This document shows positions 1-64,000 of a DNA stretch of 64,000 nucleotides, piece after piece. The position numbers and the translations under genes were made by a program. Source of the stretch: an uncultured Acidobacteriota bacterium. Its GTDB lineage: Bacteria > Acidobacteriota > Thermoanaerobaculia > UBA5066. Position 1 is the stretch's first letter. The number at the start of each line of letters is the position of its first letter. The notes below the pieces were generated by a model. The model was not told the DNA's origin. It made no database searches and saw only the letters and a program-made list of their open reading frames with translations. Location: contig CAWIUK010000002.1 of NCBI GenBank assembly GCA_963839295.1, positions 186,330 to 250,329 on the forward strand, given 5' to 3'.

Positions 1-1760
1 GTCTTGAGGGGCGCGGGGGCCGCGGCCCTCTCGTCGAGCCTGCGGAACGGCTTTTTCGCGTCCGCCATGTAGAGCTGGAAGCGCAGTCCCTGGAAGCCGG
101 AGAAGATGATCTTCTCCTGCCCGTCGGGCCCGAGGAACGCCGCGGGCCCGACGGCCGCGCCGATGACGTCGGTGTACTGGACCATCTCGCCCGTCGCGAG
201 GGTCTGCCCGTAGACGTTGTAGATGCCGCCGCGCGAGGAGGTGTAGTAGAGGCGCTTGCCGTCCGGCGAGAAGGACGGGTCCTCGTCGTTGCCCTCGCCC
301 CAGGTCACCTGCTCGACCTTCGTCGGGTCGGCGAGGGGGAAGCGGACGATCTTCGCGCGGCCGCCGATGATCTTCGAGTGGTAGACGTACGCGCCGTCGG
401 GCGAGAAGACGGGCGCCTCGTCGTACGCAGGGTCGTTCGTGAGGTTCCGGACCGCATTCGTCTTGAGGTCCAGGAGGAAGATGTCGCGGCTGTTCCCCTC
501 GATCGCCGAGAAGACGATCTCGTTACCGGAGGGCGACCAGGACGGCGCCATCGGGACGTCGGGCGCGACCGCGATGCGGTCGAGGAGGCCGCCGCCCTTC
601 GCGGAGAAGATCAGGAGCTTGCGGCCGCGCTCCTGCCGGCCGAACACCGCAATCCGGTCGCCGTCCGGCGCGAAGGACAGGTCCCGGCCGCTCTCGGGTC
701 CGGTCGTCAGGTACTGGCCGACGATGTACTCGTACTTCGTCGTGTTTCCGGGCGAAAGGTTCTTGTAGAGCTTCCGTTCCTTGACGGAGAGGAGGCCGAT
801 GTCGACCTCGTTCCGGTACGTCGTGAGCGTCGCGACGAAGTCCCCGGAGGGCGACGGGGCCGCGCCGATCTCGAACGACTCGCGGCCGTACGGCCCGACG
901 CGGAAACGCTCGCCGTACTCGGAGGCCTCGCCCTTGACGGCGAGGAGCGGAAGGTACTTGCGGCGGAGGTAGCGGCGGAACTTGAGGTCGAAGTCGTCGG
1001 GCTGGATCTCGAAGGTCCGGCGGAGGGCGACCGCGATGTCCCGCCCGAGGAACGAACGGAACTCGAAGATGAAGTCGCGGACGCCGTCCTTGCCCCACTC
1101 GGACTCGATGAAGTCGAAGACCGCGTGCCCGTAACGGTAGGCGGGGTAGCCGCCGATCTGGACCTTCGTGATCGGCGGGATGAGGTCCGAGTTCACGGCG
1201 TCCCTCAGGTACATCCGGTCCTTGTCGTCCTCGTCGTTGCCGAAGTAGGACGCCATGCCTTCCATGAACCACGTGGGCGGGTTCGAGGTGAGGGCGCGGG
1301 AGAGGCTGCCGCCGAAGAGGATCTCGTACTGGAAGACGTGCGTGAGCTCGTGCTGGATGAGGGCCTGGAGCTTCTCGTCCGGCACGTCGATCGGCAGGAC
1401 CATCCGGTTGCGCGCCGGCTCCGCGAACGCGCCGACCCCCTCGGGGATGAAGTTGAGGTCGACGTTGTTCTGCTCGAATTCCGCGTGCGTCGAGAAGTAG
1501 ATGATCGGGATGCGTTTCGGGATCTGGTAGTTCAGCCGGCGGGAGAGCTCGTCGTACGCCGACTCGGCCATCGAGACGACCTTCTGGAGCGTCGCCTTTT
1601 CACGCGAGTAGTGGTAGACGTCGAAGTGCGTCGACTGGTAGATCGACCAGTCGAACGTGTCGTAGACGATCTTGTTCTGGCCCTGGGCGAGGAGGGCGGG
1701 CGCCGCCGCCGCGACGCCGAGCAGGAGGACGAGGGAGAGGGCCTTCCTAGTCGAAGACAT
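1..1760 (-). CDS. Secreted HExxH metallopeptidase-like domain fused to TolB/PD40-type beta-propeller repeats (3' end lies outside the window)
   Basis: Absent from the ORF track because there is no stop in the window. My minus-strand translation from ATG 1760-1758 gives MSSTRKALSLVLLLGVAAAAAPALLAQG (signal peptide), then IQHELTHVFQ (HExxH), then repeated FAPDGDRIAV, WSPSGNEIVF, FSPDGAYVY, FSPDGKRLYY propeller motifs. Third codon positions are G/C-rich throughout. Confidence 0.75.
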   Translation of the reverse strand, partial: MSSTRKALSLVLLLGVAAAAPALLAQGQNKIVYDTFDWSIYQSTHFDVYHYSREKATLQKVVSMAESAYDELSRRLNYQIPKRIPIIYFSTHAEFEQNNVDLNFIPEGVGAFAEPARNRMVLPIDVPDEKLQALIQHELTHVFQYEILFGGSLSRALTSNPPTWFMEGMASYFGNDEDDKDRMYLRDAVNSDLIPPITKVQIGGYPAYRYGHAVFDFIESEWGKDGVRDFIFEFRSFLGRDIAVALRRTFEIQPDDFDLKFRRYLRRKYLPLLAVKGEASEYGERFRVGPYGRESFEIGAAPSPSGDFVATLTTYRNEVDIGLLSVKERKLYKNLSPGNTTKYEYIVGQYLTTGPESGRDLSFAPDGDRIAVFGRQERGRKLLIFSAKGGGLLDRIAVAPDVPMAPSWSPSGNEIVFSAIEGNSRDIFLLDLKTNAVRNLTNDPAYDEAPVFSPDGAYVYHSKIIGGRAKIVRFPLADPTKVEQVTWGEGNDEDPSFSPDGKRLYYTSSRGGIYNVYGQTLATGEMVQYTDVIGAAVGPAAFLGPDGQEKIIFSGFQGLRFQLYMADAKKPFRRLDERAAAPAPLK

Positions 1761-2433
1761 AGCGATTCGCCTCCCGCTCGCGGACGACGAAGAGACCGAG
1801 GAGCTGGTTTTCGAGGGAGAACAGGTTCTCGAAGAGGCCGGCGAGCTCGTCGGCGGCGCGCTTGTTCTTCTCTTTCGTGTCGCGGAAGTTCTCCTGGAAG
1901 AGGCGGGCGCCCGTCCGGCCGTCCAGCGCGAGGACGGTGACGTCGAACGTGAAGCCGGTGGACTCGATGAGGACCTGCCGGTAGTACTTCCGCTGGTCGA
2001 TCGGGCTGACGTACTCCTCGGCGCGGTAGCCGGACTTGTTCTCGACGCGGAAATCCACGACGCCGGTCAGGACGATGTCGGCGCCGGTCCGCGCCCCGAT
2101 TCCCCTCCAGAAGTCGCCGGCCTCGCCGAGCTCCTTGAGGTGCTGTGTCGGAAGGCGGACGTCCGCCGGCATCGTGACGACCGTCATCTTCGTGCGCTTC
2201 GAAAGCTGCTTGCCGAGGTAGCGGCGGAACTCGGCGTCGAGGTCGAGGTCCTTGTACTTCGGCACGTCCTTCTGGTCCGAGAGCTTCGAGGCGACGAGGA
2301 AGGGGGCGAGCGTGATCCGCTCGCGGCCCGTCACGGCGAGCTTCGGACGAAGCGGGAGCCTGAGCTTGACCTCCTTCGAGGGCGAGCACGCGGCGAGAAG
2401 GAAGGCGAGGGCGGCCGCGACGGAACGGCGCAT
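1747..2433 (-). CDS. Lipoprotein of unknown function
   Basis: ORF 1747..2907 trimmed to ATG 2433: MRRSVAAALAFLLAAC (LAAC lipobox). ATGA overlap with the upstream stop and 14-nt overlap with the downstream gene. Confidence 0.7.
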   Translation of the reverse strand: MRRSVAAALAFLLAACSPSKEVKLRLPLRPKLAVTGRERITLAPFLVASKLSDQKDVPKYKDLDLDAEFRRYLGKQLSKRTKMTVVTMPADVRLPTQHLKELGEAGDFWRGIGARTGADIVLTGVVDFRVENKSGYRAEEYVSPIDQRKYYRQVLIESTGFTFDVTVLALDGRTGARLFQENFRDTKEKNKRAADELAGLFENLFSLENQLLGLFVVREREANRYVFD

Positions 2434-2981
2434 CACGCCGCCCCTCCGGGGGCGAGCGTCGGCGCCGGGGCGGGCGTCGGGACCAGGGGTGCGGGGGCGG
2501 GAGACGGGGCGGCCGCGGGAGCGGCGGCCGGAGTCGGCGCGGGCGTGGGCGCTGGCGGGACGGCTCCCGCAGCGGCCGGCGCATACGAAGACGGTGCGGG
2601 CAGGGAGGAGGCGCGCTGCACCGACGTGTAGTACTCGGCGAAGCGCGCGTAGTTGCGCTTGATCATCGCGTCCTGGGGCGCGAGCGCGAGGGCGCGCTTG
2701 TAGGCGGCGAGGGCGCGGGTCGTGTCCCCGATGCTCTCGTACGCGACCGCGAGGTTGTTCTGGATCTGGGCGTCGTTCGGCTTCTCGGCGGAGGCCTTCT
2801 CGTACCGGAAGAGCGCTTCGCGCCAGAAGCCCTTGCGCGCCATCTCGGAGCCGTACGCTTTCTCGGTCTTCCAGGATTCGTCGGTCCCGCCCGACGCGCA
2901 GGCCCATGCTCCGGCCGCGAAGGCCGAGAGGACGGCAGCGGCGACGGCTCGGCGAAGACGCGTCACGGTGCGGTCGGGCAT
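2433..2981 (-). CDS. Secreted TPR-repeat protein (possible lipoprotein) with Pro/Ala-rich tail
   Basis: C-terminal part of ORF 2433..4163 from ATG 2981. Signal peptide AVAAAVLSAFAAGAWAC, TPR-like NNLAVAYESIGDTTRALAAYKRALALAP, and a PAPTPAP tail. Confidence 0.7.
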   Translation of the reverse strand: MPDRTVTRLRRAVAAAVLSAFAAGAWACASGGTDESWKTEKAYGSEMARKGFWREALFRYEKASAEKPNDAQIQNNLAVAYESIGDTTRALAAYKRALALAPQDAMIKRNYARFAEYYTSVQRASSLPAPSSYAPAAAGAVPPAPTPAPTPAAAPAAAPSPAPAPLVPTPAPAPTLAPGGAA

Positions 2982-3140
2982 TATAGACAGCGACTCTGGC
3001 GCGATTTCCCGCAAGAGGGGTGCCGCATCCGAACGGTCGCCGCCGATCTCAGGACAGGACTCGCGTGGTCGCGAGCGGCCCGCGGAAGACGGGCCCGGGC
3101 CCTCCGGAGACTGCTCGAAGCCACGGAGACTCCGTCTCAC

Positions 3141-4151
3141 GTGCGGGCCCTGTCCTCCGCGGAGGCCGCGCGGATCGCCGAAGAAGCCGAGGACGTCGTC
3201 GCCCCGCTCCTTTCGCCGGACCTCGGGGCGACCGACGCCGACCTGCGCCGCTTCGAGGCCTCGGGCGCGCGCGTGATCTTCTTCGGGGACGCCGAGTACC
3301 CGGAACTTGTGCGCGAGATCACGGATCCGCCGCCGCTCCTGTTCGCGCGCGGGGCGCCCGTGCCGCCGGCGCCCGCGGTCGCGCTCGTCGGGGCCCGCCG
3401 CGCGTCGCGCGTCGCCCTCGAGACCGCGGCCGTTCTCGCGCGGGGCCTCGCCGAGGCAGGCGTCTGTGTCGTCTCGGGGTTCGCCCGCGGCGTGGACGCG
3501 GCGGCGCACCGCGCGGCGCTCGAGGCCGGCGGCCCGACGATCGCCGTCTTCGGCTGCGGCGTGGACGTCTGCTATCCCGCCGAGCAGCGCGGGCTCCTCG
3601 AGACGCTCCTCGCGACCGGGACGGCGCTCTCGGAGTTCCCCATGGGCGACGGGCCCGAGCCCTGGCACTTTCCCGTGCGCAACCGGCTCATCGCGGGCCT
3701 TTCGCGGATCGTCTGCGTCGTCGAGGCGGCCGAAAAGAGCGGCTCGCTCATCACGGCGCGGTGCGCCACGGGCTACGGACGCGACGTCGCCGCCGTGCCC
3801 GGCTCGGTCCTCGCGCCTCTGGCCGCCGGGTCGAACGCGCTCCTGAAGGACGGCGCGATCCTCGTCCGCTCGGCGGACGACCTCCTCGCGGAGCTGCCCG
3901 AGGAGGACCGCCGGCGCCTGAACCGCGCGGTGGCGGCGCGCGCGGCGGCCGCCGTTCCCGATCTCCCGCCCGACGCGGCGGCGCTCCTCGCGGTCCTCGA
4001 CCCGGACGAGCCGCGCGACGCGGACGCCCTGATTCCGGCCGCGGGACTGGACGCGGCGCGCTTCTCGGCGGCTCTCCTGCACCTCGAAATCGAGGGCCTC
4101 GCGACCGCCCTTCCGGGAGCTCTCTTCGTCCGCTCGCGCCCCCGGAGTTGA
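3141..4151 (+). CDS. dprA: DNA-processing protein DprA/Smf
   Basis: GFARGVDAAAHRAAL, WHFPVRNRLIAGL and VVEAAEKSGSLITA motifs. Conserved position directly upstream of topA. GTG start. Confidence 0.85.
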   Translation: MRALSSAEAARIAEEAEDVVAPLLSPDLGATDADLRRFEASGARVIFFGDAEYPELVREITDPPPLLFARGAPVPPAPAVALVGARRASRVALETAAVLARGLAEAGVCVVSGFARGVDAAAHRAALEAGGPTIAVFGCGVDVCYPAEQRGLLETLLATGTALSEFPMGDGPEPWHFPVRNRLIAGLSRIVCVVEAAEKSGSLITARCATGYGRDVAAVPGSVLAPLAAGSNALLKDGAILVRSADDLLAELPEEDRRRLNRAVAARAAAAVPDLPPDAAALLAVLDPDEPRDADALIPAAGLDAARFSAALLHLEIEGLATALPGALFVRSRPRS

Positions 4152-4178
4152 CAGGCGTGGCATCGTGGCGGGTCCGGT

Positions 4179-6959
4179 ATGGCCAAGTCACTCGTGATCG
4201 TCGAGTCCCCCGCGAAGGCCGCGACCCTCGGGAAGTTCCTCGGGAAGGACTTCACCGTGATGGCCTGCTACGGCCACGTCCGCGACCTGCCGCGAAAGGG
4301 AATCGCGGTGGACCGCGAGCACGGGTACACGCCGACGTACGAGGTCCTCCCCGGCAAGGAGCGCACCGTCGCGGACCTCAAGAGGGCCGCGAAAGGCGCC
4401 GACACGATCTACCTCGCGGCCGACCCCGACCGCGAGGGCGAAGCCATCTGCTGGCACCTCCAGGAGATCCTCAAGCCCGGCTCCCCGAAGACGACGTTCC
4501 ACCGCGCCGAGTTCCACGAGATCACGAAATCCGCGGTCACGCGCGCGGTCCAGAACCCCGGCGTCATCGACCAGAACCGCGTGAACGCGCAGCAGGCCCG
4601 CCGGATCATCGACCGGCTCGTCGGCTACGAGGTCTCGGACCTGCTCTGGTCGAAGCTCTGGAGAGGGCTGTCGGCGGGACGGGTCCAGACCGTGACGCTC
4701 CGGATCATCGTGGAGCGCGAGAGCGAGCGCGAGCGCTTCGTCCCGGTCCCGTACTTCTCGGTTCCCGTGACGCTGAAGAAGGGCGAGACCGCCTTCCCGG
4801 CGCGCGTGGTTGTCTGGAAGGGCGAGAAGCTCAAGTTCGACGGGACGGACCCGCGTCTCGCGACGGCCGCCGACGCCGAGGCCGCGCGCGGCCACGTCGA
4901 GGGCGCCGCGCTCTCGGTCGTGAAGGTGGACGCGAAGGAGCGCAAGAGCAGCGCGCCGCCGCCCTTCACGACGTCGAAACTGCAGCAGGGGGCCGCGCGC
5001 ATCGGGTTCAGCGTCCGCCGGACGATGCAGATCGCCCAGAGGCTCTACGAGGGCAAGACGATCGGCGACCGCGGGACGATCGGCCTCATCACGTACATGC
5101 GCACGGATTCGACACGGACGGCCGAAGAGGCGCTCGTGGCCGTCCGGGACTTCATCGGACGGACGTACGGGCCGCGCGCGCTCCCGGAGGAGGCGCGGCG
5201 CTTCCGCCAGAAGAAGGACGCGCAGGACGCGCACGAGGCCATCCGTCCGACGTCGCTCGACCTCCCCCCCGAGGCGGTCGCGCGGGCCCTCGCGCCGGAC
5301 GAGCTGAAGCTCTACCGCCTCATCTGGAACCGGTTCGTCGCGTCCCAGATGAGCCCGTCCGTCTCGGAAGTGACCTCCGTCGACATCGAGGCGGTCAAGG
5401 GGGGCGTGGCCGCTCTCCTGCGCGCCTCGGGCACGGTCCTCAAGGACCCGGGCTGGCTCAAGGTCTACGAGAAGGACGCCGAGCCCGAGCCCGAGGAGAA
5501 GGACAAGGCCGAGGCCGACGCGGAGGCCGCGGACGGAAACGGCGACGGGAACGGGGCCTCGAGCGAGAAGGTGCGCCTGCCGGCCCTCACCGCGGGCGAC
5601 GCGCTCGCGCTCGTCTCCGTCGCGACGGAGGGCCACGAGACGCAGCCGCCGCCGCGTTTCAACGAGGCGTCGCTCGTGAAATTCCTCGAGGAGAACGGCA
5701 TCGGCCGCCCGTCGACGTACGCCGAGATCATGCGCAAGATCGAGGATCGCGAGTACGTGAGGAAGAAGGACCGGCGCTTCACGCCGACGCCGCTCGGCCG
5801 GCTCGTCGTGGACCTCATGCGCGAGGGCTTCGACGACTTCTTCCAGACCGAATACACGGCGAGGATGGAAGAGGAGCTGGACGAGGTCGAGGAGGGGAAG
5901 CTCGACTGGAGAAAGGCCCTGGCGGAGTTCGACGGAAAGTTCGTCAAGGACCGCGACAAGGCGAAGAAGAAGATGGTCTCGGTCAAGGCGGGCCTCGCGC
6001 TCGCCGAGGTCCGGCGGCGCTTCGTCGACTTCAAGCTCACGAACGATCCGGGCGACGCGTGCCCGAAGAGCGGCCATCCGCTGAAGCTCCGGATGGGCAA
6101 GGCCGGCCTCTTCATCGCGTGCTCCGGCTACCCGGACTGCGACTTCACGCAGGACATCCCCGAGGTCGAGGAAGACCCGATCGACGCCACGGAGCTCGAG
6201 GGCCAGACCTGCGAGGAGTGCGGCAGCCCGATGAAGCTTCGCACGGGCCGGAACGGCTCGGCGTTCCTCGGCTGCACGGCGTATCCCGTGTGCCGCAACA
6301 CCGTGCCCGTGAAGGTCGCGGGCGGGAAGGCCGAGGCCAAGCCCGACGTCCCGACCGGCGAGACGTGCCCGAACTGCGGCCACGGCCTCGTGACGCGACA
6401 CGGCCGCTTCGGCGACTACGTCTCGTGCTCGAACTATCCCGCGTGCCGGTTCAAGCCGCCCAAGCCCGTCACGCTCACGGGCGTGAAGTGCCCGGTCTGC
6501 AGGACGGGCGACATCCTCGTGAGGCGCGGGCGCTTCGGGCCGTTCTACGGGTGCTCGAACTACCCGTCGTGCGAGAAGAACTTCAAGGCCCGGCCCGTCC
6601 CGAAGGCGTGCCCGAACTGCAGGGCGCCGTACCTCCTCGTGCGCGACCGCAAGGCGGGACCGTTCTACGTCTGCGAGACGGAAGGCTGCGGCCTCGACGT
6701 CGCCGCGAGCGATCTCGACGCCTTCGAGCCCACGACGCGCATCCCCGAGGGTGCGCTCGAAGCCGCGATCGCCGAGGCGCGCGTCCCGGCGCCGGTCAAG
6801 GGCGCGAAGAAGCGTGCGCCCAGGGCCCCGCGCGCGAAGGCTGCCGCCGAATCGCCGGGGAGCGCCGACCCGAAGGTCGCGAAGGCGGCGAAAGCGGCGA
6901 AGGCCGCGAGAGCCCCGAGGGCTGCAAAACCCAGGACGTCCCGGCCGCGCACGGGCTGA
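4179..6959 (+). CDS. topA: DNA topoisomerase I
   Basis: N-terminus MAKSLVIVESPAKAATLGKFLG (Toprim). Several C-terminal CxxC...CxxC zinc ribbons and a Lys/Ala-rich tail. 926 aa. Confidence 0.97.
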   Translation: MAKSLVIVESPAKAATLGKFLGKDFTVMACYGHVRDLPRKGIAVDREHGYTPTYEVLPGKERTVADLKRAAKGADTIYLAADPDREGEAICWHLQEILKPGSPKTTFHRAEFHEITKSAVTRAVQNPGVIDQNRVNAQQARRIIDRLVGYEVSDLLWSKLWRGLSAGRVQTVTLRIIVERESERERFVPVPYFSVPVTLKKGETAFPARVVVWKGEKLKFDGTDPRLATAADAEAARGHVEGAALSVVKVDAKERKSSAPPPFTTSKLQQGAARIGFSVRRTMQIAQRLYEGKTIGDRGTIGLITYMRTDSTRTAEEALVAVRDFIGRTYGPRALPEEARRFRQKKDAQDAHEAIRPTSLDLPPEAVARALAPDELKLYRLIWNRFVASQMSPSVSEVTSVDIEAVKGGVAALLRASGTVLKDPGWLKVYEKDAEPEPEEKDKAEADAEAADGNGDGNGASSEKVRLPALTAGDALALVSVATEGHETQPPPRFNEASLVKFLEENGIGRPSTYAEIMRKIEDREYVRKKDRRFTPTPLGRLVVDLMREGFDDFFQTEYTARMEEELDEVEEGKLDWRKALAEFDGKFVKDRDKAKKKMVSVKAGLALAEVRRRFVDFKLTNDPGDACPKSGHPLKLRMGKAGLFIACSGYPDCDFTQDIPEVEEDPIDATELEGQTCEECGSPMKLRTGRNGSAFLGCTAYPVCRNTVPVKVAGGKAEAKPDVPTGETCPNCGHGLVTRHGRFGDYVSCSNYPACRFKPPKPVTLTGVKCPVCRTGDILVRRGRFGPFYGCSNYPSCEKNFKARPVPKACPNCRAPYLLVRDRKAGPFYVCETEGCGLDVAASDLDAFEPTTRIPEGALEAAIAEARVPAPVKGAKKRAPRAPRAKAAAESPGSADPKVAKAAKAAKAARAPRAAKPRTSRPRTG

Positions 6960-6984
6960 CGCCGGCGGAAAGGCCCGAGGTCCC

Positions 6985-7902
6985 CTAGACGTCCAGCTCG
7001 CCGCGCATCACGAGGACGGCGCTCCCCTCGACGCGCACGCCCGCGGGGCGGCGGCCGTCGACGAGGACCGTCACGTCGAGCTCGGACGGACGGCCCATCT
7101 CGACGCCCTGGTCGATCGTGAAGCGCCCGCGCCCCTCCGCGGCGCCGCCCGGAACCGCGCCGTGGAGCGCGAGGTAGACGCCGAGGGGCCCCGCGGCCGA
7201 GCCCGTCGCCGGGTCCTCGGGCACGCCCGCGCCCGGCGCGAACATGCGCGCCCGGAGGCGGGCTTCGTCGAAGGCGAAGAAGAAGAGGCCGAGGACGGAC
7301 AGCTCCTTCTCGAGGTCGGAGAGAAGGCGCGTGTCGGCGACGGCGGACGAGACCGCGCCGGTCGACGCGAGCGGCACCATGAGAAACGTGTTCCCGGTCC
7401 CGACGGCCTGCGGCGGAAGGTCGGGGTGGAGCGCGTCGAACGGGACGCCGAGCGCCGCGGCGATCCGGCCCTTCACGTCGTCTCCCGTGACGGGCGCCTT
7501 CCACTCGGGCTTTCCCTGCTCCATCCGCACGCGCGAGACGCGGCCGTCCTTCTTCAGGAGCTCGAGCCGGAGCGGGCCGAAGCCCACCTCGATCGTGAGG
7601 GGCAGGACTCCGTCCGGCGCACCGTCCGCCACCCTGCCGAGCGCCGCCATCACGACGGCGGTCCCGACGGTCGGGTGGCCCGCGTACGGGATCTCCCTCA
7701 CCGGGACGAAGGTCCGCTGGAGGTAGGCGCGCGCGGGATCCTTCGGCGGCAGGACGAACGTGGACTCGGAGTAGTTGATCTCGCGTGCGACCGACTGCAT
7801 CTGGGCGGCGGTGAGGCCGCGTGCGTCCGGCACGACGAGGAGCGGGTTGCCCGTGAAGGGCCGGTCCGTGAAGACGTCGCACGTGACGAACGAGACCTTC
7901 AT
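6985..7902 (-). CDS. PhzF-family isomerase-like protein
   Basis: MKVSFVTCDVFTDRPFTGNPLLVV and EINYSESTFVLPP are typical PhzF-family N-terminal motifs. 305 aa. Confidence 0.85.
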   Translation of the reverse strand: MKVSFVTCDVFTDRPFTGNPLLVVPDARGLTAAQMQSVAREINYSESTFVLPPKDPARAYLQRTFVPVREIPYAGHPTVGTAVVMAALGRVADGAPDGVLPLTIEVGFGPLRLELLKKDGRVSRVRMEQGKPEWKAPVTGDDVKGRIAAALGVPFDALHPDLPPQAVGTGNTFLMVPLASTGAVSSAVADTRLLSDLEKELSVLGLFFFAFDEARLRARMFAPGAGVPEDPATGSAAGPLGVYLALHGAVPGGAAEGRGRFTIDQGVEMGRPSELDVTVLVDGRRPAGVRVEGSAVLVMRGELDV

Positions 7903-7912
7903 GACGACCCTC

Positions 7913-8629
7913 TCATGCGGGGGACGTTACCGCCCTCAGGCAGGTCCGGAAACGGCAAAGGCCGACCATCGGCAGGGCCCGGTCGAGGGCGCCGAGGACG
8001 GGGTACGGGCTCGCGGAGAAGAAGAGGTCCTCGACGCGGAACCCGGCCGCCTCGACGAGCGCGACGACGCGAGCGGCGGGGCGGACGCCGATGTGGTCCT
8101 CCTGCTGGAGACCGGGCACGGCGGCCTTGATCCGCTCGGCCCAGTGCGCCGCGTTCGGCGTGTAGATCGCGAGGGCGCCGCCGGGGCGGAGGATCTTCGC
8201 GGCGCTCGCGAGGCACGGCGTGAGCACGTCGTCGAGGACGTGCTCGACGAAGTCCGCGAGGAGCACGACGTCGAAGGGCCGGGAGGCGACGCTCGTGAGG
8301 TCGCGCGCGTCGCCCTCTTCGAAGCGGGCGTTCGGGACGCCGCGCGCGGCCTGCTCGGCGCGCGAGGCGTCGACGGCGGCGCGCGAGGCGTCGATCCCGA
8401 CGACCTCCGCGACACGCGGCGCGAGGAAGAACGCCGTGTCGCCGCGCGCGGACCCGACCTCGAGGACGCGGGCGGACGGCGACGGCCGGACGATCCGGAG
8501 GAGCGCCGCGTCGCGCTCTCGGTACTTGCGCGGGCTCCGCAGGAACCAGTGCGGGCGGTACATCCGCGCGTAGTACTCCGGGCCGTAGACGTCGGCGTTC
8601 GGAGCGAACTTCCGGCCGTCTTCCGTCAC
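7913..8629 (-). CDS. Class I SAM-dependent methyltransferase (paralog B)
   Basis: ORF 7913..9388 trimmed to GTG 8629 by alignment with the upstream paralog. VLEVGSARGD (motif I). GTGA overlap with the upstream stop. Confidence 0.75.
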   Translation of the reverse strand: MTEDGRKFAPNADVYGPEYYARMYRPHWFLRSPRKYRERDAALLRIVRPSPSARVLEVGSARGDTAFFLAPRVAEVVGIDASRAAVDASRAEQAARGVPNARFEEGDARDLTSVASRPFDVVLLADFVEHVLDDVLTPCLASAAKILRPGGALAIYTPNAAHWAERIKAAVPGLQQEDHIGVRPAARVVALVEAAGFRVEDLFFSASPYPVLGALDRALPMVGLCRFRTCLRAVTSPA

Positions 8630-9330
8630 GGCTTCACGGCCCGCATCAGGATGCGATACCGGAACGTCTCCCCGACGAGCGGGAGCGGCGCGAGCGCGCC
8701 CTCGACGAGACGGACGAGCGGGAACGGCGAGACGGACCACGTGTCGAGCGCGAGCCGGAAGCCCGCGTCCGAAAGGAAGCCGCGGTACGCCCGGGCCCGA
8801 CGGACCGCAATGTGCTGCGGGAACTGCTTCAGGACGACGTCGTGTGCCTTGAGCCGCTCGACGTAGTGCGCCCGGTCCGGCGTGTAGAGCCCGAGGCGCC
8901 CGCCCGCCCTCAGGACGCGGCGCGACTCGGCGAGCATCGCCGCGAGCGTCGGGTCGTCGACGTGCTCGACGAGGTCGATCGCCGCGACGGCGTCGAACGA
9001 GGCGTCGGCGAACTGCGAGAGGTCCGCGACGTCGCCCTTCGCGAACGAGACGTTGCCGATTCCGTTCGCGAGGCGGGCGTGCTCGGCCAGTTCGAGCGCG
9101 TCGTCCGAGGCGTCGAGGCCGACGACGTCCCGGACGTGCCGCGCGAGGAAGAACGTGACGTCGCCGCGCGCCGAGCCCAGCTCGAGGACGCGGTCGGAGG
9201 GGCGGGCGTCGATGACCCTGAGGGCGTCCCGGTTCCGCTCCTCGTACTTGCGCGGCGGGTTCGTGAACCAGTGGCTCTTGTGGAGCCCCGCGAAGTACTC
9301 CGGATCGTAGAGGTGGCCCTCGAACGTCAC
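8626..9330 (-). CDS. Class I SAM-dependent methyltransferase (paralog A)
   Basis: VLELGSARGD motif I, DAVAAIDLVEHV and LRAGGRLGLYTP. 234 aa. Confidence 0.8.
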   Translation of the reverse strand: MTFEGHLYDPEYFAGLHKSHWFTNPPRKYEERNRDALRVIDARPSDRVLELGSARGDVTFFLARHVRDVVGLDASDDALELAEHARLANGIGNVSFAKGDVADLSQFADASFDAVAAIDLVEHVDDPTLAAMLAESRRVLRAGGRLGLYTPDRAHYVERLKAHDVVLKQFPQHIAVRRARAYRGFLSDAGFRLALDTWSVSPFPLVRLVEGALAPLPLVGETFRYRILMRAVKP

Positions 9331-9378
9331 GGCGGAAGTCTACGCACGGTCCGCCGCGCCGGCCCCTAGAATCCCCCG

Positions 9379-10740
9379 ATGGCGTCACGCGTCACGGTGA
9401 TCGGCGGCGGGTTCGCGGGCGTGGAGTGCGCGCACCAGCTCCTCCGGCGCGGCCACCCGGTGACGCTCGTCGAGATGCGGCCCGTCCGGACGACGGACGC
9501 GCACGCGACGGACCGCCTCGCCGAGATGGTCTGCTCGAACTCGTTCCGGTCGGACAACCCGGCGAACGCCGTCGGACTCCTCAAGCGCGAGATGGAGAGC
9601 GTCGGCTCCCTGGTCCTCGAGGAGGCCCGGAAGGCCGCCGTTCCGGCGGGCGACGCGCTCGCGGTCGACCGGACCGTCTTCGCGGAGGCCGTCACGCGCC
9701 GCCTCGCGGGGCAGCCCCTCCTTACGGTCGTGCGGGCCGAGGCCGAGACGCTGCCCGACCCCGGAGACGGGTACGTCGTCGTCGCGACCGGCCCCCTCAC
9801 GTCGCCCGCGCTCGAGCAGGCGCTCCTCTCGGTCCTCGGGGAGAAGTACCTCTACTTCTACGACGCGATGGCGCCGATCGTCGAGGCCGCGTCGCTCGAC
9901 CTCCCGAAGCTCTACGCGCTCTCGCGCTACGGCAAGGGCGGCGGCGACGACTACCTGAACGTCCCGCTCTCGCGCGCCGAGTACGAGGCGTTCGTCGCCG
10001 CGCTTCTCGCCGGCGAGAAGGTCCCCTTCCACGACTTCGAGAAGGCCGTCTACTTCGAGGGCTGCCTGCCGGTCGAGGCGATGGCCGAGCGCGGCGTCGA
10101 GACGCTGCGGCACGGGCCGATGAAGCCGTTCGGCCTCCCCGACCCGCGCACCGGGCGCGAGCCCTACGCGGTCGTCCAGCTCCGGCAGGACGACCTCGCA
10201 AAGACGCACTTCAACCTCGTGGGCTTCCAGACGAAGCTCAAGGTCGGCGAGCAGCGGCGGATCTTCCGGATGCTGCCGGGCCTCGAGGGCGCGGAGTTCG
10301 TGCGGTACGGCATGCTCCACCGGAACACGTACGTCAACGGCCCGGCGCACCTCGACCGGCTCTTCCGCTGGCGGAAGGACCCGCGCGTCTTCTTCGCGGG
10401 CCAGCTCACGGGCGTCGAGGGCTACCTCGAGTCGGCCGCCACGGGCCTCATGGTGGGCGCGACGCTGGTGCAGCTCGCCGAAGGGCGGGAGCCCGTGCCG
10501 CTCGCGTTCTCGACGGCGCTCGGCTCGCTCGCGAGGCACGTCTCGACGCCGCGCGAGGGCGTCTTCACGCCGATGAACGTGACGTTCGGCCTCATCGACG
10601 ACGCCGACGTCGCGCCGTCGAAGGACCGCGCGAAACGGCGCGCCGAGATCGGCCGCCGCGCTCTCGAGGAGGTCGCGCGCTGGAAGGCGGACGCGCTTCC
10701 CGTGCCGTCCGTCACGGTCCCCGGCGGGTCCGGCCCCTAA
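9379..10740 (+). CDS. trmFO: Methylenetetrahydrofolate--tRNA-(uracil-5-)-methyltransferase TrmFO
   Basis: VTVIGGGFAGVECA FAD fold, EMVCSNSFRSD and FFAGQLTGVEGYLES motifs. Conserved topA-trmFO-xerC-hslVU neighbourhood. Confidence 0.93.
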   Translation: MASRVTVIGGGFAGVECAHQLLRRGHPVTLVEMRPVRTTDAHATDRLAEMVCSNSFRSDNPANAVGLLKREMESVGSLVLEEARKAAVPAGDALAVDRTVFAEAVTRRLAGQPLLTVVRAEAETLPDPGDGYVVVATGPLTSPALEQALLSVLGEKYLYFYDAMAPIVEAASLDLPKLYALSRYGKGGGDDYLNVPLSRAEYEAFVAALLAGEKVPFHDFEKAVYFEGCLPVEAMAERGVETLRHGPMKPFGLPDPRTGREPYAVVQLRQDDLAKTHFNLVGFQTKLKVGEQRRIFRMLPGLEGAEFVRYGMLHRNTYVNGPAHLDRLFRWRKDPRVFFAGQLTGVEGYLESAATGLMVGATLVQLAEGREPVPLAFSTALGSLARHVSTPREGVFTPMNVTFGLIDDADVAPSKDRAKRRAEIGRRALEEVARWKADALPVPSVTVPGGSGP

Positions 10741-10760
10741 AATCATCGCGGAGGGACTCC

Positions 10761-11093
10761 GTGAAGAAATACGCCCCCGGCTTTCTTTCCGCCGCCGCGC
10801 TCGCCGCGCTCCTCGCCGCCCCGCCTCTCGCGGCCGCCGACGCGCGGTCCGAGAACTTCCAGACATACTGCTCCGTCTGCCACGGGGACGACGGGACGGG
10901 ACAGACCGAGCAGGGCAGGAAGAAAGGCGCCCGGGACTTCACGAACGCCCGCTGGCAGGACAAGGTCGACGACGCGCGCCTCACGCGCTCGATCACGAAG
11001 GGGCACGAGAAGATGCCCTCCTTCGAGAAGAAGCTCTCGGCCGACGAGATCAAGGCGCTCGTCGCCGAGGTGCGGACGTTCGCGAAGAGATAG
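10761..11093 (+). CDS. Secreted monoheme class I c-type cytochrome
   Basis: C-terminal part of ORF 9426..11093 from GTG 10761 (GGAGGGA 4 nt upstream). Signal peptide, a single CSVCH motif, and distal GHEKMPSF. Confidence 0.75.
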   Translation: MKKYAPGFLSAAALAALLAAPPLAAADARSENFQTYCSVCHGDDGTGQTEQGRKKGARDFTNARWQDKVDDARLTRSITKGHEKMPSFEKKLSADEIKALVAEVRTFAKR

Positions 11094-12022
11094 TGCGCAG
11101 CCGCCTCGCGGATGAGCTCGCCGCGTTCGACCGCCACCTCGCGGACGAGCGCGGCGTCTCGCGGCACACGCGGGCGGCGTACGGAAGGGACCTCGGCCGG
11201 TTCGCCGCCTTCCTCTCGAAGGTGTTCTGGAACCGGCCGCTCGAGAAGATCGCGGGCAGGGACGTCGACGCGCTGGCCGTCCGGTCCTACATCGCCGCCC
11301 TCCGGGCGGACGGCCTCGCGAAAGCGTCGATCGGCCGGCACCTCTCGGCCCTGCGCACGTTCTTCGCGTTCCTCAAGCGCGAGGGGAGCGTCGAGGCGAA
11401 CCCCGCGAAGGCGATCGCGACGCCCCGGAAGGAGCAGGCCCTTCCGCGCACGCTCTCGGTCACGGAAGCCGGCGCCGTCGTCGAGGCGCGGGGCCGAGAG
11501 GGCGCGCTCGGGGCGCGCGACCGGGCGCTCCTCGAGCTCCTGTACGCGACGGGCCTGCGCGTCTCGGAGCTCGTCGGCCTGAGGCTCCAGGACGTCGACC
11601 TCTCCGCGCGGCAGGTCCGGACGGTGGGCAAGGGCCGGAAGGAAAGGATCGTCCCGTTCGGGCGCGCGGCCGCGGACGCCGTGAAGACGTGGCTCAGGGC
11701 GAGGGCCGCCCTCGCGCCGACCGCCCGGGACGCGGATTTCCTTTTCCTGAACGCGCACGCGGGGCGGCTGACCGATCGCAGCGTCCGGCGCATCCTCGAC
11801 CGGGCCATGCTCGGGGCGGACGTCTCGCGCCACGCCTCCCCGCACGCGCTCCGGCACTCCTTCGCGACGCACCTCCTCGCGGCCGGCGCCGACCTGCGCT
11901 CGATCCAGGAGCTCCTCGGCCACGCGTCACTCTCGACGACGCAGCGGTACACGCACCTCGACGCCGAGCGGCTCCTCGAGGTCTACCGCAAGAGCCACCC
12001 GAAGGCCGAAGAGCGGGACTGA
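11093..12022 (+). CDS. xerC: Tyrosine recombinase XerC
   Basis: N-terminal SAM-like domain. ATGLRVSELVGL, HALRHSFATHLL and LGHASLSTTQRYTH catalytic motifs. Sits upstream of hslVU. Confidence 0.9.
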   Translation: MRSRLADELAAFDRHLADERGVSRHTRAAYGRDLGRFAAFLSKVFWNRPLEKIAGRDVDALAVRSYIAALRADGLAKASIGRHLSALRTFFAFLKREGSVEANPAKAIATPRKEQALPRTLSVTEAGAVVEARGREGALGARDRALLELLYATGLRVSELVGLRLQDVDLSARQVRTVGKGRKERIVPFGRAAADAVKTWLRARAALAPTARDADFLFLNAHAGRLTDRSVRRILDRAMLGADVSRHASPHALRHSFATHLLAAGADLRSIQELLGHASLSTTQRYTHLDAERLLEVYRKSHPKAEERD

Positions 12023-12048
12023 GTCCGTCCCGGCGCTAGACTCCCCGC

Positions 12049-12591
12049 GTGGCGCATCCGGCTTTCCACCACACGACGATCCTCTGCGTGAGACGCGGCT
12101 CCTCCGTCGCGCTCGGCGGCGACGGGCAGGTCACGATGGGGACGACCGTCGTGAAGCACGGCGCCTCGAAGGTCAGGCGCCTCCTCGACGGGAAGGTCCT
12201 CGCGGGCTTCGCGGGGTCCACGGCCGACGCCGTGACGCTCTTCACGCGCTTCGAGAAGAAGCTCGAGGAGTTCCACGGCCAGCTCGAGCGCGCGGCCGTG
12301 GAGCTCGCGACGGACTGGCGGACGGAGAAGACGCTCCGGCAGCTGGAGGCGCTCCTCGTCGTCGCGGACGCGAAGGTCTCGCTCCTGCTCTCGGGCACCG
12401 GCGACGTCATCGCGCCCGACGAGGGCGTCCTCGCCGTGGGCTCGGGCGGTCCGTACGCGGCGGCGGCGGCGAAGGCGCTCCTCCGCCACTCGTCGCTCGA
12501 CGCCGCCGCGATCGTGAAGGAGTCCCTCGCGATCGCCTCGACGATCGACATCTACACGAACGACACGATCAAGGTCGAGACGCTGCCGTGA
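12049..12591 (+). CDS. hslV: ATP-dependent protease subunit HslV
   Basis: [21 protein letters not shown] and the GSGGPYA motif. GTG start gives an 8-residue extension before the Thr-Thr. Confidence 0.93.
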
Positions 12592-13934
12592 CTCCCCTCA
12601 CGCTGCGCGACCTGTCGCCGCGCAAGATCGTGGCCGAGCTGGACCGTCACGTCGTCGGCCAGGCGAAGGCGAAGCGCTCCGTCGCGATCGCGCTGCGGGA
12701 CCGCTGGCGCCGCCAGCGCCTCCCTCTCGACCTCGCCCGCGACACGACGCCGAAGAACATCCTGATGATCGGGCCGACGGGCGTCGGCAAGACCGAGATC
12801 GCGCGGCGCCTCGCGCGCCTCGTGGACGCCCCGTTCGTGAAGGTCGAGGCCTCGAAGTTCACCGAGGTGGGCTACGTCGGGCGGGACGTCGACTCGATCG
12901 CGCGCGACCTCGTCGACGCCGCGATCCGGCTCGTGAAGGAGGAGCGCCGCGCGCGCGTCGCGGACCGGGCGGCGGCCGCCGCCGAGGAGCGCCTCGTCGA
13001 CCTCCTCGTGACCGCTCTCGCGACGGACGCCGCCGGGAAGGCCGTCCTCGCGGACGGGCGGGACCGGGTCCGGCGCGACCTGCGCGAAGGCAAGCACGAG
13101 GCGCGGGAGGTCGAGCTCGAGATCGCCGACGACCGGACGCCGCAGATCTCCGTCATGGGCCCGCAGGGAATGGAGGAGATGGGGATCGACATCCCCGGCA
13201 TGCTCCCGGGCCTGTTCGGGGGGCCGAAGAAGAAGAAGGTCCGCGTGCCGGTCTCCGAGGCGCGGCCGCTCCTCCTCGAGCGCGAGGCGGACGCCCTCAC
13301 GGACGAGGCGACGCTGGCGCAGGAAGCGATCCGCAGGGCCGAGGAGACGGGCATCGTGTTCCTCGACGAGATCGACAAGATCGCCGGGCGCGAGGGCGCG
13401 CGCGGCGGGCCGGACGTCTCGCGCGAGGGCGTCCAGCGCGACCTCCTGCCGCTCGTCGAGGGGACGACGGTCAAGACGAAGCACGGGATGGTCCGGACGG
13501 ATCACGTCCTCTTCGTCGCGGCGGGCGCGTTCCACGTCGCGAAGCCGTCCGACCTGATCCCGGAGCTGCAGGGCCGCTTCCCGATCCGCGTCTCGCTCGA
13601 CGCGCTCAGCGAGGAGGACTTCCTCCGGATCCTCACGGAGCCCGAGCACGCGCTGCCGAAGCAGTCCGCCGCCCTTCTCGGGGCGGACGGGATCACGCTG
13701 GAGTTCGCCGACGACGGCCTCCGCGAGATCGCCCGCGCCGCCGCCGAGGTGAACCGCAACCTCGAGAACATCGGCGCGCGCCGCCTCCACACGATCCTCG
13801 AGACGGTCCTCGAGGAGATCTCCTTCGCGGGCCCCGACGCGGCCGGGGCGCGCGTCGTCGTCGACAAGGCGTACGTCGAACGCGCGCTCGAGGGCCTCGT
13901 CCGCGACCGCGACCTGTCGCGCTTCGTGCTGTAG
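12588..13934 (+). CDS. hslU: ATP-dependent protease ATPase subunit HslU
   Basis: [30 protein letters not shown] Walker A and [10 protein letters not shown] Walker B. GTGA overlap with hslV. Confidence 0.96.
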
Positions 13935-13971
13935 CCGGAAGAGAAGATTGAAGAGAGAGAGATTTCTTCGA

Positions 13972-15144
13972 ATGGTTGGGAGGAGAGGAGCGCGGGGGGA
14001 GACCGGTGCCTCGACGGGCGTGGAGGCTCGCCACGCGCATCGCGCGCCTCGACCCGGCCCCTCGTTCAAAGAAATCTTCTCTTCTCTCGCTCTTCTTCTT
14101 TTTCTCTCGGCCTGTGGCCGCAAGCTCCCGCCCGTCGCGCCGCTCCTCGTCCTCCCGGCGCGCGTCGACCCCATCCGGATCAGCCAGGAGGGCTCCGACA
14201 TCGTCCTGCGCTTCCCGTACCCGTCGCTCACGAACGCGGGGGCGACGCTCACGAACCTCACGAAGGTCACCGTGATGCGGGAGATCGCGGGCGCGCGCGA
14301 GGGGCAGCGCGTCCCGCCGCCGCCGGCCGACGCCGGGGCGCGCGGGCGCGACGAGAAGGCGTTCAAGGCGCGCGCCGAGACCATCGCCACGCTCGCCCCG
14401 GCGGACCTCGACGCGGTGACCGCCGGGCCCGATGTCGTTTTCCGCGACGACCTCGTCCCGCTCTACCGGGAGAAGCGGGTCGGGCGCGTGATGCTCCGGT
14501 ACGCCGTGACGGCGACGCGGGACAAGAAGCGCGTCTCGGACCTGTCCGAGATCGTGTCGATCATCCCGCGCGTGCCGCCCGACCGGCCCCTCCGGATCAT
14601 CGCGACCGTCGAGGAGAGCCGCGTGTGTCTCGACTGGCTCGCCCCCGCCGCGATGCTGGACGGCGCGACGCCCGCGGTCGTCGCGGGCTACGCGATCTAC
14701 CGGCGCGAGGCGTCGGACGAGGAGTACGACGACAAGCCCCTCGGCGTCGCGATCGGCGTGGCCACGTACGTGGACGAAAGCGTCCGCGCGGACCGGTCCT
14801 ACGTCTACACCGTCCGGGCGGCGCCGGTCGCGGACGTCCCGCTCATCCTCGGCCCTGCGGCGGACCAGGTCGCCGTGTCGACGAAAGACGTCTTCCCTCC
14901 GCCGGCGCCCGAAGGCCTCCTCGCCCTCGTCGAGTCGGGCGGGACGCGGCTGGTCTGGAACCCGTCGCTCGCGCCGGACATCGCGTTCTACCGGGTCTAC
15001 CGGCTGGACGGGGGGGCGAGCACGCGGATCGCGGACGGCCTGAAAGACCCGATCTATTTCGACGCGGGGGCCGCGGGACGCGCGTACGGCGTCACGGCCG
15101 TCGACCGCTCGGGCAACGAGAGCCCGATGGGGACGGCGAAGTGA
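13972..15144 (+). CDS. Lipoprotein with fibronectin-III-like repeats (start uncertain: TTG 13948, ATG 13972 or GTG 14020)
   Basis: LLLFLSAC lipobox. Repeated beta-rich segments (LDWLAP..YAIYRRE, LVWNPS..YRVYRLD). Codon usage upstream of 14020 looks non-coding. Confidence 0.6.
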   Translation: MVGRRGARGETGASTGVEARHAHRAPRPGPSFKEIFSSLALLLFLSACGRKLPPVAPLLVLPARVDPIRISQEGSDIVLRFPYPSLTNAGATLTNLTKVTVMREIAGAREGQRVPPPPADAGARGRDEKAFKARAETIATLAPADLDAVTAGPDVVFRDDLVPLYREKRVGRVMLRYAVTATRDKKRVSDLSEIVSIIPRVPPDRPLRIIATVEESRVCLDWLAPAAMLDGATPAVVAGYAIYRREASDEEYDDKPLGVAIGVATYVDESVRADRSYVYTVRAAPVADVPLILGPAADQVAVSTKDVFPPPAPEGLLALVESGGTRLVWNPSLAPDIAFYRVYRLDGGASTRIADGLKDPIYFDAGAAGRAYGVTAVDRSGNESPMGTAK

Positions 15145-16028
15145 CCGGGTCCCCGCTCGGCGCCCTCCCGCCCCGCTTCACGAAGATGAGCGGGGCCGGA
15201 AACGACTTCCTGGTGTGGGAGGCCGCGGTCGCGGTGGGCGCGGCGGAGATCGCCGCGATCCGGCTGCTCTGCCGCCGCGGCACGGGTGTCGGCGCCGACG
15301 GCGTCCTCTTCGTGCGGCGGGCCGGCGCCGGCCGCGTCGCCGTCGACTACCGCAATGCGGACGGGTCCGTGGGCCGCTTCTGCGGGAACGGGACGCGCTG
15401 CGCGGCGCGATTCGCGGTCCTGAGAGGGCTCGCCCCGGACGCCATGACGGTCTCGACGGGATGGGGCGACGTCCGCGCGCGCGTCGAGGGCGCGTCGGTC
15501 ACGCTCACCCTCCCGGAGCCGGTCGCCGTCGGACGCGCCGTCTCCTCGCTCGACGCGACGGGGACGTTGCAGCCCGAGGCCGTCGCCGTCGCCGTCGGCG
15601 TGCCGCACGTCGTCGCCTTCGTCGCGGCCGGCGTGGACCTCGCGACGCTCGACCTCGCGCGCTTCGGGCCCGCGCTCCGCCGCCACCCCGACATGCGCGA
15701 GGGCGCGAACGCGAACCTCGTCGAGTTCCTCGGGCCCTCGCGCCTCCTGGTGAGGACGTGGGAGCGCGGCGTCGAGGCCGAGACGCTCGCGTGCGGCTCG
15801 GGCGTCGTCGCGTCGGCCGTGGCCGCCTGCGCCCTCGGCCGCGCGCGCGCCCCGGTCGCCCTCGAGACGCGCTCGGGCGAGACGCTCACGGTCGGTTTCC
15901 GGTTCGCGGGCGAGGTCGCCCGGGACGTGACCCTCTCGGGCGACGCGCGCGTCGTCTACGAGGGGACGCTGGACCCGGAGGAGTGGGGGCCGCCGCGGGA
16001 ATCCCGGGGGTCAGCCAGCCCCGCCTGA
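15141..16028 (+). CDS. dapF: Diaminopimelate epimerase
   Basis: FTKMSGAGNDF, FCGNGTRCAARF and ACGSGVVASA (the two catalytic Cys motifs). GTGA overlap with the upstream stop. Confidence 0.9.
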   Translation: MTGSPLGALPPRFTKMSGAGNDFLVWEAAVAVGAAEIAAIRLLCRRGTGVGADGVLFVRRAGAGRVAVDYRNADGSVGRFCGNGTRCAARFAVLRGLAPDAMTVSTGWGDVRARVEGASVTLTLPEPVAVGRAVSSLDATGTLQPEAVAVAVGVPHVVAFVAAGVDLATLDLARFGPALRRHPDMREGANANLVEFLGPSRLLVRTWERGVEAETLACGSGVVASAVAACALGRARAPVALETRSGETLTVGFRFAGEVARDVTLSGDARVVYEGTLDPEEWGPPRESRGSASPA

Positions 16029-17527
16029 CCCGTCGAACGGAGCGCGGCGAGCAGCTTCCACGGGAACCCGCCGAACGAGCCGGACGACATCGAAAGGACG
16101 ACGTCGCCTTCCCGGAGCGCCGGGACGAGCGCCGCGAGGAGGGCCTCGGGGGTGTCCGCGGTGAACGCGGGGATTCCCGCCGCGGCGAGACGCGCGACGA
16201 GCGCATGCGCGTCGAGCGCCCCCGGCCCGCCGGGCTGCGCGAGGCGGGCGGCGTGGAACGGCGCCGCGAGGGCGACGGCACCCGCCCCGGCGAGCGCCTC
16301 CGCGTAGGCCTCGAAGAAGTCCGCGCGGCCCGCCGTCATGGAGCGCGGCTCGAACGCCGCCCAGACCCGGCGGCCCGGGAAGCGGCGCTTCGCTCCCGCG
16401 ATCGTCGACGCGACGGCGGTCGGGTGGTGGGCGAAGTCGTCCACGACGGTGACGGACGCTTCGGTCCCCAGGGTCTCCATGCGGCGCTTCACGCCGCGGA
16501 AGGAGGCGAGGCCGCCCGCGAGCTGGTCCGGCTTGAGGCCGAAGCCGAGCGCGACGCCGAACGCCGCGAGCACGTTCGAGACGTTGTGGCGGCCCGCGAG
16601 CGGCGACAGGACGGAGTACGGCTCCTGTCCGGAGCGGTGCACGGTGAAGCGTGTGCCTCCTTCGCCTTCCGCCACCTCCGTGGCGAGAAGATCCACGTCG
16701 GGCGCGCCTGCGGGCCGCGGCGCGACGCCGTAGAGCAGGACGCGGGCGCGGGCGGCGCCGAGGACGTCGCGGACGTTCGCGTCGTCTCCGTTCGCGACGA
16801 TCGTCCCCCCCTCGGGCGCGAGCGCGGCGCCGGCGCGGAAGGCGGCCTTCACGGCGGCGAGGTCGGCGTAGAGGTCCGCGTGGTCGAACTCGACCGACGT
16901 CAGGACGAACGTCCGCGGCGCGTAATGGAGGAACTTCGGCCCCTTGTCGGCGTAGGAAGTCGAGTATTCGTCGCCTTCGACGACGAACGGGATCCCGCCG
17001 CCGAGCGCCGCGGGGCCCGGGAAGTTCGCGGGCTCGCCGCCGACGAGGTAGCCCGGGTCGCGGCCCGCCGCCGCGAGGAGCCACGCCGTGAGCGCGGTCG
17101 TCGTCGTCTTTCCGTGCGTCCCTGCGACCACGACGGGGTGCCGGCCCGCGAGGATCTCGTCGTGAAGCGTCTCGGGCATCGACCGCACGCGGAGGCCCCG
17201 GCGGAGCGCCTCGAGGACCTCGGGGTTGTCCCTGCGGGCGAGGTTGCCCGCGACGACCTCGGTGACGTCGCCGGCGACGTTCCCGGCGGAGTACGCGGGC
17301 AGGACCGCGATGCCGAGGGCGGCGAGACGGTCGGACATCGGCGGGTAGAGCGGACCGTCGGAACCCGTGACGCGCTCGCCGCGAGCGAGGAGCAGTGCGG
17401 CCAGGGGCGTCATCGCAGTCCCACCCACGGCGACGAGGTGGAACGTGCGAGGAGCGGCGGGCACCGGGCGCGCAGTTTGCAAGACGGCCTCCGTGCCGTC
17501 AAACGGCGCCTCGGTGGCGCGTTCCAT
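15956..17527 (-). CDS. mpl: UDP-N-acetylmuramate:L-Ala-gamma-D-Glu-meso-DAP ligase (murein peptide ligase)
   Basis: ORF 15956..17851 trimmed to ATG 17527. VGGTAMTPLAALL..GSDGPLYPPMS (Mpl signature), AGTHGKTTTTAL P-loop and DDFAHHPTA. Confidence 0.85.
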   Translation of the reverse strand: MERATEAPFDGTEAVLQTARPVPAAPRTFHLVAVGGTAMTPLAALLLARGERVTGSDGPLYPPMSDRLAALGIAVLPAYSAGNVAGDVTEVVAGNLARRDNPEVLEALRRGLRVRSMPETLHDEILAGRHPVVVAGTHGKTTTTALTAWLLAAAGRDPGYLVGGEPANFPGPAALGGGIPFVVEGDEYSTSYADKGPKFLHYAPRTFVLTSVEFDHADLYADLAAVKAAFRAGAALAPEGGTIVANGDDANVRDVLGAARARVLLYGVAPRPAGAPDVDLLATEVAEGEGGTRFTVHRSGQEPYSVLSPLAGRHNVSNVLAAFGVALGFGLKPDQLAGGLASFRGVKRRMETLGTEASVTVVDDFAHHPTAVASTIAGAKRRFPGRRVWAAFEPRSMTAGRADFFEAYAEALAGAGAVALAAPFHAARLAQPGGPGALDAHALVARLAAAGIPAFTADTPEALLAALVPALREGDVVLSMSSGSFGGFPWKLLAALRSTGQAGLADPRDSRGGPHSSGSSVPS

Positions 17528-17629
17528 CGGCCTGCCCGGCAGGTCCCACGTATACTCGCCGGGCGCGAATTGAGAGTTTTTCAGGGGGTCCGGCGCCGCC
17601 GCCCCCGTTTCCGAAGGAGGCTCCCGGAC

Positions 17630-18676
17630 ATGATCTCTCCCCGTCGCTCCAGAATCGTCTCCGCGCTCGCGGTGGCCGCGTTCGCGATCTCGGTGCTGCC
17701 GTCCCCCCTCGCCGCGCAGGCGAAGGCCGGGGAACCGTCGGGCCCCAAGCTCGTGATCGTCGAGGACAAGAAGGACGTCGGCCAGGTCGCCAAGGGCGAG
17801 CCGATCAAGCACGTGTTCGTCCTCAAGAACACGGGCAACGCCGACCTCCACATCACGGACGTCAAGCCGTCCTGCGGCTGCACGGTCCCCGAGTTCGACA
17901 AGGTCATCAAGCCCGGTGGCGAGGGGAAGGTGACCCTCACCGTCGACACGAAGAACTTCTCGGGCCCGATCTCGAAGACCGCGCTCCTCATCACGGACGA
18001 CCCGACGGTGCCGCAGAAGACGCTCTTCCTCTCGGCCGTCGTCAAGCCGTTCGTCGACGCGCTCCCCTACGGCTTCTTCCGGATCACGGCACTCTCGGGC
18101 GAGGCCTCGTCCGCGGAGGTCATCCTCGTGTCCGACGAGCCGGACTTCAAGCCGACGAAGGCGGAGGCTCCGAACTCCTTCCTGCGCGTCGCGCTCGCGC
18201 CCGTGCCCGAGAAGGAGCTCGTGAAGGACCGCGGCCCGAACCAGTGGAAGGTGACCGTCACGACGGCCCCCGACGCGCCCGAGGGCCTGCTCGGCGGCAC
18301 CGTGAAGATCGCGACCGGCGCCAAGAAGCAGCCCGAGGTCGAGCTCCAGGTCACCGGGTTCATCAAGCCGACGGTGTCCGTGACGCCGCTGTCGATCAAC
18401 TTCGGGAACTTCGACCCGAAGGGCGACCCGCAGAAGCGGAACGTGATGCTCGTGAACAACAACGCGGCCGTCGAGAACTTCTCGGTCACGAAGGTCGAGA
18501 CGAGCGTCCCCGGCATCACGGCCGAGGTCGTGCCGGTCGACAAGTCGCGCGTCCAGGTCGTCCTCACGGTCGACCAGAAGATCAAGAAGGGCGTGTTCGA
18601 GGGCGACCTCACGATCAAGACGAGCGACAAGGCGAAGGCCGAGGTCAAGGTCCCGATCAAGGGCGTCATCCTCTAG
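17630..18676 (+). CDS. Secreted DUF1573-like (PapD/ASH-like beta-sandwich) protein
   Basis: C-terminal part of ORF 15215..18676 from ATG 17630 (GAAGGAGG upstream). Signal peptide, then FVLKNTGNADLHITDVKPSCGCT. Confidence 0.75.
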   Translation: MISPRRSRIVSALAVAAFAISVLPSPLAAQAKAGEPSGPKLVIVEDKKDVGQVAKGEPIKHVFVLKNTGNADLHITDVKPSCGCTVPEFDKVIKPGGEGKVTLTVDTKNFSGPISKTALLITDDPTVPQKTLFLSAVVKPFVDALPYGFFRITALSGEASSAEVILVSDEPDFKPTKAEAPNSFLRVALAPVPEKELVKDRGPNQWKVTVTTAPDAPEGLLGGTVKIATGAKKQPEVELQVTGFIKPTVSVTPLSINFGNFDPKGDPQKRNVMLVNNNAAVENFSVTKVETSVPGITAEVVPVDKSRVQVVLTVDQKIKKGVFEGDLTIKTSDKAKAEVKVPIKGVIL

Positions 18677-18701
18677 GGATCCCGGCTGCCGCGGAAGACG
18701 A

Positions 18702-18725
18702 GGGGGCGCTTCGGCGCCCCCTTTT
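18702..18725. terminator. Rho-independent terminator shared by convergent genes
   Basis: GGGGGCGC-TTCG-GCGCCCCC followed by TTTT. Lies between stop 18676 (+) and stop 18725 (-). Confidence 0.7.
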
Positions 18726-19399
18726 CATTTCTTCCGGCGCGGGGCCGACGTCGGCTGCGGCGAGGTCGGGACGTCGTGCAGCGGCGGGTACGGGAGGACG
18801 GCCGCCTCTTCGGCGATCGCCTTGAAGAGATTCAGGGCCGTGAGGCGCCGCGCGCGGCGCCGGGGTATGTACGTGGGCGACAGGAGAGCGGAGAACGGCG
18901 AGTCGGCGTCGTAGTGCGAGGCCAACGACAGGTCGGTCGTCCCGTCCGGGCGCCCGTCGACGAAGAACGAGAGCGTCAGGCGCTCGACCTTCGCGTCGAG
19001 AAGGTCCGCGTCGTCCGACTTCAGCAGGAAGGCGAGGACCTCGCCGGGCTGGAGCGCGATCACGGCGAGGTCGATCCTCCGGGGCCCGTCGGCCGTCGTC
19101 GCGTCGATCGTGAGGACGTCGCCCTTGGACGCCGTCGGGCCCTTGCCGTAGGACGCGCGCCGGGGCACGACGCCGGGAATGCCCGCGAGAAGCCAGGTGC
19201 TCACCGTCTCGGGCCCCACCAGGAGGCGCCAGACGACGGCCTTGGGCGCGGTGATCGAGACGCACTCGGCCCCCTGGAACGTGGCGATGGGCGTCTCCGT
19301 GTAGCTCCTCAGCCGCGTCGTCAGCGGGTCGGGTTGCTGCGCGGCTCCGCCCTGCGCCGCGAGGGCGGCGAGGGCGAGCATCGCGAGGAAGCGCTTCAT
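18725..19399 (-). CDS. Secreted protein of unknown function
   Basis: MKRFLAMLALAALAAQGGAAQ signal peptide. Coding-like codon usage. No family recognised. Confidence 0.6.
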   Translation of the reverse strand: MKRFLAMLALAALAAQGGAAQQPDPLTTRLRSYTETPIATFQGAECVSITAPKAVVWRLLVGPETVSTWLLAGIPGVVPRRASYGKGPTASKGDVLTIDATTADGPRRIDLAVIALQPGEVLAFLLKSDDADLLDAKVERLTLSFFVDGRPDGTTDLSLASHYDADSPFSALLSPTYIPRRRARRLTALNLFKAIAEEAAVLPYPPLHDVPTSPQPTSAPRRKK

Positions 19400-19440
19400 C
19401 CGTTCAGCATAACGGGAAATCCGGCGTCTACAATTCCCGG

Positions 19441-19878
19441 ATGCGACTCGCGAGTCCCCCGTTTCTCGCGCTCCTCGCGCTGCTCGTCTCCGCCGCGCCG
19501 CCCGGGGCCGCCCAGGAGACGCCGCCGGCGACGCCGGCGCCGTTCCGCTGGGAGGGCCTCGCGCGCCGGAACGCCGGCCTCGTGGTCTTCCGGAGCCGCT
19601 GGGACCCCGGCGTCCTCGAGCTGCGGGACGACCTCGTGCGCTGGACGGACCGCGTGAACCCCGGGAAGAACCTCGTCCTGCCCGCGCGGCGCCTGACGGG
19701 GCACACGATCCGGTGCCGCGGCGGGGCGGAAGCGCCGTGCACGGAGTGGCGCCTCTCGACGAAGACCGAGACCTACGTTTTCCGCGAAGTTCCGCCCGCG
19801 GGCGGGGCGACCCTGCGGCGCGCGTTCGAGGCCCTGCTCGGGGCCTACCCGGACATCCCGTCCGGCGAGGAGCGCTGA
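19441..19878 (+). CDS. Secreted protein of unknown function
   Basis: MRLASPPFLALLALLVSAAPPGAAQ signal peptide. 145 aa. Confidence 0.55.
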   Translation: MRLASPPFLALLALLVSAAPPGAAQETPPATPAPFRWEGLARRNAGLVVFRSRWDPGVLELRDDLVRWTDRVNPGKNLVLPARRLTGHTIRCRGGAEAPCTEWRLSTKTETYVFREVPPAGGATLRRAFEALLGAYPDIPSGEER

Positions 19879-19879
19879 G

Positions 19880-20398
19880 TCACTTCCGGGCGGGGACGGG
19901 CGGGAGGATCTCGAGCCAGTCGAAGCTCGCCGAGAGCGTGCGCTCGTCGGTGGCGCCGGGCACGCGGTCCCTCGGGGACTCGGCGTACGCGAAGACGAAC
20001 TTCAGCTCGTTGACGCCGCGCTTCCACGCGTCCCGGGGCGTCGGGATGCCGTAGACGCGCGGCTCGCCCCCGAGCGTCAGGGTCTCGATCTTCCGGTCGT
20101 TCACGTAGAACGTGAGCGTCTGCGCGGGCCCTCCCGGGTAGCCGAACGGCCAGCAGCGGAAGCGCACGAGGCGGTCCCCGTCGGCGCGGCTCTGGACGAC
20201 GAGGCGCGCTTCCCTGCCGTGGGCCCAGACGAACGTGTCGCCGGAGTCCGTCTTCTCGAACCCGTCCCAGCCCGGACCGAGCGCGCCCGCCGTCGTCTCG
20301 GGGTCGAAGTTGAGCGAGCGCGTCTCGTCGACGCGGCGGCAGGACGCGGTTGTCGCGAGCACGGCGAGGGCCGCGAGGGGAAGGAGCGTCTTTTTCAC
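19880..20398 (-). CDS. Secreted protein, possible lipoprotein, unknown function
   Basis: ORF 19880..20443 trimmed to GTG 20398: VKKTLLPLAALAVLATTASC. Confidence 0.6.
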   Translation of the reverse strand: MKKTLLPLAALAVLATTASCRRVDETRSLNFDPETTAGALGPGWDGFEKTDSGDTFVWAHGREARLVVQSRADGDRLVRFRCWPFGYPGGPAQTLTFYVNDRKIETLTLGGEPRVYGIPTPRDAWKRGVNELKFVFAYAESPRDRVPGATDERTLSASFDWLEILPPVPARK

Positions 20399-20408
20399 GG
20401 GGCGAAGT

Positions 20409-20792
20409 CTAGCGCCGGACTTCGGCGCCGCGCACCTCGACACCCGTCGCCACGAAGACGGCGCGCCCCTCGCGGGTCTGCGCCCGGCCCTCGGCCGCGA
20501 GCGTCCCGCCCGCGAGGTCCGCGGGCAGCGCGTACGAGCCGTCCGCCACGATCGGGAGGACGGCGTCCCCCTCCTTCAGGGCCGGCTTCCCGGCGCCCCC
20601 CTCGTTCTTCCCCTCGACGCGGACGTTCTTCGCTTCGAATCTTCCGGGCGCGGCGACGACCGCCGCGACGCTCACGGCCGTGAGCCCCCTCAGGGGCTTG
20701 CCGTAGAGGTCCGCCGCGCTCGCGGGCGAGGCGGCGAGGGCGGCCGCGAGGGCCGCGAGGGCCGCGGCGGCGCGGAGGGTGAATCGCGTCAC
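20409..20792 (-). CDS. Small secreted protein of unknown function
   Basis: C-terminal part of ORF 20409..22121 from GTG 20792. Signal peptide AAAALAALAAALAASPASA. GTGA overlap with the upstream stop. Confidence 0.55.
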   Translation of the reverse strand: MTRFTLRAAAALAALAAALAASPASAADLYGKPLRGLTAVSVAAVVAAPGRFEAKNVRVEGKNEGGAGKPALKEGDAVLPIVADGSYALPADLAGGTLAAEGRAQTREGRAVFVATGVEVRGAEVRR

Positions 20793-22018
20793 GGGAGCGG
20801 GAATGCCTTCGTCCCGGTGAACGTGTACGGAGCCGGGATGCTCACGCCCGGGCAGGGCGCGCCGTTCGAGCCGGTGACGCGCGTGTAGCTGACGTTCCCG
20901 TAGACGGAGCCGTCGACGTTCGAGTAGATCGTGCCGCTGAACGTCGCGTCCGGCTGCGCCCCGTTGAACGAGATCGAGCCGTCCGATTGCGTGACGAAGC
21001 TCGTGTTGCTGTTCGTTCCCTGCGAGGCGCCGAAGGCCTGGAACGGGAAGACGTAGCTCTGGCCGCCGCAGTTCGGGACGACGATCGACATCGAAAGGAA
21101 GTCTCCGCTCCCGGCCACGATGTCGAGGCGTCCCGAGAAGTCGTATCCGCCGTCGTTCAGGAGGAGGCCGAAGGCCCCGTTGTTCGCGATCGCCACCTTC
21201 ACGGGCGGCGAGTAGCTGACCGACGCGATCGCGTTGTCGATGACCGAGGCGCCCGTCGCGACGGGGCCGCCGCTCTTGACCGTGACCGTCGCGGTGAGCG
21301 TCGTGTCGACGCCGTTCCCGCCGGGCGTGTAGCCGAACGCGTTCGCGATGTCGTTGATCTGCGTCTGGGCCAGCCTCGCGAGCGTGACGTCGCGCGTCCC
21401 GAGGACCGTGCCGTCGCTCTTGACGAGCGCGACGGTCACGACGGTGTTCCCGGACGTGTTCGCGGAGAGGAGGAAGACGTTCGTCCGGTAGCCGCTCGCC
21501 GAGCTCGCCGAGGCGGACACGTACGGGACGTAGGCCGTCTCGCCGGAGGCGGCGAGCTGGTCGGTGTTCTGCGCGGGGATCGCGAACCCGTTCGTGCCCG
21601 GGACGCCGGTGTGGCTCAGAGCGTTCGCGACGAGCGTCTGCGAGAGCACCCACACGGGCACGGGCGTCACGCCCGTCGACTGGACGAGGAGGCCGCCGGC
21701 GCCCGTGACGCCGAACTTCGTCCCGAGGACGTCGTCGATCGCGAGCGTCGAGTGGGCGTTCACGGTCACGCTGACCTTCGCGGGGTTCGTGCCGTTGTCT
21801 CCCGAGCCGTCTCCGCTCGCGGGAAGGAACGTGATGTCGACCGGAGCCGCGACCGCGTTCGGGTTCACGATGCGGAGAGACGACCGGTAGTCCTCGCCGT
21901 TCCTGCCGGTCGCCTTCGCGGACGTCACGACCCACTGCGTCGTGGAAGGCGTGTCCGCGAGAAGGGCGGCGGGCGTCAGAAGGGCGGTGACGAGGGCGAT
22001 TTTGAGGGGCAGGCGCAT
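20789..22018 (-). CDS. Secreted Thr/Ser/Asn/Gly-rich beta-type protein of unknown function
   Basis: MRLPLKIALVTALLTPAALLA signal peptide. 409 aa. No catalytic motif recognised. Confidence 0.65.
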   Translation of the reverse strand: MRLPLKIALVTALLTPAALLADTPSTTQWVVTSAKATGRNGEDYRSSLRIVNPNAVAAPVDITFLPASGDGSGDNGTNPAKVSVTVNAHSTLAIDDVLGTKFGVTGAGGLLVQSTGVTPVPVWVLSQTLVANALSHTGVPGTNGFAIPAQNTDQLAASGETAYVPYVSASASSASGYRTNVFLLSANTSGNTVVTVALVKSDGTVLGTRDVTLARLAQTQINDIANAFGYTPGGNGVDTTLTATVTVKSGGPVATGASVIDNAIASVSYSPPVKVAIANNGAFGLLLNDGGYDFSGRLDIVAGSGDFLSMSIVVPNCGGQSYVFPFQAFGASQGTNSNTSFVTQSDGSISFNGAQPDATFSGTIYSNVDGSVYGNVSYTRVTGSNGAPCPGVSIPAPYTFTGTKAFPLP

Positions 22019-22062
22019 GCGGTCGGTTCCTCTCGCCGGGATTTTGGCCCGGATTCGACGCG

Positions 22063-22085
22063 AAAAGGCCGCGAAGATCGCGGCC
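22063..22085 (-). terminator. Rho-independent terminator after the GNAT gene
   Basis: On the minus strand: GGCCGCGA-TCT-TCGCGGCC followed by TTTT, 38 nt after stop 22123. Confidence 0.6.
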
Positions 22086-22122
22086 CGCGCCCGGAAGTGT
22101 CGCCCGTCCCGCCGCCCTCACG

Positions 22123-22974
22123 TCAGAAGAGCGGGCCGGGCGCCCCCGCGAGGCGCCGGAAGTCCCCGCGCCTCCTTAGCGCGAGGAGCGGGATCGCCTC
22201 TTTGGCGGCGAGTCCCGTGCGCCGCGCGGCCTCGAGGAGCGGCGCGGCCTCCGCCGGGACGCGGACGACGAGCCGCGACGCGCCGGACGCGCCCGCGCGC
22301 GCCGCGAGCGCGAGGAAGAGCTGGGCGGCGGCTTCGGGGCTGCGGCCCGCGGCGGGCCCGATCCACGCCGTCCTGCCTGAGAAACGGAGGGCGCCGACGG
22401 CCTCGGGCCGTCCGCGGCGGCGGAGCGCGAGAACCTCGCCTTTCGCGACGGCGCGCTCCCACTCGGCGGGACGCGCGAAGCCCCGCGTCTCGCGGTCCAG
22501 GTCCGCGACCCAGCCGGAGAGCGGCGCGCCGAAGCCGACCGGCTCGAGGGGCGCCGTTGCGTCGGCGCGCTCGGGCGGGGCGCCGGCGAACGACAGGACG
22601 AGCGTGCGAAGCGACAGCCCGGCACGGAGAAGAAACGCGATTCCCTCCGGGCCGGAGGCCGCCAGCGCCTCGAAGTCGCGGGCGTGCCGAGCCGTCCCGT
22701 ACGCGCGGACGGCCTCGAGGAGAGCCCGGCCGACGCCGCCTCTCCGATGCGCGGGGTCGACGTCGAGACGCGCGAGGAGAAGTGCGTCCTCGCGCACTGC
22801 CGAGGCCGCGCGCCCCAGGACGCGTCCGTCTTCCGAGGCCGCGACGAGGGCCCCGTCGGGGTCCGTCGCGAGGAGGGCGGCGTCCGGGCCGGTTCTCGGC
22901 CACTCTCCCAGACGGGCAGGCCGGATCCGGAACGGTACGGTTTTCAGGGCGGTCACCCGGGCGGACGCTAACAC
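22123..22974 (-). CDS. GNAT-family N-acetyltransferase (two-domain)
   Basis: VDPAHRRGGVGRALLEA acetyl-CoA binding motif. 283 aa. Confidence 0.75.
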   Translation of the reverse strand: MLASARVTALKTVPFRIRPARLGEWPRTGPDAALLATDPDGALVAASEDGRVLGRAASAVREDALLLARLDVDPAHRRGGVGRALLEAVRAYGTARHARDFEALAASGPEGIAFLLRAGLSLRTLVLSFAGAPPERADATAPLEPVGFGAPLSGWVADLDRETRGFARPAEWERAVAKGEVLALRRRGRPEAVGALRFSGRTAWIGPAAGRSPEAAAQLFLALAARAGASGASRLVVRVPAEAAPLLEAARRTGLAAKEAIPLLALRRRGDFRRLAGAPGPLF

Positions 22975-23060
22975 CCGGGCGGTCGGGGCCGGGATCGCGG
23001 GCGCGGACCAATCTCCCGTTTCTTTTCAATCCAATCGGGGCGAGGCAACGGATTGACGGC

Positions 23061-23660
23061 ATGAAGAAGCGAAACGTGGGTCGACCCAGGGACGGAAACC
23101 CCGCCGAAACGCGCCGGGAGATCCTCAAGGCAGCCGAGGAAACCTTTGCGGCTTCAGGCTTTGTCGGGGCCACGACCCGCCAGGTCGCCGCCCGCGCCGG
23201 CGTCAATGTCGCGACGCTTCACTATCATTTCGGAAACAAGGCGCGCCTCTATCGGGCCGTGCTCGACGCGGCCGTCTCGGGCGAGGTCGTCGAGGCGAAG
23301 CGCTCCAGCTCCCCGGTCGAGCGGCTCACCGCGGTCGTCGAGTCGCTCTGGGACTTCGCGTGGACGCGGCCCTCGCTCCCCCGGCTGAGCCTTCTCCACC
23401 GGCTCGCCGGGCCGGCGCTCGCTGCCGGGGGCGCGCACGAACCGCTGGACGACCCCCGCGCGAGGCTCCTCTCGAAGACGATCGCGGACGTCGGGGTGAA
23501 AGGCGCGTACGGGCCCGAGGACGCCGCCCGGTTCGTCCTCGTCCTCATGGACGGCGCGCTGGTCGCCACGCGCAACGGCCACGGCGCCGAACACTCCGTT
23601 CCCGAAGCGCCGCGGCGGGCGGTCGTCGCGGCGGCGCTGCGCGTCACCGGCCTGGCCTGA
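23061..23660 (+). CDS. TetR/AcrR-family transcriptional regulator
   Basis: From ATG 23061: REILKAAEETFAASGFVGATTRQVAARAGVNVATLHYHFGNK, the HTH signature. Confidence 0.9.
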   Translation: MKKRNVGRPRDGNPAETRREILKAAEETFAASGFVGATTRQVAARAGVNVATLHYHFGNKARLYRAVLDAAVSGEVVEAKRSSSPVERLTAVVESLWDFAWTRPSLPRLSLLHRLAGPALAAGGAHEPLDDPRARLLSKTIADVGVKGAYGPEDAARFVLVLMDGALVATRNGHGAEHSVPEAPRRAVVAAALRVTGLA

Positions 23661-24963
23661 GGCCGAGGACGAGCACCGCCGCGTTGACTCCCGTCCCCGC
23701 GAGGACCGGGTCGACGCCGGCGACGTGGAGGAAGCGCTCGAGCATCGCCGCGGCGCCGCCCAGCACCATCGCCGCGCCCGCGAACCGCCGGTCCACCCGG
23801 ACGCCGGGAACGAACGCCGCGAGCGTCGGGAGGATGAGGCCCGACGCGAAGAGCGTGTAGCCGAGCCGGAACGTCTCGACGAGGTCGCGAAGGACGAGCG
23901 CCACCGCGAGGCCGGCCGCTCCGTAGGCGACGACCGAAACGCGCGCGAGCCGCACGCCCGCGCGCGGGACGAGGTCGTGCGCCGTGGCCGCCGCGGCCGA
24001 AAGGAGGACCGAGTCCGCGGAGGACTGCATCGTCGCGACGAGCGCGACGAGGAGGAGCGGCGCGAGCGCGGGGCCCGCGAGCGCGAACACCGTGCGCGGA
24101 AAGAGCTGGGCCGGGGGGCCGCCGACGCCCCGGGCGACGCCCGCGAGCGCGATCGCACACGTTCCGAGGCCGAAGACGAGCTTGGCGAAGGCCGCGCCGA
24201 ACGAGGCGCGCCGCGCCGCCGACTCGTCGCGGGCCGAGAGCACCTTCGCCCACACGTCGCTCCCGACGGCGTGCGGCAGGCCGACGAGGACGAGGAGCGC
24301 GAGGACGTCCCCCCATCCGAGGGCGGCGCCGGTCGGGAACGCGAGGAGGCGCGGCGGGGGCGGCGTCCGCGCGAGCTCGGCGAGCGCGAGCGGCAGCGCG
24401 ACGAGGAGGAGGCCCAGGGCCATGAGCGCGAACTGCAGGAGGTCCGTGCCGACGACGGCCCGCTGGCCGCCGAGCGCCGTATAGAGGACGAAGAGCGCGG
24501 CCGTCAGGACGAGGACGCGCGACGGGTCCCACGGCGTCGTCGCGACGATCACGGTCTGGGTCGCCTCCGTCAGGAGCGCGAACCACACGATCTCGGCGGC
24601 GACGACGAGCACCGCGGCGATCCGCCGGACGCCCGGGCCGTACGTCCGGCCGATGACCTCGGCGATCGTCGTTGCGCCCGTCGCCCTCACGCGCGGCGCG
24701 AGGAACGCGCCGAGCGCGAGGAGGCCGAGCGCGCCCGAGAGGTCGAGCCAGAGCGCGGGCAGGCCCTTCGAGGCGACGAGCGCGGCGAGGACGAGAGTCG
24801 TCGACCCGCCGATGACCGTCGACGAGAGCGCCACTCCCGCGCGGAAGGCGCCCAGACCGCGATCCGCAACGAGGAACGCGTCCGTCGAGCGCGAGGCGTC
24901 CCGCGCCGAGAGGACGCCGACGAGGAGGACGGCGGCGCCGTAGAGGACGAGGGCGAGGACCAC
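23644..24963 (-). CDS. Sodium:solute symporter-family-like polytopic transporter
   Basis: C-terminal part of ORF 23644..25866 from GTG 24963. About 12 hydrophobic segments. The family call rests on overall resemblance only. Confidence 0.55.
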   Translation of the reverse strand: MVLALVLYGAAVLLVGVLSARDASRSTDAFLVADRGLGAFRAGVALSSTVIGGSTTLVLAALVASKGLPALWLDLSGALGLLALGAFLAPRVRATGATTIAEVIGRTYGPGVRRIAAVLVVAAEIVWFALLTEATQTVIVATTPWDPSRVLVLTAALFVLYTALGGQRAVVGTDLLQFALMALGLLLVALPLALAELARTPPPPRLLAFPTGAALGWGDVLALLVLVGLPHAVGSDVWAKVLSARDESAARRASFGAAFAKLVFGLGTCAIALAGVARGVGGPPAQLFPRTVFALAGPALAPLLLVALVATMQSSADSVLLSAAAATAHDLVPRAGVRLARVSVVAYGAAGLAVALVLRDLVETFRLGYTLFASGLILPTLAAFVPGVRVDRRFAGAAMVLGGAAAMLERFLHVAGVDPVLAGTGVNAAVLVLGLRPGR

Positions 24964-24968
24964 GCGGG

Positions 24969-26135
24969 TCAGGCCGAGAGGACGTCGCGGGCGTACGCGG
25001 CGAGGAGGCGGGCCGCGTGCGGAAGGGCCCGCTCGTCGAAGTCGAAGTCCGGGGAGTGGTGCGGTCCGCGCGGGCCGTCGGTGCGCGCGGCGCCGACGAA
25101 CACGAAAGCGCCCGGCACTTTTTGCAGGAACTCCGAGAAGTCTTCGCCGCCCATCGTCCGGCAGTCTCCGGTCGCGCAACCCTCGCCGAGGACGGCGGCG
25201 GCGGCGCGCCGCGCGCGCGCGGCCTCCCCGGGGTGGTTCACGAGCGCGGGCGTGAGCCTGCGGTAGACCGTTTTTGCGGCGCAGCCCGCGGCGGCGGCGG
25301 CGTGGGCGGCGATTTCCGGGACGAGCGCCGAGAGGCGCTCGCGCACGTCGCGGTCGAAGGAGCGGCAGGTCCCCGTGAGCGTCACGGACTCCGGGAGGAC
25401 GTTGAAGGCGGAGCCGCCGTGCACGGACGTGACGGAGACGACGGCGGGCTGGAGCGGAGAGAGGCGCCGCGCGACGACGGTCTGGAGCGCGGTGACGACC
25501 AGAGCGGCGGCGACGACGGCATCGCGCGTCTCGTGCGGGGAGGCCGCGTGGCCTCCGGGGCTCGTGACGTCGATCCGGAACTCGTCGACGGCGGCCATCA
25601 TCGCGCCCGGGGCGACGCCGACGACGCCGAGCGGCAGGGAGGTCCAGAGGTGGATGCCGAAAGCGGCGTCGGGGCGCGGGTCGTCGAGGACGCCGTCGGC
25701 GATCATCGCCTCCGCGCCGCCCGCGCCTTCCTCGGCCGGCTGGAACGCGAAGACCACGCGGCCGGAGCCGGGCGGATCGAGAAGCAGCAGGTCGGCCGCC
25801 GCGTCCAGGGCGGCCACGTGACCGTCGTGCCCGCAGGCGTGCATCCGCCCGTTCGTGGAGGCCCACGGCAGCCCCGTTCGTTCCTCGACGGGCAGCGCGT
25901 CGAGGTCGGCGCGCAGGAGGACGGTCTTCCCGGGCCGCCCGGTGTCGAGGACGGCGGCGACGCCGGTCTTCCCGAGGCCGGTGCGCACCGCCAGGCCGCG
26001 CGCGCGCATGCGGTCCGCCGCGACGCGCGCGGTCTCGACCTCCTCGAATGCGGTCTCGGGCCGCGCGTGGAGCGTCCGCCGGAGCGCGACCGCGGCCGCG
26101 TCGACGGCGCGGGCGTCCTTCGCGAGCGGATTCAC
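24969..26135 (-). CDS. M20-family amidohydrolase (N-acyl-amino-acid/hippurate hydrolase type)
   Basis: From GTG 26135: HARPETAFEE, MHACGHDGH and FQPAEEGAGGA motifs. Confidence 0.88.
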   Translation of the reverse strand: MNPLAKDARAVDAAAVALRRTLHARPETAFEEVETARVAADRMRARGLAVRTGLGKTGVAAVLDTGRPGKTVLLRADLDALPVEERTGLPWASTNGRMHACGHDGHVAALDAAADLLLLDPPGSGRVVFAFQPAEEGAGGAEAMIADGVLDDPRPDAAFGIHLWTSLPLGVVGVAPGAMMAAVDEFRIDVTSPGGHAASPHETRDAVVAAALVVTALQTVVARRLSPLQPAVVSVTSVHGGSAFNVLPESVTLTGTCRSFDRDVRERLSALVPEIAAHAAAAAGCAAKTVYRRLTPALVNHPGEAARARRAAAAVLGEGCATGDCRTMGGEDFSEFLQKVPGAFVFVGAARTDGPRGPHHSPDFDFDERALPHAARLLAAYARDVLSA

Positions 26136-26174
26136 GCCGGGATCATAGGCCGCTCCCCTTGCTATCCTCGGGCC

Positions 26175-26516
26175 GTGGCCGAGACCCTCCGGAGGACCTT
26201 CACGTTCGACGAGGCGCGCGCGCTCCTCCCGGCCGTGCGCGAGAAGACGCGCCGGGCCCTCGAGGCGCTCGGCGGCCTCGCGGCCGTGTCGGACGAGGAC
26301 GCCGAGACCACCCGCACGCGCACGGAGCGGGCCGTCGAGGGCATCCTGAACGGATGGCGCGAGGAGGTCGAGGCCCTCGGAATCGAGGTCAAGGGCCCGT
26401 GGCTCGTCGACTTCGACTCGGGAGCCGGCTACTACTGCTGGAAATGGCCCGAGGAGTCCCTCGAGTTCTTCCACGGGTACGAAGAGGGCTTCGCGGGGCG
26501 CGTGCCCCTGCAGTAA
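26175..26516 (+). CDS. DUF2203-family protein
   Basis: From GTG 26175: FTFDEARALLPAV ... VKGPWLVDFDSGAGYYCWKWPE..FFHGYEEGFAGRVPL. Confidence 0.7.
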   Translation: MAETLRRTFTFDEARALLPAVREKTRRALEALGGLAAVSDEDAETTRTRTERAVEGILNGWREEVEALGIEVKGPWLVDFDSGAGYYCWKWPEESLEFFHGYEEGFAGRVPLQ

Positions 26517-26520
26517 CGCG

Positions 26521-27078
26521 TCAGGCGATCCCGAGGATCCGCCTGCCTTCGGGCGTCATCATCTCCGCGCTCCACGGCGGGTCCCACACGAGCTGGACCT
26601 CGGCCTCCCTGACGCCCGGCACCCGCGCGACGCGGGACTGCGCGTCGGCGGCGATCGCGGGGCCCATCCCGCAGCCGGGCGCCGTCAGGGTCATCTTCAC
26701 CTCGACGCGCGTGCCGCCCTTCTCCGCGGCGAGGACGCGCAGGTCGTAGACGAGGCCGAGGTCCACGATGTTCACGGGGATCTCGGGGTCGTAGACGGTC
26801 TTGAGGGAGTCCCACAGCGAGTCCTCGCTGACGGGGCCGACGGCGGAAGCGGGCGCGTCGTCCGCGGCCCCCGCCGTGATGCCGAGGGCGTCCCCATTCT
26901 CTCCGGAGATGCGGAAGAGCCCGCCGAGTTCGGGCGCCTGCACGGTGAGCGTCCCGCCGAGCGACTGCGTCAGGAAGACGTCCGTGCCGGCCTTGAGCAT
27001 GACGGGGTCGCCCGACGGGATCCGGATGGCCGGGCAATCGCGCGAGAGCTGGTGGGCGGTGGGAACCTGCGGTGTCAT
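26521..27078 (-). CDS. sufT: SufT-like Fe-S assembly protein (C-terminal DUF59/MIP18 domain)
   Basis: From ATG 27078: VYDPEIPVNIVDLGLVY and MTLTAPGCGMG motifs. ATGA overlap with the MFS stop. Confidence 0.8.
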   Translation of the reverse strand: MTPQVPTAHQLSRDCPAIRIPSGDPVMLKAGTDVFLTQSLGGTLTVQAPELGGLFRISGENGDALGITAGAADDAPASAVGPVSEDSLWDSLKTVYDPEIPVNIVDLGLVYDLRVLAAEKGGTRVEVKMTLTAPGCGMGPAIAADAQSRVARVPGVREAEVQLVWDPPWSAEMMTPEGRRILGIA

Positions 27079-28274
27079 GGGGTGGACTCCTCCGCGCGCG
27101 GCGGCGCGTCTCCATTCTCCTTCAGGAGGCCCGCGGCGGAAAGGACGAGCGCGCCGCCCTGCAGCGCGGCCGCGGCCCAGTGCGGGGCGTCGGGGCCGAC
27201 GCGCAGGTAGAGGTTCTCTCCGGCGAACGGACCGAACACGCGGCCGAGCGAGGCCATGGACTGGTAGGCCCCGAGGATCTCGCCCTGTTCGGTCGCCGCC
27301 GTGCGGCGCGAAACGAGGGACGACAGCGTGGGCGTCGTAATCCCGATGCCGAGCGCGATGACGGCGATCGCCGCGAGGAGGCGCGGGACGGTCGTCCCGA
27401 ACCGCAGCGCGAGAAAGCCCGCGATCAGGAGGACGCAGCCGGCCATCACGAGGCGCGCCTCGCCGAAGCGCGGCGCGAGCCGGCGGACGATGCCGCCCTG
27501 GACGACGACCGAGCACACGCCGACGAAGACGAAGAACCACGCGACCGTGGACGGCCCCGTCCCGAGACGGAGCGAGAGGAACTGCGCGAACGTGGACTCG
27601 AAATTCGCGAAGGCGGTCGTCGTCACGAAGGAGAGGAGCATCAGGGCGCCGATCTCCGGGCGGCGGAATGCCTTGAGGAGCGAGCCCGTCGAGAAGAGGG
27701 GAACCGACGGCGCGACCGTTCCCGCTGGCCGCGTCTCGGGGAGGCGGAAGAAGGCCCAGAGGCACGCGGTCGCCGAGAGCGCGGCCGCGAACAGGCCGGG
27801 CGCGGATTCGCCGAGCCGAACGGAGAAGCCGCCGATCGCGGGCCCGAAGATGAAGCCGAGGCCGAACGCGATCCCGACCATCGCCATCCCGCGCGTGCGT
27901 TCGGAGGGCGCCGTCGAGTCCGCGATGACGGCTTGCGCGGTCCCGATGTTCCCGCCCGTCGCGCCGGGGAGGAGGCGGGCGACGAAGAGCATCGGGAGCG
28001 AGCGCGCGAACGCGAAGAGAAGGTAGCCGACCACCGTCCCGAGGAGCGAGAAGATGATCACGGGGCGCCGCCCGTACCGGTCCGAGAGTCGGCCGAGGAG
28101 GGGCCCGAAGATGAACTGCATCGCGGAGTAGCTCGACATCAGGAGCCCGAACGCGAGCGCGGACGGGTGGTATTTCTCCGCGTAGAGAGGCAACAGCGGG
28201 ATCACGATCCCGAAGCCGAGGAGGTCGATGAAGACCGTCAGGAAGACGATCTTCAGGATGGAGCGGTCGTTCAG
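27075..28274 (-). CDS. MFS transporter (Tet/TCR-like); only plausible start is CTG 28274
   Basis: C-terminal 399 codons of ORF 27075..33719: ILKIVFLTVFIDLLGFGIVIPLLP and GRLSDRYGRRPV (MFS motif A). No ATG/GTG/TTG lies between the erpA stop and TM1. Confidence 0.8.
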   Translation of the reverse strand: MNDRSILKIVFLTVFIDLLGFGIVIPLLPLYAEKYHPSALAFGLLMSSYSAMQFIFGPLLGRLSDRYGRRPVIIFSLLGTVVGYLLFAFARSLPMLFVARLLPGATGGNIGTAQAVIADSTAPSERTRGMAMVGIAFGLGFIFGPAIGGFSVRLGESAPGLFAAALSATACLWAFFRLPETRPAGTVAPSVPLFSTGSLLKAFRRPEIGALMLLSFVTTTAFANFESTFAQFLSLRLGTGPSTVAWFFVFVGVCSVVVQGGIVRRLAPRFGEARLVMAGCVLLIAGFLALRFGTTVPRLLAAIAVIALGIGITTPTLSSLVSRRTAATEQGEILGAYQSMASLGRVFGPFAGENLYLRVGPDAPHWAAAALQGGALVLSAAGLLKENGDAPPRAEESTP

Positions 28275-28642
28275 CTGAAGGATTTTCCGCAGCCGCAGCC
28301 GGACGTCGCGTTCGGGTTCTCCACGGCGAAGCCCGCTCCGCGCATGTCCTCGACGAAGTCCACGGTGGAGCCGTGGAGCTTGAGCGCGCTCGCCGGATCG
28401 ACGACGACCTCGATGTCCTTCACGGCGAGGACGTGGTCCGTCGGCCTCTTGTCGTCGAACGTGAAGCCGTACTGGAAGCCGGAGCATCCTCCGCCCTGGA
28501 TGAAGACGCGCAGCGGCTTGTTCGCGGCGTCGGGCATCTTCGAGGCGAATTCCTTCACCTTCGCGACGGCGCGATCCGTCACGCTGAGAACGAAGACGGA
28601 CGGGGACACGACCTGCGTGGCGGTCTCGGGAGCGCTGGACAT
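28271..28642 (-). CDS. erpA: Iron-sulfur cluster insertion protein ErpA/IscA (HesB family)
   Basis: Trimmed to ATG 28642 (GGAGGA 7 nt upstream). GGGCSGFQYGF and the C-terminal GCGCGKSFS motif. Confidence 0.9.
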   Translation of the reverse strand: MSSAPETATQVVSPSVFVLSVTDRAVAKVKEFASKMPDAANKPLRVFIQGGGCSGFQYGFTFDDKRPTDHVLAVKDIEVVVDPASALKLHGSTVDFVEDMRGAGFAVENPNATSGCGCGKSFS

Positions 28643-28976
28643 TGACTGGTCCTCCATCGGCGCGCGCGCCGCCTGTGGAATATGGCCGCGAACACCCGCG
28701 GAAGTCAAACGGGCGAGAGGGGTTGCGTATTCCCACAGCCCGTGAAAAACCCCACCATCTAGTGGCCTCTTCGTGTAAAAACACTATCCCTTGCGTTTTC
28801 CCCTTGAAATTCGATCTCAGCGGCACTACCTTGTTCGACAGACCTGACAACGACCCGGCGATCGCGAACAGTCGTCTTCCCCGGTCAGACGAAGGGCCAG
28901 AGGTGCCGCCGGGTGGCGGCAAAAAGAGGACAAACCGCTCACGTCCGAGGAAAGTGAGAGGAAGGCGTTTCCGTCC

Positions 28977-31916
<2,940 letters not shown>

Positions 31917-31958
31917 TGTGAGGCGCGGCGCGCCCGTGGTGCGAGACTGAGCGCACGC

Positions 31959-33713
31959 ATGGTGCGGCGCGCGTTCGGCGCCTTCGGCGCGGTGCAGACG
32001 TTCTTCTGGCTCGCGCGCCGGGACCGGTTCGAAGTCCTTTTCTGGTTCACGGGGGAGTCGTGGCTCTACGTCCTGCTCCTCTGGCTGAAGGACCTCGCGC
32101 TCGCGGCCGCCGCGGGCTGGATCGCGGCGAGGCTCCTGGCGCTCGTCACGGAAGCGGCCGCGCGCGAGGAGCGTGAGCCCTCTCCGCCGCTCCGGCCGCT
32201 CGCCGAGGCGGCGTGGGTCGTCCCGGCCCTCGCGCTCGGCGTCGTCCTGCGATGGGTCTTTGCGGCGTGGAACCCGCCGGGGCTCTGGGTCGACGTCGTC
32301 TACGCGGCGCGGCCGCTCTTCGGCGGCGCTCCTCCGCCGCTGTGGGGCGCCTCGCCGTTCGGGGAGAACCCGGCGAGTTCCGAGGTCGTGTCCAACCTGT
32401 ACGTCGGATTCGTGCGCGGCGTCTTCGCGCTCTTCGGGAGCGGCGAGACGGGCTTTTTCGCGATCTCCGCCCTGCCGGGCAGCCTCGCGGTCCCGGCCGC
32501 CTGGTGGCTCGCGCGAGAAGCGTCCGGCCCGCGGACCGCGGCCGTCGCGGCCGTGCTCGGCGCGCTGCTCGGGTGGCCTCTTCTCCTGTCGCGCTGGTCG
32601 TCGACGGCGGCGCTGCTCCTCGTCCTCGTCCTCGTGGGAGCCGCGGCGACGCTGCGCGCCCGTCGCACCGGAAGCCTCGCGCTCGCCGCGCTCGCCGGAG
32701 CGTGCGTCGGCCTCTCGCTCCACACCCACGCGTCCGCCGGCGCGGTCGCGGCGGGTTTCGCCGCGTTCGCTCTTCTGGAAATGCGGCGCGCCCCGTCCCG
32801 GCGGCTCGTCCTCGCGGCTGCGGCGGCCGCGGCGCTGGCGTTCGCGCCGCTCGCCTGGGCGTTCACGGCGGGCGACAGCCGCCTCGGAGGGCACCTGCGC
32901 GACGTCCACGTCGGGACGCCCGTGAAAGGCGTGGACGCGCCGCACGCCCCCGGCGTTCTCCGCCTGCCCGCGGATCTCGCCGCGAACGCGCTCGAGTACA
33001 CGGGCGTCCTTCTCTGGACGCGCGACCCGAACCTGCGTCACGCGGGGGGGCGGGGCGTCATGACGCCGCTCGTCGGCGCCGCCGCGCTCCTGGGGTTCGG
33101 CCTCGCGGCCTCGCGGCGGCGGCCCGCGGACGTTTTCCTCCTGCTCCTGGCGGGCGGAAGTCTCCTCGCGGGCATCCTGTCGAACCCCGGCGGCTCGCCG
33201 AACACGCTGCGCGTGGCGGCGCTCGCCGTCCCGGCAGCGCTCTTCGCGGCCGCCGTCCTCGACGCCGCGATCGCCGCCGCCGCCCGCGCCGGCGCGGCCT
33301 CGCGGGCCGTCCTCGTCGCGGGCCTCGCGGCGGCCCTGTTCGCCGCGGAGTCGCTGCCCGTCCTCGTGGATCTCCCCGGCGCGAGCGCACGATTCTGCGG
33401 CGCGGAGACCGACGCGGGCCGGCTCCTCGGGCGTCTCGCGGAGGCGCCCGTCGTCGAGGAGACCGGAGCGTTTCTCCACCCGGTCGTCGTCGAGGCGGTC
33501 GCGCACGGGGCGGACCGCGGCCTCCCGCTGACCTCTTTCGCGAGGAAAACGCCCGCCGGGATTCTCGCGTCGAGGCCCCCGGGCTCCTTCTGGGTGCTCG
33601 CGTCGCGCCGCGGCCTCGCGACGCTCGCGGCGGGCGGCCTCAGGTGCGGGCGCGGAATCGAGCCGGGTGGAGGCGCCGGCGTTCTCCTCGCGCGGGTGAA
33701 GCCGCGCGGTTGA
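31959..33713 (+). CDS. Polytopic membrane protein, possibly a GT-C-type glycosyltransferase
   Basis: More than 10 hydrophobic helices and a soluble C-terminal region. The family assignment is weak. Confidence 0.5.
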   Translation: MVRRAFGAFGAVQTFFWLARRDRFEVLFWFTGESWLYVLLLWLKDLALAAAAGWIAARLLALVTEAAAREEREPSPPLRPLAEAAWVVPALALGVVLRWVFAAWNPPGLWVDVVYAARPLFGGAPPPLWGASPFGENPASSEVVSNLYVGFVRGVFALFGSGETGFFAISALPGSLAVPAAWWLAREASGPRTAAVAAVLGALLGWPLLLSRWSSTAALLLVLVLVGAAATLRARRTGSLALAALAGACVGLSLHTHASAGAVAAGFAAFALLEMRRAPSRRLVLAAAAAAALAFAPLAWAFTAGDSRLGGHLRDVHVGTPVKGVDAPHAPGVLRLPADLAANALEYTGVLLWTRDPNLRHAGGRGVMTPLVGAAALLGFGLAASRRRPADVFLLLLAGGSLLAGILSNPGGSPNTLRVAALAVPAALFAAAVLDAAIAAAARAGAASRAVLVAGLAAALFAAESLPVLVDLPGASARFCGAETDAGRLLGRLAEAPVVEETGAFLHPVVVEAVAHGADRGLPLTSFARKTPAGILASRPPGSFWVLASRRGLATLAAGGLRCGRGIEPGGGAGVLLARVKPRG

Positions 33714-33719
33714 CCGCAC

Positions 33720-33748
33720 GGGGGCGGGCCGCGGAACGGCCCGCCCCC
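33720..33748. terminator. GC-rich hairpin between convergent genes (no T-run)
   Basis: GGGGGCGGGCCG-CGGAA-CGGCCCGCCCCC, a perfect 12-bp stem between stops 33713 (+) and 33763 (-). Confidence 0.5.
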
Positions 33749-33762
33749 GGAGGACGCGAGGC

Positions 33763-34710
33763 TCAGCGGATCGGGACGGGCGTCGGCGTCGGCGCCACGA
33801 CCCGGCCGGGCGGGCCCGGGACCACGTGCGGAGCGAGCGGCGGCTTGCCGGGCGCCGGGCAGTTCTGGGGCGCGCCCATCTCGATGACCTTCATCCCGTT
33901 CCACGTCGCGGGGCCCGGGCCGGCGTTGTTCCCGTAGTCGGACTCGTCGACGGCCTTGTTGTCGTTCACGCTCGCGCGGAACGGGTGCGGCGCGCCGGAC
34001 GTCATGTGCGCGGGGTTCGCGGCGTAGTAGGTGACGTCCACCGGGACGTTCCGGGTCTCGCCGGGGTTCATCGGCGGGTTGATCCCGACGCCCGTCCCGA
34101 AGTCGTCGGGGTTCGGGAGGTGCATGTCCTTGACGACGACGGCGGGCTGCTTGCCGGCGGGCCACGTGGCGGCGCCCTGGTTTTTCACGCCGACGGAGAA
34201 GCGGTAGACCATCTGCCCCGGCGCGCAGGTCCCCCACTTCTCGAGGCCGAAACTCGTGATCACGAGGTCCGGCTTGGCAGCGCCCGCGGCGGTCGCGGGG
34301 CACGTGAACGTGAGCGAGACGTTCTCGCCCGAGCGCGCCGAGAGGATCTCCTTCTGGTTCGAGTCCCACATCCGGAGGACGACCTCGTGGACGGTCTGCG
34401 TCGCCGGGGTCGCCGGCGAGCAGAGCGCCGAGAAGCGCACCTTCACGACGCCGACGCCCTTCGTGATCGTCTCCGGTTTCGCGACGTACGGGACGCCCGT
34501 CATCGACAGGGTCACCTGCGCGGTGTCGTGGGCGTCGAGGGTGTAGCCCATCGTCGCCTCGAGGGAGTTTCCCGCGTTCAGCGGGGTGTTCGGGAAGGCG
34601 CCGGGGGAGGCGCTCCCCGAGAGGTTGAAGTTGTTGAAGTGGTCGAAGGCGGCCGCGGGCGAGGCGAGGGCGACGCACACGGCGGCGAGGACGAGAGCGG
34701 CACGTTTCAC
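33763..34710 (-). CDS. Secreted CARDB-like domain protein
   Basis: Signal peptide MKRAALVLAAVCVALASPAAA. PDLVITSF..VGVKNQGAA..VDESDYGNN is CARDB-like. Confidence 0.65.
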   Translation of the reverse strand: MKRAALVLAAVCVALASPAAAFDHFNNFNLSGSASPGAFPNTPLNAGNSLEATMGYTLDAHDTAQVTLSMTGVPYVAKPETITKGVGVVKVRFSALCSPATPATQTVHEVVLRMWDSNQKEILSARSGENVSLTFTCPATAAGAAKPDLVITSFGLEKWGTCAPGQMVYRFSVGVKNQGAATWPAGKQPAVVVKDMHLPNPDDFGTGVGINPPMNPGETRNVPVDVTYYAANPAHMTSGAPHPFRASVNDNKAVDESDYGNNAGPGPATWNGMKVIEMGAPQNCPAPGKPPLAPHVVPGPPGRVVAPTPTPVPIR

Positions 34711-34893
34711 GGGTTCCTCCTGTCGTGGGGGAATCTAGACCGGGTACGCCCCGCCGCAAGGGCTCCGCATGGCCCGAAAGCGCCAGAAAGGGGCCGGGCG
34801 GCGTCACGGCGCGCCCGGAAGGCCTTCCGGCGCCGCCGAATGGTTCAAATGAGGGATAGACGGGCTGTGCAGCGACCTTGACATTGACGGTGG

Positions 34894-36531
34894 ATGACTC
34901 TGTCCCGGATCCCCTTCCACCGGCGGCTCGGGTTCAAGATCACCGCAACCGCGGCCGCGGCGATCCTCGTGCCCGTCGCGATCGTCGCGGCCGTGACGAT
35001 CCGCGCCCAGCACGAAGAGCTCGTCGCGCGGGCCCAGGGGAGCGCCGCGATCCTGTCCGAGACCGTCCGGAGCGCGACGCACGACTTCATGCTCAAGGAC
35101 CAGCGGGAGGACGCGTACCGGATCGTCGAGATCGTCGGGCACGAGAGCCTCCGCAAGGACAGCTCGATCGAGAGCGTGCGGATCTTCAACAAGCAGGGCG
35201 CGACGGTGTACTCGACGGACCGTTCGGAGATCGGGCGCGTCGCCGACAAGCGCGCGGACGTCTGCGCGCCGTGTCACGGCGGGGCGGGCGCGCCCGTCAC
35301 GAACCCGGACCCGGAGACGCGCAGCCGGATCACGACGTCGGGCGGCCACCGGATCCTCTCGTTCGTGACGCCGATCTACAACGAAGCCGACTGCGCCTCC
35401 TCCGGGTGCCACGCCTCCCCGAAGGACCAGCGCGTCCTCGGCCTCCTCGACGTCGCGCTCTCCCTCAAGGAGGTCGACGACCGCCGCGCCGCCGCGACCT
35501 GGCGGATCGTGGGCCTCTCGCTCCTCGCGCTCGTCGTCCTCACGGCGCTCGTGACCGCGATCGTCCGCGTGCTCGTGCTCCGCCCCGTCTCGGACATGCT
35601 CGCGGCGACCCGGGACCTCGCCCACGGCGGCACGCCCGGACCCCTCAGGGTCCGCTCGCACGACGAGCTCGGAATGCTCGCGGGCTCGTTCAACGAGATG
35701 AGCGCCTACCTGAGGTACGCGCGCGACCGCCTCGAGGCGGCGGCGGGCGACCTCGAGCGCCAGGTCGAGGAGCGGACGGCGGCCCTCCGGCAGGCGCAGG
35801 ACGCGCTCGCCCAGAGCGAGAAACTCGCCTCGCTCGGGACGCTCTCCGCCTCGATCGCGCACGAGATCAACAACCCGCTCGCCGGGATCCTCACGTTCGC
35901 GCGCCTCATGTCGCGCACGCTCGAGTCCGGCGAGGTCGACGACGCCGCGCGCGCCGCGTGCCTGAAGAACCTCGGCCTCATCCAGCGCGAGACCGAGCGC
36001 TGCACGCGGATCGTGCGGAGCCTCCTCGACTTCGCGCGCGCACGGCCGATCGAGCTCAACGACGTGGACGCGACGTCCGCGCTCGACGAGGCGGTCTCCC
36101 TGACGCAGCACAAGCTCCAGCTGCAGCAGGTTGTCGTGGCGAAGAACGTCGACGGTCCGGCCGTCGTCCGGGGGGACTACGGCCAGCTCCGCCAGGTCTT
36201 CGTGAACCTGATCCTGAACGCGTGCGACGCGATGCCGAAGGGCGGGACGCTCTCCGTCACGTCCCGGAAGGTCGACTCCGGACGCGCCGTCGAGATCGAG
36301 TTCGCGGACACGGGCACGGGCATCGCGCCCGAGCACCTCTCGCGCATTTTCGACCCCTTCTTCACGACGAAAGAGATGGGAACGGGCCTCGGGCTCTCCG
36401 TCGTCTACGGCGTCGTCGAGAAGCACGGCGGGTCCATGAAGGCGCAGAGCCGCCTCGGCGAAGGGACCACGATGACGGTGCGGCTGCCGCTCGCCGGGGA
36501 GGCGGCGGCGCCGGCGGGCGCCGCCGCGTGA
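34894..36531 (+). CDS. Sensor histidine kinase (HAMP-HisKA-HATPase) with two c-type heme motifs in the periplasmic loop
   Basis: TM1 around residues 15-37 and TM2 around 202-228. CAPCH (residues 124-128) and CASSGCH (167-173) lie between them. H-box SIAHEINNPLAG, N-box NLILNACDAM, G-boxes DTGTGI and GTGLGLS. Confidence 0.9.
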   Translation: MTLSRIPFHRRLGFKITATAAAAILVPVAIVAAVTIRAQHEELVARAQGSAAILSETVRSATHDFMLKDQREDAYRIVEIVGHESLRKDSSIESVRIFNKQGATVYSTDRSEIGRVADKRADVCAPCHGGAGAPVTNPDPETRSRITTSGGHRILSFVTPIYNEADCASSGCHASPKDQRVLGLLDVALSLKEVDDRRAAATWRIVGLSLLALVVLTALVTAIVRVLVLRPVSDMLAATRDLAHGGTPGPLRVRSHDELGMLAGSFNEMSAYLRYARDRLEAAAGDLERQVEERTAALRQAQDALAQSEKLASLGTLSASIAHEINNPLAGILTFARLMSRTLESGEVDDAARAACLKNLGLIQRETERCTRIVRSLLDFARARPIELNDVDATSALDEAVSLTQHKLQLQQVVVAKNVDGPAVVRGDYGQLRQVFVNLILNACDAMPKGGTLSVTSRKVDSGRAVEIEFADTGTGIAPEHLSRIFDPFFTTKEMGTGLGLSVVYGVVEKHGGSMKAQSRLGEGTTMTVRLPLAGEAAAPAGAAA

Positions 36532-37071
36532 ACGAGGTCCTCCTCCTGTGGATCGGGCAGAAGGAACCCGCCCCGGACCTCCTCGACGGCGTCCACCGGA
36601 GCGTCGCGCGCGAGTTCGAGGTGCCCGTGCGCCTGCGCGTCTCGCCGGACCGGCCCGGGGACGCCTTCGACCCGCGCCGGGGGCAGCACTCCTCCACGCG
36701 GATCCTCGCGTGGCTGAAGGACCGGCACGACGGGGCGCGCCGGGTCCTCGGCGTCACGGACGCCGACCTGTTCATCCCGATCCTGACCTTCGTGTTCGGC
36801 GAGGCGCAGCTCGGCGGCCGCGCGGCCGTCGTCTCGACGGCCCGCCTCGGCGACACGCCGCTGATCCCCGGCGAGGCGGCGCGCATCGCCCTGCGCCTCC
36901 AGAAGGAAGCCGTTCACGAGCTCGGACACACCTTCGGCCTCCTGCACTGCGCCGACGCGCGCTGCGCGATGGCGCGCTCGCCCAGCCTGAGGCACGTCGA
37001 CGCGAAGTCCCCCGCCCTCTGCCGCACCTGCCGCGCGCGAACCCGCGAACTCTCGGAAAACGGAGACGTCC

Positions 37072-38466
<1,395 letters not shown>

Positions 38467-38492
38467 GAATCACAACCCCCCGTTGAGAAAGC

Positions 38493-38517
38493 GAACGCGC
38501 GGGCCTCCCGCGCGTTC
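38493..38517 (+). promoter_or_regulatory. 11-bp perfect inverted repeat: terminator-like hairpin and/or enhancer (UAS) site
   Basis: GAACGCGCGGG-CCT-CCCGCGCGTTC, 27 nt after the regulator stop. Its centre is about 83 bp upstream of the -24 GG. Confidence 0.45.
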
Positions 38518-38586
38518 CTCCGCTTTTCCGGGGCAATCTGCTGTGGCCGCACGTGTTGCGGGCCGTGCGGGCCGCCGCGCGAACGG

Positions 38587-38602
38587 TGGCCCGGTCCGTG
38601 CA
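38587..38602 (+). promoter_or_regulatory. Sigma-54 (-24/-12) promoter
   Basis: TGGCCCGGTCCGTGCA compared with consensus TGGCACG-N4-TTGCW. The GG and GC dinucleotides have the correct spacing. Located directly downstream of a sigma-54 activator gene. Confidence 0.55.
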
Positions 38603-38616
38603 ACCCCTTCGTCGCC

Positions 38617-38874
38617 ATGTTGAACGACACCACGACCGCCTGCCCCTGGCTGAAGCAAGTGGTGATGCTCTATTGCGACGCCTGCCCGACCAAGAAGATG
38701 GTCCCGAAAGACCAGCTCGTGTCGCAGGGTCCGTGCCTCACGGGTTCCTTTGCGGAGTGCGCCATGTACCGCGAGATGGTCAAGAGGATCGAGGCAGGCG
38801 CCGCCGCCGCTGATGTTGCCGTTGACACGGAGGCGAGCCGCAAGGCCGCTTCCGGGAGGGAGGTCCCGTCATGA
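38617..38874 (+). CDS. Small cytoplasmic Cys-rich protein of unknown function
   Basis: 85 aa. Cys at positions 9, 20, 23, 40 and 48 (CPW..YCDAC..PC..EC). No signal peptide. First gene after the -24/-12 element, with no SD. Confidence 0.6.
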   Translation: MLNDTTTACPWLKQVVMLYCDACPTKKMVPKDQLVSQGPCLTGSFAECAMYREMVKRIEAGAAAADVAVDTEASRKAASGREVPS

Positions 38875-38954
38875 TCGCCACCGTCCCGCTCGCCGTCCTC
38901 GCCGTCCTGACTCTTCTTGCGATGGCCCATCACAGCCGGGTCCGCCCCGCGTAA
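38871..38954 (+). CDS. 27-aa single-TM micro-ORF (MIATVPLAVLAVLTLLAMAHHSRVRPA)
   Basis: ATGA overlap with the upstream stop. GGGAGGGAGG ends 5 nt upstream of the ATG. Mostly G/C third positions. Its TAA lies inside the next gene's AAGGAG. Confidence 0.4.
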   Translation: MIATVPLAVLAVLTLLAMAHHSRVRPA

Positions 38955-38967
38955 GGAGAGAGTGACG

Positions 38968-39873
38968 ATGAACCTGAACCGCCGCAACCTGTTCCAGATC
39001 GCCGGCGCCGCGGGCGCGGCCACGATCGCGGGCCGCGCCCTCTCGTCGGCGACGACGCGCAGCGCCGCCAAAGACGCCGTCGGCGTCCTCGTGGACACGA
39101 CGCGCTGCGTCGGCTGCCGCGCCTGCGAAGCCGCGTGCTCCGAGGCGAATGGCCTCGCCGGGCCCGAGAAGCCGGGCGACGACACCGTGTTCGCGTCGCG
39201 CCGCCGGACCTCCCCCACGAGCTTCACGGTCGTGAACAAGTCGGCCGAGAAGAGCCCGAGCGGCGAGGACCGTTACGCGAAGACGCAGTGCATGCACTGC
39301 GTGACCCCCGCGTGCGCGTCCGGCTGCGTCGTCAAGGCGCTCGAGAAGACGGCCGCCGGGCCGGTCGTGTACCACGAGGACCGTTGCCTCGGCTGCCGCT
39401 ACTGCATGATCGCGTGCCCCTTCGGCGTTCCGAAGTACGAGTACACGAAGGCGGCCCCCCTCGTGCGCAAATGCACGTTCTGCGCGGCGCGCCAGGAAAA
39501 GGGCCTGCCGCCCGCCTGCACCGACGCGTGCCCCTCGGGCGCGCTCACGTTCGGAAAGCGGGCCGACCTCCTCGAGGAGGCCAGGACCCGCATTTACCAG
39601 AACCCCGGCAAGTACGTCCACGAGATCTACGGAGAGGACGAAGCCGGCGGCACGAGCTGGCTGTACATCTCGGACGTCTCCGCGGCGAGCCTCAACCTCC
39701 CGCAGGACATCGTGAAGAAACCCTACCCCGAGATGGCGGACGGCGCGCTCTCGGCCGTCCCGTTCATCGTGACCTTGTGGCCGCCCCTCCTCATGGGCCT
39801 CTACACCTTCAGCAAGCGCCGCGACGACGTCGCCGGACGCGAAAACGGACAGAAGGGAGCCGGCCATGAGTGA
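38968..39873 (+). CDS. Tat-exported 4x[4Fe-4S] ferredoxin-type subunit (HybA/DsrO/NrfC-like) with C-terminal TM anchor
   Basis: Trimmed to ATG 38968 (AAGGAGAG upstream). NRRNLFQIAG twin-arginine signal. CVGCRACEAAC, CMHCVTPACASGC, CLGCRYCMIACP and CTFC..CTDACP clusters. C-terminal AVPFIVTLWPPLLMGLYTF. Confidence 0.88.
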   Translation: MNLNRRNLFQIAGAAGAATIAGRALSSATTRSAAKDAVGVLVDTTRCVGCRACEAACSEANGLAGPEKPGDDTVFASRRRTSPTSFTVVNKSAEKSPSGEDRYAKTQCMHCVTPACASGCVVKALEKTAAGPVVYHEDRCLGCRYCMIACPFGVPKYEYTKAAPLVRKCTFCAARQEKGLPPACTDACPSGALTFGKRADLLEEARTRIYQNPGKYVHEIYGEDEAGGTSWLYISDVSAASLNLPQDIVKKPYPEMADGALSAVPFIVTLWPPLLMGLYTFSKRRDDVAGRENGQKGAGHE

Positions 39874-41089
39874 GACCTTCGACCGCGTCGCGGTTTCGAC
39901 CCTCGTTCGCGAAAAGGTCCTCCTCGGGATGGAACCGAAGGCATACGCGAAGAGCCTGCTGACGAAGACGAACGCGATCTTCGCGGCGATCCTCCTCGTC
40001 GGCCTCCCGACGATCGCCTACCGGTTCTGGAAGGGCATGGGCGCGGTGAGCAACCTCTCCCAGACGAACCCGTGGGGCCTCTGGGTCGCGTTCGACGTCG
40101 TCTGCGGCGTCGCGCTGGCCGCCGGCGGCTACACGGTGGCCGCGGCCGTCTACCTGTTCGGTCAGAAGCAGTTCGCCCCGGTCCTGAGGCCCGCGATCCT
40201 CACCGGCTTCCTCGGCTACCTCTTCGTCCTCGTCGGCCTCGTCGTCGACCTCGGCCAGCCCTGGCGGCTCCCCTACCAGTTCTTCCTCACGCCCGGGACG
40301 ACCGCCGTCATGTACGAGGTCGGCTGGTGCGTGTTCCTGTACCTGATGGTCCTCGCCCTCGAGTTCCTCCCGGCGGCGCTCGAGTGGCTCGGGATGACGA
40401 AGGTCCGGCGTTTCATGAGCGCGATCTCGATCGCGATCATCGTCCTCGGCGTCACGCTCTCGACCCTCCACCAGTCCTCGCTCGGCGCCTTCTTCCTCAT
40501 GTCGCCCGGCAAGCTCCACCCCCTGTGGTACTCGCCGTTCCTCCCGATCTTCTTCTTCGTGTCGTCGATCGCGGCGGGCATCGGCATGGTCATCTTCGAG
40601 AGCTCGGTCTCGCACCGGGCGTTCCAGGACCAGCTCGACCCCGAAGCGCACGTCGACATGGACGCCCTCCAGCTCGGGCTCGCCAAGGGCGGCGCGGTCG
40701 TCCTCTTCGCCTACTTCTTCGTCCGCCTCCAGGGCCTCGTCGCGAGCGGCCGGTGGGACCTCCTCCTGACCGGCTGGGGCGCGTGGTACGCCCTCGAGAT
40801 GCTCGGCTTCGTCCTGCTGCCGTCGCTCCTCTTCGCCTTCGCGGTGAGGACGCAGAGCGCGCGGCTCGCGCGCGCCGCCGGCGTCATGACGGTCCTCGGC
40901 GTCGTCCTCAACCGCTTCAACGTCGCGCTGATCGCGTTCAACTGGAACGTGCCCGACCGGTACGTTCCCGCGCTCGGCGAGATCGTCATCTCGGTCACGA
41001 TCGTCACGCTCGGCGTCCTCGTGTTCCGCTGGATCGTCAACCGCATGCCGGTGCTCCACGAGCATCCGGAATGGCGCGGCGTCCACTGA
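39866..41089 (+). CDS. NrfD/PsrC-family (HybB/DsrP-like) quinone-interacting membrane subunit
   Basis: 407 aa, about 10 TM helices. NPWGLWVAFDVVCGVALAAGGY motif. 8-nt overlap with the upstream gene. Confidence 0.88.
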   Translation: MSETFDRVAVSTLVREKVLLGMEPKAYAKSLLTKTNAIFAAILLVGLPTIAYRFWKGMGAVSNLSQTNPWGLWVAFDVVCGVALAAGGYTVAAAVYLFGQKQFAPVLRPAILTGFLGYLFVLVGLVVDLGQPWRLPYQFFLTPGTTAVMYEVGWCVFLYLMVLALEFLPAALEWLGMTKVRRFMSAISIAIIVLGVTLSTLHQSSLGAFFLMSPGKLHPLWYSPFLPIFFFVSSIAAGIGMVIFESSVSHRAFQDQLDPEAHVDMDALQLGLAKGGAVVLFAYFFVRLQGLVASGRWDLLLTGWGAWYALEMLGFVLLPSLLFAFAVRTQSARLARAAGVMTVLGVVLNRFNVALIAFNWNVPDRYVPALGEIVISVTIVTLGVLVFRWIVNRMPVLHEHPEWRGVH

Positions 41090-41108
41090 AAGAGGAGAGA
41101 GGAAACTC

Positions 41109-41774
41109 ATGCACGCCAACGACGTCCTCAGCCCTCACGCCACCAAGGCCATCGAGTACCTGCTCGCGGTCTCGTACCTCCTGCTCTTCATCCCCTTCTG
41201 GCGCTTCGTGAACGGCGCGTCGGTCGCGCAGGCCTTCGCGACGGGCTGGTTCCAGGTCCCGGAAAACGTCCACCTGCACCGCGGCCACTCCTGGGCGAAG
41301 ACGTTCGGCGGCGCGGTCGCGGTCGGCCTCGACGACTTCGCCCACAAGCTGATCGGCCCGCTCGACGCCGTCCAGCTCCCCGCGGTCGGCACGTCGCTCC
41401 GCCAGGGCCAGAAGGCCTTCACGGTCGTCGCCGACGGCAGGCCCTTCGACGTCGTCTCGCCCGTCGACGGGAACGTCGTCGCGGTGAACGAGGTCGTCCG
41501 CGCGCACCCCGCCGACGCGGTCCGCGACCCCTACGGCACGGGCTGGCTCCTGAAGGTCGAGCCCCGCTGGCTGACCGCGAACATCAAGAACCTCGTCTCG
41601 GGCGATGCCGCCCGCCGCTTCCTCGACGCGGCCGCCGAAGTCCTCGCGGGCCGTATGAGCCCCGAGCTCGGCGTCGTCCTCCAGGACGGCGGCACGCCGG
41701 TCCACGGGATCGCCCGCGAGATCGACCCGGAGCACTGGGACTCGCTCGTCCGCACGTCCCTCCGGGGCGAGTGA
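41109..41774 (+). CDS. Membrane-anchored GcvH-fold (barrel-sandwich) protein lacking the lipoyl-lysine
   Basis: N-terminal TM AIEYLLAVSYLLLFIPFWRFV. GHSWAK..VGLDDFAHKLIGP..LPAVG..VVSPVDGNVVAVN..DPYGTGWLLKV resembles GcvH. Confidence 0.7.
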   Translation: MHANDVLSPHATKAIEYLLAVSYLLLFIPFWRFVNGASVAQAFATGWFQVPENVHLHRGHSWAKTFGGAVAVGLDDFAHKLIGPLDAVQLPAVGTSLRQGQKAFTVVADGRPFDVVSPVDGNVVAVNEVVRAHPADAVRDPYGTGWLLKVEPRWLTANIKNLVSGDAARRFLDAAAEVLAGRMSPELGVVLQDGGTPVHGIAREIDPEHWDSLVRTSLRGE

Positions 41775-41784
41775 GGAGGACGCC

Positions 41785-42132
41785 ATGAACACCCTCCTCC
41801 GCTTCCTCGCGGCGACGCTCCTCCTCGCCCTTTCCACGACGCTCGACGCGGGGGCGCTGCCGAACCTCCCGAAGGACCTGGCGCTCCCGCAGGGCGACGG
41901 CAGCCCGGGCGTCGTCACCTTCCGCCACGACGCGCACGTCGACGCCTCGCGGCCCGACTGCACGACCTGCCACCCGAAACTCTTCCCCATCGTCAAACGC
42001 ACCGCCTCTTCGGCCGCCCCCGCCGCGATCCGCCACGCCGACATGGAAAAGGGCAAGAGCTGCGGCTCCTGCCACGACGGCAAGAGCGCCCACGGCCTCG
42101 ACGACTGCGGGACGTGCCACCAGGCCAAGTGA
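41785..42132 (+). CDS. Periplasmic triheme c-type cytochrome (c7/c3-like)
   Basis: Signal peptide plus CTTCH, CGSCH and CGTCH in a 115-aa protein. Confidence 0.85.
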   Translation: MNTLLRFLAATLLLALSTTLDAGALPNLPKDLALPQGDGSPGVVTFRHDAHVDASRPDCTTCHPKLFPIVKRTASSAAPAAIRHADMEKGKSCGSCHDGKSAHGLDDCGTCHQAK

Positions 42133-42141
42133 GGTGACGTC

Positions 42142-42840
42142 ATGACGCCTCTCGAATTCCTCCAGCTCGCCGGCATCTTCCTCGCGGGTCTCGTCGTCCG
42201 GATCCTCGCCTTCACCCTCGTGATCGCGGTCTGCACGCTCCCGATCATCGCCGCCTGGGCGCTCTGGCGAGCGTGGCAGATGATGCGCGACCGGCGCATC
42301 GGCCTCGTCGACATCGCGGGGCTCGAGTTCGCCGAGGCGCACCATTACGCGCCCGGCCACACGTGGCTCGCGCGGAAGAGCCGCGGCACGGTCCGCGTCG
42401 GCCTCGACGAGATCGCGGGCCGGCTCCTCCATGCGCCGACGAGCGTCTCGCTTCCGCGGCCGGGGACCGTCCTCGCCGCCGGCCTCCCCGCCGCCACCGT
42501 GAACTGCGGCGGCCGCTCGGCCACGCTCTCCGCCCCGGTGTCGGGCACCGTCGTCGCGATCAACCCCAGGGTCCTGCGGGACCCCGCGCTCCTCGAGGAG
42601 TCGCGCTACCGCAACGGCTGGCTCTTCTCGATGAAACCCGCGACGGCTTCGTTCCTCACGCTCCCGACCGGCGCCGCCGCGCGCTCCTGGTTCCAGGACG
42701 AGACGGCGCGCTTCTCGCACGCGCTCGAGACCGAGCTCGGCCTTCTTGCGGCCGACGGCGGCGAGCTCGTCGTCGAGGCGCCCGCGCTGCTGTCCGAGGA
42801 GAAGTGGCAGCGTCTCGTCTCGGAGTTCCTGAAGGGCTGA
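42142..42840 (+). CDS. Membrane-anchored GcvH-fold protein lacking the lipoyl-lysine (paralog 2)
   Basis: Hydrophobic N-terminus (residues about 6-43), then RAWQMMRDRR. GHTWLA..VGLDEIAGRLL..LPRPG..LSAPVSGTVVAIN..YRNGWLFSMKP. Confidence 0.7.
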   Translation: MTPLEFLQLAGIFLAGLVVRILAFTLVIAVCTLPIIAAWALWRAWQMMRDRRIGLVDIAGLEFAEAHHYAPGHTWLARKSRGTVRVGLDEIAGRLLHAPTSVSLPRPGTVLAAGLPAATVNCGGRSATLSAPVSGTVVAINPRVLRDPALLEESRYRNGWLFSMKPATASFLTLPTGAAARSWFQDETARFSHALETELGLLAADGGELVVEAPALLSEEKWQRLVSEFLKG

Positions 42841-42847
42841 GCCGGCG

Positions 42848-43306
42848 TCAGCGCTTGCCGAACAGCTTGTCGAAGGCCGAGCGCGCCCCGTCGGGCGTGT
42901 CGGCGGCCTTCGTGCCCGTGAGGTCCATGCTCACGACGGGCGCGTAGAGCGCGCAGTCGTTCGCCTTCGACTTCGCGGCGATCGGCGCGGGGATCTCCTG
43001 CCGGCACTGCCAGCGCGCGGCGCCGTCGAAGTGGCGGCACTGGCTGCAGGCATGGAGCGCGGCCCCGCACTTCCGGCAGACCGCGGCCGCCGTCACCTCG
43101 GGATCGTTCTTCTCGCCGCAGGCCTTGCAGCGGAAGACCTCGTCCCGGTGGCGGTCGGCGCCGCGGCCGCGGGGGGCGCCCTCGAGGCGCGCCGGGCGGT
43201 CGGAAAAGAACCCGCCGCCCCCGCCGCCCGAGCCTCCCGTGCCGCCGGTCCGGGCGCCGTCCTGATAGCCCTTCGAGCGGTACTTGCGATCCGACATCTG
43301 CTTCAT
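42848..43306 (-). CDS. Gly-rich, zinc-ribbon-like Cys-rich protein of unknown function
   Basis: Trimmed to ATG 43306 (or 43297): MKQMSDRKYRSKGYQD, a GGSGGGGGG tract, then CKACG..CRKCG..CSQC..C. Confidence 0.6.
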   Translation of the reverse strand: MKQMSDRKYRSKGYQDGARTGGTGGSGGGGGGFFSDRPARLEGAPRGRGADRHRDEVFRCKACGEKNDPEVTAAAVCRKCGAALHACSQCRHFDGAARWQCRQEIPAPIAAKSKANDCALYAPVVSMDLTGTKAADTPDGARSAFDKLFGKR

Positions 43307-43351
43307 TCTACGGTCCCGGGGCCGGGCCGTAGAATGCGCGCCAGGGACTGA

Positions 43352-43714
43352 ATGAGATTCCTTCTTCGAATCCTCGTGAACGCGGCCGCTCTGTGGGTCG
43401 CATCGCAGTTCCTGCCGGGGATCCACGCGGGCGGGCCCGGCTCGTTCCTCGCCGTTGCCGTCGTCTTCGGCATCGTGAACGCCTTCATTCGCCCGCTGCT
43501 CAAGCTCCTGAGCTGCCCGGTCATCCTCCTGACGCTCGGTCTCTTCACTCTCGTGATCAACGCGCTCATGCTCATGCTCACGGCATGGGCCTCCCGGCTG
43601 CTCGGAATCGACTTCACGGTCGACGCGTTCTGGCCGTCGGCCTTTCTCGGCGCGCTGATCGTCTCCATCGTCTCGACGGTCCTGTCCTGGTTCATCCCGG
43701 ACAAGGCCGCGTGA
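43352..43714 (+). CDS. Phage-holin-family-IV-like small membrane protein (YvlD/DUF360 type)
   Basis: MRFLLRILVNAAALWVASQFLPGI..FGIVNAFIRPLLKLLSCPVILLTLGLFTLVINALML. Confidence 0.8.
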   Translation: MRFLLRILVNAAALWVASQFLPGIHAGGPGSFLAVAVVFGIVNAFIRPLLKLLSCPVILLTLGLFTLVINALMLMLTAWASRLLGIDFTVDAFWPSAFLGALIVSIVSTVLSWFIPDKAA

Positions 43715-43743
43715 AGCACTTCCCTCAAAGGAGCTCTCCCCCC

Positions 43744-44586
43744 ATGCGTGTTCCGGTCTGCCTGATGGCTCTCGTCGTCCTCGCCGGCTGCGCGAAGCAG
43801 CCCGCCGCCCCCGCCGCGAAGCCCGCGGCTCCCGAGGCGGCCCCCGCGGCGTCCGCGTCCGGCGTCGTGCCCGCCGCGCCCGCGCCGCCGACCCTCACCG
43901 TCTCGGGCACCGTCCTCGAGACGATGGACGCGTCGGACTACACCTACATGCGCCTCAAGACCGCGACCGGCGAGACCTGGGCGGCCGTGAACAAGACGAA
44001 GATCAAGAAGGGCGACGCCGTCACGGTCACGAACGCGATGGTGATGGACGGGTTCCAGAGCAAGACGCTCAACCGCACGTTCGACCACATCCTGTTCGGC
44101 ATCCTGGCCGGACCCGGCGGCGCGTCGCCCGCCGCAGCCGGCGCCGCGGCGCTGCCGATGGTGTCCGACCACGCGCCCACGGCGGGGACGACCGGCGGAG
44201 AGACGCCGCAGCAGATGGCCGCGCAGCACGGCCAGGCCGCGGGAGGGCCCGCGGACGCGCCGGACGTGAAGGTCCCGAAGGCCGAAGGAGCGAACGCGAA
44301 GACGGTCGCCGAGCTCTTTGCGCAGCGCGCCACGCTCAAGGGCAAGGACGTCACCGTGAAGGCCAAGGTCGTGAAGGTCACGGCCGCCGTCATGGGCAAG
44401 AACTGGCTCCACGTGCGCGACGGCTCCGGCTCGAAGGCGACGAAGGACAACGACCTCACCGTGACGACCGACGCGACCGCGAAGGTGGGCGACGTCGTGA
44501 CCGTGACCGGCCTCGTCTCGGTCGACAAGGACTTCGGGGCCGGCTACGCGTACCCGGTCATCATCGAGAGCGCGAAGCTGAAGTAA
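43744..44586 (+). CDS. Lipoprotein with two OB-fold-like repeats
   Basis: From ATG 43744 (AAGGAG upstream). VVLAGC lipobox. Two repeats ending in GDAVTVTNAMV and GDVVTVTGLVS. Confidence 0.65.
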   Translation: MRVPVCLMALVVLAGCAKQPAAPAAKPAAPEAAPAASASGVVPAAPAPPTLTVSGTVLETMDASDYTYMRLKTATGETWAAVNKTKIKKGDAVTVTNAMVMDGFQSKTLNRTFDHILFGILAGPGGASPAAAGAAALPMVSDHAPTAGTTGGETPQQMAAQHGQAAGGPADAPDVKVPKAEGANAKTVAELFAQRATLKGKDVTVKAKVVKVTAAVMGKNWLHVRDGSGSKATKDNDLTVTTDATAKVGDVVTVTGLVSVDKDFGAGYAYPVIIESAKLK

Positions 44587-46873
44587 GGCCCGCGGCGAGG
44601 AACGCGAGGAGCGTCAGCAGGGAGACGAGAGCGCCGGCGCGAAGTCCGGGCGTGAGGTAGCGAAAGACGATCCGGTGCTCTCCGGCGCCGACGCGCACGG
44701 CGCGGAAGAGGCCGTCCGCGGTGAGGATCGTCGCCGGCCGCCCGTCGAGCTCGGCCGACCAGCCTCTCGCGTTCTCCTCGAGGAGGACGGCATACCCGCC
44801 GTTCGCCGAGCGGCACGTGACGACGACCTCCTCGGGCCGCGGCGAGGCTGCCGCGCACGGCTCGAGGGAGCCGGCCGACGCGAGGGGCTCGGCGCCGGCC
44901 CCGGAGACGACGATGCGCGCCGGGTCGCCTTCGCGCCCCGGCGTGGCGAGGGAGGCGAGGCCTTCGTCCTCCGATTCGGCCCGCGCGGCCCGCGGCGCAA
45001 CGAACGCGCGCGGCCTCACGGAACCGGTCCCGACGACGCCCCACCCGGCGAGCCGTGAGAGGACGGGAGAGCCCGGCGCGAAGCGCCCGGGCTCGGGCAG
45101 CATCGCGTAGTCGACTCCGGCGAAGCTCACGAAGGCCCGGAAAGACAGGCGCGGGACCGTCTCGTCCCAGAACCTGCGGGACCGGGCGCTGTCGCCCGTC
45201 TCGAACCCCGGCACGACGTCGAAGCCGAAGAGCGACGCCACGTTCGTGTCGAGAGCCTCGAGCGTGGCGGTTGCGATCTGGGCTCCGGTCTCGAGCGTCG
45301 GCCGGGCGAGGTTCTCGTGGTCGATGAAGATGCGCGGCCGCGGGGCGGTCCCGGCGCGCGGCGGGCGGGGCAGCGCCGCGAGAAGGCGAGGCGTGTGCGC
45401 GAGGAGGGCGCGGGGCGCGAGCGCCGTGAGGGCGCGGGCCGCGAAGACGAGCGGCAGCGCGACGGAGCAGAGCGCCAGCGCCCCCGCGACCCCGGCCGCC
45501 CGCCTCCCGACGAGAACGAGCGCGAGCGCGAAGAGCGCCGCACCCGCGGCCGCGACGCCGGCGCCCGCCGCGGACAGCGCGAGTCCTTCTCCCGCGTTGA
45601 GTCCCGCGGCGCCCCGGCCGAGCCGGGACGCGAGCGCCGCCTGCTCGTTCCGGAAGTGCCCGACGGCGGCGCCGCCGGCCGCCAGGAGAGCGGCGGAGAC
45701 GAGAGAGACCCGGATCAGCCCGCGCGCCGGGAGAGCGTTCTCGAAGACCCGCGAGAACCCGGCTCCGGCGGCGACGACCCAGATCAGGAGGGCGCCGAAG
45801 AAGAACTTCTCGGGGAAGTTGATCCACCGGAGAGGCGGGAGGAAAGCGCGCAGCGCCCCGTAGAGCGGCGTGTACGAGCCGAACGCGAAGAGGAGGAAGA
45901 CCAGCGAGCCCAGGAGCAGGCGGCGGATCCGCGGCGCGCGCGCGGCGGCGAGGGCGAGAGCGAGGACGGGAACGCCGAGAAAGAGGCTGAACGCGTAGCA
46001 CGGGTCTCCGGCCGGGAGGCCCAGGGCCGGCCCGACGAACCAGCTCTCGTTCCCCTCCGAGCCGAACGCGAGCGGCCAGACGCACTCGAGGAGCCGTCCC
46101 GGCGGCATCGACCATTTCAAGGGCCCGGCGGCGGGAGCCTGGGCGCGGGCGCTCCGGCCGAGGAGGAGAAGGGCCGGGAGGAGGCCGACGGCCGCGAGAG
46201 AGAGCCCTCCGGCCGCCGGCAGCAGAAGGCGCCTCAGGCCGGCGAGCGGACGCCCGGCGGTGAGGACGACCGCCAGCGTGACGAGGCCGGCGACGACGAC
46301 GAATCCCGGCTCGCCCGAGAGGAGCTGGAGCGCCACAGCGGCCGCGAACGCGGCGCCGGTCCACCGCCGCGCACCCGGCGGGCCGGGGCCGTCCGCGTGC
46401 ACGAGGCCGGCGAGAGCCAGCCAGGGGATCCACGTCACGTACGGAATCGCTCCGTTCGGGATTGCCGAGACGACGAAGCCGTTCGTGACGACGACGGCGC
46501 CGGAGAGGAAGGCGCCGGGCGGGCCCGCCCCGAGACGCCACGCGAGGGCGGCCGCCCCGAGCGAGAGGATCAGGAGCTGGACGAGCGTGAGGGCGTCGAA
46601 GGCCCACGGCGAGCGCGAGAGGGCGAGAAGCCAGGTGAGGGGCGACGTGACGCCGTGGACGGGATTCGCGGCGAGCGCGACGCCGAACCCGACGCCGTCG
46701 AACCACTCCGGAACGCGGCCGGCGGCGAAGGCGGCGGACAGGGCCGCGCGCGACGGGCGCGTGAAGCGCAGCGCGTCGCGCAGGACGAACGTCTCGCCGA
46801 GGAAGATCACACGGGCCCAGACCGCGGCGATCAACGCTGCGAGGCCGAGGGCGACGAGGGCCGGGCGCCGCAC
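44561..46873 (-). CDS. YfhO-family polytopic membrane protein (start likely GTG 46873 rather than 46972)
   Basis: Many TM helices and a C-terminal LFRAVRVGAGEHRIVFRY segment. Codons between 46972 and 46874 are rare types (AGG AGA TTA TCA CCA). Confidence 0.7.
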   Translation of the reverse strand: MRRPALVALGLAALIAAVWARVIFLGETFVLRDALRFTRPSRAALSAAFAAGRVPEWFDGVGFGVALAANPVHGVTSPLTWLLALSRSPWAFDALTLVQLLILSLGAAALAWRLGAGPPGAFLSGAVVVTNGFVVSAIPNGAIPYVTWIPWLALAGLVHADGPGPPGARRWTGAAFAAAVALQLLSGEPGFVVVAGLVTLAVVLTAGRPLAGLRRLLLPAAGGLSLAAVGLLPALLLLGRSARAQAPAAGPLKWSMPPGRLLECVWPLAFGSEGNESWFVGPALGLPAGDPCYAFSLFLGVPVLALALAAARAPRIRRLLLGSLVFLLFAFGSYTPLYGALRAFLPPLRWINFPEKFFFGALLIWVVAAGAGFSRVFENALPARGLIRVSLVSAALLAAGGAAVGHFRNEQAALASRLGRGAAGLNAGEGLALSAAGAGVAAAGAALFALALVLVGRRAAGVAGALALCSVALPLVFAARALTALAPRALLAHTPRLLAALPRPPRAGTAPRPRIFIDHENLARPTLETGAQIATATLEALDTNVASLFGFDVVPGFETGDSARSRRFWDETVPRLSFRAFVSFAGVDYAMLPEPGRFAPGSPVLSRLAGWGVVGTGSVRPRAFVAPRAARAESEDEGLASLATPGREGDPARIVVSGAGAEPLASAGSLEPCAAASPRPEEVVVTCRSANGGYAVLLEENARGWSAELDGRPATILTADGLFRAVRVGAGEHRIVFRYLTPGLRAGALVSLLTLLAFLAAGLTSASRSR

Positions 46874-46940
46874 CGCGGCAGGGTACCAGCGGCCGCCCGC
46901 GGCGCCCGCTCTTGACGGGCGGAGTAATCTCCTTGGGCTC

Positions 46941-47021
46941 GTGAACGCGCCCAACGCCTTCGCCTTCTTCACCGTCGCCGGGTATTTCTATACGCCGGCG
47001 AGGAGGGGCGCCGCCGCGTAG
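46941..47021 (+). promoter_or_regulatory. Candidate Phe/Tyr-rich leader peptide ORF (VNAPNAFAFFTVAGYFYTPARRGAAA)
   Basis: 26 codons, 6 of them aromatic, including TAT codons. Ends 28 nt upstream of a strong terminator and 87 nt upstream of the aromatic biosynthesis gene. The GTG start has poor SD spacing. Confidence 0.35.
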
Positions 47022-47048
47022 GCGACACCGACCCCGGGTGATTCCCGA

Positions 47049-47088
47049 GGCCCCCCTCCGAAACGACGGAGGGGGGCCTTTTTCTTTT
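47049..47088 (+). terminator. Rho-independent terminator/attenuator in the 5' leader of the aromatic biosynthesis gene
   Basis: GGCCCCCCTCCG-AAACGA-CGGAGGGGGGCC followed by TTTTTCTTTT. There is no upstream plus-strand gene to terminate. Confidence 0.7.
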
Positions 47089-47107
47089 GTCCCCAAGGAG
47101 GCTTCCC

Positions 47108-48997
47108 ATGGACGGATCGACCCCCGACAACGCTGTCCCCGACGTCCCGACGCCGCGCGCGGGCTACCAGGGCGAGCCGGGCTCGTTTTCCGCGCGCGCG
47201 GCCGCGCGCGCCGGCCGCCCGCTCGCGTACGCGACGTTCGACCGGCTCCTGCGGGCGCTCCTCGGAGGCGAGGTGGACGTCGCGGTCCTCCCCGCCGCGA
47301 CGCACGGCGCGGGCCCCGTCGTCGAGCCGCTGGAGGCGCTCGCCCGGGCCCTCGAGGCCGGCGCCGTCCCGCTCGAGGTGCGCGAGGAGATCGCCGTCCC
47401 GGTCCGCCTCGTCCTCGCGGCCCCTTCCGGCGTCGCCGAGGAGGACGTGAAGGAAATCCATTCCCAGCCGCCGGTCCTGCGGCAGTGCGCGCGCCTCCTC
47501 GCGCGCCTCGACGCCGTGCCCGTCGAGACGCACGACACGGCTTTCGCGGCCCGGCGCGTCGCCGAGCTCGGCGGAGCGCGCGCGGCCGTGTGCTCCGAGG
47601 AGGCCGCGCTGGAAGCCGGTCTCGTCGTCCTCGAGGAGGACGTGTCGGACGTGAAGCCGAACGCGACGCGCTTCTGGACGGTCGCGCGCCGCTCGGACGC
47701 CGAGCCGACCGTCCGGGCGCTCTTCTTCGGCGGCGCCCGCCTCGCCTCCGCGCTGCACGACGCGGGCGCCGAAATCCTGATGCTGGCGGGCCGTCCCGGC
47801 GCGGCGGTGGGCGGGTTCGCGACGGTCCCCGCCGCGGCGCTCGGGAAAGCCGCGGGCCTCGCGGCGAAGGCGGGCGAGACGCTCGTGTGGCTCGGCCCCG
47901 CGCCCGACCACGTGCCTCCGCCGCGCCTCAGGGACGCTCCGCGGGCGACGGAGGTCCGCGCGGCCACCGTGGTCACGGCGGGGACGTTCACGGTCGGAGG
48001 CGGACGGCGGGCGGTCATCGCGGGCCCGTGCGCGGTCGAGTCGCCGGAGCAGGTGATGCGTCTCGCGAAAGCCGTCGCGCGCGCCGGAGCGACCGCGCTC
48101 CGCGGAGGCGTCTTCAAGCCCCGCACGTCGCCGTCCGCGTTCCAGGGCCACGGCCTCGAAGCGCTCGGCTGGCTGAGGGACGCGGGCGACGCGGTGGGAC
48201 TGCCGATCGTCACGGAGGTCATGGCGCCCGCGCAGGTCGAGCCCGTCGCGCGCCTCGCGGACGTCCTCCAGATCGGCGCGCGCAACTGTCAGAACTACGA
48301 CCTCCTGAAGGAGGCCGGCGGCGCGGGGCGCCCCGTGATGCTGAAGCGCGGCTTCGGGACGACGGTCGAGGAGTGGCTCAGCGCCGCCGAGTACATCCTC
48401 GCCGCGGGCTGCCGCGACGTCCTCCTGTGCGAGCGCGGAATCCGGACGTTCGAGCGCGCGACGCGCGGCACGCTCGACCTCGGTGGTCTCCTCGCGGCGC
48501 GCTCCCTCACGCACCTGCCGCTCCTCGCGGACCCCTCGCACGCCGCGGGCCGGAAGGAACTCGTGCCGGGCCTCGCCCGCGCCGCGTGGGGCGCCGGCGT
48601 CGACGGCCTCATGATCGAGGTCCACGACGCGCCTGAGTCCGCGCTCTGCGACGGGCCGCAGGCGCTCCTGCCGGACGACCTCGAGATGCTTCTCGACGAG
48701 TTCGGCCTCCTGCCGGGGCGCACGGGCTCGGTCGAACGCGTGCGGCGCGCGATCGACTCCGTGGACTCCTCCATCGCCGCGCTCGCGGCCCGGAGGCTCG
48801 AGCTCTGCCGCCGCGTCGCGGAGGTCAAGAAGTCGACGGGGAGGCCCGTCCGCGACGAGGCGCGCGAGGCGACCGTGCGCGCGCGCTTCGCCGAGAGCCT
48901 CGGGAAGGACGCGACGAAGGCCGCGGGCCTCGCGGACGCGCTCATCGCCCTCGGTCTCGAGGCCGAGGGATGGGAGGGGGACGTCACTCCCCGATGA
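47108..48997 (+). CDS. Tri-domain fusion: prephenate dehydratase - DAHP synthase (type I-beta) - chorismate mutase (AroQ)
   Basis: ATG 47108 (AAGGAGG upstream). PDT domain [23 protein letters not shown] domain [30 protein letters not shown] domain [29 protein letters not shown]. Confidence 0.9.
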
Positions 48998-49403
48998 TCT
49001 TGATCAGGACGCGCTTGGCCCTTCGGCCGTCCCACTCGCCGTAGAAGATCCGCTCCCACGTCCCGAAGTCGAGGCGGCCGTTCGTGATCGCGACGACCGC
49101 CTCGCGGCCCATGAGCTGGCGCTTGACGTGCGCGTCCGCGTTGTCCTCGCCCGTGTCGTTGTGCCGCCACGCGCGCACGGGCTCGTGCGGGACGAGCGCC
49201 TCGAAGAACCGCTCGTAGTCGGCGTGGAGGCCCCTCTCGTCGTCGTTCACGAAGACGGAGGCCGTGATGTGCATCGGGTTCACGAGGCAGAGCCCTTCCC
49301 TGACGCCGCTCTCCTTCACGGCCGCCTCGACCTCGGGCGTGATGTTCACGAAGCCGATGCGGGCGGGGACGTTCAGCGTGAGGACCTTCCGGTGGGACTT
49401 CAC
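48984..49403 (-). CDS. YjbQ/UPF0047-family protein (secondary thiamine-phosphate synthase type)
   Basis: From GTG 49403 (GTGA overlap with the kinase stop): [41 protein letters not shown]. Confidence 0.88.
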
Positions 49404-51565
49404 GGGTTCTTCTCGCCCTTCTCCGGGGCGGGCGCCGCGTCGAGCTCCTTCAGCGCGGCCTCCGCGGCCTTGGCGGCGTCGCCTCCCGGCGGCGCGACGC
49501 GGAGGATGTCGTCGTAGAGCCGGCGCGCGTCGCCCGTGCGCCCGGCGGCCCGGTAGAGGCCCGCGAGGCCGACGCGCGCCGGGAGCGCTTCCGGTGAGAC
49601 GGGCTCGGCGCGGAGGATTTCCTCGTAGAGCGTCTGGGCCCGGAGCGGGTCGCCCCCGCGCTCGGCGGCCTGCGCGAGGCGGAGGGTCGCCGTGCGGGCC
49701 GCCTCGGCGTCCGACCCCGCGCGAGCCTCCTCGTACGCGCGCAGGGCGTCGTCGCCGCGCCGGACGCTCTCGAAATACTCGCCGCGCTTGAGGAGAGACT
49801 CGCCGCGCGCGGCGGGGATCGCCGCGAGGCCGTCGAGGGACTTGAGGAGGCGGGCCTGGTCGCCGGTCCGCCTCGCAAGGTCCGCCATCGTACGCAGGAG
49901 GGCCGTGCGGGTCTCGACGCGCGACGTTTTCGCCACGGCAGCCGCGTAGAGGTCCCAGGCCGCGGCCCCGCCGCTTTCCTTCTCGGCGGAGGCGCCGCGC
50001 TCGAGGATCTGCGCGAGCGGCTCGTCCGCAGCCAGGCCGCCGGTCCGGCCGGCCGCGAGGTCGGCGCGGGCCGGCGCCGCCTCCGGCGCGAGGCCTTCGG
50101 GCAGCCTCGGCGCCCGGCGCGCCCACCAAGTGCCGGCGAGGACGACGGCGAGCACGGCGGCGGCCGCGAGCGCGATCCGGAGGCGCGCGCCGGGCCGGGC
50201 GGACGGCGCGGCGGGCAGCGTCCGCGGGCTCGCGGGAACGGAAGCCGGCGCGGGCCTTGCCGCGTGCGCGGGCCCCGGGTCGGATGAGACGAGCGACGCG
50301 ATCTGTCCCTGCGTGTACGGGTCCGGCGGCGCGAGGGACTGGAGCTTGCGGAAGAACCGCATGAGGTTCACGAAGTCGTGCTCGAGGCGGTAGAGCTTCG
50401 CGAGCTGCAGGAGGAGCGCGAGGTTGTCCGGCTCCTTTCGAAGCTCCTCCTCGAGCGTGCGGATCTTCGCGTTGTCGAGGGGCTTGACGCGCTGGCCCGC
50501 GCGCAGCGCCGCCGTCCGGAAGAGCTCCTGCGCCTTCGGGTCGTGCGGGGCGCAGGCGACGGTCCGGTACGCGGCCCAGAGTGCCTCCTCGGGCCGCGCC
50601 GAGGAGTCGTTCAGGAGCTTCTCGGCCGCCGCGGTGGACTCCTCGGCGAGCCGGTGATTGCGCGCCGCGACGAAGGCGCCGGGGTCGTCGAGGAAGGTGC
50701 GGAACAGGACGCCCGTCTTCTCGACGTGTTCCTTCTCGAAGACGGCCCGGAGCGCCGTCGAGGCCGTCGCGGCGTCCGGAAAGCGCAGGGAGCGGTCCTT
50801 CGCGTGGAGCCCGCGCAGGAACGTGTCGACGCCCGGGGGGATCGTCGGGTCGAGGAGCGACGGGAGCTCGGGCTCGGTCTCCGCGACGCGGCGCAGCGTG
50901 ACGGCGATCGAATCGGCCGTGAACGGGTTGTACCCGCAGAGGAGCTCGTAGAGGACCGTGCCCATCGAGAAGAGGTCGCTGCGCGCGTCCAGATCGTCGC
51001 CGCGCGCCTGCTCGGGGGACATGTGGGCGGGCGTCCCGACCACGGTTCCCGTCATCGTGAGGCGGGTGAGGTGCTCGGCGTGGCTGATCCCGAAGTCGCC
51101 GATCTTGACCGCGCCGTCCCGGGTCCACATGACGTTCTGCGGCTTGATGTCCCTGTGGATGATCCCTTTCCGGTGCGCGGCCGCGAGGCCGTTCAGGGCC
51201 TCGTCGACGGCGTAGAGCGCGATCTCCCACGGGAAGCGGCCCGTCTCCTGCCGCAGGCCGTGGAGCTCGCCGCCGTCCACGTACTCCATGACGATGTACG
51301 CGTTCGACGGCGTCGGGCTGCAATCGAGGAGCTCGACGATGTTCGGGTGCTTGAGCGCGATCTGGATCCGAATCTCGTGGAAGAAGCGGTCGAGGAAGTC
51401 CGGGTCCGTCGCGAGGTGCGGAAGAACCTTCTTGATCGCGACCCTGCGCCCGGTTCGCTCGTCGGTCGCGAGAAAGATCTCCGCCATGCCGCCGAGTGCG
51501 AGCCGGCGGACGATCTTGTAGTGGTCGATCCGCTCCGGCGCCGGAGGGCCGCCGCCTTCGGGCAT
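49400..51565 (-). CDS. Ser/Thr protein kinase with TM segment and C-terminal TPR repeats
   Basis: [25 protein letters not shown] and GTPAHMSPE motifs. Ala-rich TM, then TPR-like repeats. Confidence 0.93.
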
Positions 51566-51600
51566 GGTGCGGAGATCTTACGCGGCTACACTCCGCGGCC

Positions 51601-52422
51601 GTGACGCCCCGCGCCCCGGCCCCTCCCGTCCTCGCCGTCCTCGACGTGGGGTTCCACCGTCACCCGGACCTCGCCGCACGGCGGGTCGTCGCCTGCGTGG
51701 ACGCGACCTCCCGCCGCGTCGTCCCGTTCCGGTACGGGGCGAGGGGGACGGAGGCCGAGCACGGGACGCGGACGATGCTTCTCGCGGCCGGCAGCGGCCG
51801 CGCGAGCGGCCTCGTCTCCCCCGCGCCGCGCGCGAAGGTCGTCCTCGTGAAGGTCGGCGAAGGCGGGCGCGTCCCGCGCGCCGCGATCGTCCGCGCGTAC
51901 CGCTGGCTCGCGGCGCACGGGCCGGGGCTCGGGGTCCGCGTCGCGCTCTGCCCGTTCGGCGACGACGTCGAGCATCGGGGAAGCCGGAGCGAGGTGCCGG
52001 GGCTCGTCGCGGCGCTCGCCGCGCGCGGCATCGTCGTCGTCGCGGCGGCGGGCTGGGACCGCGCGAACGAAGTGGTCTCCCCCGCGCGCGCGAGGGACGC
52101 GATCGCGGTGGGCGGCTGGGACGTCGCGGAGGGCCGGCCCGCGCGCGGCCCCCGGGTCGGCCCCGTTGCAGGCGTCCTCAAGCCGGACCTCCTCGCGCCC
52201 TCGGTTCCGCTCGAGGTGCCGTGCCTCCTCGGGAGCCGGGCGCACGAGCGAGCCGGCGGAACGTCGTTCGCGGCCTCCCTCGTGGCGGGCGCCGCCCTCC
52301 GCATTCTCGAACGGGAGCCGGGGCTCGCGAAGGACGGCGTCCTCGCCCGGCTCACGGCGCTCGCCCGCCCCGTCCCGGGCCAGCCCCCCTTTCTCCCGCT
52401 CCGGGCGCTCCGGCGGGGCTGA
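51601..52422 (+). CDS. Small S8 (subtilisin-like) serine peptidase homolog
   Basis: From GTG 51601: VLDVGF (Asp), EHGTRT (His), [12 protein letters not shown] (Ser). Confidence 0.7.
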
Positions 52423-52518
52423 CCCCCGATTTCCCGGGATTTCCGGGGCTCTGCGTCTGGACTCAGATGCAACTGCACCATTCCAATCGGCTTTCGGGAA
52501 GGGCATCGTTTCTCCACC

Positions 52519-52998
52519 ATGAGCGGAAACACCGACGAACGCCGCGTTTTCGACGAGTTCTTGAAGCGCAAGGGGCTGAAGGTCACGCGCGAGAGGACGG
52601 CCGTATTCGACGAGATCTTCTCGACGCACCGGCACTTCGACGCCGACGACCTCGTGAGCCGGATGCGCGAGCGCGGCACGAAGATCAGCCGCGCGACGAT
52701 CTACCGCACGCTCGAGCTGCTGTACGGCTGCGGGCTCGTGGGGCGGGTCCGCCTGAACGAGGAGAAGTACCGCTACGAGCGGCTCCGCAAGGGCGAGCAC
52801 CACGACCACCTCGTCTGCACGAACTGCGGCAAGGTCGTCGAGTTCATCGACGGCGCCATCGAGAAGCGCCAGGACGCGGTGTGCAAGGAGCACGACTTCG
52901 TCGCGACCTCGCACTCGCACCAGATCTGGGGCCTCTGCGGAGCCTGCCGGAAGGTCGCGCTGAAGGCGCCGGGCCGGGCCTCCGTCACCGCCGCGTAG
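52519..52998 (+). CDS. Fur-family metal-responsive transcriptional regulator
   Basis: RATIYRTLELL winged helix, HHDHLVCTNCG and a C-terminal CGAC motif. Confidence 0.9.
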   Translation: MSGNTDERRVFDEFLKRKGLKVTRERTAVFDEIFSTHRHFDADDLVSRMRERGTKISRATIYRTLELLYGCGLVGRVRLNEEKYRYERLRKGEHHDHLVCTNCGKVVEFIDGAIEKRQDAVCKEHDFVATSHSHQIWGLCGACRKVALKAPGRASVTAA

Positions 52999-53008
52999 AC
53001 TCGGGCGC

Positions 53009-54430
53009 GTGCCCGTCGCCGTCGTCTGGCTGCGGCGGAACCTCCGCCTCGACGACAACCGTGTGCTCGACGCGGCCCTCCGGGCCGCGGACGCGGTCGT
53101 TCCGGTCTTCGTCCTGGACGATCATTACCTGGCGGAGGACTTCTCCCCGCCGCGCCTGGCATTCCTCGCCGGGTCGCTGACGGAGCTCGCCGCCGCGCTC
53201 GGAAGGAAGGGCGGCCGTCTCGTCGTCCGCAGGGGACCCGCGGGGGAGGCTCTCGGGGCGCTCTGCCGCGAGACGGGTGCGGACGCGGTCTTCACGCACG
53301 CGGACCACGAGCCCCACGGCGCCTCGCTCCTCGAGGAGGCGCGGGGCTCGCTCGAGGCCCAGGGGACGTCCCTCCACGCCGTCGAGGACCTGCTCCTTCT
53401 TCCGCCCGGCGGGATCGCGACCCGGGAGGGCCGGCCGTTCACGGTCTACACGCCGTTCTCGCGCCGCTGGCTCGAGGCCGACAAGCCCGCTCCCGTCCCC
53501 GAGTCCGCGCACGTCCCGGCGCCCGCCGCCGTCCTCTCCCCCGCGTTTCCGTCGATCCCCCTCGGGAAGGTGCGCGGGTTCCTCGAGACCGGTCCGCCCG
53601 GGAACCCCCGGGGCGGGGCCTCCGAGGCCCGGCGGACGTGGGACGCGTTCCGCGCGTCCGCGCTTCTGCGCTATGCGGTCGAGCGCGACCGGCCGGACCT
53701 CCCCGGGACGTCGCGCCTGTCGCCGCACCTGCGCTTCGGGACGATCGGCGTCCGACGCGTCCTCGCCGAAGCGCGCGAGGCGTGGAGGGACGCTCCGCCG
53801 TCGGGGAGGAAAGGAATCGAGACGTTCGTGAAGGAGCTCTGCTGGCGCGAGTTCTACGCGGGCATCCTCGCCGCGTTTCCGCGCGTCCTGACGGAGAACT
53901 TCCGGAAGGAGTTCGACGCGTTTTCGTGGGCGACGGGCGCGGAAGCCGAGCGCCGTTTCACGGCGTGGGCCGAGGGGAAGACGGGCACCCCGATCGTGGA
54001 CGCGGGGATGCGCCAGCTCCTCGCCGAGGGCTGGATGCACAACCGCGTGCGGATGATCGTCGCGTCCTTCCTGACGAAGGACCTCCTCGTGGACTGGCGG
54101 CGCGGAGAAGCGTTCTTCCGGCGGCATCTCGCGGACGGCGATCCCGCCTCGAACAACGGCGGCTGGCAGTGGGCCGCCGGGTGCGGGACGGATGCGCAGC
54201 CGTTCTTCCGGATCTTCAATCCCGTCCTGCAGGGGAGGAAGTTCGATCCCGGCGCGGCATACGTGAAGAGATGGGTGCCGGAGCTCGCGGGCGTCGAGGC
54301 GGCCCCGGCGGATCTCCACGCGCCGTGGACGCTCCCGAACCCGCCCGCGGACTACCCCGTTCCCGTCGTCGAGCATTCCGAGGCGAGGAAGGCGGCCCTC
54401 GCGGCGTTCGCGTCCCTGAGGAAGGGCTGA
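53009..54430 (+). CDS. phr: Deoxyribodipyrimidine photolyase (class I CPD/cryptochrome family)
   Basis: VVWLRRNLRLDDN, TSRLSPHLRFG, WREFY, GWMHNRVRM and NNGGWQW motifs. Confidence 0.93.
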   Translation: MPVAVVWLRRNLRLDDNRVLDAALRAADAVVPVFVLDDHYLAEDFSPPRLAFLAGSLTELAAALGRKGGRLVVRRGPAGEALGALCRETGADAVFTHADHEPHGASLLEEARGSLEAQGTSLHAVEDLLLLPPGGIATREGRPFTVYTPFSRRWLEADKPAPVPESAHVPAPAAVLSPAFPSIPLGKVRGFLETGPPGNPRGGASEARRTWDAFRASALLRYAVERDRPDLPGTSRLSPHLRFGTIGVRRVLAEAREAWRDAPPSGRKGIETFVKELCWREFYAGILAAFPRVLTENFRKEFDAFSWATGAEAERRFTAWAEGKTGTPIVDAGMRQLLAEGWMHNRVRMIVASFLTKDLLVDWRRGEAFFRRHLADGDPASNNGGWQWAAGCGTDAQPFFRIFNPVLQGRKFDPGAAYVKRWVPELAGVEAAPADLHAPWTLPNPPADYPVPVVEHSEARKAALAAFASLRKG

Positions 54431-54437
54431 GGCCGGC

Positions 54438-56567
54438 CTACGGCGAAAGGGGCGTGGCGGCGTCGAGATGCGGGGCTTGCGTGTCGAGCGGGAGGCCGTA
54501 GAGCGCCGCGTACGCGCCCTGGAAATAGAGGACGCGCTTGACGTAGACGCGCGTCTCGGCGATCGGGATCGACTCGAGGAACTCGTCGGACGCCACGGAG
54601 CCCGCGGCCTTCTTCCACGACCGCACGCGCCCGGGCCCCGCGTTGTAGGCCGCGACGGCCGACGCCGTGTCGCCGTGGAACTCGGCGAGGAGGTCGCGCA
54701 GGTAGGCGGCGCCGAGACGGACGTTCTCGCCGGGGTCCCTGAGGTCGGGCCGCCCCTTGCCGCCGTTCTCGCGCCGGAAGAGCGTCCGCCCCGTCGCGGG
54801 CATCACCTGCATGAGACCGAGCGCGCCGGCCTTCGAGCGGATGTCGGCCGTGAAGACGCTCTCCTGCCGGATGACGCCGAAGAGCAGCGAGACGGGGACG
54901 CCTGCCCGCAGGGCCTCGGCCTCGACGAGGGCCGCGTGCGCGAACGGGTAGAACGCCCGGCGCGCCTCGTCGGGCACGGCGCCCTCCTCGGGCGTCCCGA
55001 GCTCGGGATAACGGCGCTTCAGGAGGGCGGCGGCGCGGCGGTAGTCGCCCGTCCCGGCGGCGACGCGGGCGGAGAACACGGGGTCGGGCGCGGCCTCGAG
55101 TTCGGCGGCGTCGCCGGCGAGGTTTGGGAAGCCGCACAGCAGGAACTCGCGCGACGGGGCGAGCGGCGTGTCGCTCTCGGCCGAGGTGTCCTCGGACGCG
55201 ACGGGCGCGGGCGCGGCGACGGACATGCCGAGCGCCGCGGCGGCCCACCGTGCGTAGAGATCGGGCGCGGCCCCGGGAACGAGGTTCGCGTAGAGGCTGC
55301 GTGCGCCCGGCGCGTCGCCGAGGCGCTCCTTCGAGCGCCCGGCCCAGTACGTCGCGCGCCGCCGGACGCTCACGTCGCGCCAGAGCGCGGCCTGGTCCTC
55401 GAACGCCCGCGCGGCCTCGGCGAAACGGCCGGCCGTGTAGAGGTCGAAGGCGTCGCGAAACGACTCGGCGGCGCCCGCGTCGTTCCCGGGGTCGATCTCG
55501 AGAAGGCGCGGGAGGAGGGCCGTCGCCTCGTCCTTCCGGCCGGCGCGGAGGGCGAGGCGGACGCCGCCCTCGAGGACGCGTCGACGGTCCTCGTCGGCGA
55601 GCGCTCGCGCGAGAAGGGCGGGGAGGTCGGCAAGGCGCGCGTCCGCCCGCGCGCGCTGAGCGGGAGAGAGCGCCGGCGGGGCCTTGGGCGGAGCCGGCCT
55701 GGCGCCGCGCCGACGGCGGGTGTGGCGCGCGGGGGCCGGCGCCAGGACGCGCGCATCCGCGAGCCACGAGAGGGCGGCGCGGTGGAGCGATTCCGCCTCG
55801 GAGATCCCGTCGGGCGGCGGGAGCGCGAGGATCCGCTGCGCGTCCTTCGGTCCGCCAGCGGCGAGCCAGGCCTCGGCGGCCGCGGTCCTGACGCCCGCGG
55901 GAGGCGTGGTGCCGAGCGACTTGAGGAGCGAGGCGGCCTGCTTCGGGTCGCGCGCGGCGATGGCGCGCGCGCGGGCCGCGCGGGCTGCGGCGGGCGCGAT
56001 CTTCGCCGCGGCGTCGAACTCGGCGCGGTCCGCCTCGTCGAAGAGGTCGGACGCGCGCTCGGGCGCGTCCGGCCACGCTCCCACGAGGGCGGCGAGCGTG
56101 CGGCGCCCCGCGTCGCGCGACTCCGCCGCCCGCGCGAGAGCGAGCGCCCGGGCGATCGAGGCGCGCGGGTGGCGCGGGTCGGGCTCGCCCCGCGCGGCGA
56201 GCGCGTCGCGCACCGCGCGCTTCTCGGCCGCCGTCGCGGCGAGGCGCGCGGCGTCGCCGAGGGCCTCGCGGGCGAGGACCTCGCCCTGCGAGGACGCATA
56301 GGCGAGAAGCGCGGCGACCGAAGTCTTCCTCGCGGGAATGCCGGCGGAGAGCCCGATCCACGGCGCGAGGCCCGGGAGGCCGAGCGGGGCGCCGTCGAGC
56401 CCGGCGACGAACGCCGGAGCCGTGCCGTCGGCGCGCGCGAGCGCGACCGCGGCGGACGCGAAGGCCCGCCGCAGGGCGGGCAGCCGTACGGCGACCGGCG
56501 CGGGAGCGTCCGGCGGGAGGCCGGGCGCGGCGAGGACCGCGAGAAGCGCGGCGACGGCGGGGCTCAG
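54438..56567 (-). CDS. slt: Soluble lytic murein transglycosylase (Slt70-like); the signal peptide is reachable only from CTG 56567
   Basis: IRQESVFTADIRSKAGALGLMQVMP and AYNAGPGRV motifs. The track ORF starts at GTG 56213, but the frame stays open and coding-like upstream (SPAVAALLAVLAAPG). Confidence 0.85.
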   Translation of the reverse strand: MSPAVAALLAVLAAPGLPPDAPAPVAVRLPALRRAFASAAVALARADGTAPAFVAGLDGAPLGLPGLAPWIGLSAGIPARKTSVAALLAYASSQGEVLAREALGDAARLAATAAEKRAVRDALAARGEPDPRHPRASIARALALARAAESRDAGRRTLAALVGAWPDAPERASDLFDEADRAEFDAAAKIAPAAARAARARAIAARDPKQAASLLKSLGTTPPAGVRTAAAEAWLAAGGPKDAQRILALPPPDGISEAESLHRAALSWLADARVLAPAPARHTRRRRGARPAPPKAPPALSPAQRARADARLADLPALLARALADEDRRRVLEGGVRLALRAGRKDEATALLPRLLEIDPGNDAGAAESFRDAFDLYTAGRFAEAARAFEDQAALWRDVSVRRRATYWAGRSKERLGDAPGARSLYANLVPGAAPDLYARWAAAALGMSVAAPAPVASEDTSAESDTPLAPSREFLLCGFPNLAGDAAELEAAPDPVFSARVAAGTGDYRRAAALLKRRYPELGTPEEGAVPDEARRAFYPFAHAALVEAEALRAGVPVSLLFGVIRQESVFTADIRSKAGALGLMQVMPATGRTLFRRENGGKGRPDLRDPGENVRLGAAYLRDLLAEFHGDTASAVAAYNAGPGRVRSWKKAAGSVASDEFLESIPIAETRVYVKRVLYFQGAYAALYGLPLDTQAPHLDAATPLSP

Positions 56568-56577
56568 GGAATCCCGC

Positions 56578-58254
56578 TCAGCCCATCGACCCGAGCGACT
56601 CGGCGCGCCCGTCCGCGAGGATCCGGACGAGCTCGTCCTTGAAGAAGTCGTTCTCGCGGCGAATGTGCTCCGGCGTGCGCTCGTCGTAGACCTGCCGGCT
56701 CCGCTCGATGTCGTCCTTGAGGCGCTCGTAGAGGTCGCCGGCCGCGCGACCCTCGTCGACCTTCTTCTCGTTGTAGAGCTTGATCTCGGAGATCAGGAGA
56801 CGGGCGAGGCGGCGCGCGTCGTCGAGCGAGCGCTGCGGACCGTCGGCGGTGCCCGCGCGGCCGCGCGGCACGAAGCCCGAGATCGGGCGGATCCCGGCGT
56901 CCTTCGGCGGGAGAACGGCGGAGACGCCCGTGCGAGGCGCGGGTTTCTGGACCGTGACGTCCTCGACGCCGGGCGCCGAGCCGCGCAGGGCCGCGCTGGA
57001 CGCGCGAAGCGCCTCGAAGGCGCCCGTGAAGTCTCCCGTCGACGCGCCCGAGAGCGGCGACGGGATGCCGGACGGCGGAGGCGGCACCGACGGGCTGGGC
57101 GGGGGCGTGATCGACGGGTAGGGGAGCGAGGCTGCGGGCGCCGGCATCGGCGGCGGCGGGGGCGGCGCCCCGAGAGACGGGATCGCGCTCGTGAGGCCGG
57201 GGTCCGAGAACATGTGCCGCGGCGCCGGAATCGCGCGCTTGCCCGACTCCTCGATCGCGCGCAGGGCCTCTCGCGCGTCGGTGGGACGCAGGCGCGGCGA
57301 CGCGGGCGGCGGCGGAGGCGGAGCCGCGGGCATCGCGACGGTCGCGGCGGGAGGCGCGACGGGCGCGGCGATCGTCGCGGCCGTCGGCGCCATCGAGAGC
57401 GAGTCGAGATCCGGCGGCGCGGGCGCCGGTGCGGCGATCGTGGCGCCCGCAGGGACGTGCTCGAAGCGGGCGATCCTCTCGCCGGTGGGCGTGAGAGTCG
57501 GGGAGGGGATCTTCTTCCTCGCGGCGAGGAGGTCGACGGCGAGCCCCGTCACGAACGTGAGGACCTCGATCGCGGCCTCGTTGAGACGCCCCTCCTCGCC
57601 GGGCAGCTCGTCCGCGCAGACGAGTCCGGCCAGGCGGTCGCGGATGACCATCGGGACGAGGAGCGTTCGTGCGGGCGCGGGCCCCGAGAGCGCACGGCGC
57701 AGCGGCGAGCGCTCGTCGGGCGGCTCGGCGAGCATCGAGCGCTGGCCTTTCAGCACGGCCGCGACGAAGGGGTCGTCCTCGGTCGAGAGGTCCACGGAAC
57801 GGACCGACTCGTCGCGCCCGCCCGTCGCGTCGTAGCCGACGGCCTTCCAGCCCGTGAGCCGGTCGTTGCGCAGGACGAGGAGGGCGACGCGCGAGGCGTG
57901 TGCCTGCGTCTGCGAGAGGAAGCGCGAGAGGACGTCCACCTGCGTGCGCGCGGACTCGACGGCCGCGAACGAGCCGCGGACGACGGTCCAGTCGGCCTGC
58001 GCGGGCGCGGCCGGCGCCGCGGCCCTGGGTGCGGACGCGGAGGCGGGCGCGGCGTCCTCGAGCATGAGGGCGACGATGTCCTCGGGGAACAGCGGCTTGG
58101 CCTGCGCGGGGATCTTTTCGGACAGGGACGCGAGGAGCGCCTCGATGTCCCGGCGGGCGTCGACGAGACCCGACTTCCACGTCGCGAGGTGGTCCTCGAG
58201 GTGCGTGGACAGCGATTCGATCAACCGGCGTGTCGCGGCGGGATCCACGGACAT
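56578..58254 (-). CDS. GAF-like domain protein with long Pro-rich linker and conserved charged C-terminal helix
   Basis: Trimmed to ATG 58254. RVALLVLRNDRLTGWKAVGY..LLVPMVIRDRLAGLVCADE (GAF-like). PPPPPP tracts. C-terminal LARLLISEIKLYNEKKVDEGR. Confidence 0.6.
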   Translation of the reverse strand: MSVDPAATRRLIESLSTHLEDHLATWKSGLVDARRDIEALLASLSEKIPAQAKPLFPEDIVALMLEDAAPASASAPRAAAPAAPAQADWTVVRGSFAAVESARTQVDVLSRFLSQTQAHASRVALLVLRNDRLTGWKAVGYDATGGRDESVRSVDLSTEDDPFVAAVLKGQRSMLAEPPDERSPLRRALSGPAPARTLLVPMVIRDRLAGLVCADELPGEEGRLNEAAIEVLTFVTGLAVDLLAARKKIPSPTLTPTGERIARFEHVPAGATIAAPAPAPPDLDSLSMAPTAATIAAPVAPPAATVAMPAAPPPPPPASPRLRPTDAREALRAIEESGKRAIPAPRHMFSDPGLTSAIPSLGAPPPPPPMPAPAASLPYPSITPPPSPSVPPPPSGIPSPLSGASTGDFTGAFEALRASSAALRGSAPGVEDVTVQKPAPRTGVSAVLPPKDAGIRPISGFVPRGRAGTADGPQRSLDDARRLARLLISEIKLYNEKKVDEGRAAGDLYERLKDDIERSRQVYDERTPEHIRRENDFFKDELVRILADGRAESLGSMG

Positions 58255-58350
58255 ACGTCTCCTGACGGCGCCAGAGCTTGGGCCCATTCGGCGTCGTGTC
58301 CCGGCATTATATTCAAACGGAACGACTTGGGTCGCCCGGATGCGGCCGGA

Positions 58351-58379
58351 TTGACGGGCGGCCTCCCGCCCCTTAGCAT
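58351..58379 (+). promoter_or_regulatory. Sigma-70-type promoter upstream of rpsU
   Basis: TTGACG, a 17-nt spacer, then TAGCAT, about 70 nt upstream of GTG 58448. GGAAGGAGGG SD precedes the start. Confidence 0.45.
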
Positions 58380-58447
58380 GTGGGGTTTGCCCGCGTCCGG
58401 AGCCTCGTGTCCGGACCAGTCGGGGCGCGGAAGGAGGGATTCCAAAA

Positions 58448-58654
58448 GTGCCGCTGATCCACGTCAAAGAGGACGAGTCGTTCGAGAACGCCCTGCGCCG
58501 TTTCAAGCGCAAGTGCGAGAAGTCCGGCATCCTCTCCGAGCTCAAGAAGCGTCAGCACTACGAGAAGCCCTCGGCCAAGCGGAAACGCAAGGCCATCGCC
58601 GCCCGCAAGAAGATGCTCCGCAAACTCGCCGAAGAGCGCCGCACCGGGATGTAA
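58448..58654 (+). CDS. rpsU: 30S ribosomal protein S21
   Basis: [42 protein letters not shown]. Confidence 0.95.
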
Positions 58655-58665
58655 ATTCCCGGTCC

Positions 58666-61088
58666 GTGTCGTCCTCCCAGGCTCACTCCGAACTCGACTG
58701 GCCCGGCGTGCTTCGGCTCGCCGGGCGCTTTTGTTCTTCGGAGCGCGGCCGGTCCCGCCTCCTCGCCACGGCGCCGTCCCCCGACCCCTTCGAGGTCGCA
58801 CGGCGTCTCGGCGTCACGCGCGACCTCCAGAGGCGCCGCGCCGTGCGGCCCGCGATCGCGCTCGCGGGCGTGGACGAAGGGGCGCCGCTCGTCGCGCGGC
58901 TCGGCCCCGCGAACCGCGCGCTCAGCCCCGAGGACCTGCTCGACCTGTTCCTCCTCGTCGAGCGCGCGGAGGGCGCGCGCGTCGCCGTCCCCGTCGAGGA
59001 CGCGGAGCTTCCGGACCTGACGGAGCTTCTCCGCCCGCTCGTGTCGTTCGAGGACCTGCTCGCCGAGCGCGAGCCCACGTTCGAGCCAGACGGGCGCGTC
59101 AAGGACACGGCCTCCGCGCGTCTCTACGCGCTGCGTGCCGCGATCCAGCGTCTCCGCCGCGACGTGGTGAGGAAGCTCGACGAGCTCGCGCGCCGGGAGG
59201 GCGACGCGCTCTCCGGCGGTTACGTGACGGAGAAGGGCGGGCGCTACTGCCTCCCCGTGCGCTCGGACCGGCGCGAGGCCGTGCAGGGCCTCGTGCACGA
59301 GAAGTCGGGCTCGGGCCAGACGTTCTTCGTCGAGCCGCTCGCCGTCGTCGAGGACAACAACGCGCTCGCCGAGGCGCTCGAGGAAGAGCGCGAGGAAGTG
59401 CACCGCATTCTCGTCGCCCTCACGGCGCGCTTCTCGCAGCGGAGGGCCGAGCTCCTCGCCGCGGTCGAGATCCTCACCGAGCTCGACGCCGCGCAGGCGC
59501 GTGCCGAGTTCTCGTCGGCCACGGGCGGCGTCTACCCCGAGTTCGGCGACCGTCTCGTCCTGAAGGGGGCGCGCCACCCGCTCCTCGACCGGCGCCTTGC
59601 CCAGCTGCGCGCCGAGGTCTTCGGCGAGGACGAGGAGCGCCACTCCGACGCGGTGCCGCTCGACCTCGAGCTGCCGGAGGGGACGCGGACGCTCCTCCTC
59701 TCGGGTCCGAACGCGGGCGGCAAGAGCGTCGCGATGAAGACGGCCGGGCTCTTCTCGCTCCTCGCGCAGTCGGGCTTCGCGATCCCGGCCGCCGCCGGCT
59801 CGACGCTCCCGGTCTTCGACGCCGTCCTCACCGTCGCGGGCGACGCCCAGGACCTCCTCGGGGACCTCTCGTCCTTCGCCGCCGCGATGACGCGCACGGC
59901 GCGCGTCCTCGCGGGGGCGACGCCGAGGAGCCTCGTCCTCCTCGACGAGCTCGGGAGCGGAACCGACCCCGACGAGGGCGCGGCGCTCGCGATCGCGGTC
60001 CTGCAGGAAGACCTCGCGCGGGGCGGCTTCACCGTCGCGACGACGCACCTCTCCGCCGTCAAAGAGTGGGCGCAGGACCGGCCCGGGGTCCTCTCGGCCG
60101 CGATGGAGTTCGACGAGAAGGCCGGCCGGCCGACGTTCCGAGTGAGGCCCGGCGCGTTCGGCCGCTCGCGGGCGCTCGCCGTGGCCGAGCGCGCGGGCCT
60201 CCCCGCCCGCGTTCTCGCGGCCGCGAAGGCGAGGCTCGGGGACAAGTGGATGGCCGCCGACGCCGCGCTGCAGCGCCTCGAGTCCGAGACGCGCCGCGCG
60301 CGCGAGGAGGCCGACGCCGCGAAGACCGCGGCCCTGAAGGCGCAGGCGCGCCTCGCCGAGCTCGAGAAGGAGCGGGCCGCGCTCGCTCTCGAGCGGGCGA
60401 AGGTGAAGGAGAAGGCGAAGGAGCAGATCGAGAAGGCGCTCCTCGTGCTCCGCGAGAAGACGCGCCAGGAGCTCGAGCGGATGCGCGAGGACCTCAAGGC
60501 GGGCCGCAGCGTCGGCAGGGGCGCGCTCATGACGGTGACCCAGAGCGCGCGCGAGGCCGCGCTCGGCCTCTTCGGCGCGGAGGAGCCCGAGGCGCCGTCC
60601 GGGCCCGTTTCGCCGGGCATGGACGTGAAGGTCGCGCCGTTCGGCTCGGTCGGGCGACTGCTCGCGCTGTCGCCGCGCGGAGAGGCGGAAGTCGAGATCA
60701 AGGGCAAGCGGATGCGCGTGGACGTGAGGTCGCTATCACCTGCGTCCACGGCCCCAATGGGTCGTCCGAACCGCGAAGGCGCAGGCCGCGCGGGCCCGGG
60801 CCGGGGTCTTCCGACCTCGGGCCGGCCTCCCCCGCCGTCGTCGCGACCGCCGAGATCGTTCTCGTCGGCCAGCGCGTGGACGCGGCGCTGCCGCTCGTCG
60901 AGCGCGCGATCAACGACGCGCTCCTTTCGGGCAAGGGCGCGCTCCGCCTCGTCCACGGGCACGGCACGGGCCGCCTCGCGGCCGCCGTGCGGGAGTTCCT
61001 GACGACGCACCCCGGCGTCGCGTCCTTCCGCTACGCGGACGCGTCCGAAGGCGGGCCCGCCGTCACGATCGCGAGGCTCGATGTCTGA
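58666..61088 (+). CDS. mutS2: Endonuclease MutS2, interrupted by a 1-nt frame change before the Smr domain (frameshift, sequencing error or pseudogene)
   Basis: GTG 58666 in the frame of ORF 56338..61002. GPNAGGKS Walker A and LLDELGSGTDP. The Smr domain (LVGQRVDAAL..RLVHGHGTGRL) lies in the frame of ORF 58731..61088. Confidence 0.85.
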
Positions 61089-62904
61089 CCAGCAATACGA
61101 CATCAACGACGACGTCAAGCGCGACGTCCTCGCCGCGACGGACCTCGTCGCGCTGATCGGCGGCTCGACGTCGCTGAAGAAGATGGGGAAGTCGTGGAAG
61201 GGCCTGTGCCCCTTCCACGGCGAGAAGTCGGCGTCGTTCTACGTCCACCCGGACAAGGGCTTCTACTACTGCTTCGGCTGCGGGGCGAAGGGCGACGCGA
61301 TCACGTTCGTGCGCGAGACCGAGCGCATGGACTTCCCGGAGGCCGTTGCCTACCTCGCGCGCCTCGCGGGGGTGACGCTTCCCGTGCGCCGGAGCGGCAC
61401 CCGGGCCGACCGCGGGCGCGACTCGCGCGCCTCCGAGGCGCTCGCGGCGGCGGCGGCCTTCTTCCGGGCGGGCCTCGGCTCGCACCCGGCGGCGCGCGCC
61501 CTGCTCGAGAAGCGCGGCCTCTCGCCCGAGGAGGGCGCGGCGTTCGGGTTCGGCGCGGCGGCCGACTCGTGGGACGCGCTCAAGAACGGCCTCGGCGGCC
61601 GGTTCACGGAGGAGGCGCTCGTGGACGCCGGCCTCCTCCAGAAGAACCCCGAGACGGGCCGCGTCTACGACCGCTTCCGCAACCGCCTCACGGTCGAGAT
61701 CCGCGACCCGCGCGGAGAAGTCCTCGGCTTCGGCGCCCGGGCGTTCGGCGACGAGCAGCCGAAGTACCTGAACTCCCCCGAGACGGCGCGCTTCTCGAAG
61801 GGGAAGCTCCTGTACGGCCTCGACCGCGCGCGCGAGGCGATCCGAAAGGAGGACGCCGTCCTCCTCGTCGAGGGCTACTTCGACCGCATCGCGTGCGAGC
61901 GCGCGGGCCTCGCCTGGGCCGTGGCCTCGATGGGCACCGCGCTCACGCCCGCGCAGGCCGACCTCCTGTCCCGACATGCCGGCACGGTCATCGTCGCTTA
62001 CGACGGCGACCCTCCCGGCGTCGCCGCGTCGTTCAAGGCGTTCCCGCTCCTCCTCGCGCGCGGCGTGAACGTGAAGCTCCTCGCGCTGCCGGACGGGCAC
62101 GACCCCGACTCGTTCCTCGCCGCGCACGGCGCCGAGGCGCTCCGCGCCGAGGTGGTGGCGGCGCGGCCGCTTCTCGACGCGCTCCTCGCCGGGATCCCGC
62201 CGGCCGGGAGCGACGCCGTCGAGCGCGCGGGCAAGCTGCGCGAGGCGGCCGAGATCCTCTCGGCGGCGCCGGACCCGCTCCTCCGAAACGAGTTCCTGAC
62301 GGGGCTCGCCCGCGGCGCGGCCGTCCCTCTCGGGGTGCTTTCCCGGGGGGGCGCGGCAGCCGAGGGGAAGAAAGCCGCCCCTCAGGCGGTTAGGAAGGAC
62401 CCGGTGGCGCCACAACAGGAGCTGCCGGAACAGGAGGCACGGGTTCTTTCCGCCATCCTCTCCGATTGGCCCGAGAGCGCACCGCTCGTGGGGCGCATCC
62501 CGGTCGAGCTTTTTACACATCCAACTGCCCGGGAAGTCTTTACGGCCTTGAAAGAGTTTGCGTCTCAGCCGGGAACCCTTGATTTTTCGTCACTTACGAC
62601 CCATCTTGGGGCGGATGCAGGGCCCGTGGCCGCGCAGCTCCTCCTCAGGGAGGGCAGTCCAAGGGCGGAAGTCGGAGGCGCGGCGGGCTCGGAGGGGCTC
62701 AGCCGCATCCATATCCCGTTGATGCAGTTGAAGATACGCCTGCTGGAGGAGACGGCGAGGAACCTCCAGCCCGAGATCCAGAACGCCTCCTCCGCCGGAG
62801 ACCAGAAGGCCGGCGAAGCCGCGACGAGACGGAAACAGGACCTGGCCGAGGAAATCCGCCGCCTCAAGGCGGAACTCAAAGCCGAGACGCAGAGACGAAT
62901 CTGA
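61081..62904 (+). CDS. dnaG: DNA primase
   Basis: CPFHGEKSASFYVHPDKGFYYCFGCGAKGD zinc finger and Toprim LVEGYFD. 607 aa. Confidence 0.95.
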   Translation: MSDQQYDINDDVKRDVLAATDLVALIGGSTSLKKMGKSWKGLCPFHGEKSASFYVHPDKGFYYCFGCGAKGDAITFVRETERMDFPEAVAYLARLAGVTLPVRRSGTRADRGRDSRASEALAAAAAFFRAGLGSHPAARALLEKRGLSPEEGAAFGFGAAADSWDALKNGLGGRFTEEALVDAGLLQKNPETGRVYDRFRNRLTVEIRDPRGEVLGFGARAFGDEQPKYLNSPETARFSKGKLLYGLDRAREAIRKEDAVLLVEGYFDRIACERAGLAWAVASMGTALTPAQADLLSRHAGTVIVAYDGDPPGVAASFKAFPLLLARGVNVKLLALPDGHDPDSFLAAHGAEALRAEVVAARPLLDALLAGIPPAGSDAVERAGKLREAAEILSAAPDPLLRNEFLTGLARGAAVPLGVLSRGGAAAEGKKAAPQAVRKDPVAPQQELPEQEARVLSAILSDWPESAPLVGRIPVELFTHPTAREVFTALKEFASQPGTLDFSSLTTHLGADAGPVAAQLLLREGSPRAEVGGAAGSEGLSRIHIPLMQLKIRLLEETARNLQPEIQNASSAGDQKAGEAATRRKQDLAEEIRRLKAELKAETQRRI

Positions 62905-62909
62905 GTGAG

Positions 62910-62929
62910 GCGCCCGGGGCCCCGGGCGC
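62910..62929. promoter_or_regulatory. Perfect 20-bp GC palindrome abutting the rpoD ATG
   Basis: GCGCCCGGGGCCCCGGGCGC between the dnaG stop (62904) and ATG 62930. Confidence 0.5.
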
Positions 62930-64000
62930 ATGGGAAGTGAGACACCGGTGACCGTAGAAGAAAAACACCCCGAAGTCCGGACGCTGATCAACCTCGGCAA
63001 GGAGCGCGGGTATCTCCTGTACGACGAGATCTACCAGGCGCTGCCCGAGGAGCTCGCGAACGCTCCGGAGGAGCTCGACGAGATCTACATCCGCTTCGGC
63101 GACTTCGGCATCGAGGTCGTCGACGTCCCCGAAAAGGCGACGAAGAAAGCGGCCGCGCCCGGCACCGAGACGACGGTCCCCGACCCGGCCACCGTCGAGA
63201 AGACGAACGACCCGGTCCGGATGTACCTGCGCGAGATGGGCACGGTGAAGCTCCTCGACCGCGAGGGCGAGGTCTCGATCGCGCGGCGCATCGAGAACGG
63301 CGAGGCGAAGATCTACCGCGCGCTCTCGACGAACCGCGTCGTCCTCGAGGAGATCCTCCGGATCGTCGAGCAGGCCAAGAAGGACAAGAACGTCGCGCGC
63401 GGATTCCTCGAGTTCGCGGCCGCGGCCCTCGAGGACGCCGACGAGATCGACCCGCGCACGGCGCACCGCATCGAGGGCATCCTCGGGCACTTCAAGAAGA
63501 TCGCGAAGATCGACGGCGAGCTGCGCAAGCTCGCCGACAAGAAGCGGCCGGCGGTCAAGCCGAAGCGGCTCACGGTCAAGGCGTTCGCGCAGGCGAAGGC
63601 CCACGCGAAGTCCGGCGGCAAGCCGGTCCCGCCGACGAAGCCCGTGCCCATCGTCGACCCGGCGATCGACCGCCGCATCTCCGAGATCGCGCGCCTCATC
63701 CACGCGATCGACTTCACGCCGGCGACCCTGCTCCGGATGGTGAACATCCTCCGGGACATCGACCGCCAGTTCGCGATGCCCGAGGCCACGATCCGGCAGG
63801 ACCTCGCGAACATCAAGAAGGAGAAGAACGAGGTCCGCCGCGACTTCTACAAGCGCCGCGTCTCCAAGTACCGCCAGATGCTCAAGGACCTGGAGGAGAA
63901 GTACGGCGTCTCGCACGACGAGATCAAGAAGACGATGCGGCAGATCCGCGAGGGCGAGGACGAGGCCGACCAGGCCAAGCAGGAGCTCATCGTCGCGAAC
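62930..64000 (+). CDS. rpoD: RNA polymerase sigma factor RpoD (5' part; runs off the window)
   Basis: Not in the ORF track. My translation: MGSETPVTVEEKHPEVRTLINLGKERGYLLYDEI..NDPVRMYLREMGTVKLLDREGEVSIARRIE..AKQELIVAN. In frame to base 64000. An alternative GTG start is at 62948. Confidence 0.93.
   Translation, partial: MGSETPVTVEEKHPEVRTLINLGKERGYLLYDEIYQALPEELANAPEELDEIYIRFGDFGIEVVDVPEKATKKAAAPGTETTVPDPATVEKTNDPVRMYLREMGTVKLLDREGEVSIARRIENGEAKIYRALSTNRVVLEEILRIVEQAKKDKNVARGFLEFAAAALEDADEIDPRTAHRIEGILGHFKKIAKIDGELRKLADKKRPAVKPKRLTVKAFAQAKAHAKSGGKPVPPTKPVPIVDPAIDRRISEIARLIHAIDFTPATLLRMVNILRDIDRQFAMPEATIRQDLANIKKEKNEVRRDFYKRRVSKYRQMLKDLEEKYGVSHDEIKKTMRQIREGEDEADQAKQELIVAN

What the first reader, a model, noticed from the sequence alone, without database searches (positions are those of the whole stretch)
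34894..36531. Histidine kinase whose periplasmic loop carries CXXCH and CX4CH heme-c motifs
Between the two TM helices (about residues 38-200) the kinase contains CAPCH (nt 35263-35277) and CASSGCH (nt 35392-35412). CXXCH is the covalent heme-c attachment motif, and CX4CH variants occur in cytochrome c3-type proteins.

A covalently bound heme in the sensing domain would make this a direct periplasmic redox or ligand sensor. It sits in the same gene string as a sigma-54 activator and a cytochrome/FeS/NrfD operon. Heme-c sensor domains exist but are rare and poorly characterised, and this two-motif arrangement is unusual.
Basis: partly seen in the sequence, partly recalled or inferred. Interest (0 to 1): 0.6.

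Follow-up and report, generated by a model that had tools for sequence, protein, structure and literature searches.

The report
Two-heme periplasmic redox sensor kinase
This histidine kinase very probably carries two covalently bound hemes in its periplasmic sensor domain; it belongs to a large family that has been annotated but never biochemically studied, and here it sits next to a sigma-54 regulator and a membrane electron-transfer operon that it probably controls.

Summary
CAPCH (nt 35263-35277) and CASSGCH (nt 35392-35412) lie in the loop between two transmembrane helices of a HAMP/HisKA/HATPase kinase, and chance does not explain them (3 of 200,000 shuffles).

The heme-c reading is well supported.
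- The loop is a single Cache/PAS-like domain homologous to the Geobacter heme-c sensors GSU0582 and GSU0935.
- Its CX4CH aligns with their heme-attachment CXXCH.
- Both Cys-Cys-His triplets and Met66 are nearly invariant in 272 relatives from more than ten phyla.

The arrangement is not unusual. CXXCH, about 38 residues, then CX4CHxH is the signature of a large family. [quoted passage not shown] No member has been characterised.

The kinase is co-transcribed with an archaemetzincin and a sigma-54 response regulator. A conserved -24/-12 promoter then drives an HmcB/HmcC-like FeS/NrfD operon with a triheme c7 cytochrome.

A Desulfuromonadaceae homologue lies beside a sigma-54 response regulator arranged like G. 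sulfurreducens BccR, the regulator that switches on low-potential respiration. The likely role is therefore periplasmic redox sensing.

One local oddity: the family's conserved His175 is Ser here.

Verdict: a new member of a known kind, of moderate interest.

The parts
34894..36531 (+). Sensor histidine kinase, 545 aa: TM1, di-heme-motif sCache-like periplasmic domain, TM2, HAMP, HisKA, HATPase_c
   Evidence: Translation. Pfam: HAMP 228-274, HisKA 314-383, HATPase_c 427-534. GC3 0.97.
34936..35001 (+). TM1 / signal anchor (about aa 15-36), preceded by a K/R-rich cytoplasmic N-terminus
   Evidence: Hydropathy and positive-inside count. The AF2 model has a continuous helix over aa 12-67.
35002..35505 (+). 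Periplasmic single Cache/PAS-like sensor domain (aa 37-204)
   Evidence: AF2 model with pLDDT 92. Foldseek matches WalK extracellular Cache, GSU0935 (3b42), KinD and CitA. Sub-threshold PF21563 match, 24.6 bits on the sensor alone against a cut-off of 27; 23/28 family members match PF21563 at E<0.01.
35089..35091 (+). Met66, candidate distal heme ligand at the end of the helix that continues from TM1
   Evidence: Met in 149/150 representatives. A Met lies about 58 residues upstream of site 1 in 266/267 relatives. It aligns weakly with the MM pair in the N-terminal helix of 3b42/3b47.
35263..35277 (+). Heme-c motif 1, CAPCH (C124, C127, H128), in the beta2-beta3 connector
   Evidence: Invariant in 150/150. 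It is absent from the single-heme structures 3b42/3b47 at this position.
35392..35412 (+). Heme-c motif 2, CASSGCH (C167, C172, H173), in a short helix and loop before the last beta-strand
   Evidence: It aligns with the heme-binding CQSCH of GSU0582 and GSU0935. Conservation: C167 147/149, C172 148/149, H173 146/146. The CX4CH spacing occurs in 258/267 relatives.
35416..35418 (+). Ser175, at the position where the family has a conserved His (CX4CHxH)
   Evidence: His in 136/149 and in 248/267. Ser or Ala occurs only in the window's own clade, L001-L004 and L007, while L005, L006 and P0003 keep His.
35860..35862 (+). Phospho-acceptor His323 (H-box AHEINNPL)
   Evidence: Sequence and HisKA match.
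36528..37109 (+). Archaemetzincin-family (Peptidase_M54) gene. Its GTG start overlaps the kinase stop codon (GTGA).
   Evidence: Pfam PF07998 E=1.4e-18. NCBIfam archmetzin 147 bits against a cut-off of 145. Start codon. Present between kinase and regulator in 27/80 related loci.
37072..38466 (+). Sigma-54-dependent response regulator (REC, AAA+ sigma-54 interaction domain, HTH_8). It has the same domain architecture as BccR. It overlaps the M54 gene by 38 nt.
   Evidence: Pfam. 43% identity to the sigma-54 response regulator next to the Desulfuromonadaceae homologue.
38478..38535 (+). GC-rich hairpin followed by a U-rich tract after the regulator gene; a likely intrinsic terminator that ends the kinase-M54-regulator unit
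   Evidence: Folding energy -33.9 kcal/mol, z = -4.1. Conserved in the close clade, with one compensatory change in L005. The simple terminator scan did not call it.
38587..38602 (+). Sigma-54 type -24/-12 promoter element, TGGCCCGGTCCGTGCA
   Evidence: The TGGC-N7-(T/G)TGC block aligns in 18 of 19 acidobacterial loci while the flanks diverge. The match in the window alone is not significant: 12 matches found against 27 expected.
38617..38874 (+). Small Cys-rich protein, first gene of the sigma-54 operon; function unknown
   Evidence: GC3 frame. Conserved in 19/80 loci. No Pfam or NCBIfam match.
38968..39873 (+). Tat-exported 4Fe-4S protein, HmcB/HybA-like
   Evidence: RRNLF twin-arginine signal. 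Fer4_11. NCBIfam HmcB 356 bits against a cut-off of 420.
39866..41089 (+). NrfD-family integral membrane subunit, HmcC/HybB-like
   Evidence: PF03916. NCBIfam HmcC 514 bits against a cut-off of 550.
41109..41774 (+). Membrane-anchored GcvH-like protein without the lipoyl lysine
   Evidence: PF01597. Sequence.
41785..42132 (+). Secreted triheme cytochrome c7
   Evidence: Three CXXCH motifs and a signal peptide. TIGR04257, 67.7 bits against a cut-off of 40.
42142..42840 (+). Second membrane-anchored GcvH-like protein
   Evidence: PF01597.

Best explanation
The gene encodes a transmembrane histidine kinase whose periplasmic domain is a single Cache/PAS-like fold. The domain is matured with two covalently bound c-type hemes.

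Heme 2 attaches at CASSGCH, with H173 as proximal ligand. This is the site that holds the heme in the Geobacter sensors GSU0582 and GSU0935. Heme 1 attaches at CAPCH, with H128 as proximal ligand, in the beta2-beta3 connector. In ordinary Cache domains that connector lines the ligand pocket.

Met66 sits at the end of the helix that runs straight out of TM1 and is the likely distal ligand of one heme. In most of the family, the His two residues after H173 is the likely distal ligand of the other. Here that residue is Ser, so one heme may be five-coordinate.

Proposed working: reduction or oxidation of the hemes changes axial ligation and spin state, as shown for GSU0582 and GSU0935. The electron partners would be periplasmic carriers such as the c7 cytochrome encoded downstream. 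The ligation change moves the TM1-linked helix. The signal passes through HAMP to the kinase core, which phosphorylates the co-transcribed sigma-54 response regulator. That regulator activates the conserved -24/-12 promoter in front of the HmcB/HmcC-like FeS-NrfD, cytochrome c7 and GcvH-like operon. This operon encodes a quinone-linked periplasmic electron-transfer module. The circuit matches the architecture of the Geobacter BccR system, which induces cbcBA as redox potential falls.

Shown here: motifs, topology, fold, homology, conservation, operon structure and promoter conservation.

Inferred: heme occupancy of both sites, the axial ligands, redox as the signal, and the regulator-to-promoter link.
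For: - Homology to proven heme-c sensors. PF21563 matches at E=3.2e-5 on the sensor alone, and 23/28 diverse family members match, best E=2.5e-9. Against the PDB, CASSGCH aligns on the CQSCH of 3b47 and 3b42. Foldseek returns 3b42 at E=7.9e-5 with 22% identity, the highest sequence identity in the hit list, next to WalK, KinD and CitA Cache domains.
- Conservation. C124, C127 and H128 are 150/150; C167 is 147/149, C172 148/149, H173 146/146; Met66 is 149/150; His175 is 136/149. In 272 relatives, 267 have both motifs and 258 of those have CX4CH. The His directly after the second Cys is kept in both motifs. That is the heme-c hallmark and is not expected for a zinc or Fe-S site.
- CX4CH is a proven heme-c site in cytochrome c3 (PMC10454114).
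- Topology is periplasmic. A Sec-exported triheme c7 in the neighbouring operon shows that the organism matures c-type cytochromes.
- Circuit. The kinase, M54 gene and regulator have overlapping start and stop codons. A terminator-like hairpin follows. The TGGC-N7-TTGC element is conserved in 18/19 loci.
- Synteny. 57/80 related loci carry FeS plus NrfD, and 36/80 carry a full sigma-54 response regulator.
- Link to the Geobacter arrangement. A Desulfuromonadaceae locus has a 34%-identical di-heme kinase next to a 43%-identical sigma-54 response regulator. That regulator is divergently transcribed from a REC/FeS/membrane/c7/CbcD-like operon. This is the layout described for bccR/cbcBA, where BccR is needed for induction below about -0.21 V (10.1101/2021.04.15.440034).
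- The literature lists GSU0599, adjacent to bccR by locus tag, as a two-component protein with two heme motifs (PMC8396549, PMC3831638).
Against: - No di-heme member has ever been purified, so occupancy of either site, and of site 1 in particular, is unproven.
- The Pfam match is below the gathering score (24.6 bits against 27).
- The alignment of Met66 with the distal-Met region of 3b42/3b47 is statistically weak (domain E-values 11 and 120).
- I could not read model coordinates, so the proposed ligand geometry is untested.
- CAPCH has Pro at X2, which is uncommon in this family. A, G, V and L are the usual residues there.
- Ser175 removes the family's putative second distal ligand.
- The BccR analogy rests on synteny. 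The Geobacter kinase itself has not been tested genetically, and the CbcBA paper does not mention it.
- In 41/80 loci the partner regulators are REC-GcvH-like proteins rather than sigma-54 activators, so the output differs across the family.
Confidence: 0.62

Rival explanations
1. The domain binds heme c but works as a small-ligand (NO, CO, O2 or sulfide) sensor rather than a redox-potential sensor. In this protein Ser175 leaves one heme five-coordinate with an open distal face.
For: The 2026 preprint on single-heme sCache_heme domains reports NO-sensor-like properties for members fused to signalling modules (PMC12889525). Its spectral table also includes GSU0582 and GSU0935. The window's clade has lost the conserved His175.
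Against: The family keeps Met66 and, in more than 90% of members, His175, which points to six-coordinate hemes. The conserved neighbours are respiratory electron-transfer modules (HmcBC-like, CbcBA-like, c7) and not NO-detoxification genes. BccR-dependent induction in Geobacter follows redox potential (10.1101/2021.04.15.440034).
Confidence: 0.2
2. The hemes are mainly electron-transfer cofactors. The kinase, like its short paralogue CbcD, is a physical subunit of the membrane complex, and it reports electron flux through the complex rather than bulk periplasmic potential.
For: [quoted passage not shown] Short forms without a kinase core (sensor, TM2, HAMP; about 280 aa) are encoded inside the FeS/NrfD/c7 operons in L081 and L083.
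Against: In the window the kinase is in a separate transcription unit, upstream of a terminator-like hairpin. No interaction data exist. This is a refinement of the main explanation more than an alternative to it.
Confidence: 0.12
3. The four Cys and two His do not bind heme. Instead they form a metal (Zn or Fe-S) site or a periplasmic disulfide redox switch.
For: Four conserved cysteines in an exported domain could in principle form disulfides or bind a metal. One JGI annotation of a family member reads 'Zn finger protein HypA/HybF'.
Against: The His directly after the second Cys is invariant in both motifs. Site 2 aligns with a heme-binding CXXCH seen in crystal structures. The Met66 and His175 conservation fits axial ligands. 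Geobacter annotation and the literature treat the motifs as heme sites.
Confidence: 0.04

Closest known systems
GSU0582 / GSU0935 periplasmic heme-c sensor domains of Geobacter sulfurreducens chemoreceptors (PDB 3B47, 3B42; Pfam PF21563 Mcp40H-20_sensor; 'sCache_heme' in PMC12889525)
   Same: A periplasmic domain between two TM helices followed by HAMP. A single Cache/PAS-like fold. The heme-attachment motif lies in the short helix before the last beta-strand. A Met sits in the N-terminal helix.
   Different: Those domains have one heme on a canonical CXXCH and feed chemotaxis receptors. Here the equivalent site is CX4CH, a second CXXCH lies about 38 residues upstream, and the output is a histidine kinase. 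The Pfam score is below the gathering threshold.
Geobacter GSU0599 (kinase) and GSU0591/CbcD (HAMP-only), and Anaeromyxobacter Adeh_2011 / Adeh_3383: sensors with two heme-c motifs, recognised from sequence only
   Same: Two motifs with the CX2-4CH signature, HAMP after TM2, and neighbourhood of a sigma-54 regulator and cytochrome/FeS/membrane operons (PMC3831638, PMC8396549, PMC7894505). The Anaeromyxobacter soli locus L056 has the same kinase, M54, sigma-54 regulator, FeS, NrfD, GcvH order.
   Different: The window protein is from a Thermoanaerobaculia (Acidobacteriota) genome. It has Ser instead of the conserved His175. Its locus has HmcBC-like genes and c7 but no adjacent cbcBA. I did not have the GSU or Adeh sequences themselves. 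The link goes through Geobacteraceae and Desulfuromonadaceae MAG homologues and the published descriptions.
BccR-cbcBA regulatory system of G. sulfurreducens (10.1101/2021.04.15.440034)
   Same: A REC/AAA+/HTH sigma-54 response regulator next to the operon of a quinone-linked cytochrome complex that has a sigma-54 promoter.
   Different: The regulated genes here are HmcB/HmcC-like plus c7 rather than CbcB/CbcA. The role of the neighbouring kinase is not addressed in that paper.
Tetraheme cytochrome c3 (Desulfovibrio)
   Same: It uses CX4CH as a genuine heme-c attachment motif, twice per molecule (PMC10454114).
   Different: The fold and function are unrelated. No cytochrome c3 Pfam match was found in the kinase.

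Membership tests
sCache_heme / PF21563 Mcp40H-20_sensor (GSU0582/GSU0935 type) | Extracytoplasmic domain flanked by two TM helices | tested here: met
   Hydropathy, positive-inside rule, and HAMP after TM2
sCache_heme / PF21563 Mcp40H-20_sensor (GSU0582/GSU0935 type) | Single Cache/PAS-like fold | tested here: met
   AF2 model with pLDDT 92. Foldseek matches WalK Cache, 3b42, KinD and CitA.
sCache_heme / PF21563 Mcp40H-20_sensor (GSU0582/GSU0935 type) | Profile match above Pfam's gathering score | tested here: not met
   21.3 bits (whole protein) and 24.6 bits (sensor alone) against a cut-off of 27. 23/28 family members match at E<0.01, so the group is a divergent relative.
sCache_heme / PF21563 Mcp40H-20_sensor (GSU0582/GSU0935 type) | Canonical CXXCH in the helix before the last beta-strand (99% conserved per PMC12889525) | tested here: not met
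   The aligned site is CX4CH (CASSGCH). 258/267 relatives also have CX4CH.
sCache_heme / PF21563 Mcp40H-20_sensor (GSU0582/GSU0935 type) | Covalently bound heme c | not testable with these tools
   Needs expression, heme staining and mass spectrometry
Two-heme-motif HAMP sensors (GSU0599 / CbcD-GSU0591 / Adeh_2011 type) | Two heme-c motifs (CX2-4CH) in one periplasmic sensor domain | tested here: met
   CAPCH and CASSGCH. Family-wide pattern.
Two-heme-motif HAMP sensors (GSU0599 / CbcD-GSU0591 / Adeh_2011 type) | Sequence homology to Geobacteraceae/Desulfuromonadales members | tested here: met
   37% identity to the 'cytochrome C [Geobacteraceae]' protein P0246. 34% identity over the full length, E=4e-104, to the Desulfuromonadaceae kinase.
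Two-heme-motif HAMP sensors (GSU0599 / CbcD-GSU0591 / Adeh_2011 type) | Neighbourhood of a sigma-54 response regulator and a cytochrome/FeS/membrane operon | tested here: met
Two-heme-motif HAMP sensors (GSU0599 / CbcD-GSU0591 / Adeh_2011 type) | Direct comparison with the GSU0599, GSU0591 or Adeh_2011 sequences themselves | not tested
The link rests on MAG homologues and published descriptions.
HisKA-type two-component sensor kinase | HAMP, H-box His and HATPase_c | tested here: met
   Pfam E-values 2.9e-10, 2.7e-13 and 6.6e-27. H323 lies in AHEINNPL.
Cytochrome c3 (class III) | Cytochrom_CIII profile or fold | tested here: not met
   No match in the kinase. The fold is Cache-like.

The most novel reading that the evidence does not exclude
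The di-heme Cache kinases (CXXCH...CX4CHxH) are the unidentified periplasmic redox-potential sensors that sit upstream of BccR-type sigma-54 regulators. In Ignavibacteriota they sit upstream of REC-GcvH-like regulators instead. On this reading they form a module shared by more than ten phyla that switches on low-potential quinone-linked electron-transfer complexes (CbcBA, HmcBC-like). Two hemes with different axial ligation would set a potential window. The window's His175-to-Ser clade would be a natural variant with an open-coordination heme and an altered set-point or ligand sensitivity.
Probability: 0.3. Interest if true: 0.65.

Novelty: new member of a known kind. Interest (0 to 1): 0.42.

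Why it matters
How metal-reducing and other anaerobic bacteria sense redox potential and choose among respiratory modules is an open question. The Geobacter work identified the regulator BccR but not its sensor.

This locus and its relatives point to a specific candidate that can be tested: a kinase with two covalently bound periplasmic hemes. The family spans Acidobacteriota, Ignavibacteriota, Zixibacteria, Myxococcota, Desulfuromonadota and other phyla.

Characterising one member would give the first structure and redox chemistry of a di-heme Cache sensor. It would also test whether CX4CH at the ancestral heme site and the extra CXXCH create a two-centre redox switch.

For this window alone, the result is mostly a confident functional annotation, not a new kind of system.

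Tried and rejected
- Direct sequence search of the sensor against the PDB gave only weak matches (E=0.08 to 3b47). The top hit, an isomerase at E=0.0077, was judged spurious. The profile search improved this only slightly.
- The first word-indexed homologue search returned only 7 proteins. The exhaustive profile search was needed to see the family.
- The ORFs 33826-34881 and 36548-37075 from the mechanical ORF list are Arg-rich off-frame artefacts of the 72% GC genome. GC3 analysis showed the real genes are 33763-34710 (-) and 36528-37109 (+).
- A sigma-54 consensus search in the window alone is uninformative: 12 matches against 27 expected. Only cross-species alignment made the promoter credible.
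- The simple terminator scan did not call the hairpin after the regulator gene. Folding it did show a stable hairpin.
- I could not obtain model coordinates, so the distances from Met66 and residue 175 to each motif were not measured.
- I could not fetch G. sulfurreducens or A. dehalogenans sequences.
- A cytochrome c3 relationship was rejected.
- A possible conserved linkage to the PDT/DAHP-synthase/chorismate-mutase fusion gene was seen only in the window and the Melioribacter-type loci. I left it as a probable coincidence.
Full report
**1. The observation**

The ORF at 34894-36531 (+) translates to a 545-aa protein. Codon-position GC (GC3 0.97) marks it as a real gene in this 72% GC window.

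CAPCH is residues 124-128 (nt 35263-35277). CASSGCH is residues 167-173 (nt 35392-35412). Both are exactly as reported.

Pfam finds HAMP (228-274), HisKA (314-383) and HATPase_c (427-534). Hydropathy gives two membrane segments, at about 12-40 and 198-237. The N-terminus carries four K/R and no acidic residue, and HAMP follows the second helix. Residues about 37-204 therefore face the periplasm.

Chance does not explain the two motifs. Of 200,000 shuffles of the protein, 712 had at least one CX2CH or CX4CH motif and 3 had two. In all six frames of the window, only two other open frames carry any such motif.

**2. What the domain is**

The sensor gives a sub-threshold match to Pfam PF21563 (Mcp40H-20_sensor), the family built on the heme-c sensor domains of Geobacter chemoreceptors. 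The score is 24.6 bits on the isolated domain against a cut-off of 27. Of 28 maximally diverse relatives, 23 match the same family, with best E=2.5e-9.

Against PDB sequences, ILSFVTPIYNEADCASSGCH aligns with VLSFIVPLANEVRCQSCH of 3B47 and with the equivalent stretch of 3B42. The CX4CH therefore sits exactly where those crystal structures carry covalent heme on CXXCH.

An AlphaFold2 model built on 150 homologues is confident (pLDDT 92, pTM 0.83). It has the order helix-helix-beta2-connector-beta2-short helix-beta of a single Cache/PAS-like domain. Confidence dips only around the two motifs.

Foldseek returns the WalK extracellular Cache domain, GSU0935 (3b42, 22% identity, the highest sequence identity in the hit list), KinD, CitA and DctB. 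A 2026 preprint reclassifies the GSU0582/GSU0935/Tll0287 domains as 'sCache_heme' and also uses WalK as the structural comparator. It describes one strictly conserved CXXCH and does not mention two-heme or CX4CH forms (PMC12889525).

**3. Conservation**

An exhaustive profile search of 1.84 billion cluster representatives found 2,752 proteins at E<=1e-3 and 435 at E<=1e-30.

In an alignment of 150 sequences, most of them 25-42% identical to the query:

| Residue | Conserved in |
|---|---|
| C124, C127, H128 | 150/150 |
| C167 | 147/149 |
| C172 | 148/149 |
| H173 | 146/146 |
| Met66 | 149/150 |
| His at position 175 | 136/149 |

Arg96, Arg145, Asn163, Gly102 and Asp186 are also nearly fixed.

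Over 272 relatives, 267 have both motifs. The second motif is CX4CH in 258, CX3CH in 4 and CX2CH in 5. The residue two after its His is His in 248. All five CX2CH variants lack that His.

His directly after the second Cys is invariant in both motifs, which is the heme-c signature rather than a zinc or Fe-S signature. CX4CH is a proven heme site in cytochrome c3 (PMC10454114).

Met66 lies at the end of the helix that continues from TM1. It aligns, with weak statistics, with the Met-Met pair in the N-terminal helix of 3b42 and 3b47.

The window's protein has Ser at position 175. Its closest relatives have Ser or Ala (L001-L004, L007), while sister genomes keep His (L005, L006, P0003). This is a recent, clade-specific loss of a probable axial ligand.

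**4. It is not an unusual arrangement**

Pokkuluri et al. [quoted passage not shown] 2006)' (PMC3831638).

[quoted passage not shown] A profile search with names returned about 280-aa relatives labelled 'cytochrome C [Geobacteraceae bacterium]' and 'HAMP domain-containing protein [Geobacteraceae bacterium]'. The family therefore has two forms: kinases, and short forms made of sensor, TM2 and HAMP only.

Only two papers in the searchable library mention GSU0599 at all. I found no biochemical or structural work on any two-heme member.

**5. Organism and spread**

The nearest genomes are Thermoanaerobaculia (Acidobacteriota) MAGs, with 81-91% identity over the sensor.

In that scan 275 stretches encoded a relative. 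Among the best 80 loci are:
- Acidobacteriota
- Ignavibacteria and Melioribacter
- Rhodothermales
- Zixibacteria
- KSB1
- Hydrogenedentota
- Gemmatimonadota
- Tectomicrobia
- Thermodesulfobacteriota
- Anaeromyxobacter
- Chromatiales

**6. Gene context in the window**

The kinase stop overlaps the GTG start (GTGA) of an archaemetzincin-family gene at 36528-37109 (Peptidase_M54; NCBIfam 147 bits against a cut-off of 145). That gene overlaps by 38 nt a REC/AAA+/HTH_8 sigma-54 response regulator at 37072-38466.

A strong GC-rich hairpin followed by a U-rich tract comes next (-33.9 kcal/mol, z = -4.1). It shows one compensatory change in a relative.

At 38587-38602 lies TGGCCCGGTCCGTGCA. On its own this match is not significant. 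When 19 acidobacterial loci are aligned, however, a TGGC-N7-(T/G)TGC block is kept in 18 while the flanks diverge. That supports a sigma-54 promoter.

The promoter precedes these genes:

| Coordinates | Product | Evidence |
|---|---|---|
| 38617-38874 | Small Cys-rich protein | (no family match) |
| 38968-39873 | Tat-exported FeS protein, closest to HmcB | 356 bits against 420 |
| 39866-41089 | NrfD-type membrane protein, closest to HmcC | 514 bits against 550 |
| 41109-41774 | Membrane-anchored GcvH-like protein | PF01597 |
| 41785-42132 | Secreted triheme cytochrome c7 | TIGR04257, 67.7 bits against 40 |
| 42142-42840 | Second GcvH-like protein | PF01597 |

**7. Context elsewhere**

Of the 80 related loci:

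| Feature | Loci |
|---|---|
| Kinase core | 78 |
| Full sigma-54 response regulator | 36 |
| Receiver-domain hit only | 41 |
| FeS plus NrfD | 57 |
| GcvH-like genes | 56 |
| M54 gene | 27 |

In Melioribacter the order is FeS, NrfD, multiheme cytochrome, kinase, two REC-GcvH-like fusion proteins, and then an 800-aa multiheme cytochrome fused to a b-type cytochrome. CbcAB-like genes also lie upstream of the kinase in several acidobacterial loci.

In a Desulfuromonadaceae MAG (L083), a 530-aa kinase with CGICH...CSTGPCHFH is 34% identical to ours over the full length (E=4e-104). It lies beside a sigma-54 response regulator that is 43% identical to ours. That regulator is divergently transcribed from an operon encoding REC, FeS, a 450-aa membrane protein, a c7-like cytochrome and a CbcD-like short sensor.

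This is the layout published for G. sulfurreducens bccR (GSU0598) and the cbcBA operon. There, BccR is required for induction as potential falls and for respiration below about -0.21 V (10.1101/2021.04.15.440034). That paper does not mention the neighbouring kinase.

**8. Mechanism**

The best-supported reading is a periplasmic two-heme Cache sensor. Redox-linked changes in heme ligation are passed through the TM1-linked helix and HAMP to the kinase. The kinase then phosphorylates the sigma-54 regulator, which activates the HmcBC-like/c7 operon.

Shown: motifs, topology, fold, homology, conservation, transcription-unit structure and promoter conservation.

Inferred: heme occupancy, axial ligands (Met66; His175 in most of the family), redox as the signal, and the kinase-regulator-promoter chain.

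The rivals are:
- a gas or small-ligand sensor, which Ser175 makes more plausible in this clade;
- a flux-reporting subunit of the membrane complex;
- much less likely, a non-heme metal or disulfide site.

**9. Verdict**

The claim of unusualness is not.

This is a new acidobacterial member of a family that is recognised from sequence but has not been characterised. Interest is moderate. It rests on the family's breadth, its conserved link to low-potential respiratory modules, and its standing as a candidate for the unidentified sensor upstream of BccR-type regulators.

Noticed in passing
window 41109-41774 and 42142-42840; L067 9877-10695 and 10720-11862: GcvH-like (PF01597) domains that lack the lipoyl lysine accompany the di-heme kinase in 56/80 loci. 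In Acidobacteriota they are membrane-anchored proteins. In Melioribacter and Ignavibacteria they are the output domain of receiver (REC) proteins. I know of no described role for a GcvH fold in a response regulator.
   Followed up: partly
window 36528-37109: An archaemetzincin-family (Peptidase_M54) gene is translationally coupled between the kinase and the sigma-54 regulator. The same position is occupied in 27/80 related loci, including Anaeromyxobacter. NCBIfam also gives a weaker match to 'non-proteolytic archaemetzincin-like protein' of Myxococcota.
   Followed up: partly
window 38587-38602 and 38530-38560: A conserved sigma-54 -24/-12 element lies upstream of the FeS/NrfD operon. GCAA...TTGC-type palindromes lie further upstream and could be the activator's binding sites. 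They recur as GTAAGTG...CACTTAC in more distant acidobacterial loci.
   Followed up: partly
window 38617-38874: A small Cys-rich protein (CPWLK...CDACP...C...C) with no Pfam or NCBIfam family is the first gene of the sigma-54 operon. It is conserved in 19/80 loci.
   Followed up: no
window 38968-41089: The FeS and NrfD subunits score just under the NCBIfam equivalog cut-offs for HmcB and HmcC of the Desulfovibrio Hmc complex. There is no HmcA, HmcE or HmcF. A triheme c7 takes the cytochrome position instead.
   Followed up: partly
L081 504-2279; L009, L011-L013, L023-L025 at about 600-3500; L067 12103-14505: CbcA/CbcB-like genes (a multiheme c cytochrome plus a Ni_hydr_CYTB b-type cytochrome) lie near the di-heme sensor in Geobacteraceae, several Acidobacteriota and Melioribacter, where they are fused into one 800-aa protein. 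The window itself lacks them.
   Followed up: partly
window 27075-33719 (-), 33826-34881 (+), 36548-37075 (+): Long open frames, one of them 2,214 aa, are artefacts of the 72% GC content. They run antisense or off-frame to real genes: class II ribonucleotide reductase at 28977-31916, a PMT_2 glycosyltransferase, a secreted 315-aa protein on the minus strand, and the M54 gene.
   Followed up: yes
window 47042-48997; L067 2466-4514: A fused prephenate dehydratase / DAHP synthase / chorismate mutase gene lies within a few kb of the sensor locus, both in the window and in Melioribacter-type loci. The gene is not seen in the other loci, many of which end before that distance, so this is probably a coincidence.
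   Followed up: partly
window 33763-34710 (-): A divergently transcribed 315-aa secreted protein with no Pfam family. It was found in only one related locus (L007, 65% identity).
   Followed up: no

Follow-up and report, generated by a model that had tools for sequence, protein, structure and literature searches.

The locus and its control

The window, by which we mean the whole 64-kb stretch of DNA that was analysed, contains seven plus-strand genes that span positions 38617-42840 and are tightly packed, with intergenic junctions of -4, +13, -8, +19, +10 and +9 nt in gene order (Table 1). The first-pass annotation had described seven same-strand ORFs with overlaps or gaps of 19 nt or less; all of them are present, no junction exceeds 19 nt, and every detail of what it observed was borne out. 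Its interpretation fared less evenly: the architecture and placement of the products stand, but a core without known match and GcvH-like proteins acting in place of a catalytic partner do not.

Table 1. Features of the operon and of the adjacent regulator genes
Feature	Coordinates	Strand	Basis
Sensor histidine kinase	34894..36531	+	HAMP, HisKA, HATPase_c Pfam matches
Peptidase_M54, archaemetzincin-like metallopeptidase	36528..37109	+	Pfam PF07998 1.4e-18
NtrC-type sigma-54 enhancer-binding response regulator	37072..38466	+	Pfam matches
Predicted sigma-54 promoter (-24 TGGC / -12 TGCA)	38587..38602	+	Motif
Cys85, small cytoplasmic protein, 85 aa	38617..38874	+	Four invariant cysteines
27-aa micro-protein, single TM, positively charged C-terminus	38871..38954	+	ORF
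FeS subunit, HmcB/HybA-type, periplasmic	38968..39873	+	Fer4_11 8.5e-19
NrfD-family membrane subunit, HmcC/NhcC/HybB-type	39866..41089	+	Pfam NrfD 3.2e-21
GcvH-like 1	41109..41774	+	Pfam GCV_H 2.1e-17
c7-type trihaem cytochrome, periplasmic	41785..42132	+	Pfam Cytochrome_C7 1.6e-14
GcvH-like 2	42142..42840	+	Pfam GCV_H 1.2e-17

The profile searches that had been suggested matched Fer4_11, NrfD, GCV_H and Cytochrome_C7. The FeS gene starts at an ATG preceded by a AAGGAGAGAG Shine-Dalgarno sequence (the mechanical ORF begins at 38917), and its product displays a Tat signal (RRNLFQ; the TAT_signal Pfam match is weak), cysteine motifs for four [4Fe-4S] clusters and, at the C-terminus, a TM tail anchor with KRR behind it, in keeping with the Tat-exported, C-terminally anchored protein with four Cys clusters proposed earlier. 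Over an alignment that takes in the signal peptide, it is 37% identical to E. coli HybA, and its top PDB match is FdnH (1KQF_B). The NrfD protein, which lacks haem motifs, shares 30% identity with E. coli HybB across 381 residues; the HybB residues R89, Y99, E148 and H184, whose role is described in PMC8076601, are kept as R108, Y118, E166 and H202, and a quinone site and proton pathway are putatively assigned to this subunit. By far the best curated matches of the two proteins in NCBIfam are HmcB (1.1e-106, 356 bits, cut-off 420) and HmcC (2.5e-154, 514 bits, cut-off 550), followed by HybA (1.7e-69) and HybB (9e-83); matches to QrcC and QrcD are weak (68 and 87 bits). The 115-aa cytochrome carries a Sec signal peptide and CxxCH three times, as CTTCH, CGSCH and CGTCH; it scores 67.7 bits against NCBIfam TIGR04257 (above the cut-off of 40) and finds its top PDB matches in the c7-type domains of 3OV0, a cytochrome c family protein with which it has the motif DMEKGKSCG.CH in common.

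Because the FeS and NrfD proteins match HmcB and HmcC and the cytochrome is of c7 type, the core resembles, at the level of sequence, the known Nhc/Hmc-type cytochrome c:menaquinone oxidoreductases that lack a catalytic subunit; for the core, the HmcB and HmcC scores correct the earlier statement that the composition matches no characterised complex. As that account had it, no molybdopterin, hydrogenase, DsrMK or HdrD-like gene lies in the operon or adjoins it. NhcABCD, a cytochrome c3:quinone oxidoreductase, has no catalytic subunit either (PMC8076601), and by the same token a separate one would be unnecessary here. Judging from homology, the secreted c7 cytochrome would exchange electrons with the tail-anchored HmcB-like protein and its four [4Fe-4S] clusters, which would dock onto the quinone-binding HmcC/HybB-like NrfD subunit with its retained residues implicated in the proton-coupled activity of HybB, and the complex would thus pass electrons between menaquinone and the cytochrome pool of the periplasm.

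What could control the expression of this module? A mere 15 nt separate the end of the sigma-54 motif TGGCCCGGTCCGTGCA from the Cys85 start codon. This motif is the sole TGGC-N8-TGCA match in the window (chance expectation 0.31), and 53 of the 58 related loci have a matching element shortly before their Cys85 homologue, which upholds the proposal of a sigma-54-driven operon. The activator consists of a receiver (Response_reg 3.7e-31), an AAA+ sigma-54 interaction domain (Sigma54_activat 5.4e-70) and a Fis-type HTH (HTH_8 5.7e-15). The kinase has a periplasmic domain between two TM helices, with HAMP, HisKA and HATPase_c domains C-terminal to it. Across 16 aligned orthologues, drawn from several phyla, the periplasmic domain invariably contains AExCxxCH and, with Cx4CH as a second motif, NE..Cx4CH.H; the conserved periplasmic CxxCH agrees with the haem-sensor kinase of the first reading. 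In the predicted scheme, the periplasmic domain probably binds haem c, and the kinase would phosphorylate the adjacent activator, which would turn on transcription from the sigma-54 promoter. With such a sensor in control of the activator, expression would track the periplasmic redox state.

The regulator operon also includes a gene that the first-pass annotation had overlooked, encoding an archaemetzincin-like M54 peptidase that contains HELGHTFGLLH and, towards its C-terminus, a Cys4 motif but has no signal peptide. It is called and Pfam-annotated on the identical public contig.

Accessory proteins and their conservation

Alignments of Cys85 reveal invariant cysteines C9, C20, C40 and C48 in the pattern CP-x9-C-x19-C-x7-C. 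Profile searches matched it to no Pfam or NCBIfam family; it has 812 relatives, of which the 120 listed are without exception small, unnamed proteins, and its predicted model is poor (pLDDT 54). Between the Cys85 and FeS genes, a hydrophobic ORF of 22-33 aa recurs in most loci from several phyla, conserved in position and character, not in sequence.

The two GcvH-like proteins are paralogues with 32% identity. GcvH-like 1 comprises an N-terminal TM helix (residues ~9-34), a short linker, the GcvH barrel (54-160) and, C-terminal to it, a helical extension bearing a conserved QDGG motif; its AlphaFold2 model (pLDDT 87.5) superimposes on the T. thermophilus H-protein with a Foldseek TM-score of 0.90 and an rmsd of 1.7 Å. 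The TM helix is strongly conserved, with Y17, F27 and W31 invariant and R32 nearly so, and the protein contains no cysteine. In GcvH-like 2, a long N-terminal hydrophobic segment is followed by RAWQMMRDRR, the barrel and an extension with an ADGG motif; a cysteine stands two residues ahead of the former lipoyl-lysine position and is shared by several lineages, being absent in Anaeromyxobacter and Vicinamibacterales orthologues. The lipoyl-lysine is lost (the alignment places Gly in this column in GcvH-like 1), which confirms that both membrane-anchored proteins are non-lipoylatable, and their NCBIfam GcvH scores of 73 and 66 bits are below the cut-off of 117.

Conservation was assessed in 80 genomic loci retrieved via GcvH-like 1, each gene being counted only where the flanking sequence suffices to show it. 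The NrfD gene is immediately upstream of GcvH-like 1 in 72 of the 80, and the FeS gene is present in 62/63, Cys85 in 57/62, the c7 cytochrome in 61/70 and two GcvH-like genes in 49/53. Linked sigma-54 activator and kinase genes occur in 54/57 and 50/54 loci, respectively; the M54 gene lies between them in 50 of 54 and directly 3' of the activator in two more. The cassette recurs in five phyla or more, with synteny extending over Acidobacteriota, Myxococcota, Methylomirabilota/Rokubacteria, Nitrospinota and Gemmatimonadota.

Other lineages combine the accessory elements differently. A Cys85-type domain without signal peptide may be fused to a GcvH-like domain with the same DGG tail; one such fusion carries an N-terminal receiver domain, and some related fusion proteins bear extra Cys-rich modules. 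Since their domains are fused elsewhere, Cys85, the 27-aa peptide and the GcvH-like proteins appear to belong together physically, and the fused GcvH-like domain is expected to be cytoplasmic because a receiver domain works only in the cytoplasm. Fusion-type loci are linked to NrfD in 22 of 24 cases, and the M54 gene is found in four of them (L085, L086, L087 and L112). In soil metagenome loci such as L112, a genuine Qrc-type operon (QrcA above cut-off, QrcD 563 against 570), encoding a full complex with its own QrcB, is flanked by the Cys/GcvH/TM set and the kinase-M54-activator genes. L083 pairs the cassette with an 8-haem cytochrome and an HmcB-like gene, L086 places it beside HdrB/HdrC/HdrA-like genes, and L085 has no FeS/NrfD gene within 9 kb of it. 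Orphan units in Anaeromyxobacter have a sigma-54-type promoter and a micro-peptide directly 5' of the TM-GcvH gene. The claim that GcvH-like proteins stand in for a catalytic partner is contradicted both by the Qrc-type complex, which has QrcB as well as the accessory set, and by the sigma-54-driven units that have no NrfD gene in their vicinity. The accessory proteins are associated with the kinase/activator genes no less tightly than with the respiratory genes, a pattern that had escaped notice before.

Possible roles of the cassette

Placement of Cys85, the 27-aa peptide and both tethered GcvH-fold proteins on the cytoplasmic side is well supported, and we infer that they act there as a regulatory or adaptor module, not as electron carriers in place of a catalytic subunit. 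Together with the M54 peptidase and the kinase/activator pair they would make up a portable cassette, which might either inform the two-component system about the state of the membrane module or gate that module from its cytoplasmic face. Taken as a whole, a Hmc/Nhc-type core under sigma-54/haem-kinase control with a cytoplasmic regulatory or adaptor cassette is the reading we lean towards, with somewhat more belief than doubt. Its regulatory part draws on a few cases, namely a single receiver fusion and the two or three loci where NrfD is not nearby. To judge from gene linkage and the conserved TM helices, the GcvH-like proteins may be physically associated with NrfD, and the invariant TM residues of GcvH-like 1 would suit a permanent structural subunit as well as a regulator.

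The accessory proteins might instead belong to the NrfD complex permanently, as supernumerary structural subunits, or serve in its assembly and maturation, a possibility that we regard as rather unlikely, though worth keeping in view. The TM peptide and the GcvH-like TM helices would then pack on HmcC, Cys85 and the GcvH domains would stabilise or chaperone the complex, and M54 would be a maturation protease like HybD for hydrogenase 2. Such a role accords with the invariant or nearly invariant TM residues, with translational coupling of the accessory genes within the structural operon, with the NrfD linkage in both standard and fusion-type loci, and with the small hydrophobic extra subunits of Nhc and Hmc (NhcD; PMC8076601); yet Desulfovibrio-type Nhc and Qrc work without such proteins according to the same review, the cassette also occurs where no NrfD gene is nearby, one member is fused to a receiver, and the M54 gene resides mostly in the regulator operon. 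More doubtful is a cytoplasmic redox or sulfur-handling module, in which Cys85 would bind an FeS cluster and the GcvH-like domains would be carrier or docking proteins of a transmembrane Dsr/Hmc-like complex acting on a thiol/disulfide or sulfur substrate, by analogy with DsrK-DsrC or the lipoate-binding LbpA of sHdr systems. The four invariant cysteines of Cys85, which could hold an FeS cluster and so favour a redox over a regulatory role, the Cys-rich modules of related fusions, the hairpin-tip cysteine of GcvH-like 2, the Hdr-like neighbours of one fusion-type locus and the use of GcvH-fold carriers in sHdr sulfur oxidation (PMC6067878) all point that way. Against it, the NrfD subunits are haem-free and no cytochrome b is encoded, which leaves no evident transmembrane electron route; moreover, the lipoyl-lysine is lost, some orthologues have no hairpin cysteine and GcvH-like 1 has none at all.

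That the GcvH-like domains are periplasmic partners of the cytochrome and FeS subunit is very improbable. Their genes are interleaved with the cytochrome gene and the window GcvH-like 1 has just one arginine right after its TM helix, but among 101 relatives K/R residues number 0 before the helix and 3.2 in the 25 residues after it, GcvH-like 2 continues with RAWQMMRDRR, and elsewhere their homologues are joined to Cys domains without signal peptide and to a receiver; the charge counts and RAWQMMRDRR thus sustain the cytoplasmic orientation first suggested. We give hardly any credence to fortuitous adjacency with some small ORFs as artefacts of a 72% G+C genome. High-G+C DNA does give rise to many long spurious ORFs; synteny across the five phyla, the conserved micro-ORF and a third-position G+C of 0.85-0.98 in all called genes nevertheless speak against it, and the neighbourhood counts already exclude chance adjacency.

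The favoured regulatory or adaptor reading thus concerns a core of known type in a widely conserved operon, whose undescribed cytoplasmic helpers also accompany a second kind of module. The set of a 4-Cys 85-aa protein, a 27-aa peptide and two DGG-tailed GcvH-fold proteins appears new, and no paper describing the cassette was found in the literature.

Comparison with known systems

Desulfovibrio NhcABCD and HmcABCDEF provide the closest curated relatives of the FeS and NrfD proteins, and share with the window a periplasmic Tat-exported tail-anchored FeS protein, a haem-free NrfD subunit, a multihaem cytochrome c in the periplasm and an additional small hydrophobic peptide; Nhc, too, lacks a catalytic subunit and HmcE/HmcF. 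The window differs in having a 115-aa c7 trihaem cytochrome instead of a 9- or 16-haem protein, core proteins slightly under the Hmc equivalog cut-offs, and an acidobacterial host (Thermoanaerobaculia) in place of sulfate reducers; Cys85, the TM-GcvH-like pair and the kinase, M54 and sigma-54 activator are not among the Nhc/Hmc subunits in PMC8076601. HybA-HybB of E. coli hydrogenase 2 has the conserved Tat signal, tail anchor and the four HybB residues named above, whereas the window has no HybO/HybC or maturation genes and a cytochrome c7 instead. QrcABCD, a cytochrome c3:menaquinone oxidoreductase, follows the same functional logic, but the window lacks a QrcB-like molybdopterin-fold protein and matches QrcC/QrcD weakly.

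Cbc4 (CbcSTU) of Geobacter sulfurreducens likewise combines a cytochrome c, a 4x[4Fe-4S] protein and an NrfD-type protein without a catalytic subunit; CbcS, unlike the window cytochrome, is a membrane-anchored NapC/NirT-type tetrahaem cytochrome. Geobacter cbcBA is a precedent for a quinone oxidoreductase operon under a sigma-54 promoter and a response-regulator-type activator (BccR), and it opens with small hypothetical genes, although the CbcBA proteins are a pair of cytochrome bc type. Neither system is reported to have GcvH-like subunits. The fold of the GcvH-like proteins is that of the glycine cleavage H-protein and sHdr LbpA, and the H-protein motifs HxW, DD(F/Y)A, PxxG and DPYGxGW are conserved; they differ in the Gly replacing the lipoyl-lysine, scores under the GcvH cut-offs, the added N-terminal TM helix, the C-terminal helical DGG extension of ~55 residues and a genomic context unrelated to glycine cleavage or sHdr. 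As for the logic of the cassette, GlnK-AmtB and PspA/B/C-PspF bear no sequence or fold relationship to it, and we would see the likeness as functional only: in these systems a membrane protein is the docking site of a small cytoplasmic protein, or such a protein signals the membrane state to a sigma-54 activator, and effector and regulator genes adjoin.

Operon, promoter and regulator genes

The first-pass annotation described seven packed same-strand ORFs, and all seven lie on the + strand, their successive junctions measuring -4, +13, -8, +19, +10 and +9 nt from 5' to 3'; the FeS gene is taken to start at the ATG at 38968, downstream of a AAGGAGAGAG ribosome-binding site. Profile searches against Pfam recover the families expected from that first reading, namely Fer4_11 with a weak TAT_signal match for the FeS protein, NrfD for the polytopic subunit, GCV_H for two proteins and Cytochrome_C7 for the cytochrome, and find no family for the 85-aa cysteine protein (Cys85) or the 27-aa ORF. 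The latter has a hydrophobic counterpart of 22-33 aa at the same position in relatives, and the retention of frame and position despite divergent sequence argues that it is a real micro-protein. The genes upstream encode a HAMP/HisKA/HATPase kinase and a receiver/Sigma54_activat/HTH_8 activator, and the operon's other neighbours encode a CARDB-like secreted protein, a zinc-ribbon protein, a holin-family membrane protein and large membrane proteins. The G+C content of the window is ~72%, and many very long mechanical ORFs, including one of 2214 aa, are artefacts of this composition; the real genes are told apart from them by their third-position G+C. The nearest relatives of the window are Thermoanaerobaculia (Acidobacteriota) metagenome-assembled genomes, and the first GcvH-like protein is 84-94% identical to proteins in the related loci L001-L008.

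A well-spaced -24 GG/-12 GC element before the first gene, with the activator (EBP) gene directly upstream, upholds the proposal of a sigma-54-driven operon at the level of sequence motifs. The element is the sole TGGC-N8-TGCA within the 64-kb window, and a TGGC-N7/8-TTGC element occupies the equivalent position in 53/58 related loci. Its -12 part ends just 15 nt upstream of the Cys85 ATG, with no Shine-Dalgarno sequence between, so that the transcript would be nearly leaderless; comparably short spacings from promoter to start (about 6-25 nt) are seen in most related loci. No intrinsic terminator was found on the + strand downstream of 42840.

The periplasmic domain of the kinase, placed between two TM helices, carries an AExCxxCH motif and a second Cx4CH motif, both invariant, and appears to fit a haem-c sensor. 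The second motif (Cx4CH.H) could be a non-standard haem-attachment or metal site. The archaemetzincin-like peptidase gene, which the earlier description had missed, encodes an intact HExxHxxGxxH site (HELGHxxGxxH) together with a Cys4 motif; it lies between kinase and activator in 50/54 related loci and occurs without exception in the examined loci where a Cys85-type domain is fused to a GcvH-like domain. By homology, expression would track redox conditions in the periplasm by way of the putative haem-c kinase and the activator, a control logic for which Geobacter cbcBA/bccR provides a precedent.

Coordinates of features in the window and in related loci (L-numbers)
Locus	Feature	Position	Strand	Remark
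Window	ORF of 2214 aa	27075-33719	-	spurious
Window	Sensor kinase	34894-36531	+	second periplasmic motif CASSGCHAS
Window	Archaemetzincin-like Peptidase_M54	36528-37109	+	between kinase and activator, overlapping both
Window	Sigma-54 activator	37072-38466	+	
Window	Sigma-54 motif TGGCCCGGTCCGTGCA (TGGCCC-N5-GTGCA)	38587-38602		upstream of Cys85
Window	Promoter to Cys85 start	38587-38619		
Window	Operon	38617-42840	+	Cys85, 27-aa ORF, FeS, NrfD, GcvH-like 1, trihaem cytochrome, GcvH-like 2
Window	GcvH-like 2	42142-42840	+	C112 in NCGGR
L083	Single-TM proteins ending LG.TMADGGE	8890-9108, 13046-13309		
L085	Single-TM protein ending LG.TMADGGE	~8741-8990		
L112	Single-TM protein ending LG.TMADGGE	~8700-8997		
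L112	Second Cys-rich module	14138-14962		
L086	HdrC-, HdrB-, HdrA-like, FlpD and HycI-like genes	400-6900	-	
L161	Two FeS-NrfD sets	250-5840, 9343-14950		each with cassette genes

Accessory proteins and their conservation

Scanning GTDB, with each species represented by one genome and aligned GcvH-like 1 relatives as the query, yielded 80 loci, which were then probed by tblastn with the window proteins, the denominators counting loci with enough flanking sequence. The first-pass annotation had left it to such a count whether the GcvH-like, NrfD and FeS genes belong together, and their linkage is high: an NrfD gene lies directly upstream in 72/80 loci, an FeS gene is present in 62/63 and two GcvH-like genes in 49/53. 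Cys85 accompanies them in 57/62 loci, the sigma-54 activator in 54/57, the kinase in 50/54 and the c7 cytochrome in 61/70. These counts rule out chance adjacency of the operon genes. The loci span Thermoanaerobaculia, Holophagales, Vicinamibacterales, Anaeromyxobacter (including the cultured A. oryzae, A. oryzisoli and strain PSR-1), Rokubacteria/Methylomirabilis, Nitrospinota and Gemmatimonadota. A. dehalogenans is a further carrier of the locus.

The AlphaFold2 model of GcvH-like 1, built from a 67-sequence alignment (pLDDT 87.5), runs from a TM helix (residues 9-34) through a disordered linker and the GcvH barrel (54-160) to four extra C-terminal helices (165-219). In a Foldseek comparison with the Thermus thermophilus H-protein (1ONL) it reaches a TM-score of 0.90 at an rmsd of 1.7 Å (E 3.8e-13); together with a Pfam GCV_H match above the gathering threshold, this predicts a barrel-sandwich fold. 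The same search returned just soluble H-proteins and biotinyl domains, with no membrane-complex subunit among them. Profile alignment to M. tuberculosis GcvH places Gly in the column of the lipoyl-lysine; on this alignment, which bears out the initial description of the two proteins as non-lipoylatable, they cannot be conventional lipoyl carriers. The residue beside that column is Arg in both window proteins and K/R/Q/H/G across relatives. Both proteins score below the NCBIfam GcvH cut-offs, and NF045810 ('GcvH-related protein') was discarded as their family at just 24-39 bits against a cut-off of 150. Public annotation names them 'glycine cleavage system H protein', as it does ~800 database clusters, a label that is misleading given the absent lipoyl-lysine and a context that is respiratory or regulatory.

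Y17, F27 and W31 of the GcvH-like 1 TM helix are invariant and R32 is nearly so, and the C-terminal extension of the GcvH-like proteins carries a conserved Q/A-D-G-G motif. Across 101 relatives, no K/R precede the TM helix and 3.2 are found in the 25 residues following it, and in GcvH-like 2 the helix is followed by RAWQMMRDRR. Since the positive charges follow rather than precede the helix, the GcvH-like domains are predicted to reside in the cytoplasm, as had been proposed. GcvH-like 2 also has a cysteine at the hairpin tip, two residues before the former lipoyl-lysine position, which is kept in the Thermoanaerobaculia, Rokubacteria and Nitrospinota types and in several Cys-GcvH fusions; its absence from Anaeromyxobacter and Vicinamibacterales dismisses it as a universal catalytic residue.

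Cys85 has four invariant cysteines (C9, C20, C40 and C48) and 812 relatives, which are small and unnamed among the 120 matches listed. Its AlphaFold2 model from a 60-sequence alignment (pLDDT 53.7, pTM 0.27) is of too low quality to support a fold search. Searching 1.84 billion representative proteins with a profile brought up 268 relatives, many of them 240-370 aa long; in these long proteins one or two copies of the Cys85-type domain are joined to a GcvH-like domain that ends in the same helical DGG tail. The fusion of the two domains in other lineages argues for joint action of Cys85 and the GcvH-like domains. One fusion protein bears a receiver domain N-terminal to its Cys and GcvH-like domains, an architecture that can function nowhere but in the cytoplasm. 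A second Cys-rich module, C-x12-C-x5/6-C-x2-C-E-F/Y, often in tandem, is seen in the related proteins P0395, P0400, P0360 and P0392 and in locus L112; it sits between the Cys85-type and GcvH-like domains, has no Pfam family and is absent from the window. Small single-TM proteins at three related loci end in LG.TMADGGE, sharing the DGG motif with the C-terminal extension of the GcvH-like proteins. From lineage to lineage, gene fusion and fission rearrange the TM helix, the GcvH barrel, the Cys domain and the DGG tail.

Genomic contexts and possible role of the accessory cassette

The Cys-domain and DGG-tailed GcvH-fold proteins, the TM micro-peptides, the M54 peptidase and the kinase/activator pair, which we refer to as the accessory cassette, recur in varied surroundings. 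A metagenome scan with the fusion family gave 80 further loci, 24 of them with enough flank, and 22 of the 24 carry FeS and NrfD genes, a second GcvH-like gene and a convergent activator-M54-kinase set. The respiratory genes of L112 are of the Qrc type, with QrcA at 202 bits (cut-off 180), QrcD at 563 (570), QrcC and a QrcB-like protein, and are flanked by a TM-DGG peptide, a Cys2-GcvH fusion and a TM-Cys-GcvH protein, so that the cassette is common to window-type and Qrc-type loci. One metagenome contig (L161) holds two FeS-NrfD sets, each with cassette genes, one nearer the window type (43%, 39% identity) and the other Qrc-like. Locus L083 combines Cys2-GcvH, a TM peptide ending TMADGGE, kinase, sigma-54 activator, an 8-haem cytochrome, a second TM-DGG peptide and an HmcB-like FeS protein, and L087 combines kinase, activator, a 59-aa ORF, FeS, NrfD, M54 and the receiver-Cys-GcvH protein. 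In L085 a sigma-54-like promoter precedes a TM-DGG peptide and Cys2-GcvH, followed by activator-M54-kinase, and no FeS or NrfD gene was found within 9 kb. L086 holds M54, activator, Cys-GcvH and a PAS kinase, and the cassette is adjoined by divergently transcribed HdrC-, HdrB- and HdrA-like, FlpD and HycI-like genes instead of an NrfD complex. The eight orphan TM-GcvH genes of Anaeromyxobacter-type genomes (loci L042, L051 with two copies, L052, L054, L063, L064, L071 and L074) stand alone; their neighbourhoods vary, with no conserved partner and no FeS or NrfD genes. Common to these units are just an upstream 25-aa TM micro-ORF (MMFAFALAL...) and a sigma-54-type promoter, whose motif score is >=9 in 7/9 cases compared with 2.2% of random windows.

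What could these proteins contribute to a respiratory complex? We infer, more cautiously than for the function of the core and its control, that they serve as a regulatory or adaptor module at the cytoplasmic side of the membrane, because they are associated with more than one kind of respiratory core, remain together with the kinase, M54 and activator genes, are found at some loci with no NrfD gene nearby and, in one instance, include a receiver domain. They could also be permanent structural or maturation subunits of the complex, or constitute a cytoplasmic FeS or thiol module; against the last of these readings stand the lack of a transmembrane electron path, the missing lipoyl-lysine and the poor conservation of the hairpin cysteine. 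Carrying the regulatory or adaptor reading further, we tentatively suggest, while considering it rather unlikely as a whole, that the Cys-domain, DGG-tailed GcvH-fold and TM micro-proteins, the archaemetzincin-like peptidase and the haem-c kinase/activator constitute a previously unrecognised portable signalling and gating system for NrfD-type cytochrome c:quinone complexes. If true, this would mean a new post-translational and transcriptional control of respiratory modules, with the lipoyl-carrier fold reused without lipoate. The set is spread over five or more bacterial phyla.

NrfD-type complexes (Qrc, Nhc/Hmc, ACIII, Psr, Dsr) have a central place in anaerobic respiration; to our knowledge, their regulation and the events on their cytoplasmic face are poorly understood. 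In the loci described here, a group of unnamed proteins of defined composition is tied genetically both to two different NrfD-type cytochrome c:quinone modules and to its own sensor/activator pair. Neither Pfam nor NCBIfam has a family for the cassette, and no description of it, of a GcvH pairing with NrfD/Qrc or of archaemetzincin with sigma-54 was found in the open-access literature; it is quite possible that the cassette is in its own right a novel kind of control system. Its hosts include abundant lineages of soil and sediment (Thermoanaerobaculia, Vicinamibacterales, Rokubacteria, Nitrospinota) as well as cultured Anaeromyxobacter, a genus open to genetics, making the question directly testable.

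The redox core among known complexes

The first-pass annotation could match the operon to no characterised complex, a view that does not hold for the redox core, which is of a known kind. The best NCBIfam match of the FeS protein is HmcB, over the full length at 356 bits and below the equivalog cut-off of 420 (next HybA, 234 bits), and that of the NrfD protein is HmcC, at 514 bits over positions 2-375 of 376 with a cut-off of 550 (next HybB, 279 bits). By these matches, both just short of the cut-offs, the core resembles the Hmc/Nhc type. The FeS protein sequence has a Tat motif, four Cys clusters and a C-terminal tail anchor. The sole operon cytochrome, of 115 aa, passes the c7-type trihaem domain model TIGR04257 (67.7 bits, cut-off 40), and its best PDB matches are the c7-type domains of 3OV0 (cytochrome c family protein), with DMEKGKSCG.CH common to both; the NrfD protein has no match among PDB sequences. 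By homology, the core would move electrons between periplasmic cytochromes and menaquinone, with the NrfD subunit handling protons.

Other complexes of this family compare less closely. The window proteins score poorly against the QrcABCD models (QrcC 68 bits, cut-off 400; QrcD 87, cut-off 570; QrcA 24) and QrcB is lacking. For DsrMKJOP, DsrO reaches 96 bits (cut-off 200), the NrfD protein gives no DsrP match, and genes for DsrM and DsrK are missing. E. coli HybA and HybB are 37% and 30% identical to the FeS and NrfD proteins, but the [NiFe] small and large subunits of hydrogenase 2 (HybOABC) are encoded neither in the operon nor among the other predicted genes of the window. Replacing HybB R89, Y99, E148 or H184 impairs proton-coupled hydrogen oxidation (PMC8076601), and these residues are kept in the window NrfD protein as R108, Y118, E166 and H202.

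The missing catalytic partner noted at first reading is confirmed, as no hydrogenase, molybdopterin, cytochrome b or CCG gene lies beside the operon. Full Hmc includes the cytochrome b HmcE and the HdrD-like HmcF, and the lack of both ORFs in or beside the operon agrees with the Nhc arrangement. A difference from both systems lies in the cytochrome, which has 3 haems as opposed to 16 in HmcA and 9 in NhcA, with no large multihaem subunit of that type in the operon; a possible counterpart of the small hydrophobic subunit HmcD/NhcD is the conserved 27-aa TM peptide. NhcABCD is a cytochrome c3:quinone oxidoreductase composed of a multihaem cytochrome, a 4x[4Fe-4S] protein, an NrfD-like protein and a small subunit, without a catalytic subunit (PMC8076601), so that an FeS/NrfD/cytochrome module lacking such a subunit has a precedent. 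A further example is Geobacter Cbc4, and the respiratory core described here is a new member or variant of this known kind of complex.

Follow-up and report, generated by a model that had tools for sequence, protein, structure and literature searches.

The H protein of the glycine cleavage system (GcvH; PF01597, TIGR00527) is a soluble protein of about 130 residues, encoded with gcvT and gcvP or acting with their products, which carries a lipoyl-lysine on a barrel-sandwich fold marked by the motifs GHxW, VGxDD, LPxxG, PVxGxVxxVN and PYxxGW. Barrel-sandwich-hybrid domains devoid of a modified lysine are found in the N-termini of RnfC and NqrA and in the eukaryotic ABITRAM/FAM206A; in Rnf and Nqr this lysine-less fold is part of a cytoplasmic subunit atop a respiratory membrane complex. 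These belong to other families, which are not known to have an anchoring helix of their own or a link to NrfD-type subunits. The GcvH fold itself has also found use outside glycine metabolism: LbpA, a GcvH-like lipoate-binding protein, serves the sHdr system of sulfur oxidation (PMC6067878), a redox system related to heterodisulfide-reductase/Hmc-type biology. This protein is soluble, retains the lysine and is lipoylated, and its gene lies with hdr-like and lipoate-ligase genes.

Anaerobic respiration relies centrally on NrfD-type complexes (Hmc, Qrc, Dsr, Psr, Nrf, Cbc4, ACIII). The three-subunit cytochrome c/FeS/NrfD quinol dehydrogenases, like Geobacter Cbc4 (CbcSTU), Shewanella SirCD, NrfBCD and PsrBC, combine a small multiheme cytochrome, a Tat-exported FeS protein and a heme-less NrfD-type subunit, and no cytoplasmic GcvH-fold subunit is mentioned for them (PMC13591261, PMC11434368). 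The Hmc complex of Desulfovibrio vulgaris (HmcABCDEF) includes the 16-heme HmcA, the cytochrome b HmcE, the CCG protein HmcF and the small HmcD, a 5.8 kDa protein encoded by DVU_0533 (PMC10920352).

A cassette around an Hmc-type module

The window, which is the whole stretch of 64,000 nucleotides analysed here from an uncultured Acidobacteriota bacterium, carries a cassette built round an Hmc-type respiratory membrane module. Its elements follow each other in this order:

34894..36531, + strand: heme-sensor histidine kinase (Pfam HAMP, HisKA, HATPase_c)
35263-35277 and 35392-35412, + strand: c-heme motifs CAPCH and CASSGCH of the kinase, in its periplasmic loop (residues 41-197)
36528..37109, + strand: archaemetzincin-like (M54) zinc peptidase (Pfam PF07998, 1.4e-18)
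37072..38466, + strand: sigma-54-dependent response regulator with REC, AAA+ and HTH_8 domains (Pfam Sigma54_activat, 5e-70)
38587..38601, + strand: sigma-54 -24/-12 promoter element TGGCCCGGTCCGTGC, with GG-N10-GC spacing
38617..38874, + strand: small cytoplasmic 4-Cys protein, with invariant C9, P10, C20, P24, K27, C40 and C48
38917..39873, + strand: HmcB/HybA-type Tat-exported 4x[4Fe-4S] protein with a C-terminal tail anchor
39866..41089, + strand: HmcC/HybB-type integral membrane subunit of the NrfD family (Pfam NrfD)
41109..41774, + strand: anchored GcvH-like protein 1 (class A, 221 residues)
41785..42132, + strand: periplasmic triheme c7-type cytochrome with a signal peptide and three CxxCH motifs
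42142..42840, + strand: anchored GcvH-like protein 2 (class B, 232 residues)

The best NCBIfam matches of the two respiratory subunits are HmcB (1.3e-106) and HmcC (2.5e-154), whose scores of 356 and 514 bits narrowly miss the equivalog thresholds of 420 and 550; the first also matches Pfam Fer4_11 and TAT_signal. They share 44.5% and, over the full length, 51% identity with their Desulfovibrio-type homologues. The 115-residue cytochrome is recognised by Pfam Cytochrome_C7 (1.6e-14) and NCBIfam nanowire_3heme (7e-19). Pfam and NCBIfam assignments reveal a multiheme cytochrome, a Tat-exported 4Fe-4S protein and an NrfD-family subunit, of predicted quinone reactivity, encoded together, which matches the architecture of Cbc4, SirCD, NrfBCD and PsrBC; the layout is that of Geobacter Cbc4 and, within the Desulfovibrio Hmc complex, of HmcA-B-C. 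Unlike the latter, the window operon encodes a triheme c7 protein instead of the 16-heme HmcA, has no cytochrome b or CCG protein, and adds to the Hmc layout the two GcvH-like proteins, the 4-Cys protein and the M54 peptidase.

The sensor kinase and the sigma-54 regulator are present in 38 and 37, respectively, of the 46 related loci with full flanks. The M54 peptidase, which lacks a signal peptide, is detected by tblastn in 53 of 85 related loci, spread over all phyla sampled. The promoter is conserved: in 32 of 33 loci the 4-Cys gene is preceded, at a distance of up to 70 nt, by a TGGC-N8-TGC sequence (0.011 expected). The 4-Cys protein gives no match in Pfam or NCBIfam, its 615 relatives are all labelled 'hypothetical' and its AlphaFold2 model is poor (pLDDT 62). 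The cassette is widespread and conserved. It is hitherto undescribed, full-text searches having found no paper on GcvH-like proteins beside NrfD/Hmc genes.

The H-protein fold and the missing lipoyl-lysine

The genes for HmcC, protein 1, the cytochrome and protein 2 form a tight operon with intergenic gaps of 19, 10 and 9 nt, and an RBS-like purine run precedes each gene across these gaps. The third-position GC content of ORFs 1 and 2 (0.97 and 0.94) is of the coding type. Their products are organised as follows:

41148-41207, + strand: protein 1, single transmembrane anchor (residues 14-33) preceded by an N-out tail
41268-41564, + strand: protein 1, GcvH barrel (residues 54-152), after a short linker
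41433..41441, + strand: protein 1, hairpin tip D109-G110-R111, with G110 at the lipoyl-lysine position
41571-41771, + strand: protein 1, family-specific helical extension with QDGG...W
42151-42267, + strand: protein 2, 39-residue hydrophobic anchor (residues 4-42)
42268-42297, + strand: protein 2, basic cluster RAWQMMRDRR
42346-42651, + strand: protein 2, GcvH domain (residues 69-170)
42505..42516, + strand: protein 2, hairpin tip C122-G123-G124-R125, with G124 at the lipoyl-lysine position
42652-42837, + strand: protein 2, C-terminal extension of the same type as in protein 1, with ADGG...W

An initial annotation, made from the sequence, had proposed two paralogous proteins keeping an H-protein scaffold behind an N-terminal hydrophobic anchor, and this description is borne out. 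The motifs GHSW/GHTW, VGLD, LPAVG/LPRPG, PVDGNVVAVN/PVSGTVVAIN and YGTGWL/YRNGWL are all present, and both proteins lie far above the gathering cut-off of Pfam GCV_H (PF01597; 22.2 bits), with 63.6 bits and 2.1e-17 over residues 59-172 of protein 1 and 64.4 bits and 1.2e-17 over residues 69-170 of protein 2. The AlphaFold2 model of protein 1 (pLDDT 87) has the barrel-sandwich fold of H-proteins, Foldseek aligning it to 1onl, 3ab9 and 1htp with TM scores of 0.91-0.92 and an rmsd of 1.5-1.6 Å at 25-29% sequence identity. The H-protein fold is confirmed for both ORFs, through this model for protein 1 and through sequence for protein 2. Paralogy is supported by 31% identity and by the common C-terminal helical extension of about 65 residues, which is absent from GcvH. 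The two proteins also differ from the soluble GcvH by their membrane anchor and by their neighbours hmcB, hmcC and the cytochrome gene, a respiratory and not a glycine-cleavage context.

The lipoyl-lysine is lost in both. Gapless phmmer alignments place Gly110 of protein 1 (ADGRP) on the lipoyl-lysine of 1onl and Gly124 of protein 2 (NCGGRS) on Lys64 of E. coli GcvH (3a7a); in the model of protein 1, strands 102-108 and 111-117 are joined by a hairpin turn at D109-G110. Lysines are found in protein 1 at positions 13, 64, 80, 102, 149 and 160, the nearest being 8 residues out of register as the annotation had counted, and in protein 2 at positions 79, 165, 221 and 231, so that the lysine-free surroundings it had given as about 25 residues extend in fact to 40 residues from the tip. 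None of 118 close class-A homologues has a lysine in this column, which is occupied by G (86), S (11), D (9), E (5) or A (5), and among 170 GcvH-like ORFs of 85 related loci only some six do; a minority of soluble relatives (loci L067, L070 and L071) keep a canonical-column lysine in the context ETEKGT. Both window proteins remain at about half the cut-offs of the NCBIfam GcvH models, with 59.1 and 50.9 bits against 115.85 for TIGR00527 and 73.3 and 65.7 bits against 117 for NF002270. No gcvT/P, other glycine-cleavage or sHdr gene is adjacent among the flanking genes examined, no hdr-like or lipoate-ligase gene is found in the cassette over the 85 loci, and the cassette likewise holds no biotin ligase or sulfur-relay gene. 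In agreement with the initial annotation, proteins 1 and 2 are thus not lipoate carriers, either of the glycine-cleavage or of the LbpA type. A lysine occupies the position after the tip in 65 of the 118 class-A orthologues (55%), the alternatives being R, Q, E, T and H, with Arg in both window proteins; given this lysine or the canonical one, some family members might still be covalently modified.

The sulfur- or metal-handling role also put forward for the domains is not supported, the tip having no conserved Cys or His. Cys122 of protein 2 does stand two positions upstream of the tip, aligned with a Ser two positions before Lys64 of E. coli GcvH, and is found in most acidobacterial class-B orthologues, but it is replaced by Gly in those of Anaeromyxobacter and is not conserved overall. 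Of the swinging-arm-like behaviour suggested, what holds is the variable linker of many orthologues (see below); the arm carries no group and therefore has nothing to swing. A hypervariable hairpin tip was expected, but its variability is average among close class-A orthologues and the tip is diverse only across the wider GcvH-like set.

Membrane anchor, orientation and spread of the family

Protein 1 has a predicted anchor helix at residues 9-36 of its model, with a best 17-residue Kyte-Doolittle window of 1.94, while the anchor of protein 2 may form one or two spans. In class A the anchor is the best-conserved part of the protein, with a mean column entropy of 0.85 against 1.44 for the barrel and (near-)invariant K13, E16, Y17, A20, L24, L26, F27, P29, F30, W31 and R32. 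The linker between anchor and barrel is Ala/Pro/Arg-rich and variable in many orthologues, with a median of 21 and up to 46 residues, and measures only about 14 residues in protein 1.

The distribution of charges over 119 sequences, with 113 positive and 168 negative residues in the N-terminal tail (net negative) and 402 positive and 144 negative in the linker (net positive), follows the positive-inside bias for a cytoplasmic barrel, and four Arg directly follow the anchor of protein 2. Homologues P0316 and P0340 are fusions in which a signal peptide and a tetraheme cytochrome c precede the class-A anchor and the GcvH domain, and are therefore N-out/C-in. In P0288 a basic and then a signal-like hydrophobic segment separates the GcvH from the c7 domain. 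We count the predicted orientation as established: the GcvH domain is cytoplasmic, on the side opposite to the FeS and cytochrome subunits.

Protein 1 occupies the slot of HmcD, likewise a single-helix membrane protein encoded directly after hmcC. The HmcD gene was recovered in a Desulfovibrio-type locus (L086) by means of the published DVU0533 primer sequence, and its gap to hmcC is 15 nt, against 19 nt for protein 1. HmcD has 47 residues and no soluble domain, in contrast to protein 1 with its GcvH barrel. Its helix aligns gaplessly with the class-A anchor (K..Y.L....LL......W.F..G); hhalign of the anchor to the single HmcD sequence gives 26 gapless columns with 35% identity (P=0.0024, probability 12%), and a shuffled sequence attains the true HMMER score in 26 of 2000 trials. 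Among 120 homologues listed with precomputed JGI Pfam matches, one (P0106) has a weak hit to PF28260 'DVU_0533' at its N-terminus. Statistically the likeness is weak (P about 0.002-0.01); the class-A anchor is a putative homologue of HmcD, its probable common descent being suggested by this alignment and the shared gene position. A register matching YVGYWLF to AVGYLLLF, derived from the translated primers, was dropped since the real HmcD aligns better in another one. The class-B anchor shares an 11-residue motif with helix 1 of HmcE, at a score reached by 14 of 2000 shuffles; this likeness was set aside, the match being post hoc and the architectures different.

The family comprises 898 clusters at 50% identity (E<=1e-30), with 14 invariant columns, from at least eight phyla: Acidobacteriota, Myxococcota (with cultured Anaeromyxobacter), Thermodesulfobacteriota, Gemmatimonadota, Bacteroidota, Calditrichia, Eisenbacteria and Nitrospinota. 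Attachment to the membrane complex, as proposed at the outset, is consistent with gene order: 70 of 86 class-A genes immediately follow hmcC, and most of the remainder belong to the same cluster, five of them directly preceding hmcB-hmcC and others having only a cytochrome gene between themselves and hmcC. The neighbourhood with hmcB/hmcC genes holds for about 90% of the anchored copies and is not universal. A few Anaeromyxobacter-type genomes have orphan copies away from hmcBC (L035 and L046, for example), hence the domain can exist outside the cluster; their flanks (LysR regulator, aminotransferase) give no functional lead.

The domain is also found in other combinations. With its extension it is fused to REC domains (P0328; L085, 2781-3635 and 3693-4877), such fusions occurring within the same cassettes (L085, L079 and P0328). 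Soluble versions are fused to tandem 4-Cys domains in L070 (968-1984) and five further loci of the Thermodesulfobacteriota type. The domain is also fused to a second Cys motif (P0387, L076 and L085). The distant relative P0317 has a weak RnfC_N match.

Candidate roles of the cytoplasmic domains

We favour, with some confidence, the hypothesis that proteins 1 and 2 are cofactor-less cytoplasmic docking or adaptor subunits of an Hmc-type quinone:cytochrome module. An adaptor role is the default reading for a conserved domain without cofactor, with the fusions to REC domains, tandem 4-Cys domains and a second Cys motif in its favour, and synteny and anchor conservation suggest the association with HmcC. 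HmcB, the quinone-interacting NrfD-type HmcC and the triheme c7 protein would exchange electrons between the quinone pool and periplasmic carriers. Protein 1 would be held on HmcC by its highly conserved single transmembrane helix, the probable counterpart of HmcD, and protein 2 by its own conserved hydrophobic anchor, with both barrels and their C-terminal helical extensions in the cytoplasm, facing away from the redox cofactors. Carrying no lipoate, they would take no part in electron or group transfer; the barrels would act as protein-docking modules beneath the membrane subunit, with the 4-Cys protein and, in other lineages, receiver-domain versions of the GcvH-like fold as likely partners. 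The sigma-54 promoter would be turned on by the adjacent heme-sensor kinase and sigma-54 regulator.

A possible but clearly less probable alternative is a signalling function, in which the tethered domains would relay to the cytoplasm what state the Hmc-like module is in. They may bind or sequester the sigma-54 activator or receiver proteins, or the M54 peptidase may clip the linker and free them. The REC-GcvH fusions, the kinase, regulator and peptidase travelling with the cassette, the variable and probably flexible linker and the conserved sigma-54 promoter all fit this idea, although the linker of the window protein is short and regulators often adjoin operons they control without touching the products; being itself a form of protein docking, it also overlaps the adaptor hypothesis. 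It is improbable that the domains carry a covalent group on another residue and swing it between sites. Candidates may be the lysine after the tip, frequent in class A, or Cys122 of protein 2 (with a persulfide or metal, for instance, in concert with the 4-Cys protein), and the canonical lysine of three soluble Cys-fused relatives, the Cys-rich partner and the flexible linkers go in the same direction. Against this, both window proteins have Arg after the tip, where Q, E, T and H are tolerated as well; in Anaeromyxobacter Cys122 gives way to Gly; and the cassette provides neither lipoate/biotin ligase nor sulfur relay. Lipoyl-domain mutagenesis by Wallis and Perham in 1994 reportedly found that lipoylating enzymes need the lysine at the exact turn position, which further disfavours a displaced one.

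Hardly more credible, indeed slightly less so, is a function of the domains and the 4-Cys protein as assembly chaperones outside the mature complex, which may hold HmcB (or its Tat signal peptide) or HmcC while cofactors are inserted and export takes place. Cytoplasmic domains next to a Tat-exported FeS subunit and a small 4-Cys gene directly upstream of hmcB would suit such a task. Known Tat proofreading chaperones are, however, soluble and of a different fold, the membrane helix is conserved so strongly that it points to a permanent partner within the membrane, and the cytochrome-anchor-GcvH fusions link the anchor to a mature redox subunit. Docking of the c7 cytochrome or FeS subunit on the periplasmic side, a topology implicit in the initial annotation's domain attached to the complex and evoked by the c7 gene lying between the two GcvH-like genes and by the periplasmic location of the other soluble parts of the module, is very unlikely and largely refuted here: the charge bias points the opposite way, the cytochrome N-terminal to the single anchor in P0316 and P0340 implies a barrel across the membrane from it, REC and signal-less Cys domains occur as fusion partners in relatives, and there is no signal peptidase site. 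Loss of the catalytic lysine could finally mark decaying, functionless gcvH paralogues, a view refuted by conservation, with some 900 clusters in at least eight phyla, invariant columns, conserved synteny and two intact ORFs of coding-type codon bias.

Beyond the adaptor hypothesis, we put forward only tentatively that the whole cassette is an unrecognised transmembrane redox-sensing or redox-controlled device in which the GcvH-fold domain is a dedicated cytoplasmic signalling/adaptor domain. Its different forms, tethered by HmcD-like or other anchors or fused to REC or 4-Cys domains, may come together beneath the NrfD subunit and link the state of the periplasmic FeS, cytochrome and quinone components to the cytoplasm, where the archaemetzincin-like protease, the sigma-54 activator and the 4-Cys protein may be partners.

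The cytoplasmic face of NrfD complexes and small subunits such as HmcD are poorly understood, and that face becomes accessible through a family of some 900 clusters whose HmcD-like helix bears a folded cytoplasmic domain. The cassette is testable because cultured Anaeromyxobacter strains carry it. Several sources annotate family members as 'glycine cleavage system H protein', a name that would lead to overprediction of glycine cleavage, the reductive glycine pathway or lipoate metabolism in MAGs from soil and sediment, those of Acidobacteriota and Myxococcota among them. The family is a further clear example of the reuse of a swinging-arm carrier fold that has lost its arm, an old fold that appears to serve here as a cytoplasmic attachment or adaptor piece.

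A sigma-54-controlled operon with hmcBC and cytochrome genes

The two GcvH-like genes of the window are both encoded on the + strand, at the end of a tightly packed operon in which the final three gaps between genes measure 19, 10 and 9 nt. The operon and the genes upstream of it are:

34894-36531 (+) sensor kinase, upstream of the operon
36528-37109 (+) archaemetzincin-like M54 zinc peptidase, overlapping the kinase gene on one side and the regulator gene on the other
37072-38466 (+) sigma-54 response regulator, upstream of the operon
38587-38601 (+) sigma-54 -24/-12 element, 16 nt ahead of the ATG annotated for the 4-Cys gene
38617-38874 (+) small Cys-rich (4-Cys) protein
38917-39873 (+) HmcB/HybA-type Tat FeS protein
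39866-41089 (+) HmcC/HybB NrfD-type membrane protein
41109-41774 (+) GcvH-like 1 (protein 1, class A), 221 aa
41785-42132 (+) triheme c7 cytochrome
42142-42840 (+) GcvH-like 2 (protein 2, class B), 232 aa

Of 33 loci, 32 have a TGGC-N8-TGC sigma-54 element no more than 70 nt ahead of the 4-Cys gene (0.011 expected). Its usual distance is 25-45 nt; in the window almost no leader is left between the element and the ATG.

Synteny was established by tblastn of the window proteins against 85 loci. Acidobacteriota and Myxococcota share the order kinase, peptidase, sigma-54 regulator, 4-Cys protein, HmcB, HmcC, GcvH-like A, c7, GcvH-like B; other phyla have the same parts in rearranged order, and their GcvH-like paralogues number as many as four or five. 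The class-A gene is found directly downstream of hmcC in 70 of 86 cases and directly upstream of hmcB-hmcC in five of 86, and some of the remaining copies are parted from hmcC by a cytochrome gene alone. Only Anaeromyxobacter-type genomes have true orphans, at loci without hmcBC within the flanks. The M54 peptidase (HELGHTFGLLHC...C...CxxC, without signal peptide) is kept in 53 of the 85 related loci, in all phyla sampled, and is therefore part of the cassette. Two heme motifs, CxxCH (CAPCH, 35263-35277) and Cx4CH (CASSGCH, 35392-35412), lie in the periplasmic loop of the kinase, and the kinases of related loci L070 and L085 have the same pair. The motifs suggest that the kinase senses redox state or a ligand in the periplasm by means of c-type heme.

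HmcB and HmcC are the best NCBIfam matches of the redox core, with scores just below the equivalog cut-offs. HmcA, HmcE and HmcF are absent, so that by gene content the core, though related to Hmc B/C, is strictly no Hmc complex.

Immediately downstream of the operon, 42848-43426 (-) codes for a Gly/Arg-rich protein with weak zinc-ribbon matches and 43352-43714 (+) for a 120-residue protein of the 'phage holin 4_2' family with four transmembrane segments; both genes are likewise downstream in the close relative L001. Further on, a 636-residue ORF (47087-48997, +) is a three-way aromatic amino-acid enzyme fusion of prephenate dehydratase, DAHP synthase and chorismate mutase.

An H-protein fold without the lipoyl-lysine

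Pfam GCV_H matches both proteins (~1e-17), and each scaffold motif quoted in the initial annotation is found in their sequences. Its central claim, that Gly occupies the lipoyl-lysine position, is borne out by gapless phmmer alignment to solved H-proteins: Gly110 (ADGRP) in protein 1 and Gly124 (NCGGRS) in protein 2. The Cys reported two positions upstream in protein 2 is Cys122, and the nearest Lys of protein 1, K102, is indeed eight residues out of register; protein 2, said to have no Lys within about 25 residues, has none within 40.

In the AlphaFold2 model of protein 1 (pLDDT 87, pTM 0.75), residues 9-36 form a helix and residues 54-152 the barrel, and the C-terminal extension is helical. 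The hairpin pairs strands 102-108 and 111-117 around a turn at D109-G110. The barrel-sandwich fold is thus present and no Lys sits at the tip, the hairpin turn where H-proteins bear the lipoyl-lysine. With this model, the top Foldseek matches are H-proteins only (TM 0.91, rmsd ~1.5 Å), and no membrane-complex subunits are among the matches.

Several sources name family members 'glycine cleavage system H protein'. The fold is GcvH, but the missing lysine that defines functional GcvH and LbpA, the scores below the curated cut-offs and the genomic context all speak against membership of either, and we are nearly certain that, as first proposed, the two proteins are not lipoate carriers. A cryptic carrier is unlikely as well. 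Lys does follow the tip Gly in 65 of 118 close protein 1 orthologues, the others having R (24), Q (14) and also E, T or H, and both window proteins have Arg there. Judging from the alignment, no tip position could be a family-wide modification site. A Lys at the canonical lipoyl position (ETEKGT) is found in three soluble relatives fused to 4-Cys domains (L067, L070, L071). Gene decay is also unlikely: GC3 is 0.97 (41109-41774) and 0.94 (42142-42840), as in real genes, in a window of ~72% G+C.

A word-index search gave 796 relatives, and HMMER with the family profile against 1.84 billion representatives gave 898 clusters at 50% identity (E<=1e-30). A one-genome-per-species scan yielded 192 loci, 80 of which were kept, from Thermoanaerobaculia, Vicinamibacteria, cultured Anaeromyxobacter species, Polyangia, Thermodesulfobacteriota, Gemmatimonadota, Bacteroidota, Calditrichia and Eisenbacteria. 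The Thermoanaerobaculia match is 89% identical and therefore from the window's own clade. A Nitrospinota MAG also has a family member.

A conserved class-A anchor and cytoplasmic barrels

The N-terminus of one homologue has a weak match to PF28260 'DVU_0533' in the JGI precomputed Pfam list. DVU_0533 denotes HmcD, which has a mass of 5.8 kDa and is the fourth protein of the Hmc complex in Desulfovibrio (PMC10920352). A Desulfovibrio-type hmc locus (L086) was recovered from a metagenome, the exact DNA probe being the published DVU0533 qPCR primer (PMC4265775). The window proteins share 44.5% (HmcB) and 51% (HmcC) identity with those of this locus, in which a 47-residue HmcD is encoded 15 nt after hmcC. 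HmcD aligns with the class-A anchor over 26 gapless columns at 35% identity; hhalign gives P=0.0024, at a probability of only 12%, and the HMMER score is reached by 26 of 2000 composition-preserving shuffles. The alignment and the identical gene slot are suggestive, not proof, of kinship.

Apart from any link to HmcD, no other part of the class-A protein is conserved as well as the anchor (mean column entropy 0.85 versus 1.44 for the barrel), with K13, E16, Y17, A20, L24, L26, F27, P29, F30, W31 and R32 invariant or nearly so. Since a merely passive anchor would not show such conservation, this points to a fixed helix-helix contact within the membrane. The class-B anchor (42151-42267) has the conserved motif GIFLAGLVVRI (consensus iFvvGLlvRl), which resembles the first helix of Desulfovibrio-type HmcE, VFFGGLLARVI (L086 12320-13000), with 14 of 2000 shuffles scoring as high; this short, post hoc likeness is only a lead.

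Across 119 sequences the short N-tail is net negative (113+/168-) and the linker after the helix net positive (402+/144-); in protein 2, RAWQMMRDRR directly follows the hydrophobic stretch. The natural fusions P0316 and P0340 are decisive: in both, a signal peptide and a tetraheme cytochrome c precede the class-A anchor, which leads into the GcvH-like domain. As c-type cytochromes mature in the periplasm and the barrel follows one helix later, the barrels must, from these architectures, be cytoplasmic, on the opposite side from the FeS clusters and hemes. Homologue P0288 has a basic and then a signal-like hydrophobic segment between its GcvH-like and c7 domains, and relatives fused to receiver domains or signal-less Cys domains also fit this placement. 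A periplasmic domain is unlikely. With the barrels facing away from the FeS clusters and hemes, and HmcC lacking hemes to cross the membrane, an electron-transfer role of the GcvH-like proteins is also unlikely.

Candidate partners and proposed role

In Thermodesulfobacteriota-type loci, a soluble GcvH-like domain with a QDGG...W extension is fused to tandem 4-Cys domains (L058, L062, L067, L070, e.g. 968-1984, L071 and L082). This nominates as partner the 4-Cys protein, a separate gene in the window. Its family (CP[YFW]L-x8-C-x3-P-xKK-x2-P-x9-C-x7-C) has 615 members, all labelled 'hypothetical', and no Pfam match; the predicted structure is too poor to use. In cassettes of this type the GcvH-like domain with its extension also occurs joined to another Cys motif, CxWMxAGxxSYKLCx5CxxC (P0387, L076, L085), or to REC (P0328 and two genes of L085), or duplicated in tandem (P0274). 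To judge by these architectures, the fusion pattern is that of a protein-interaction module. P0317, a distant relative of 1391 aa, starts with three Lys-less GcvH-like domains; after them come a GlcD-like FAD oxidase, a 4Fe-4S dicluster and a pair of CCG (HdrD-like) domains. This redox enzyme is apparently one more case in which an H-protein fold is employed without its cofactor.

HmcB, HmcC and c7 would together be an oxidoreductase of the Cbc4/SirCD/Hmc type that works between quinone and periplasmic cytochrome (PMC13591261, PMC11434368). The class-A helix would pack on HmcC, as presumed for HmcD. The two cytoplasmic barrels, perhaps paired via their shared C-terminal extension, could be a platform devoid of cofactor at which the 4-Cys protein docks, as would REC-type versions of this fold in some lineages. 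That the GcvH-like proteins are anchored cytoplasmic subunits of the Hmc-like module we consider probable; the specific docking role is tentative.

The main rival is a signalling role that would involve the conserved peptidase and the receiver domains as well as the sigma-54 regulator; we consider it rather improbable. An assembly chaperone is unlikely too. Cofactor-less cytoplasmic docking subunits of an Hmc-like module are the overall explanation that we privilege, with moderate confidence. For a lysine-less hybrid-fold domain at the cytoplasmic face of a respiratory complex, RnfC and NqrA, with their N-terminal domains, would be the nearest functional precedents.

In full-text literature searches, no paper turned up that describes GcvH-like subunits alongside NrfD/Hmc genes. 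From its sequences, the module is of a known kind, Hmc/NrfD-type, and its predicted cytoplasmic subunits are a new class.
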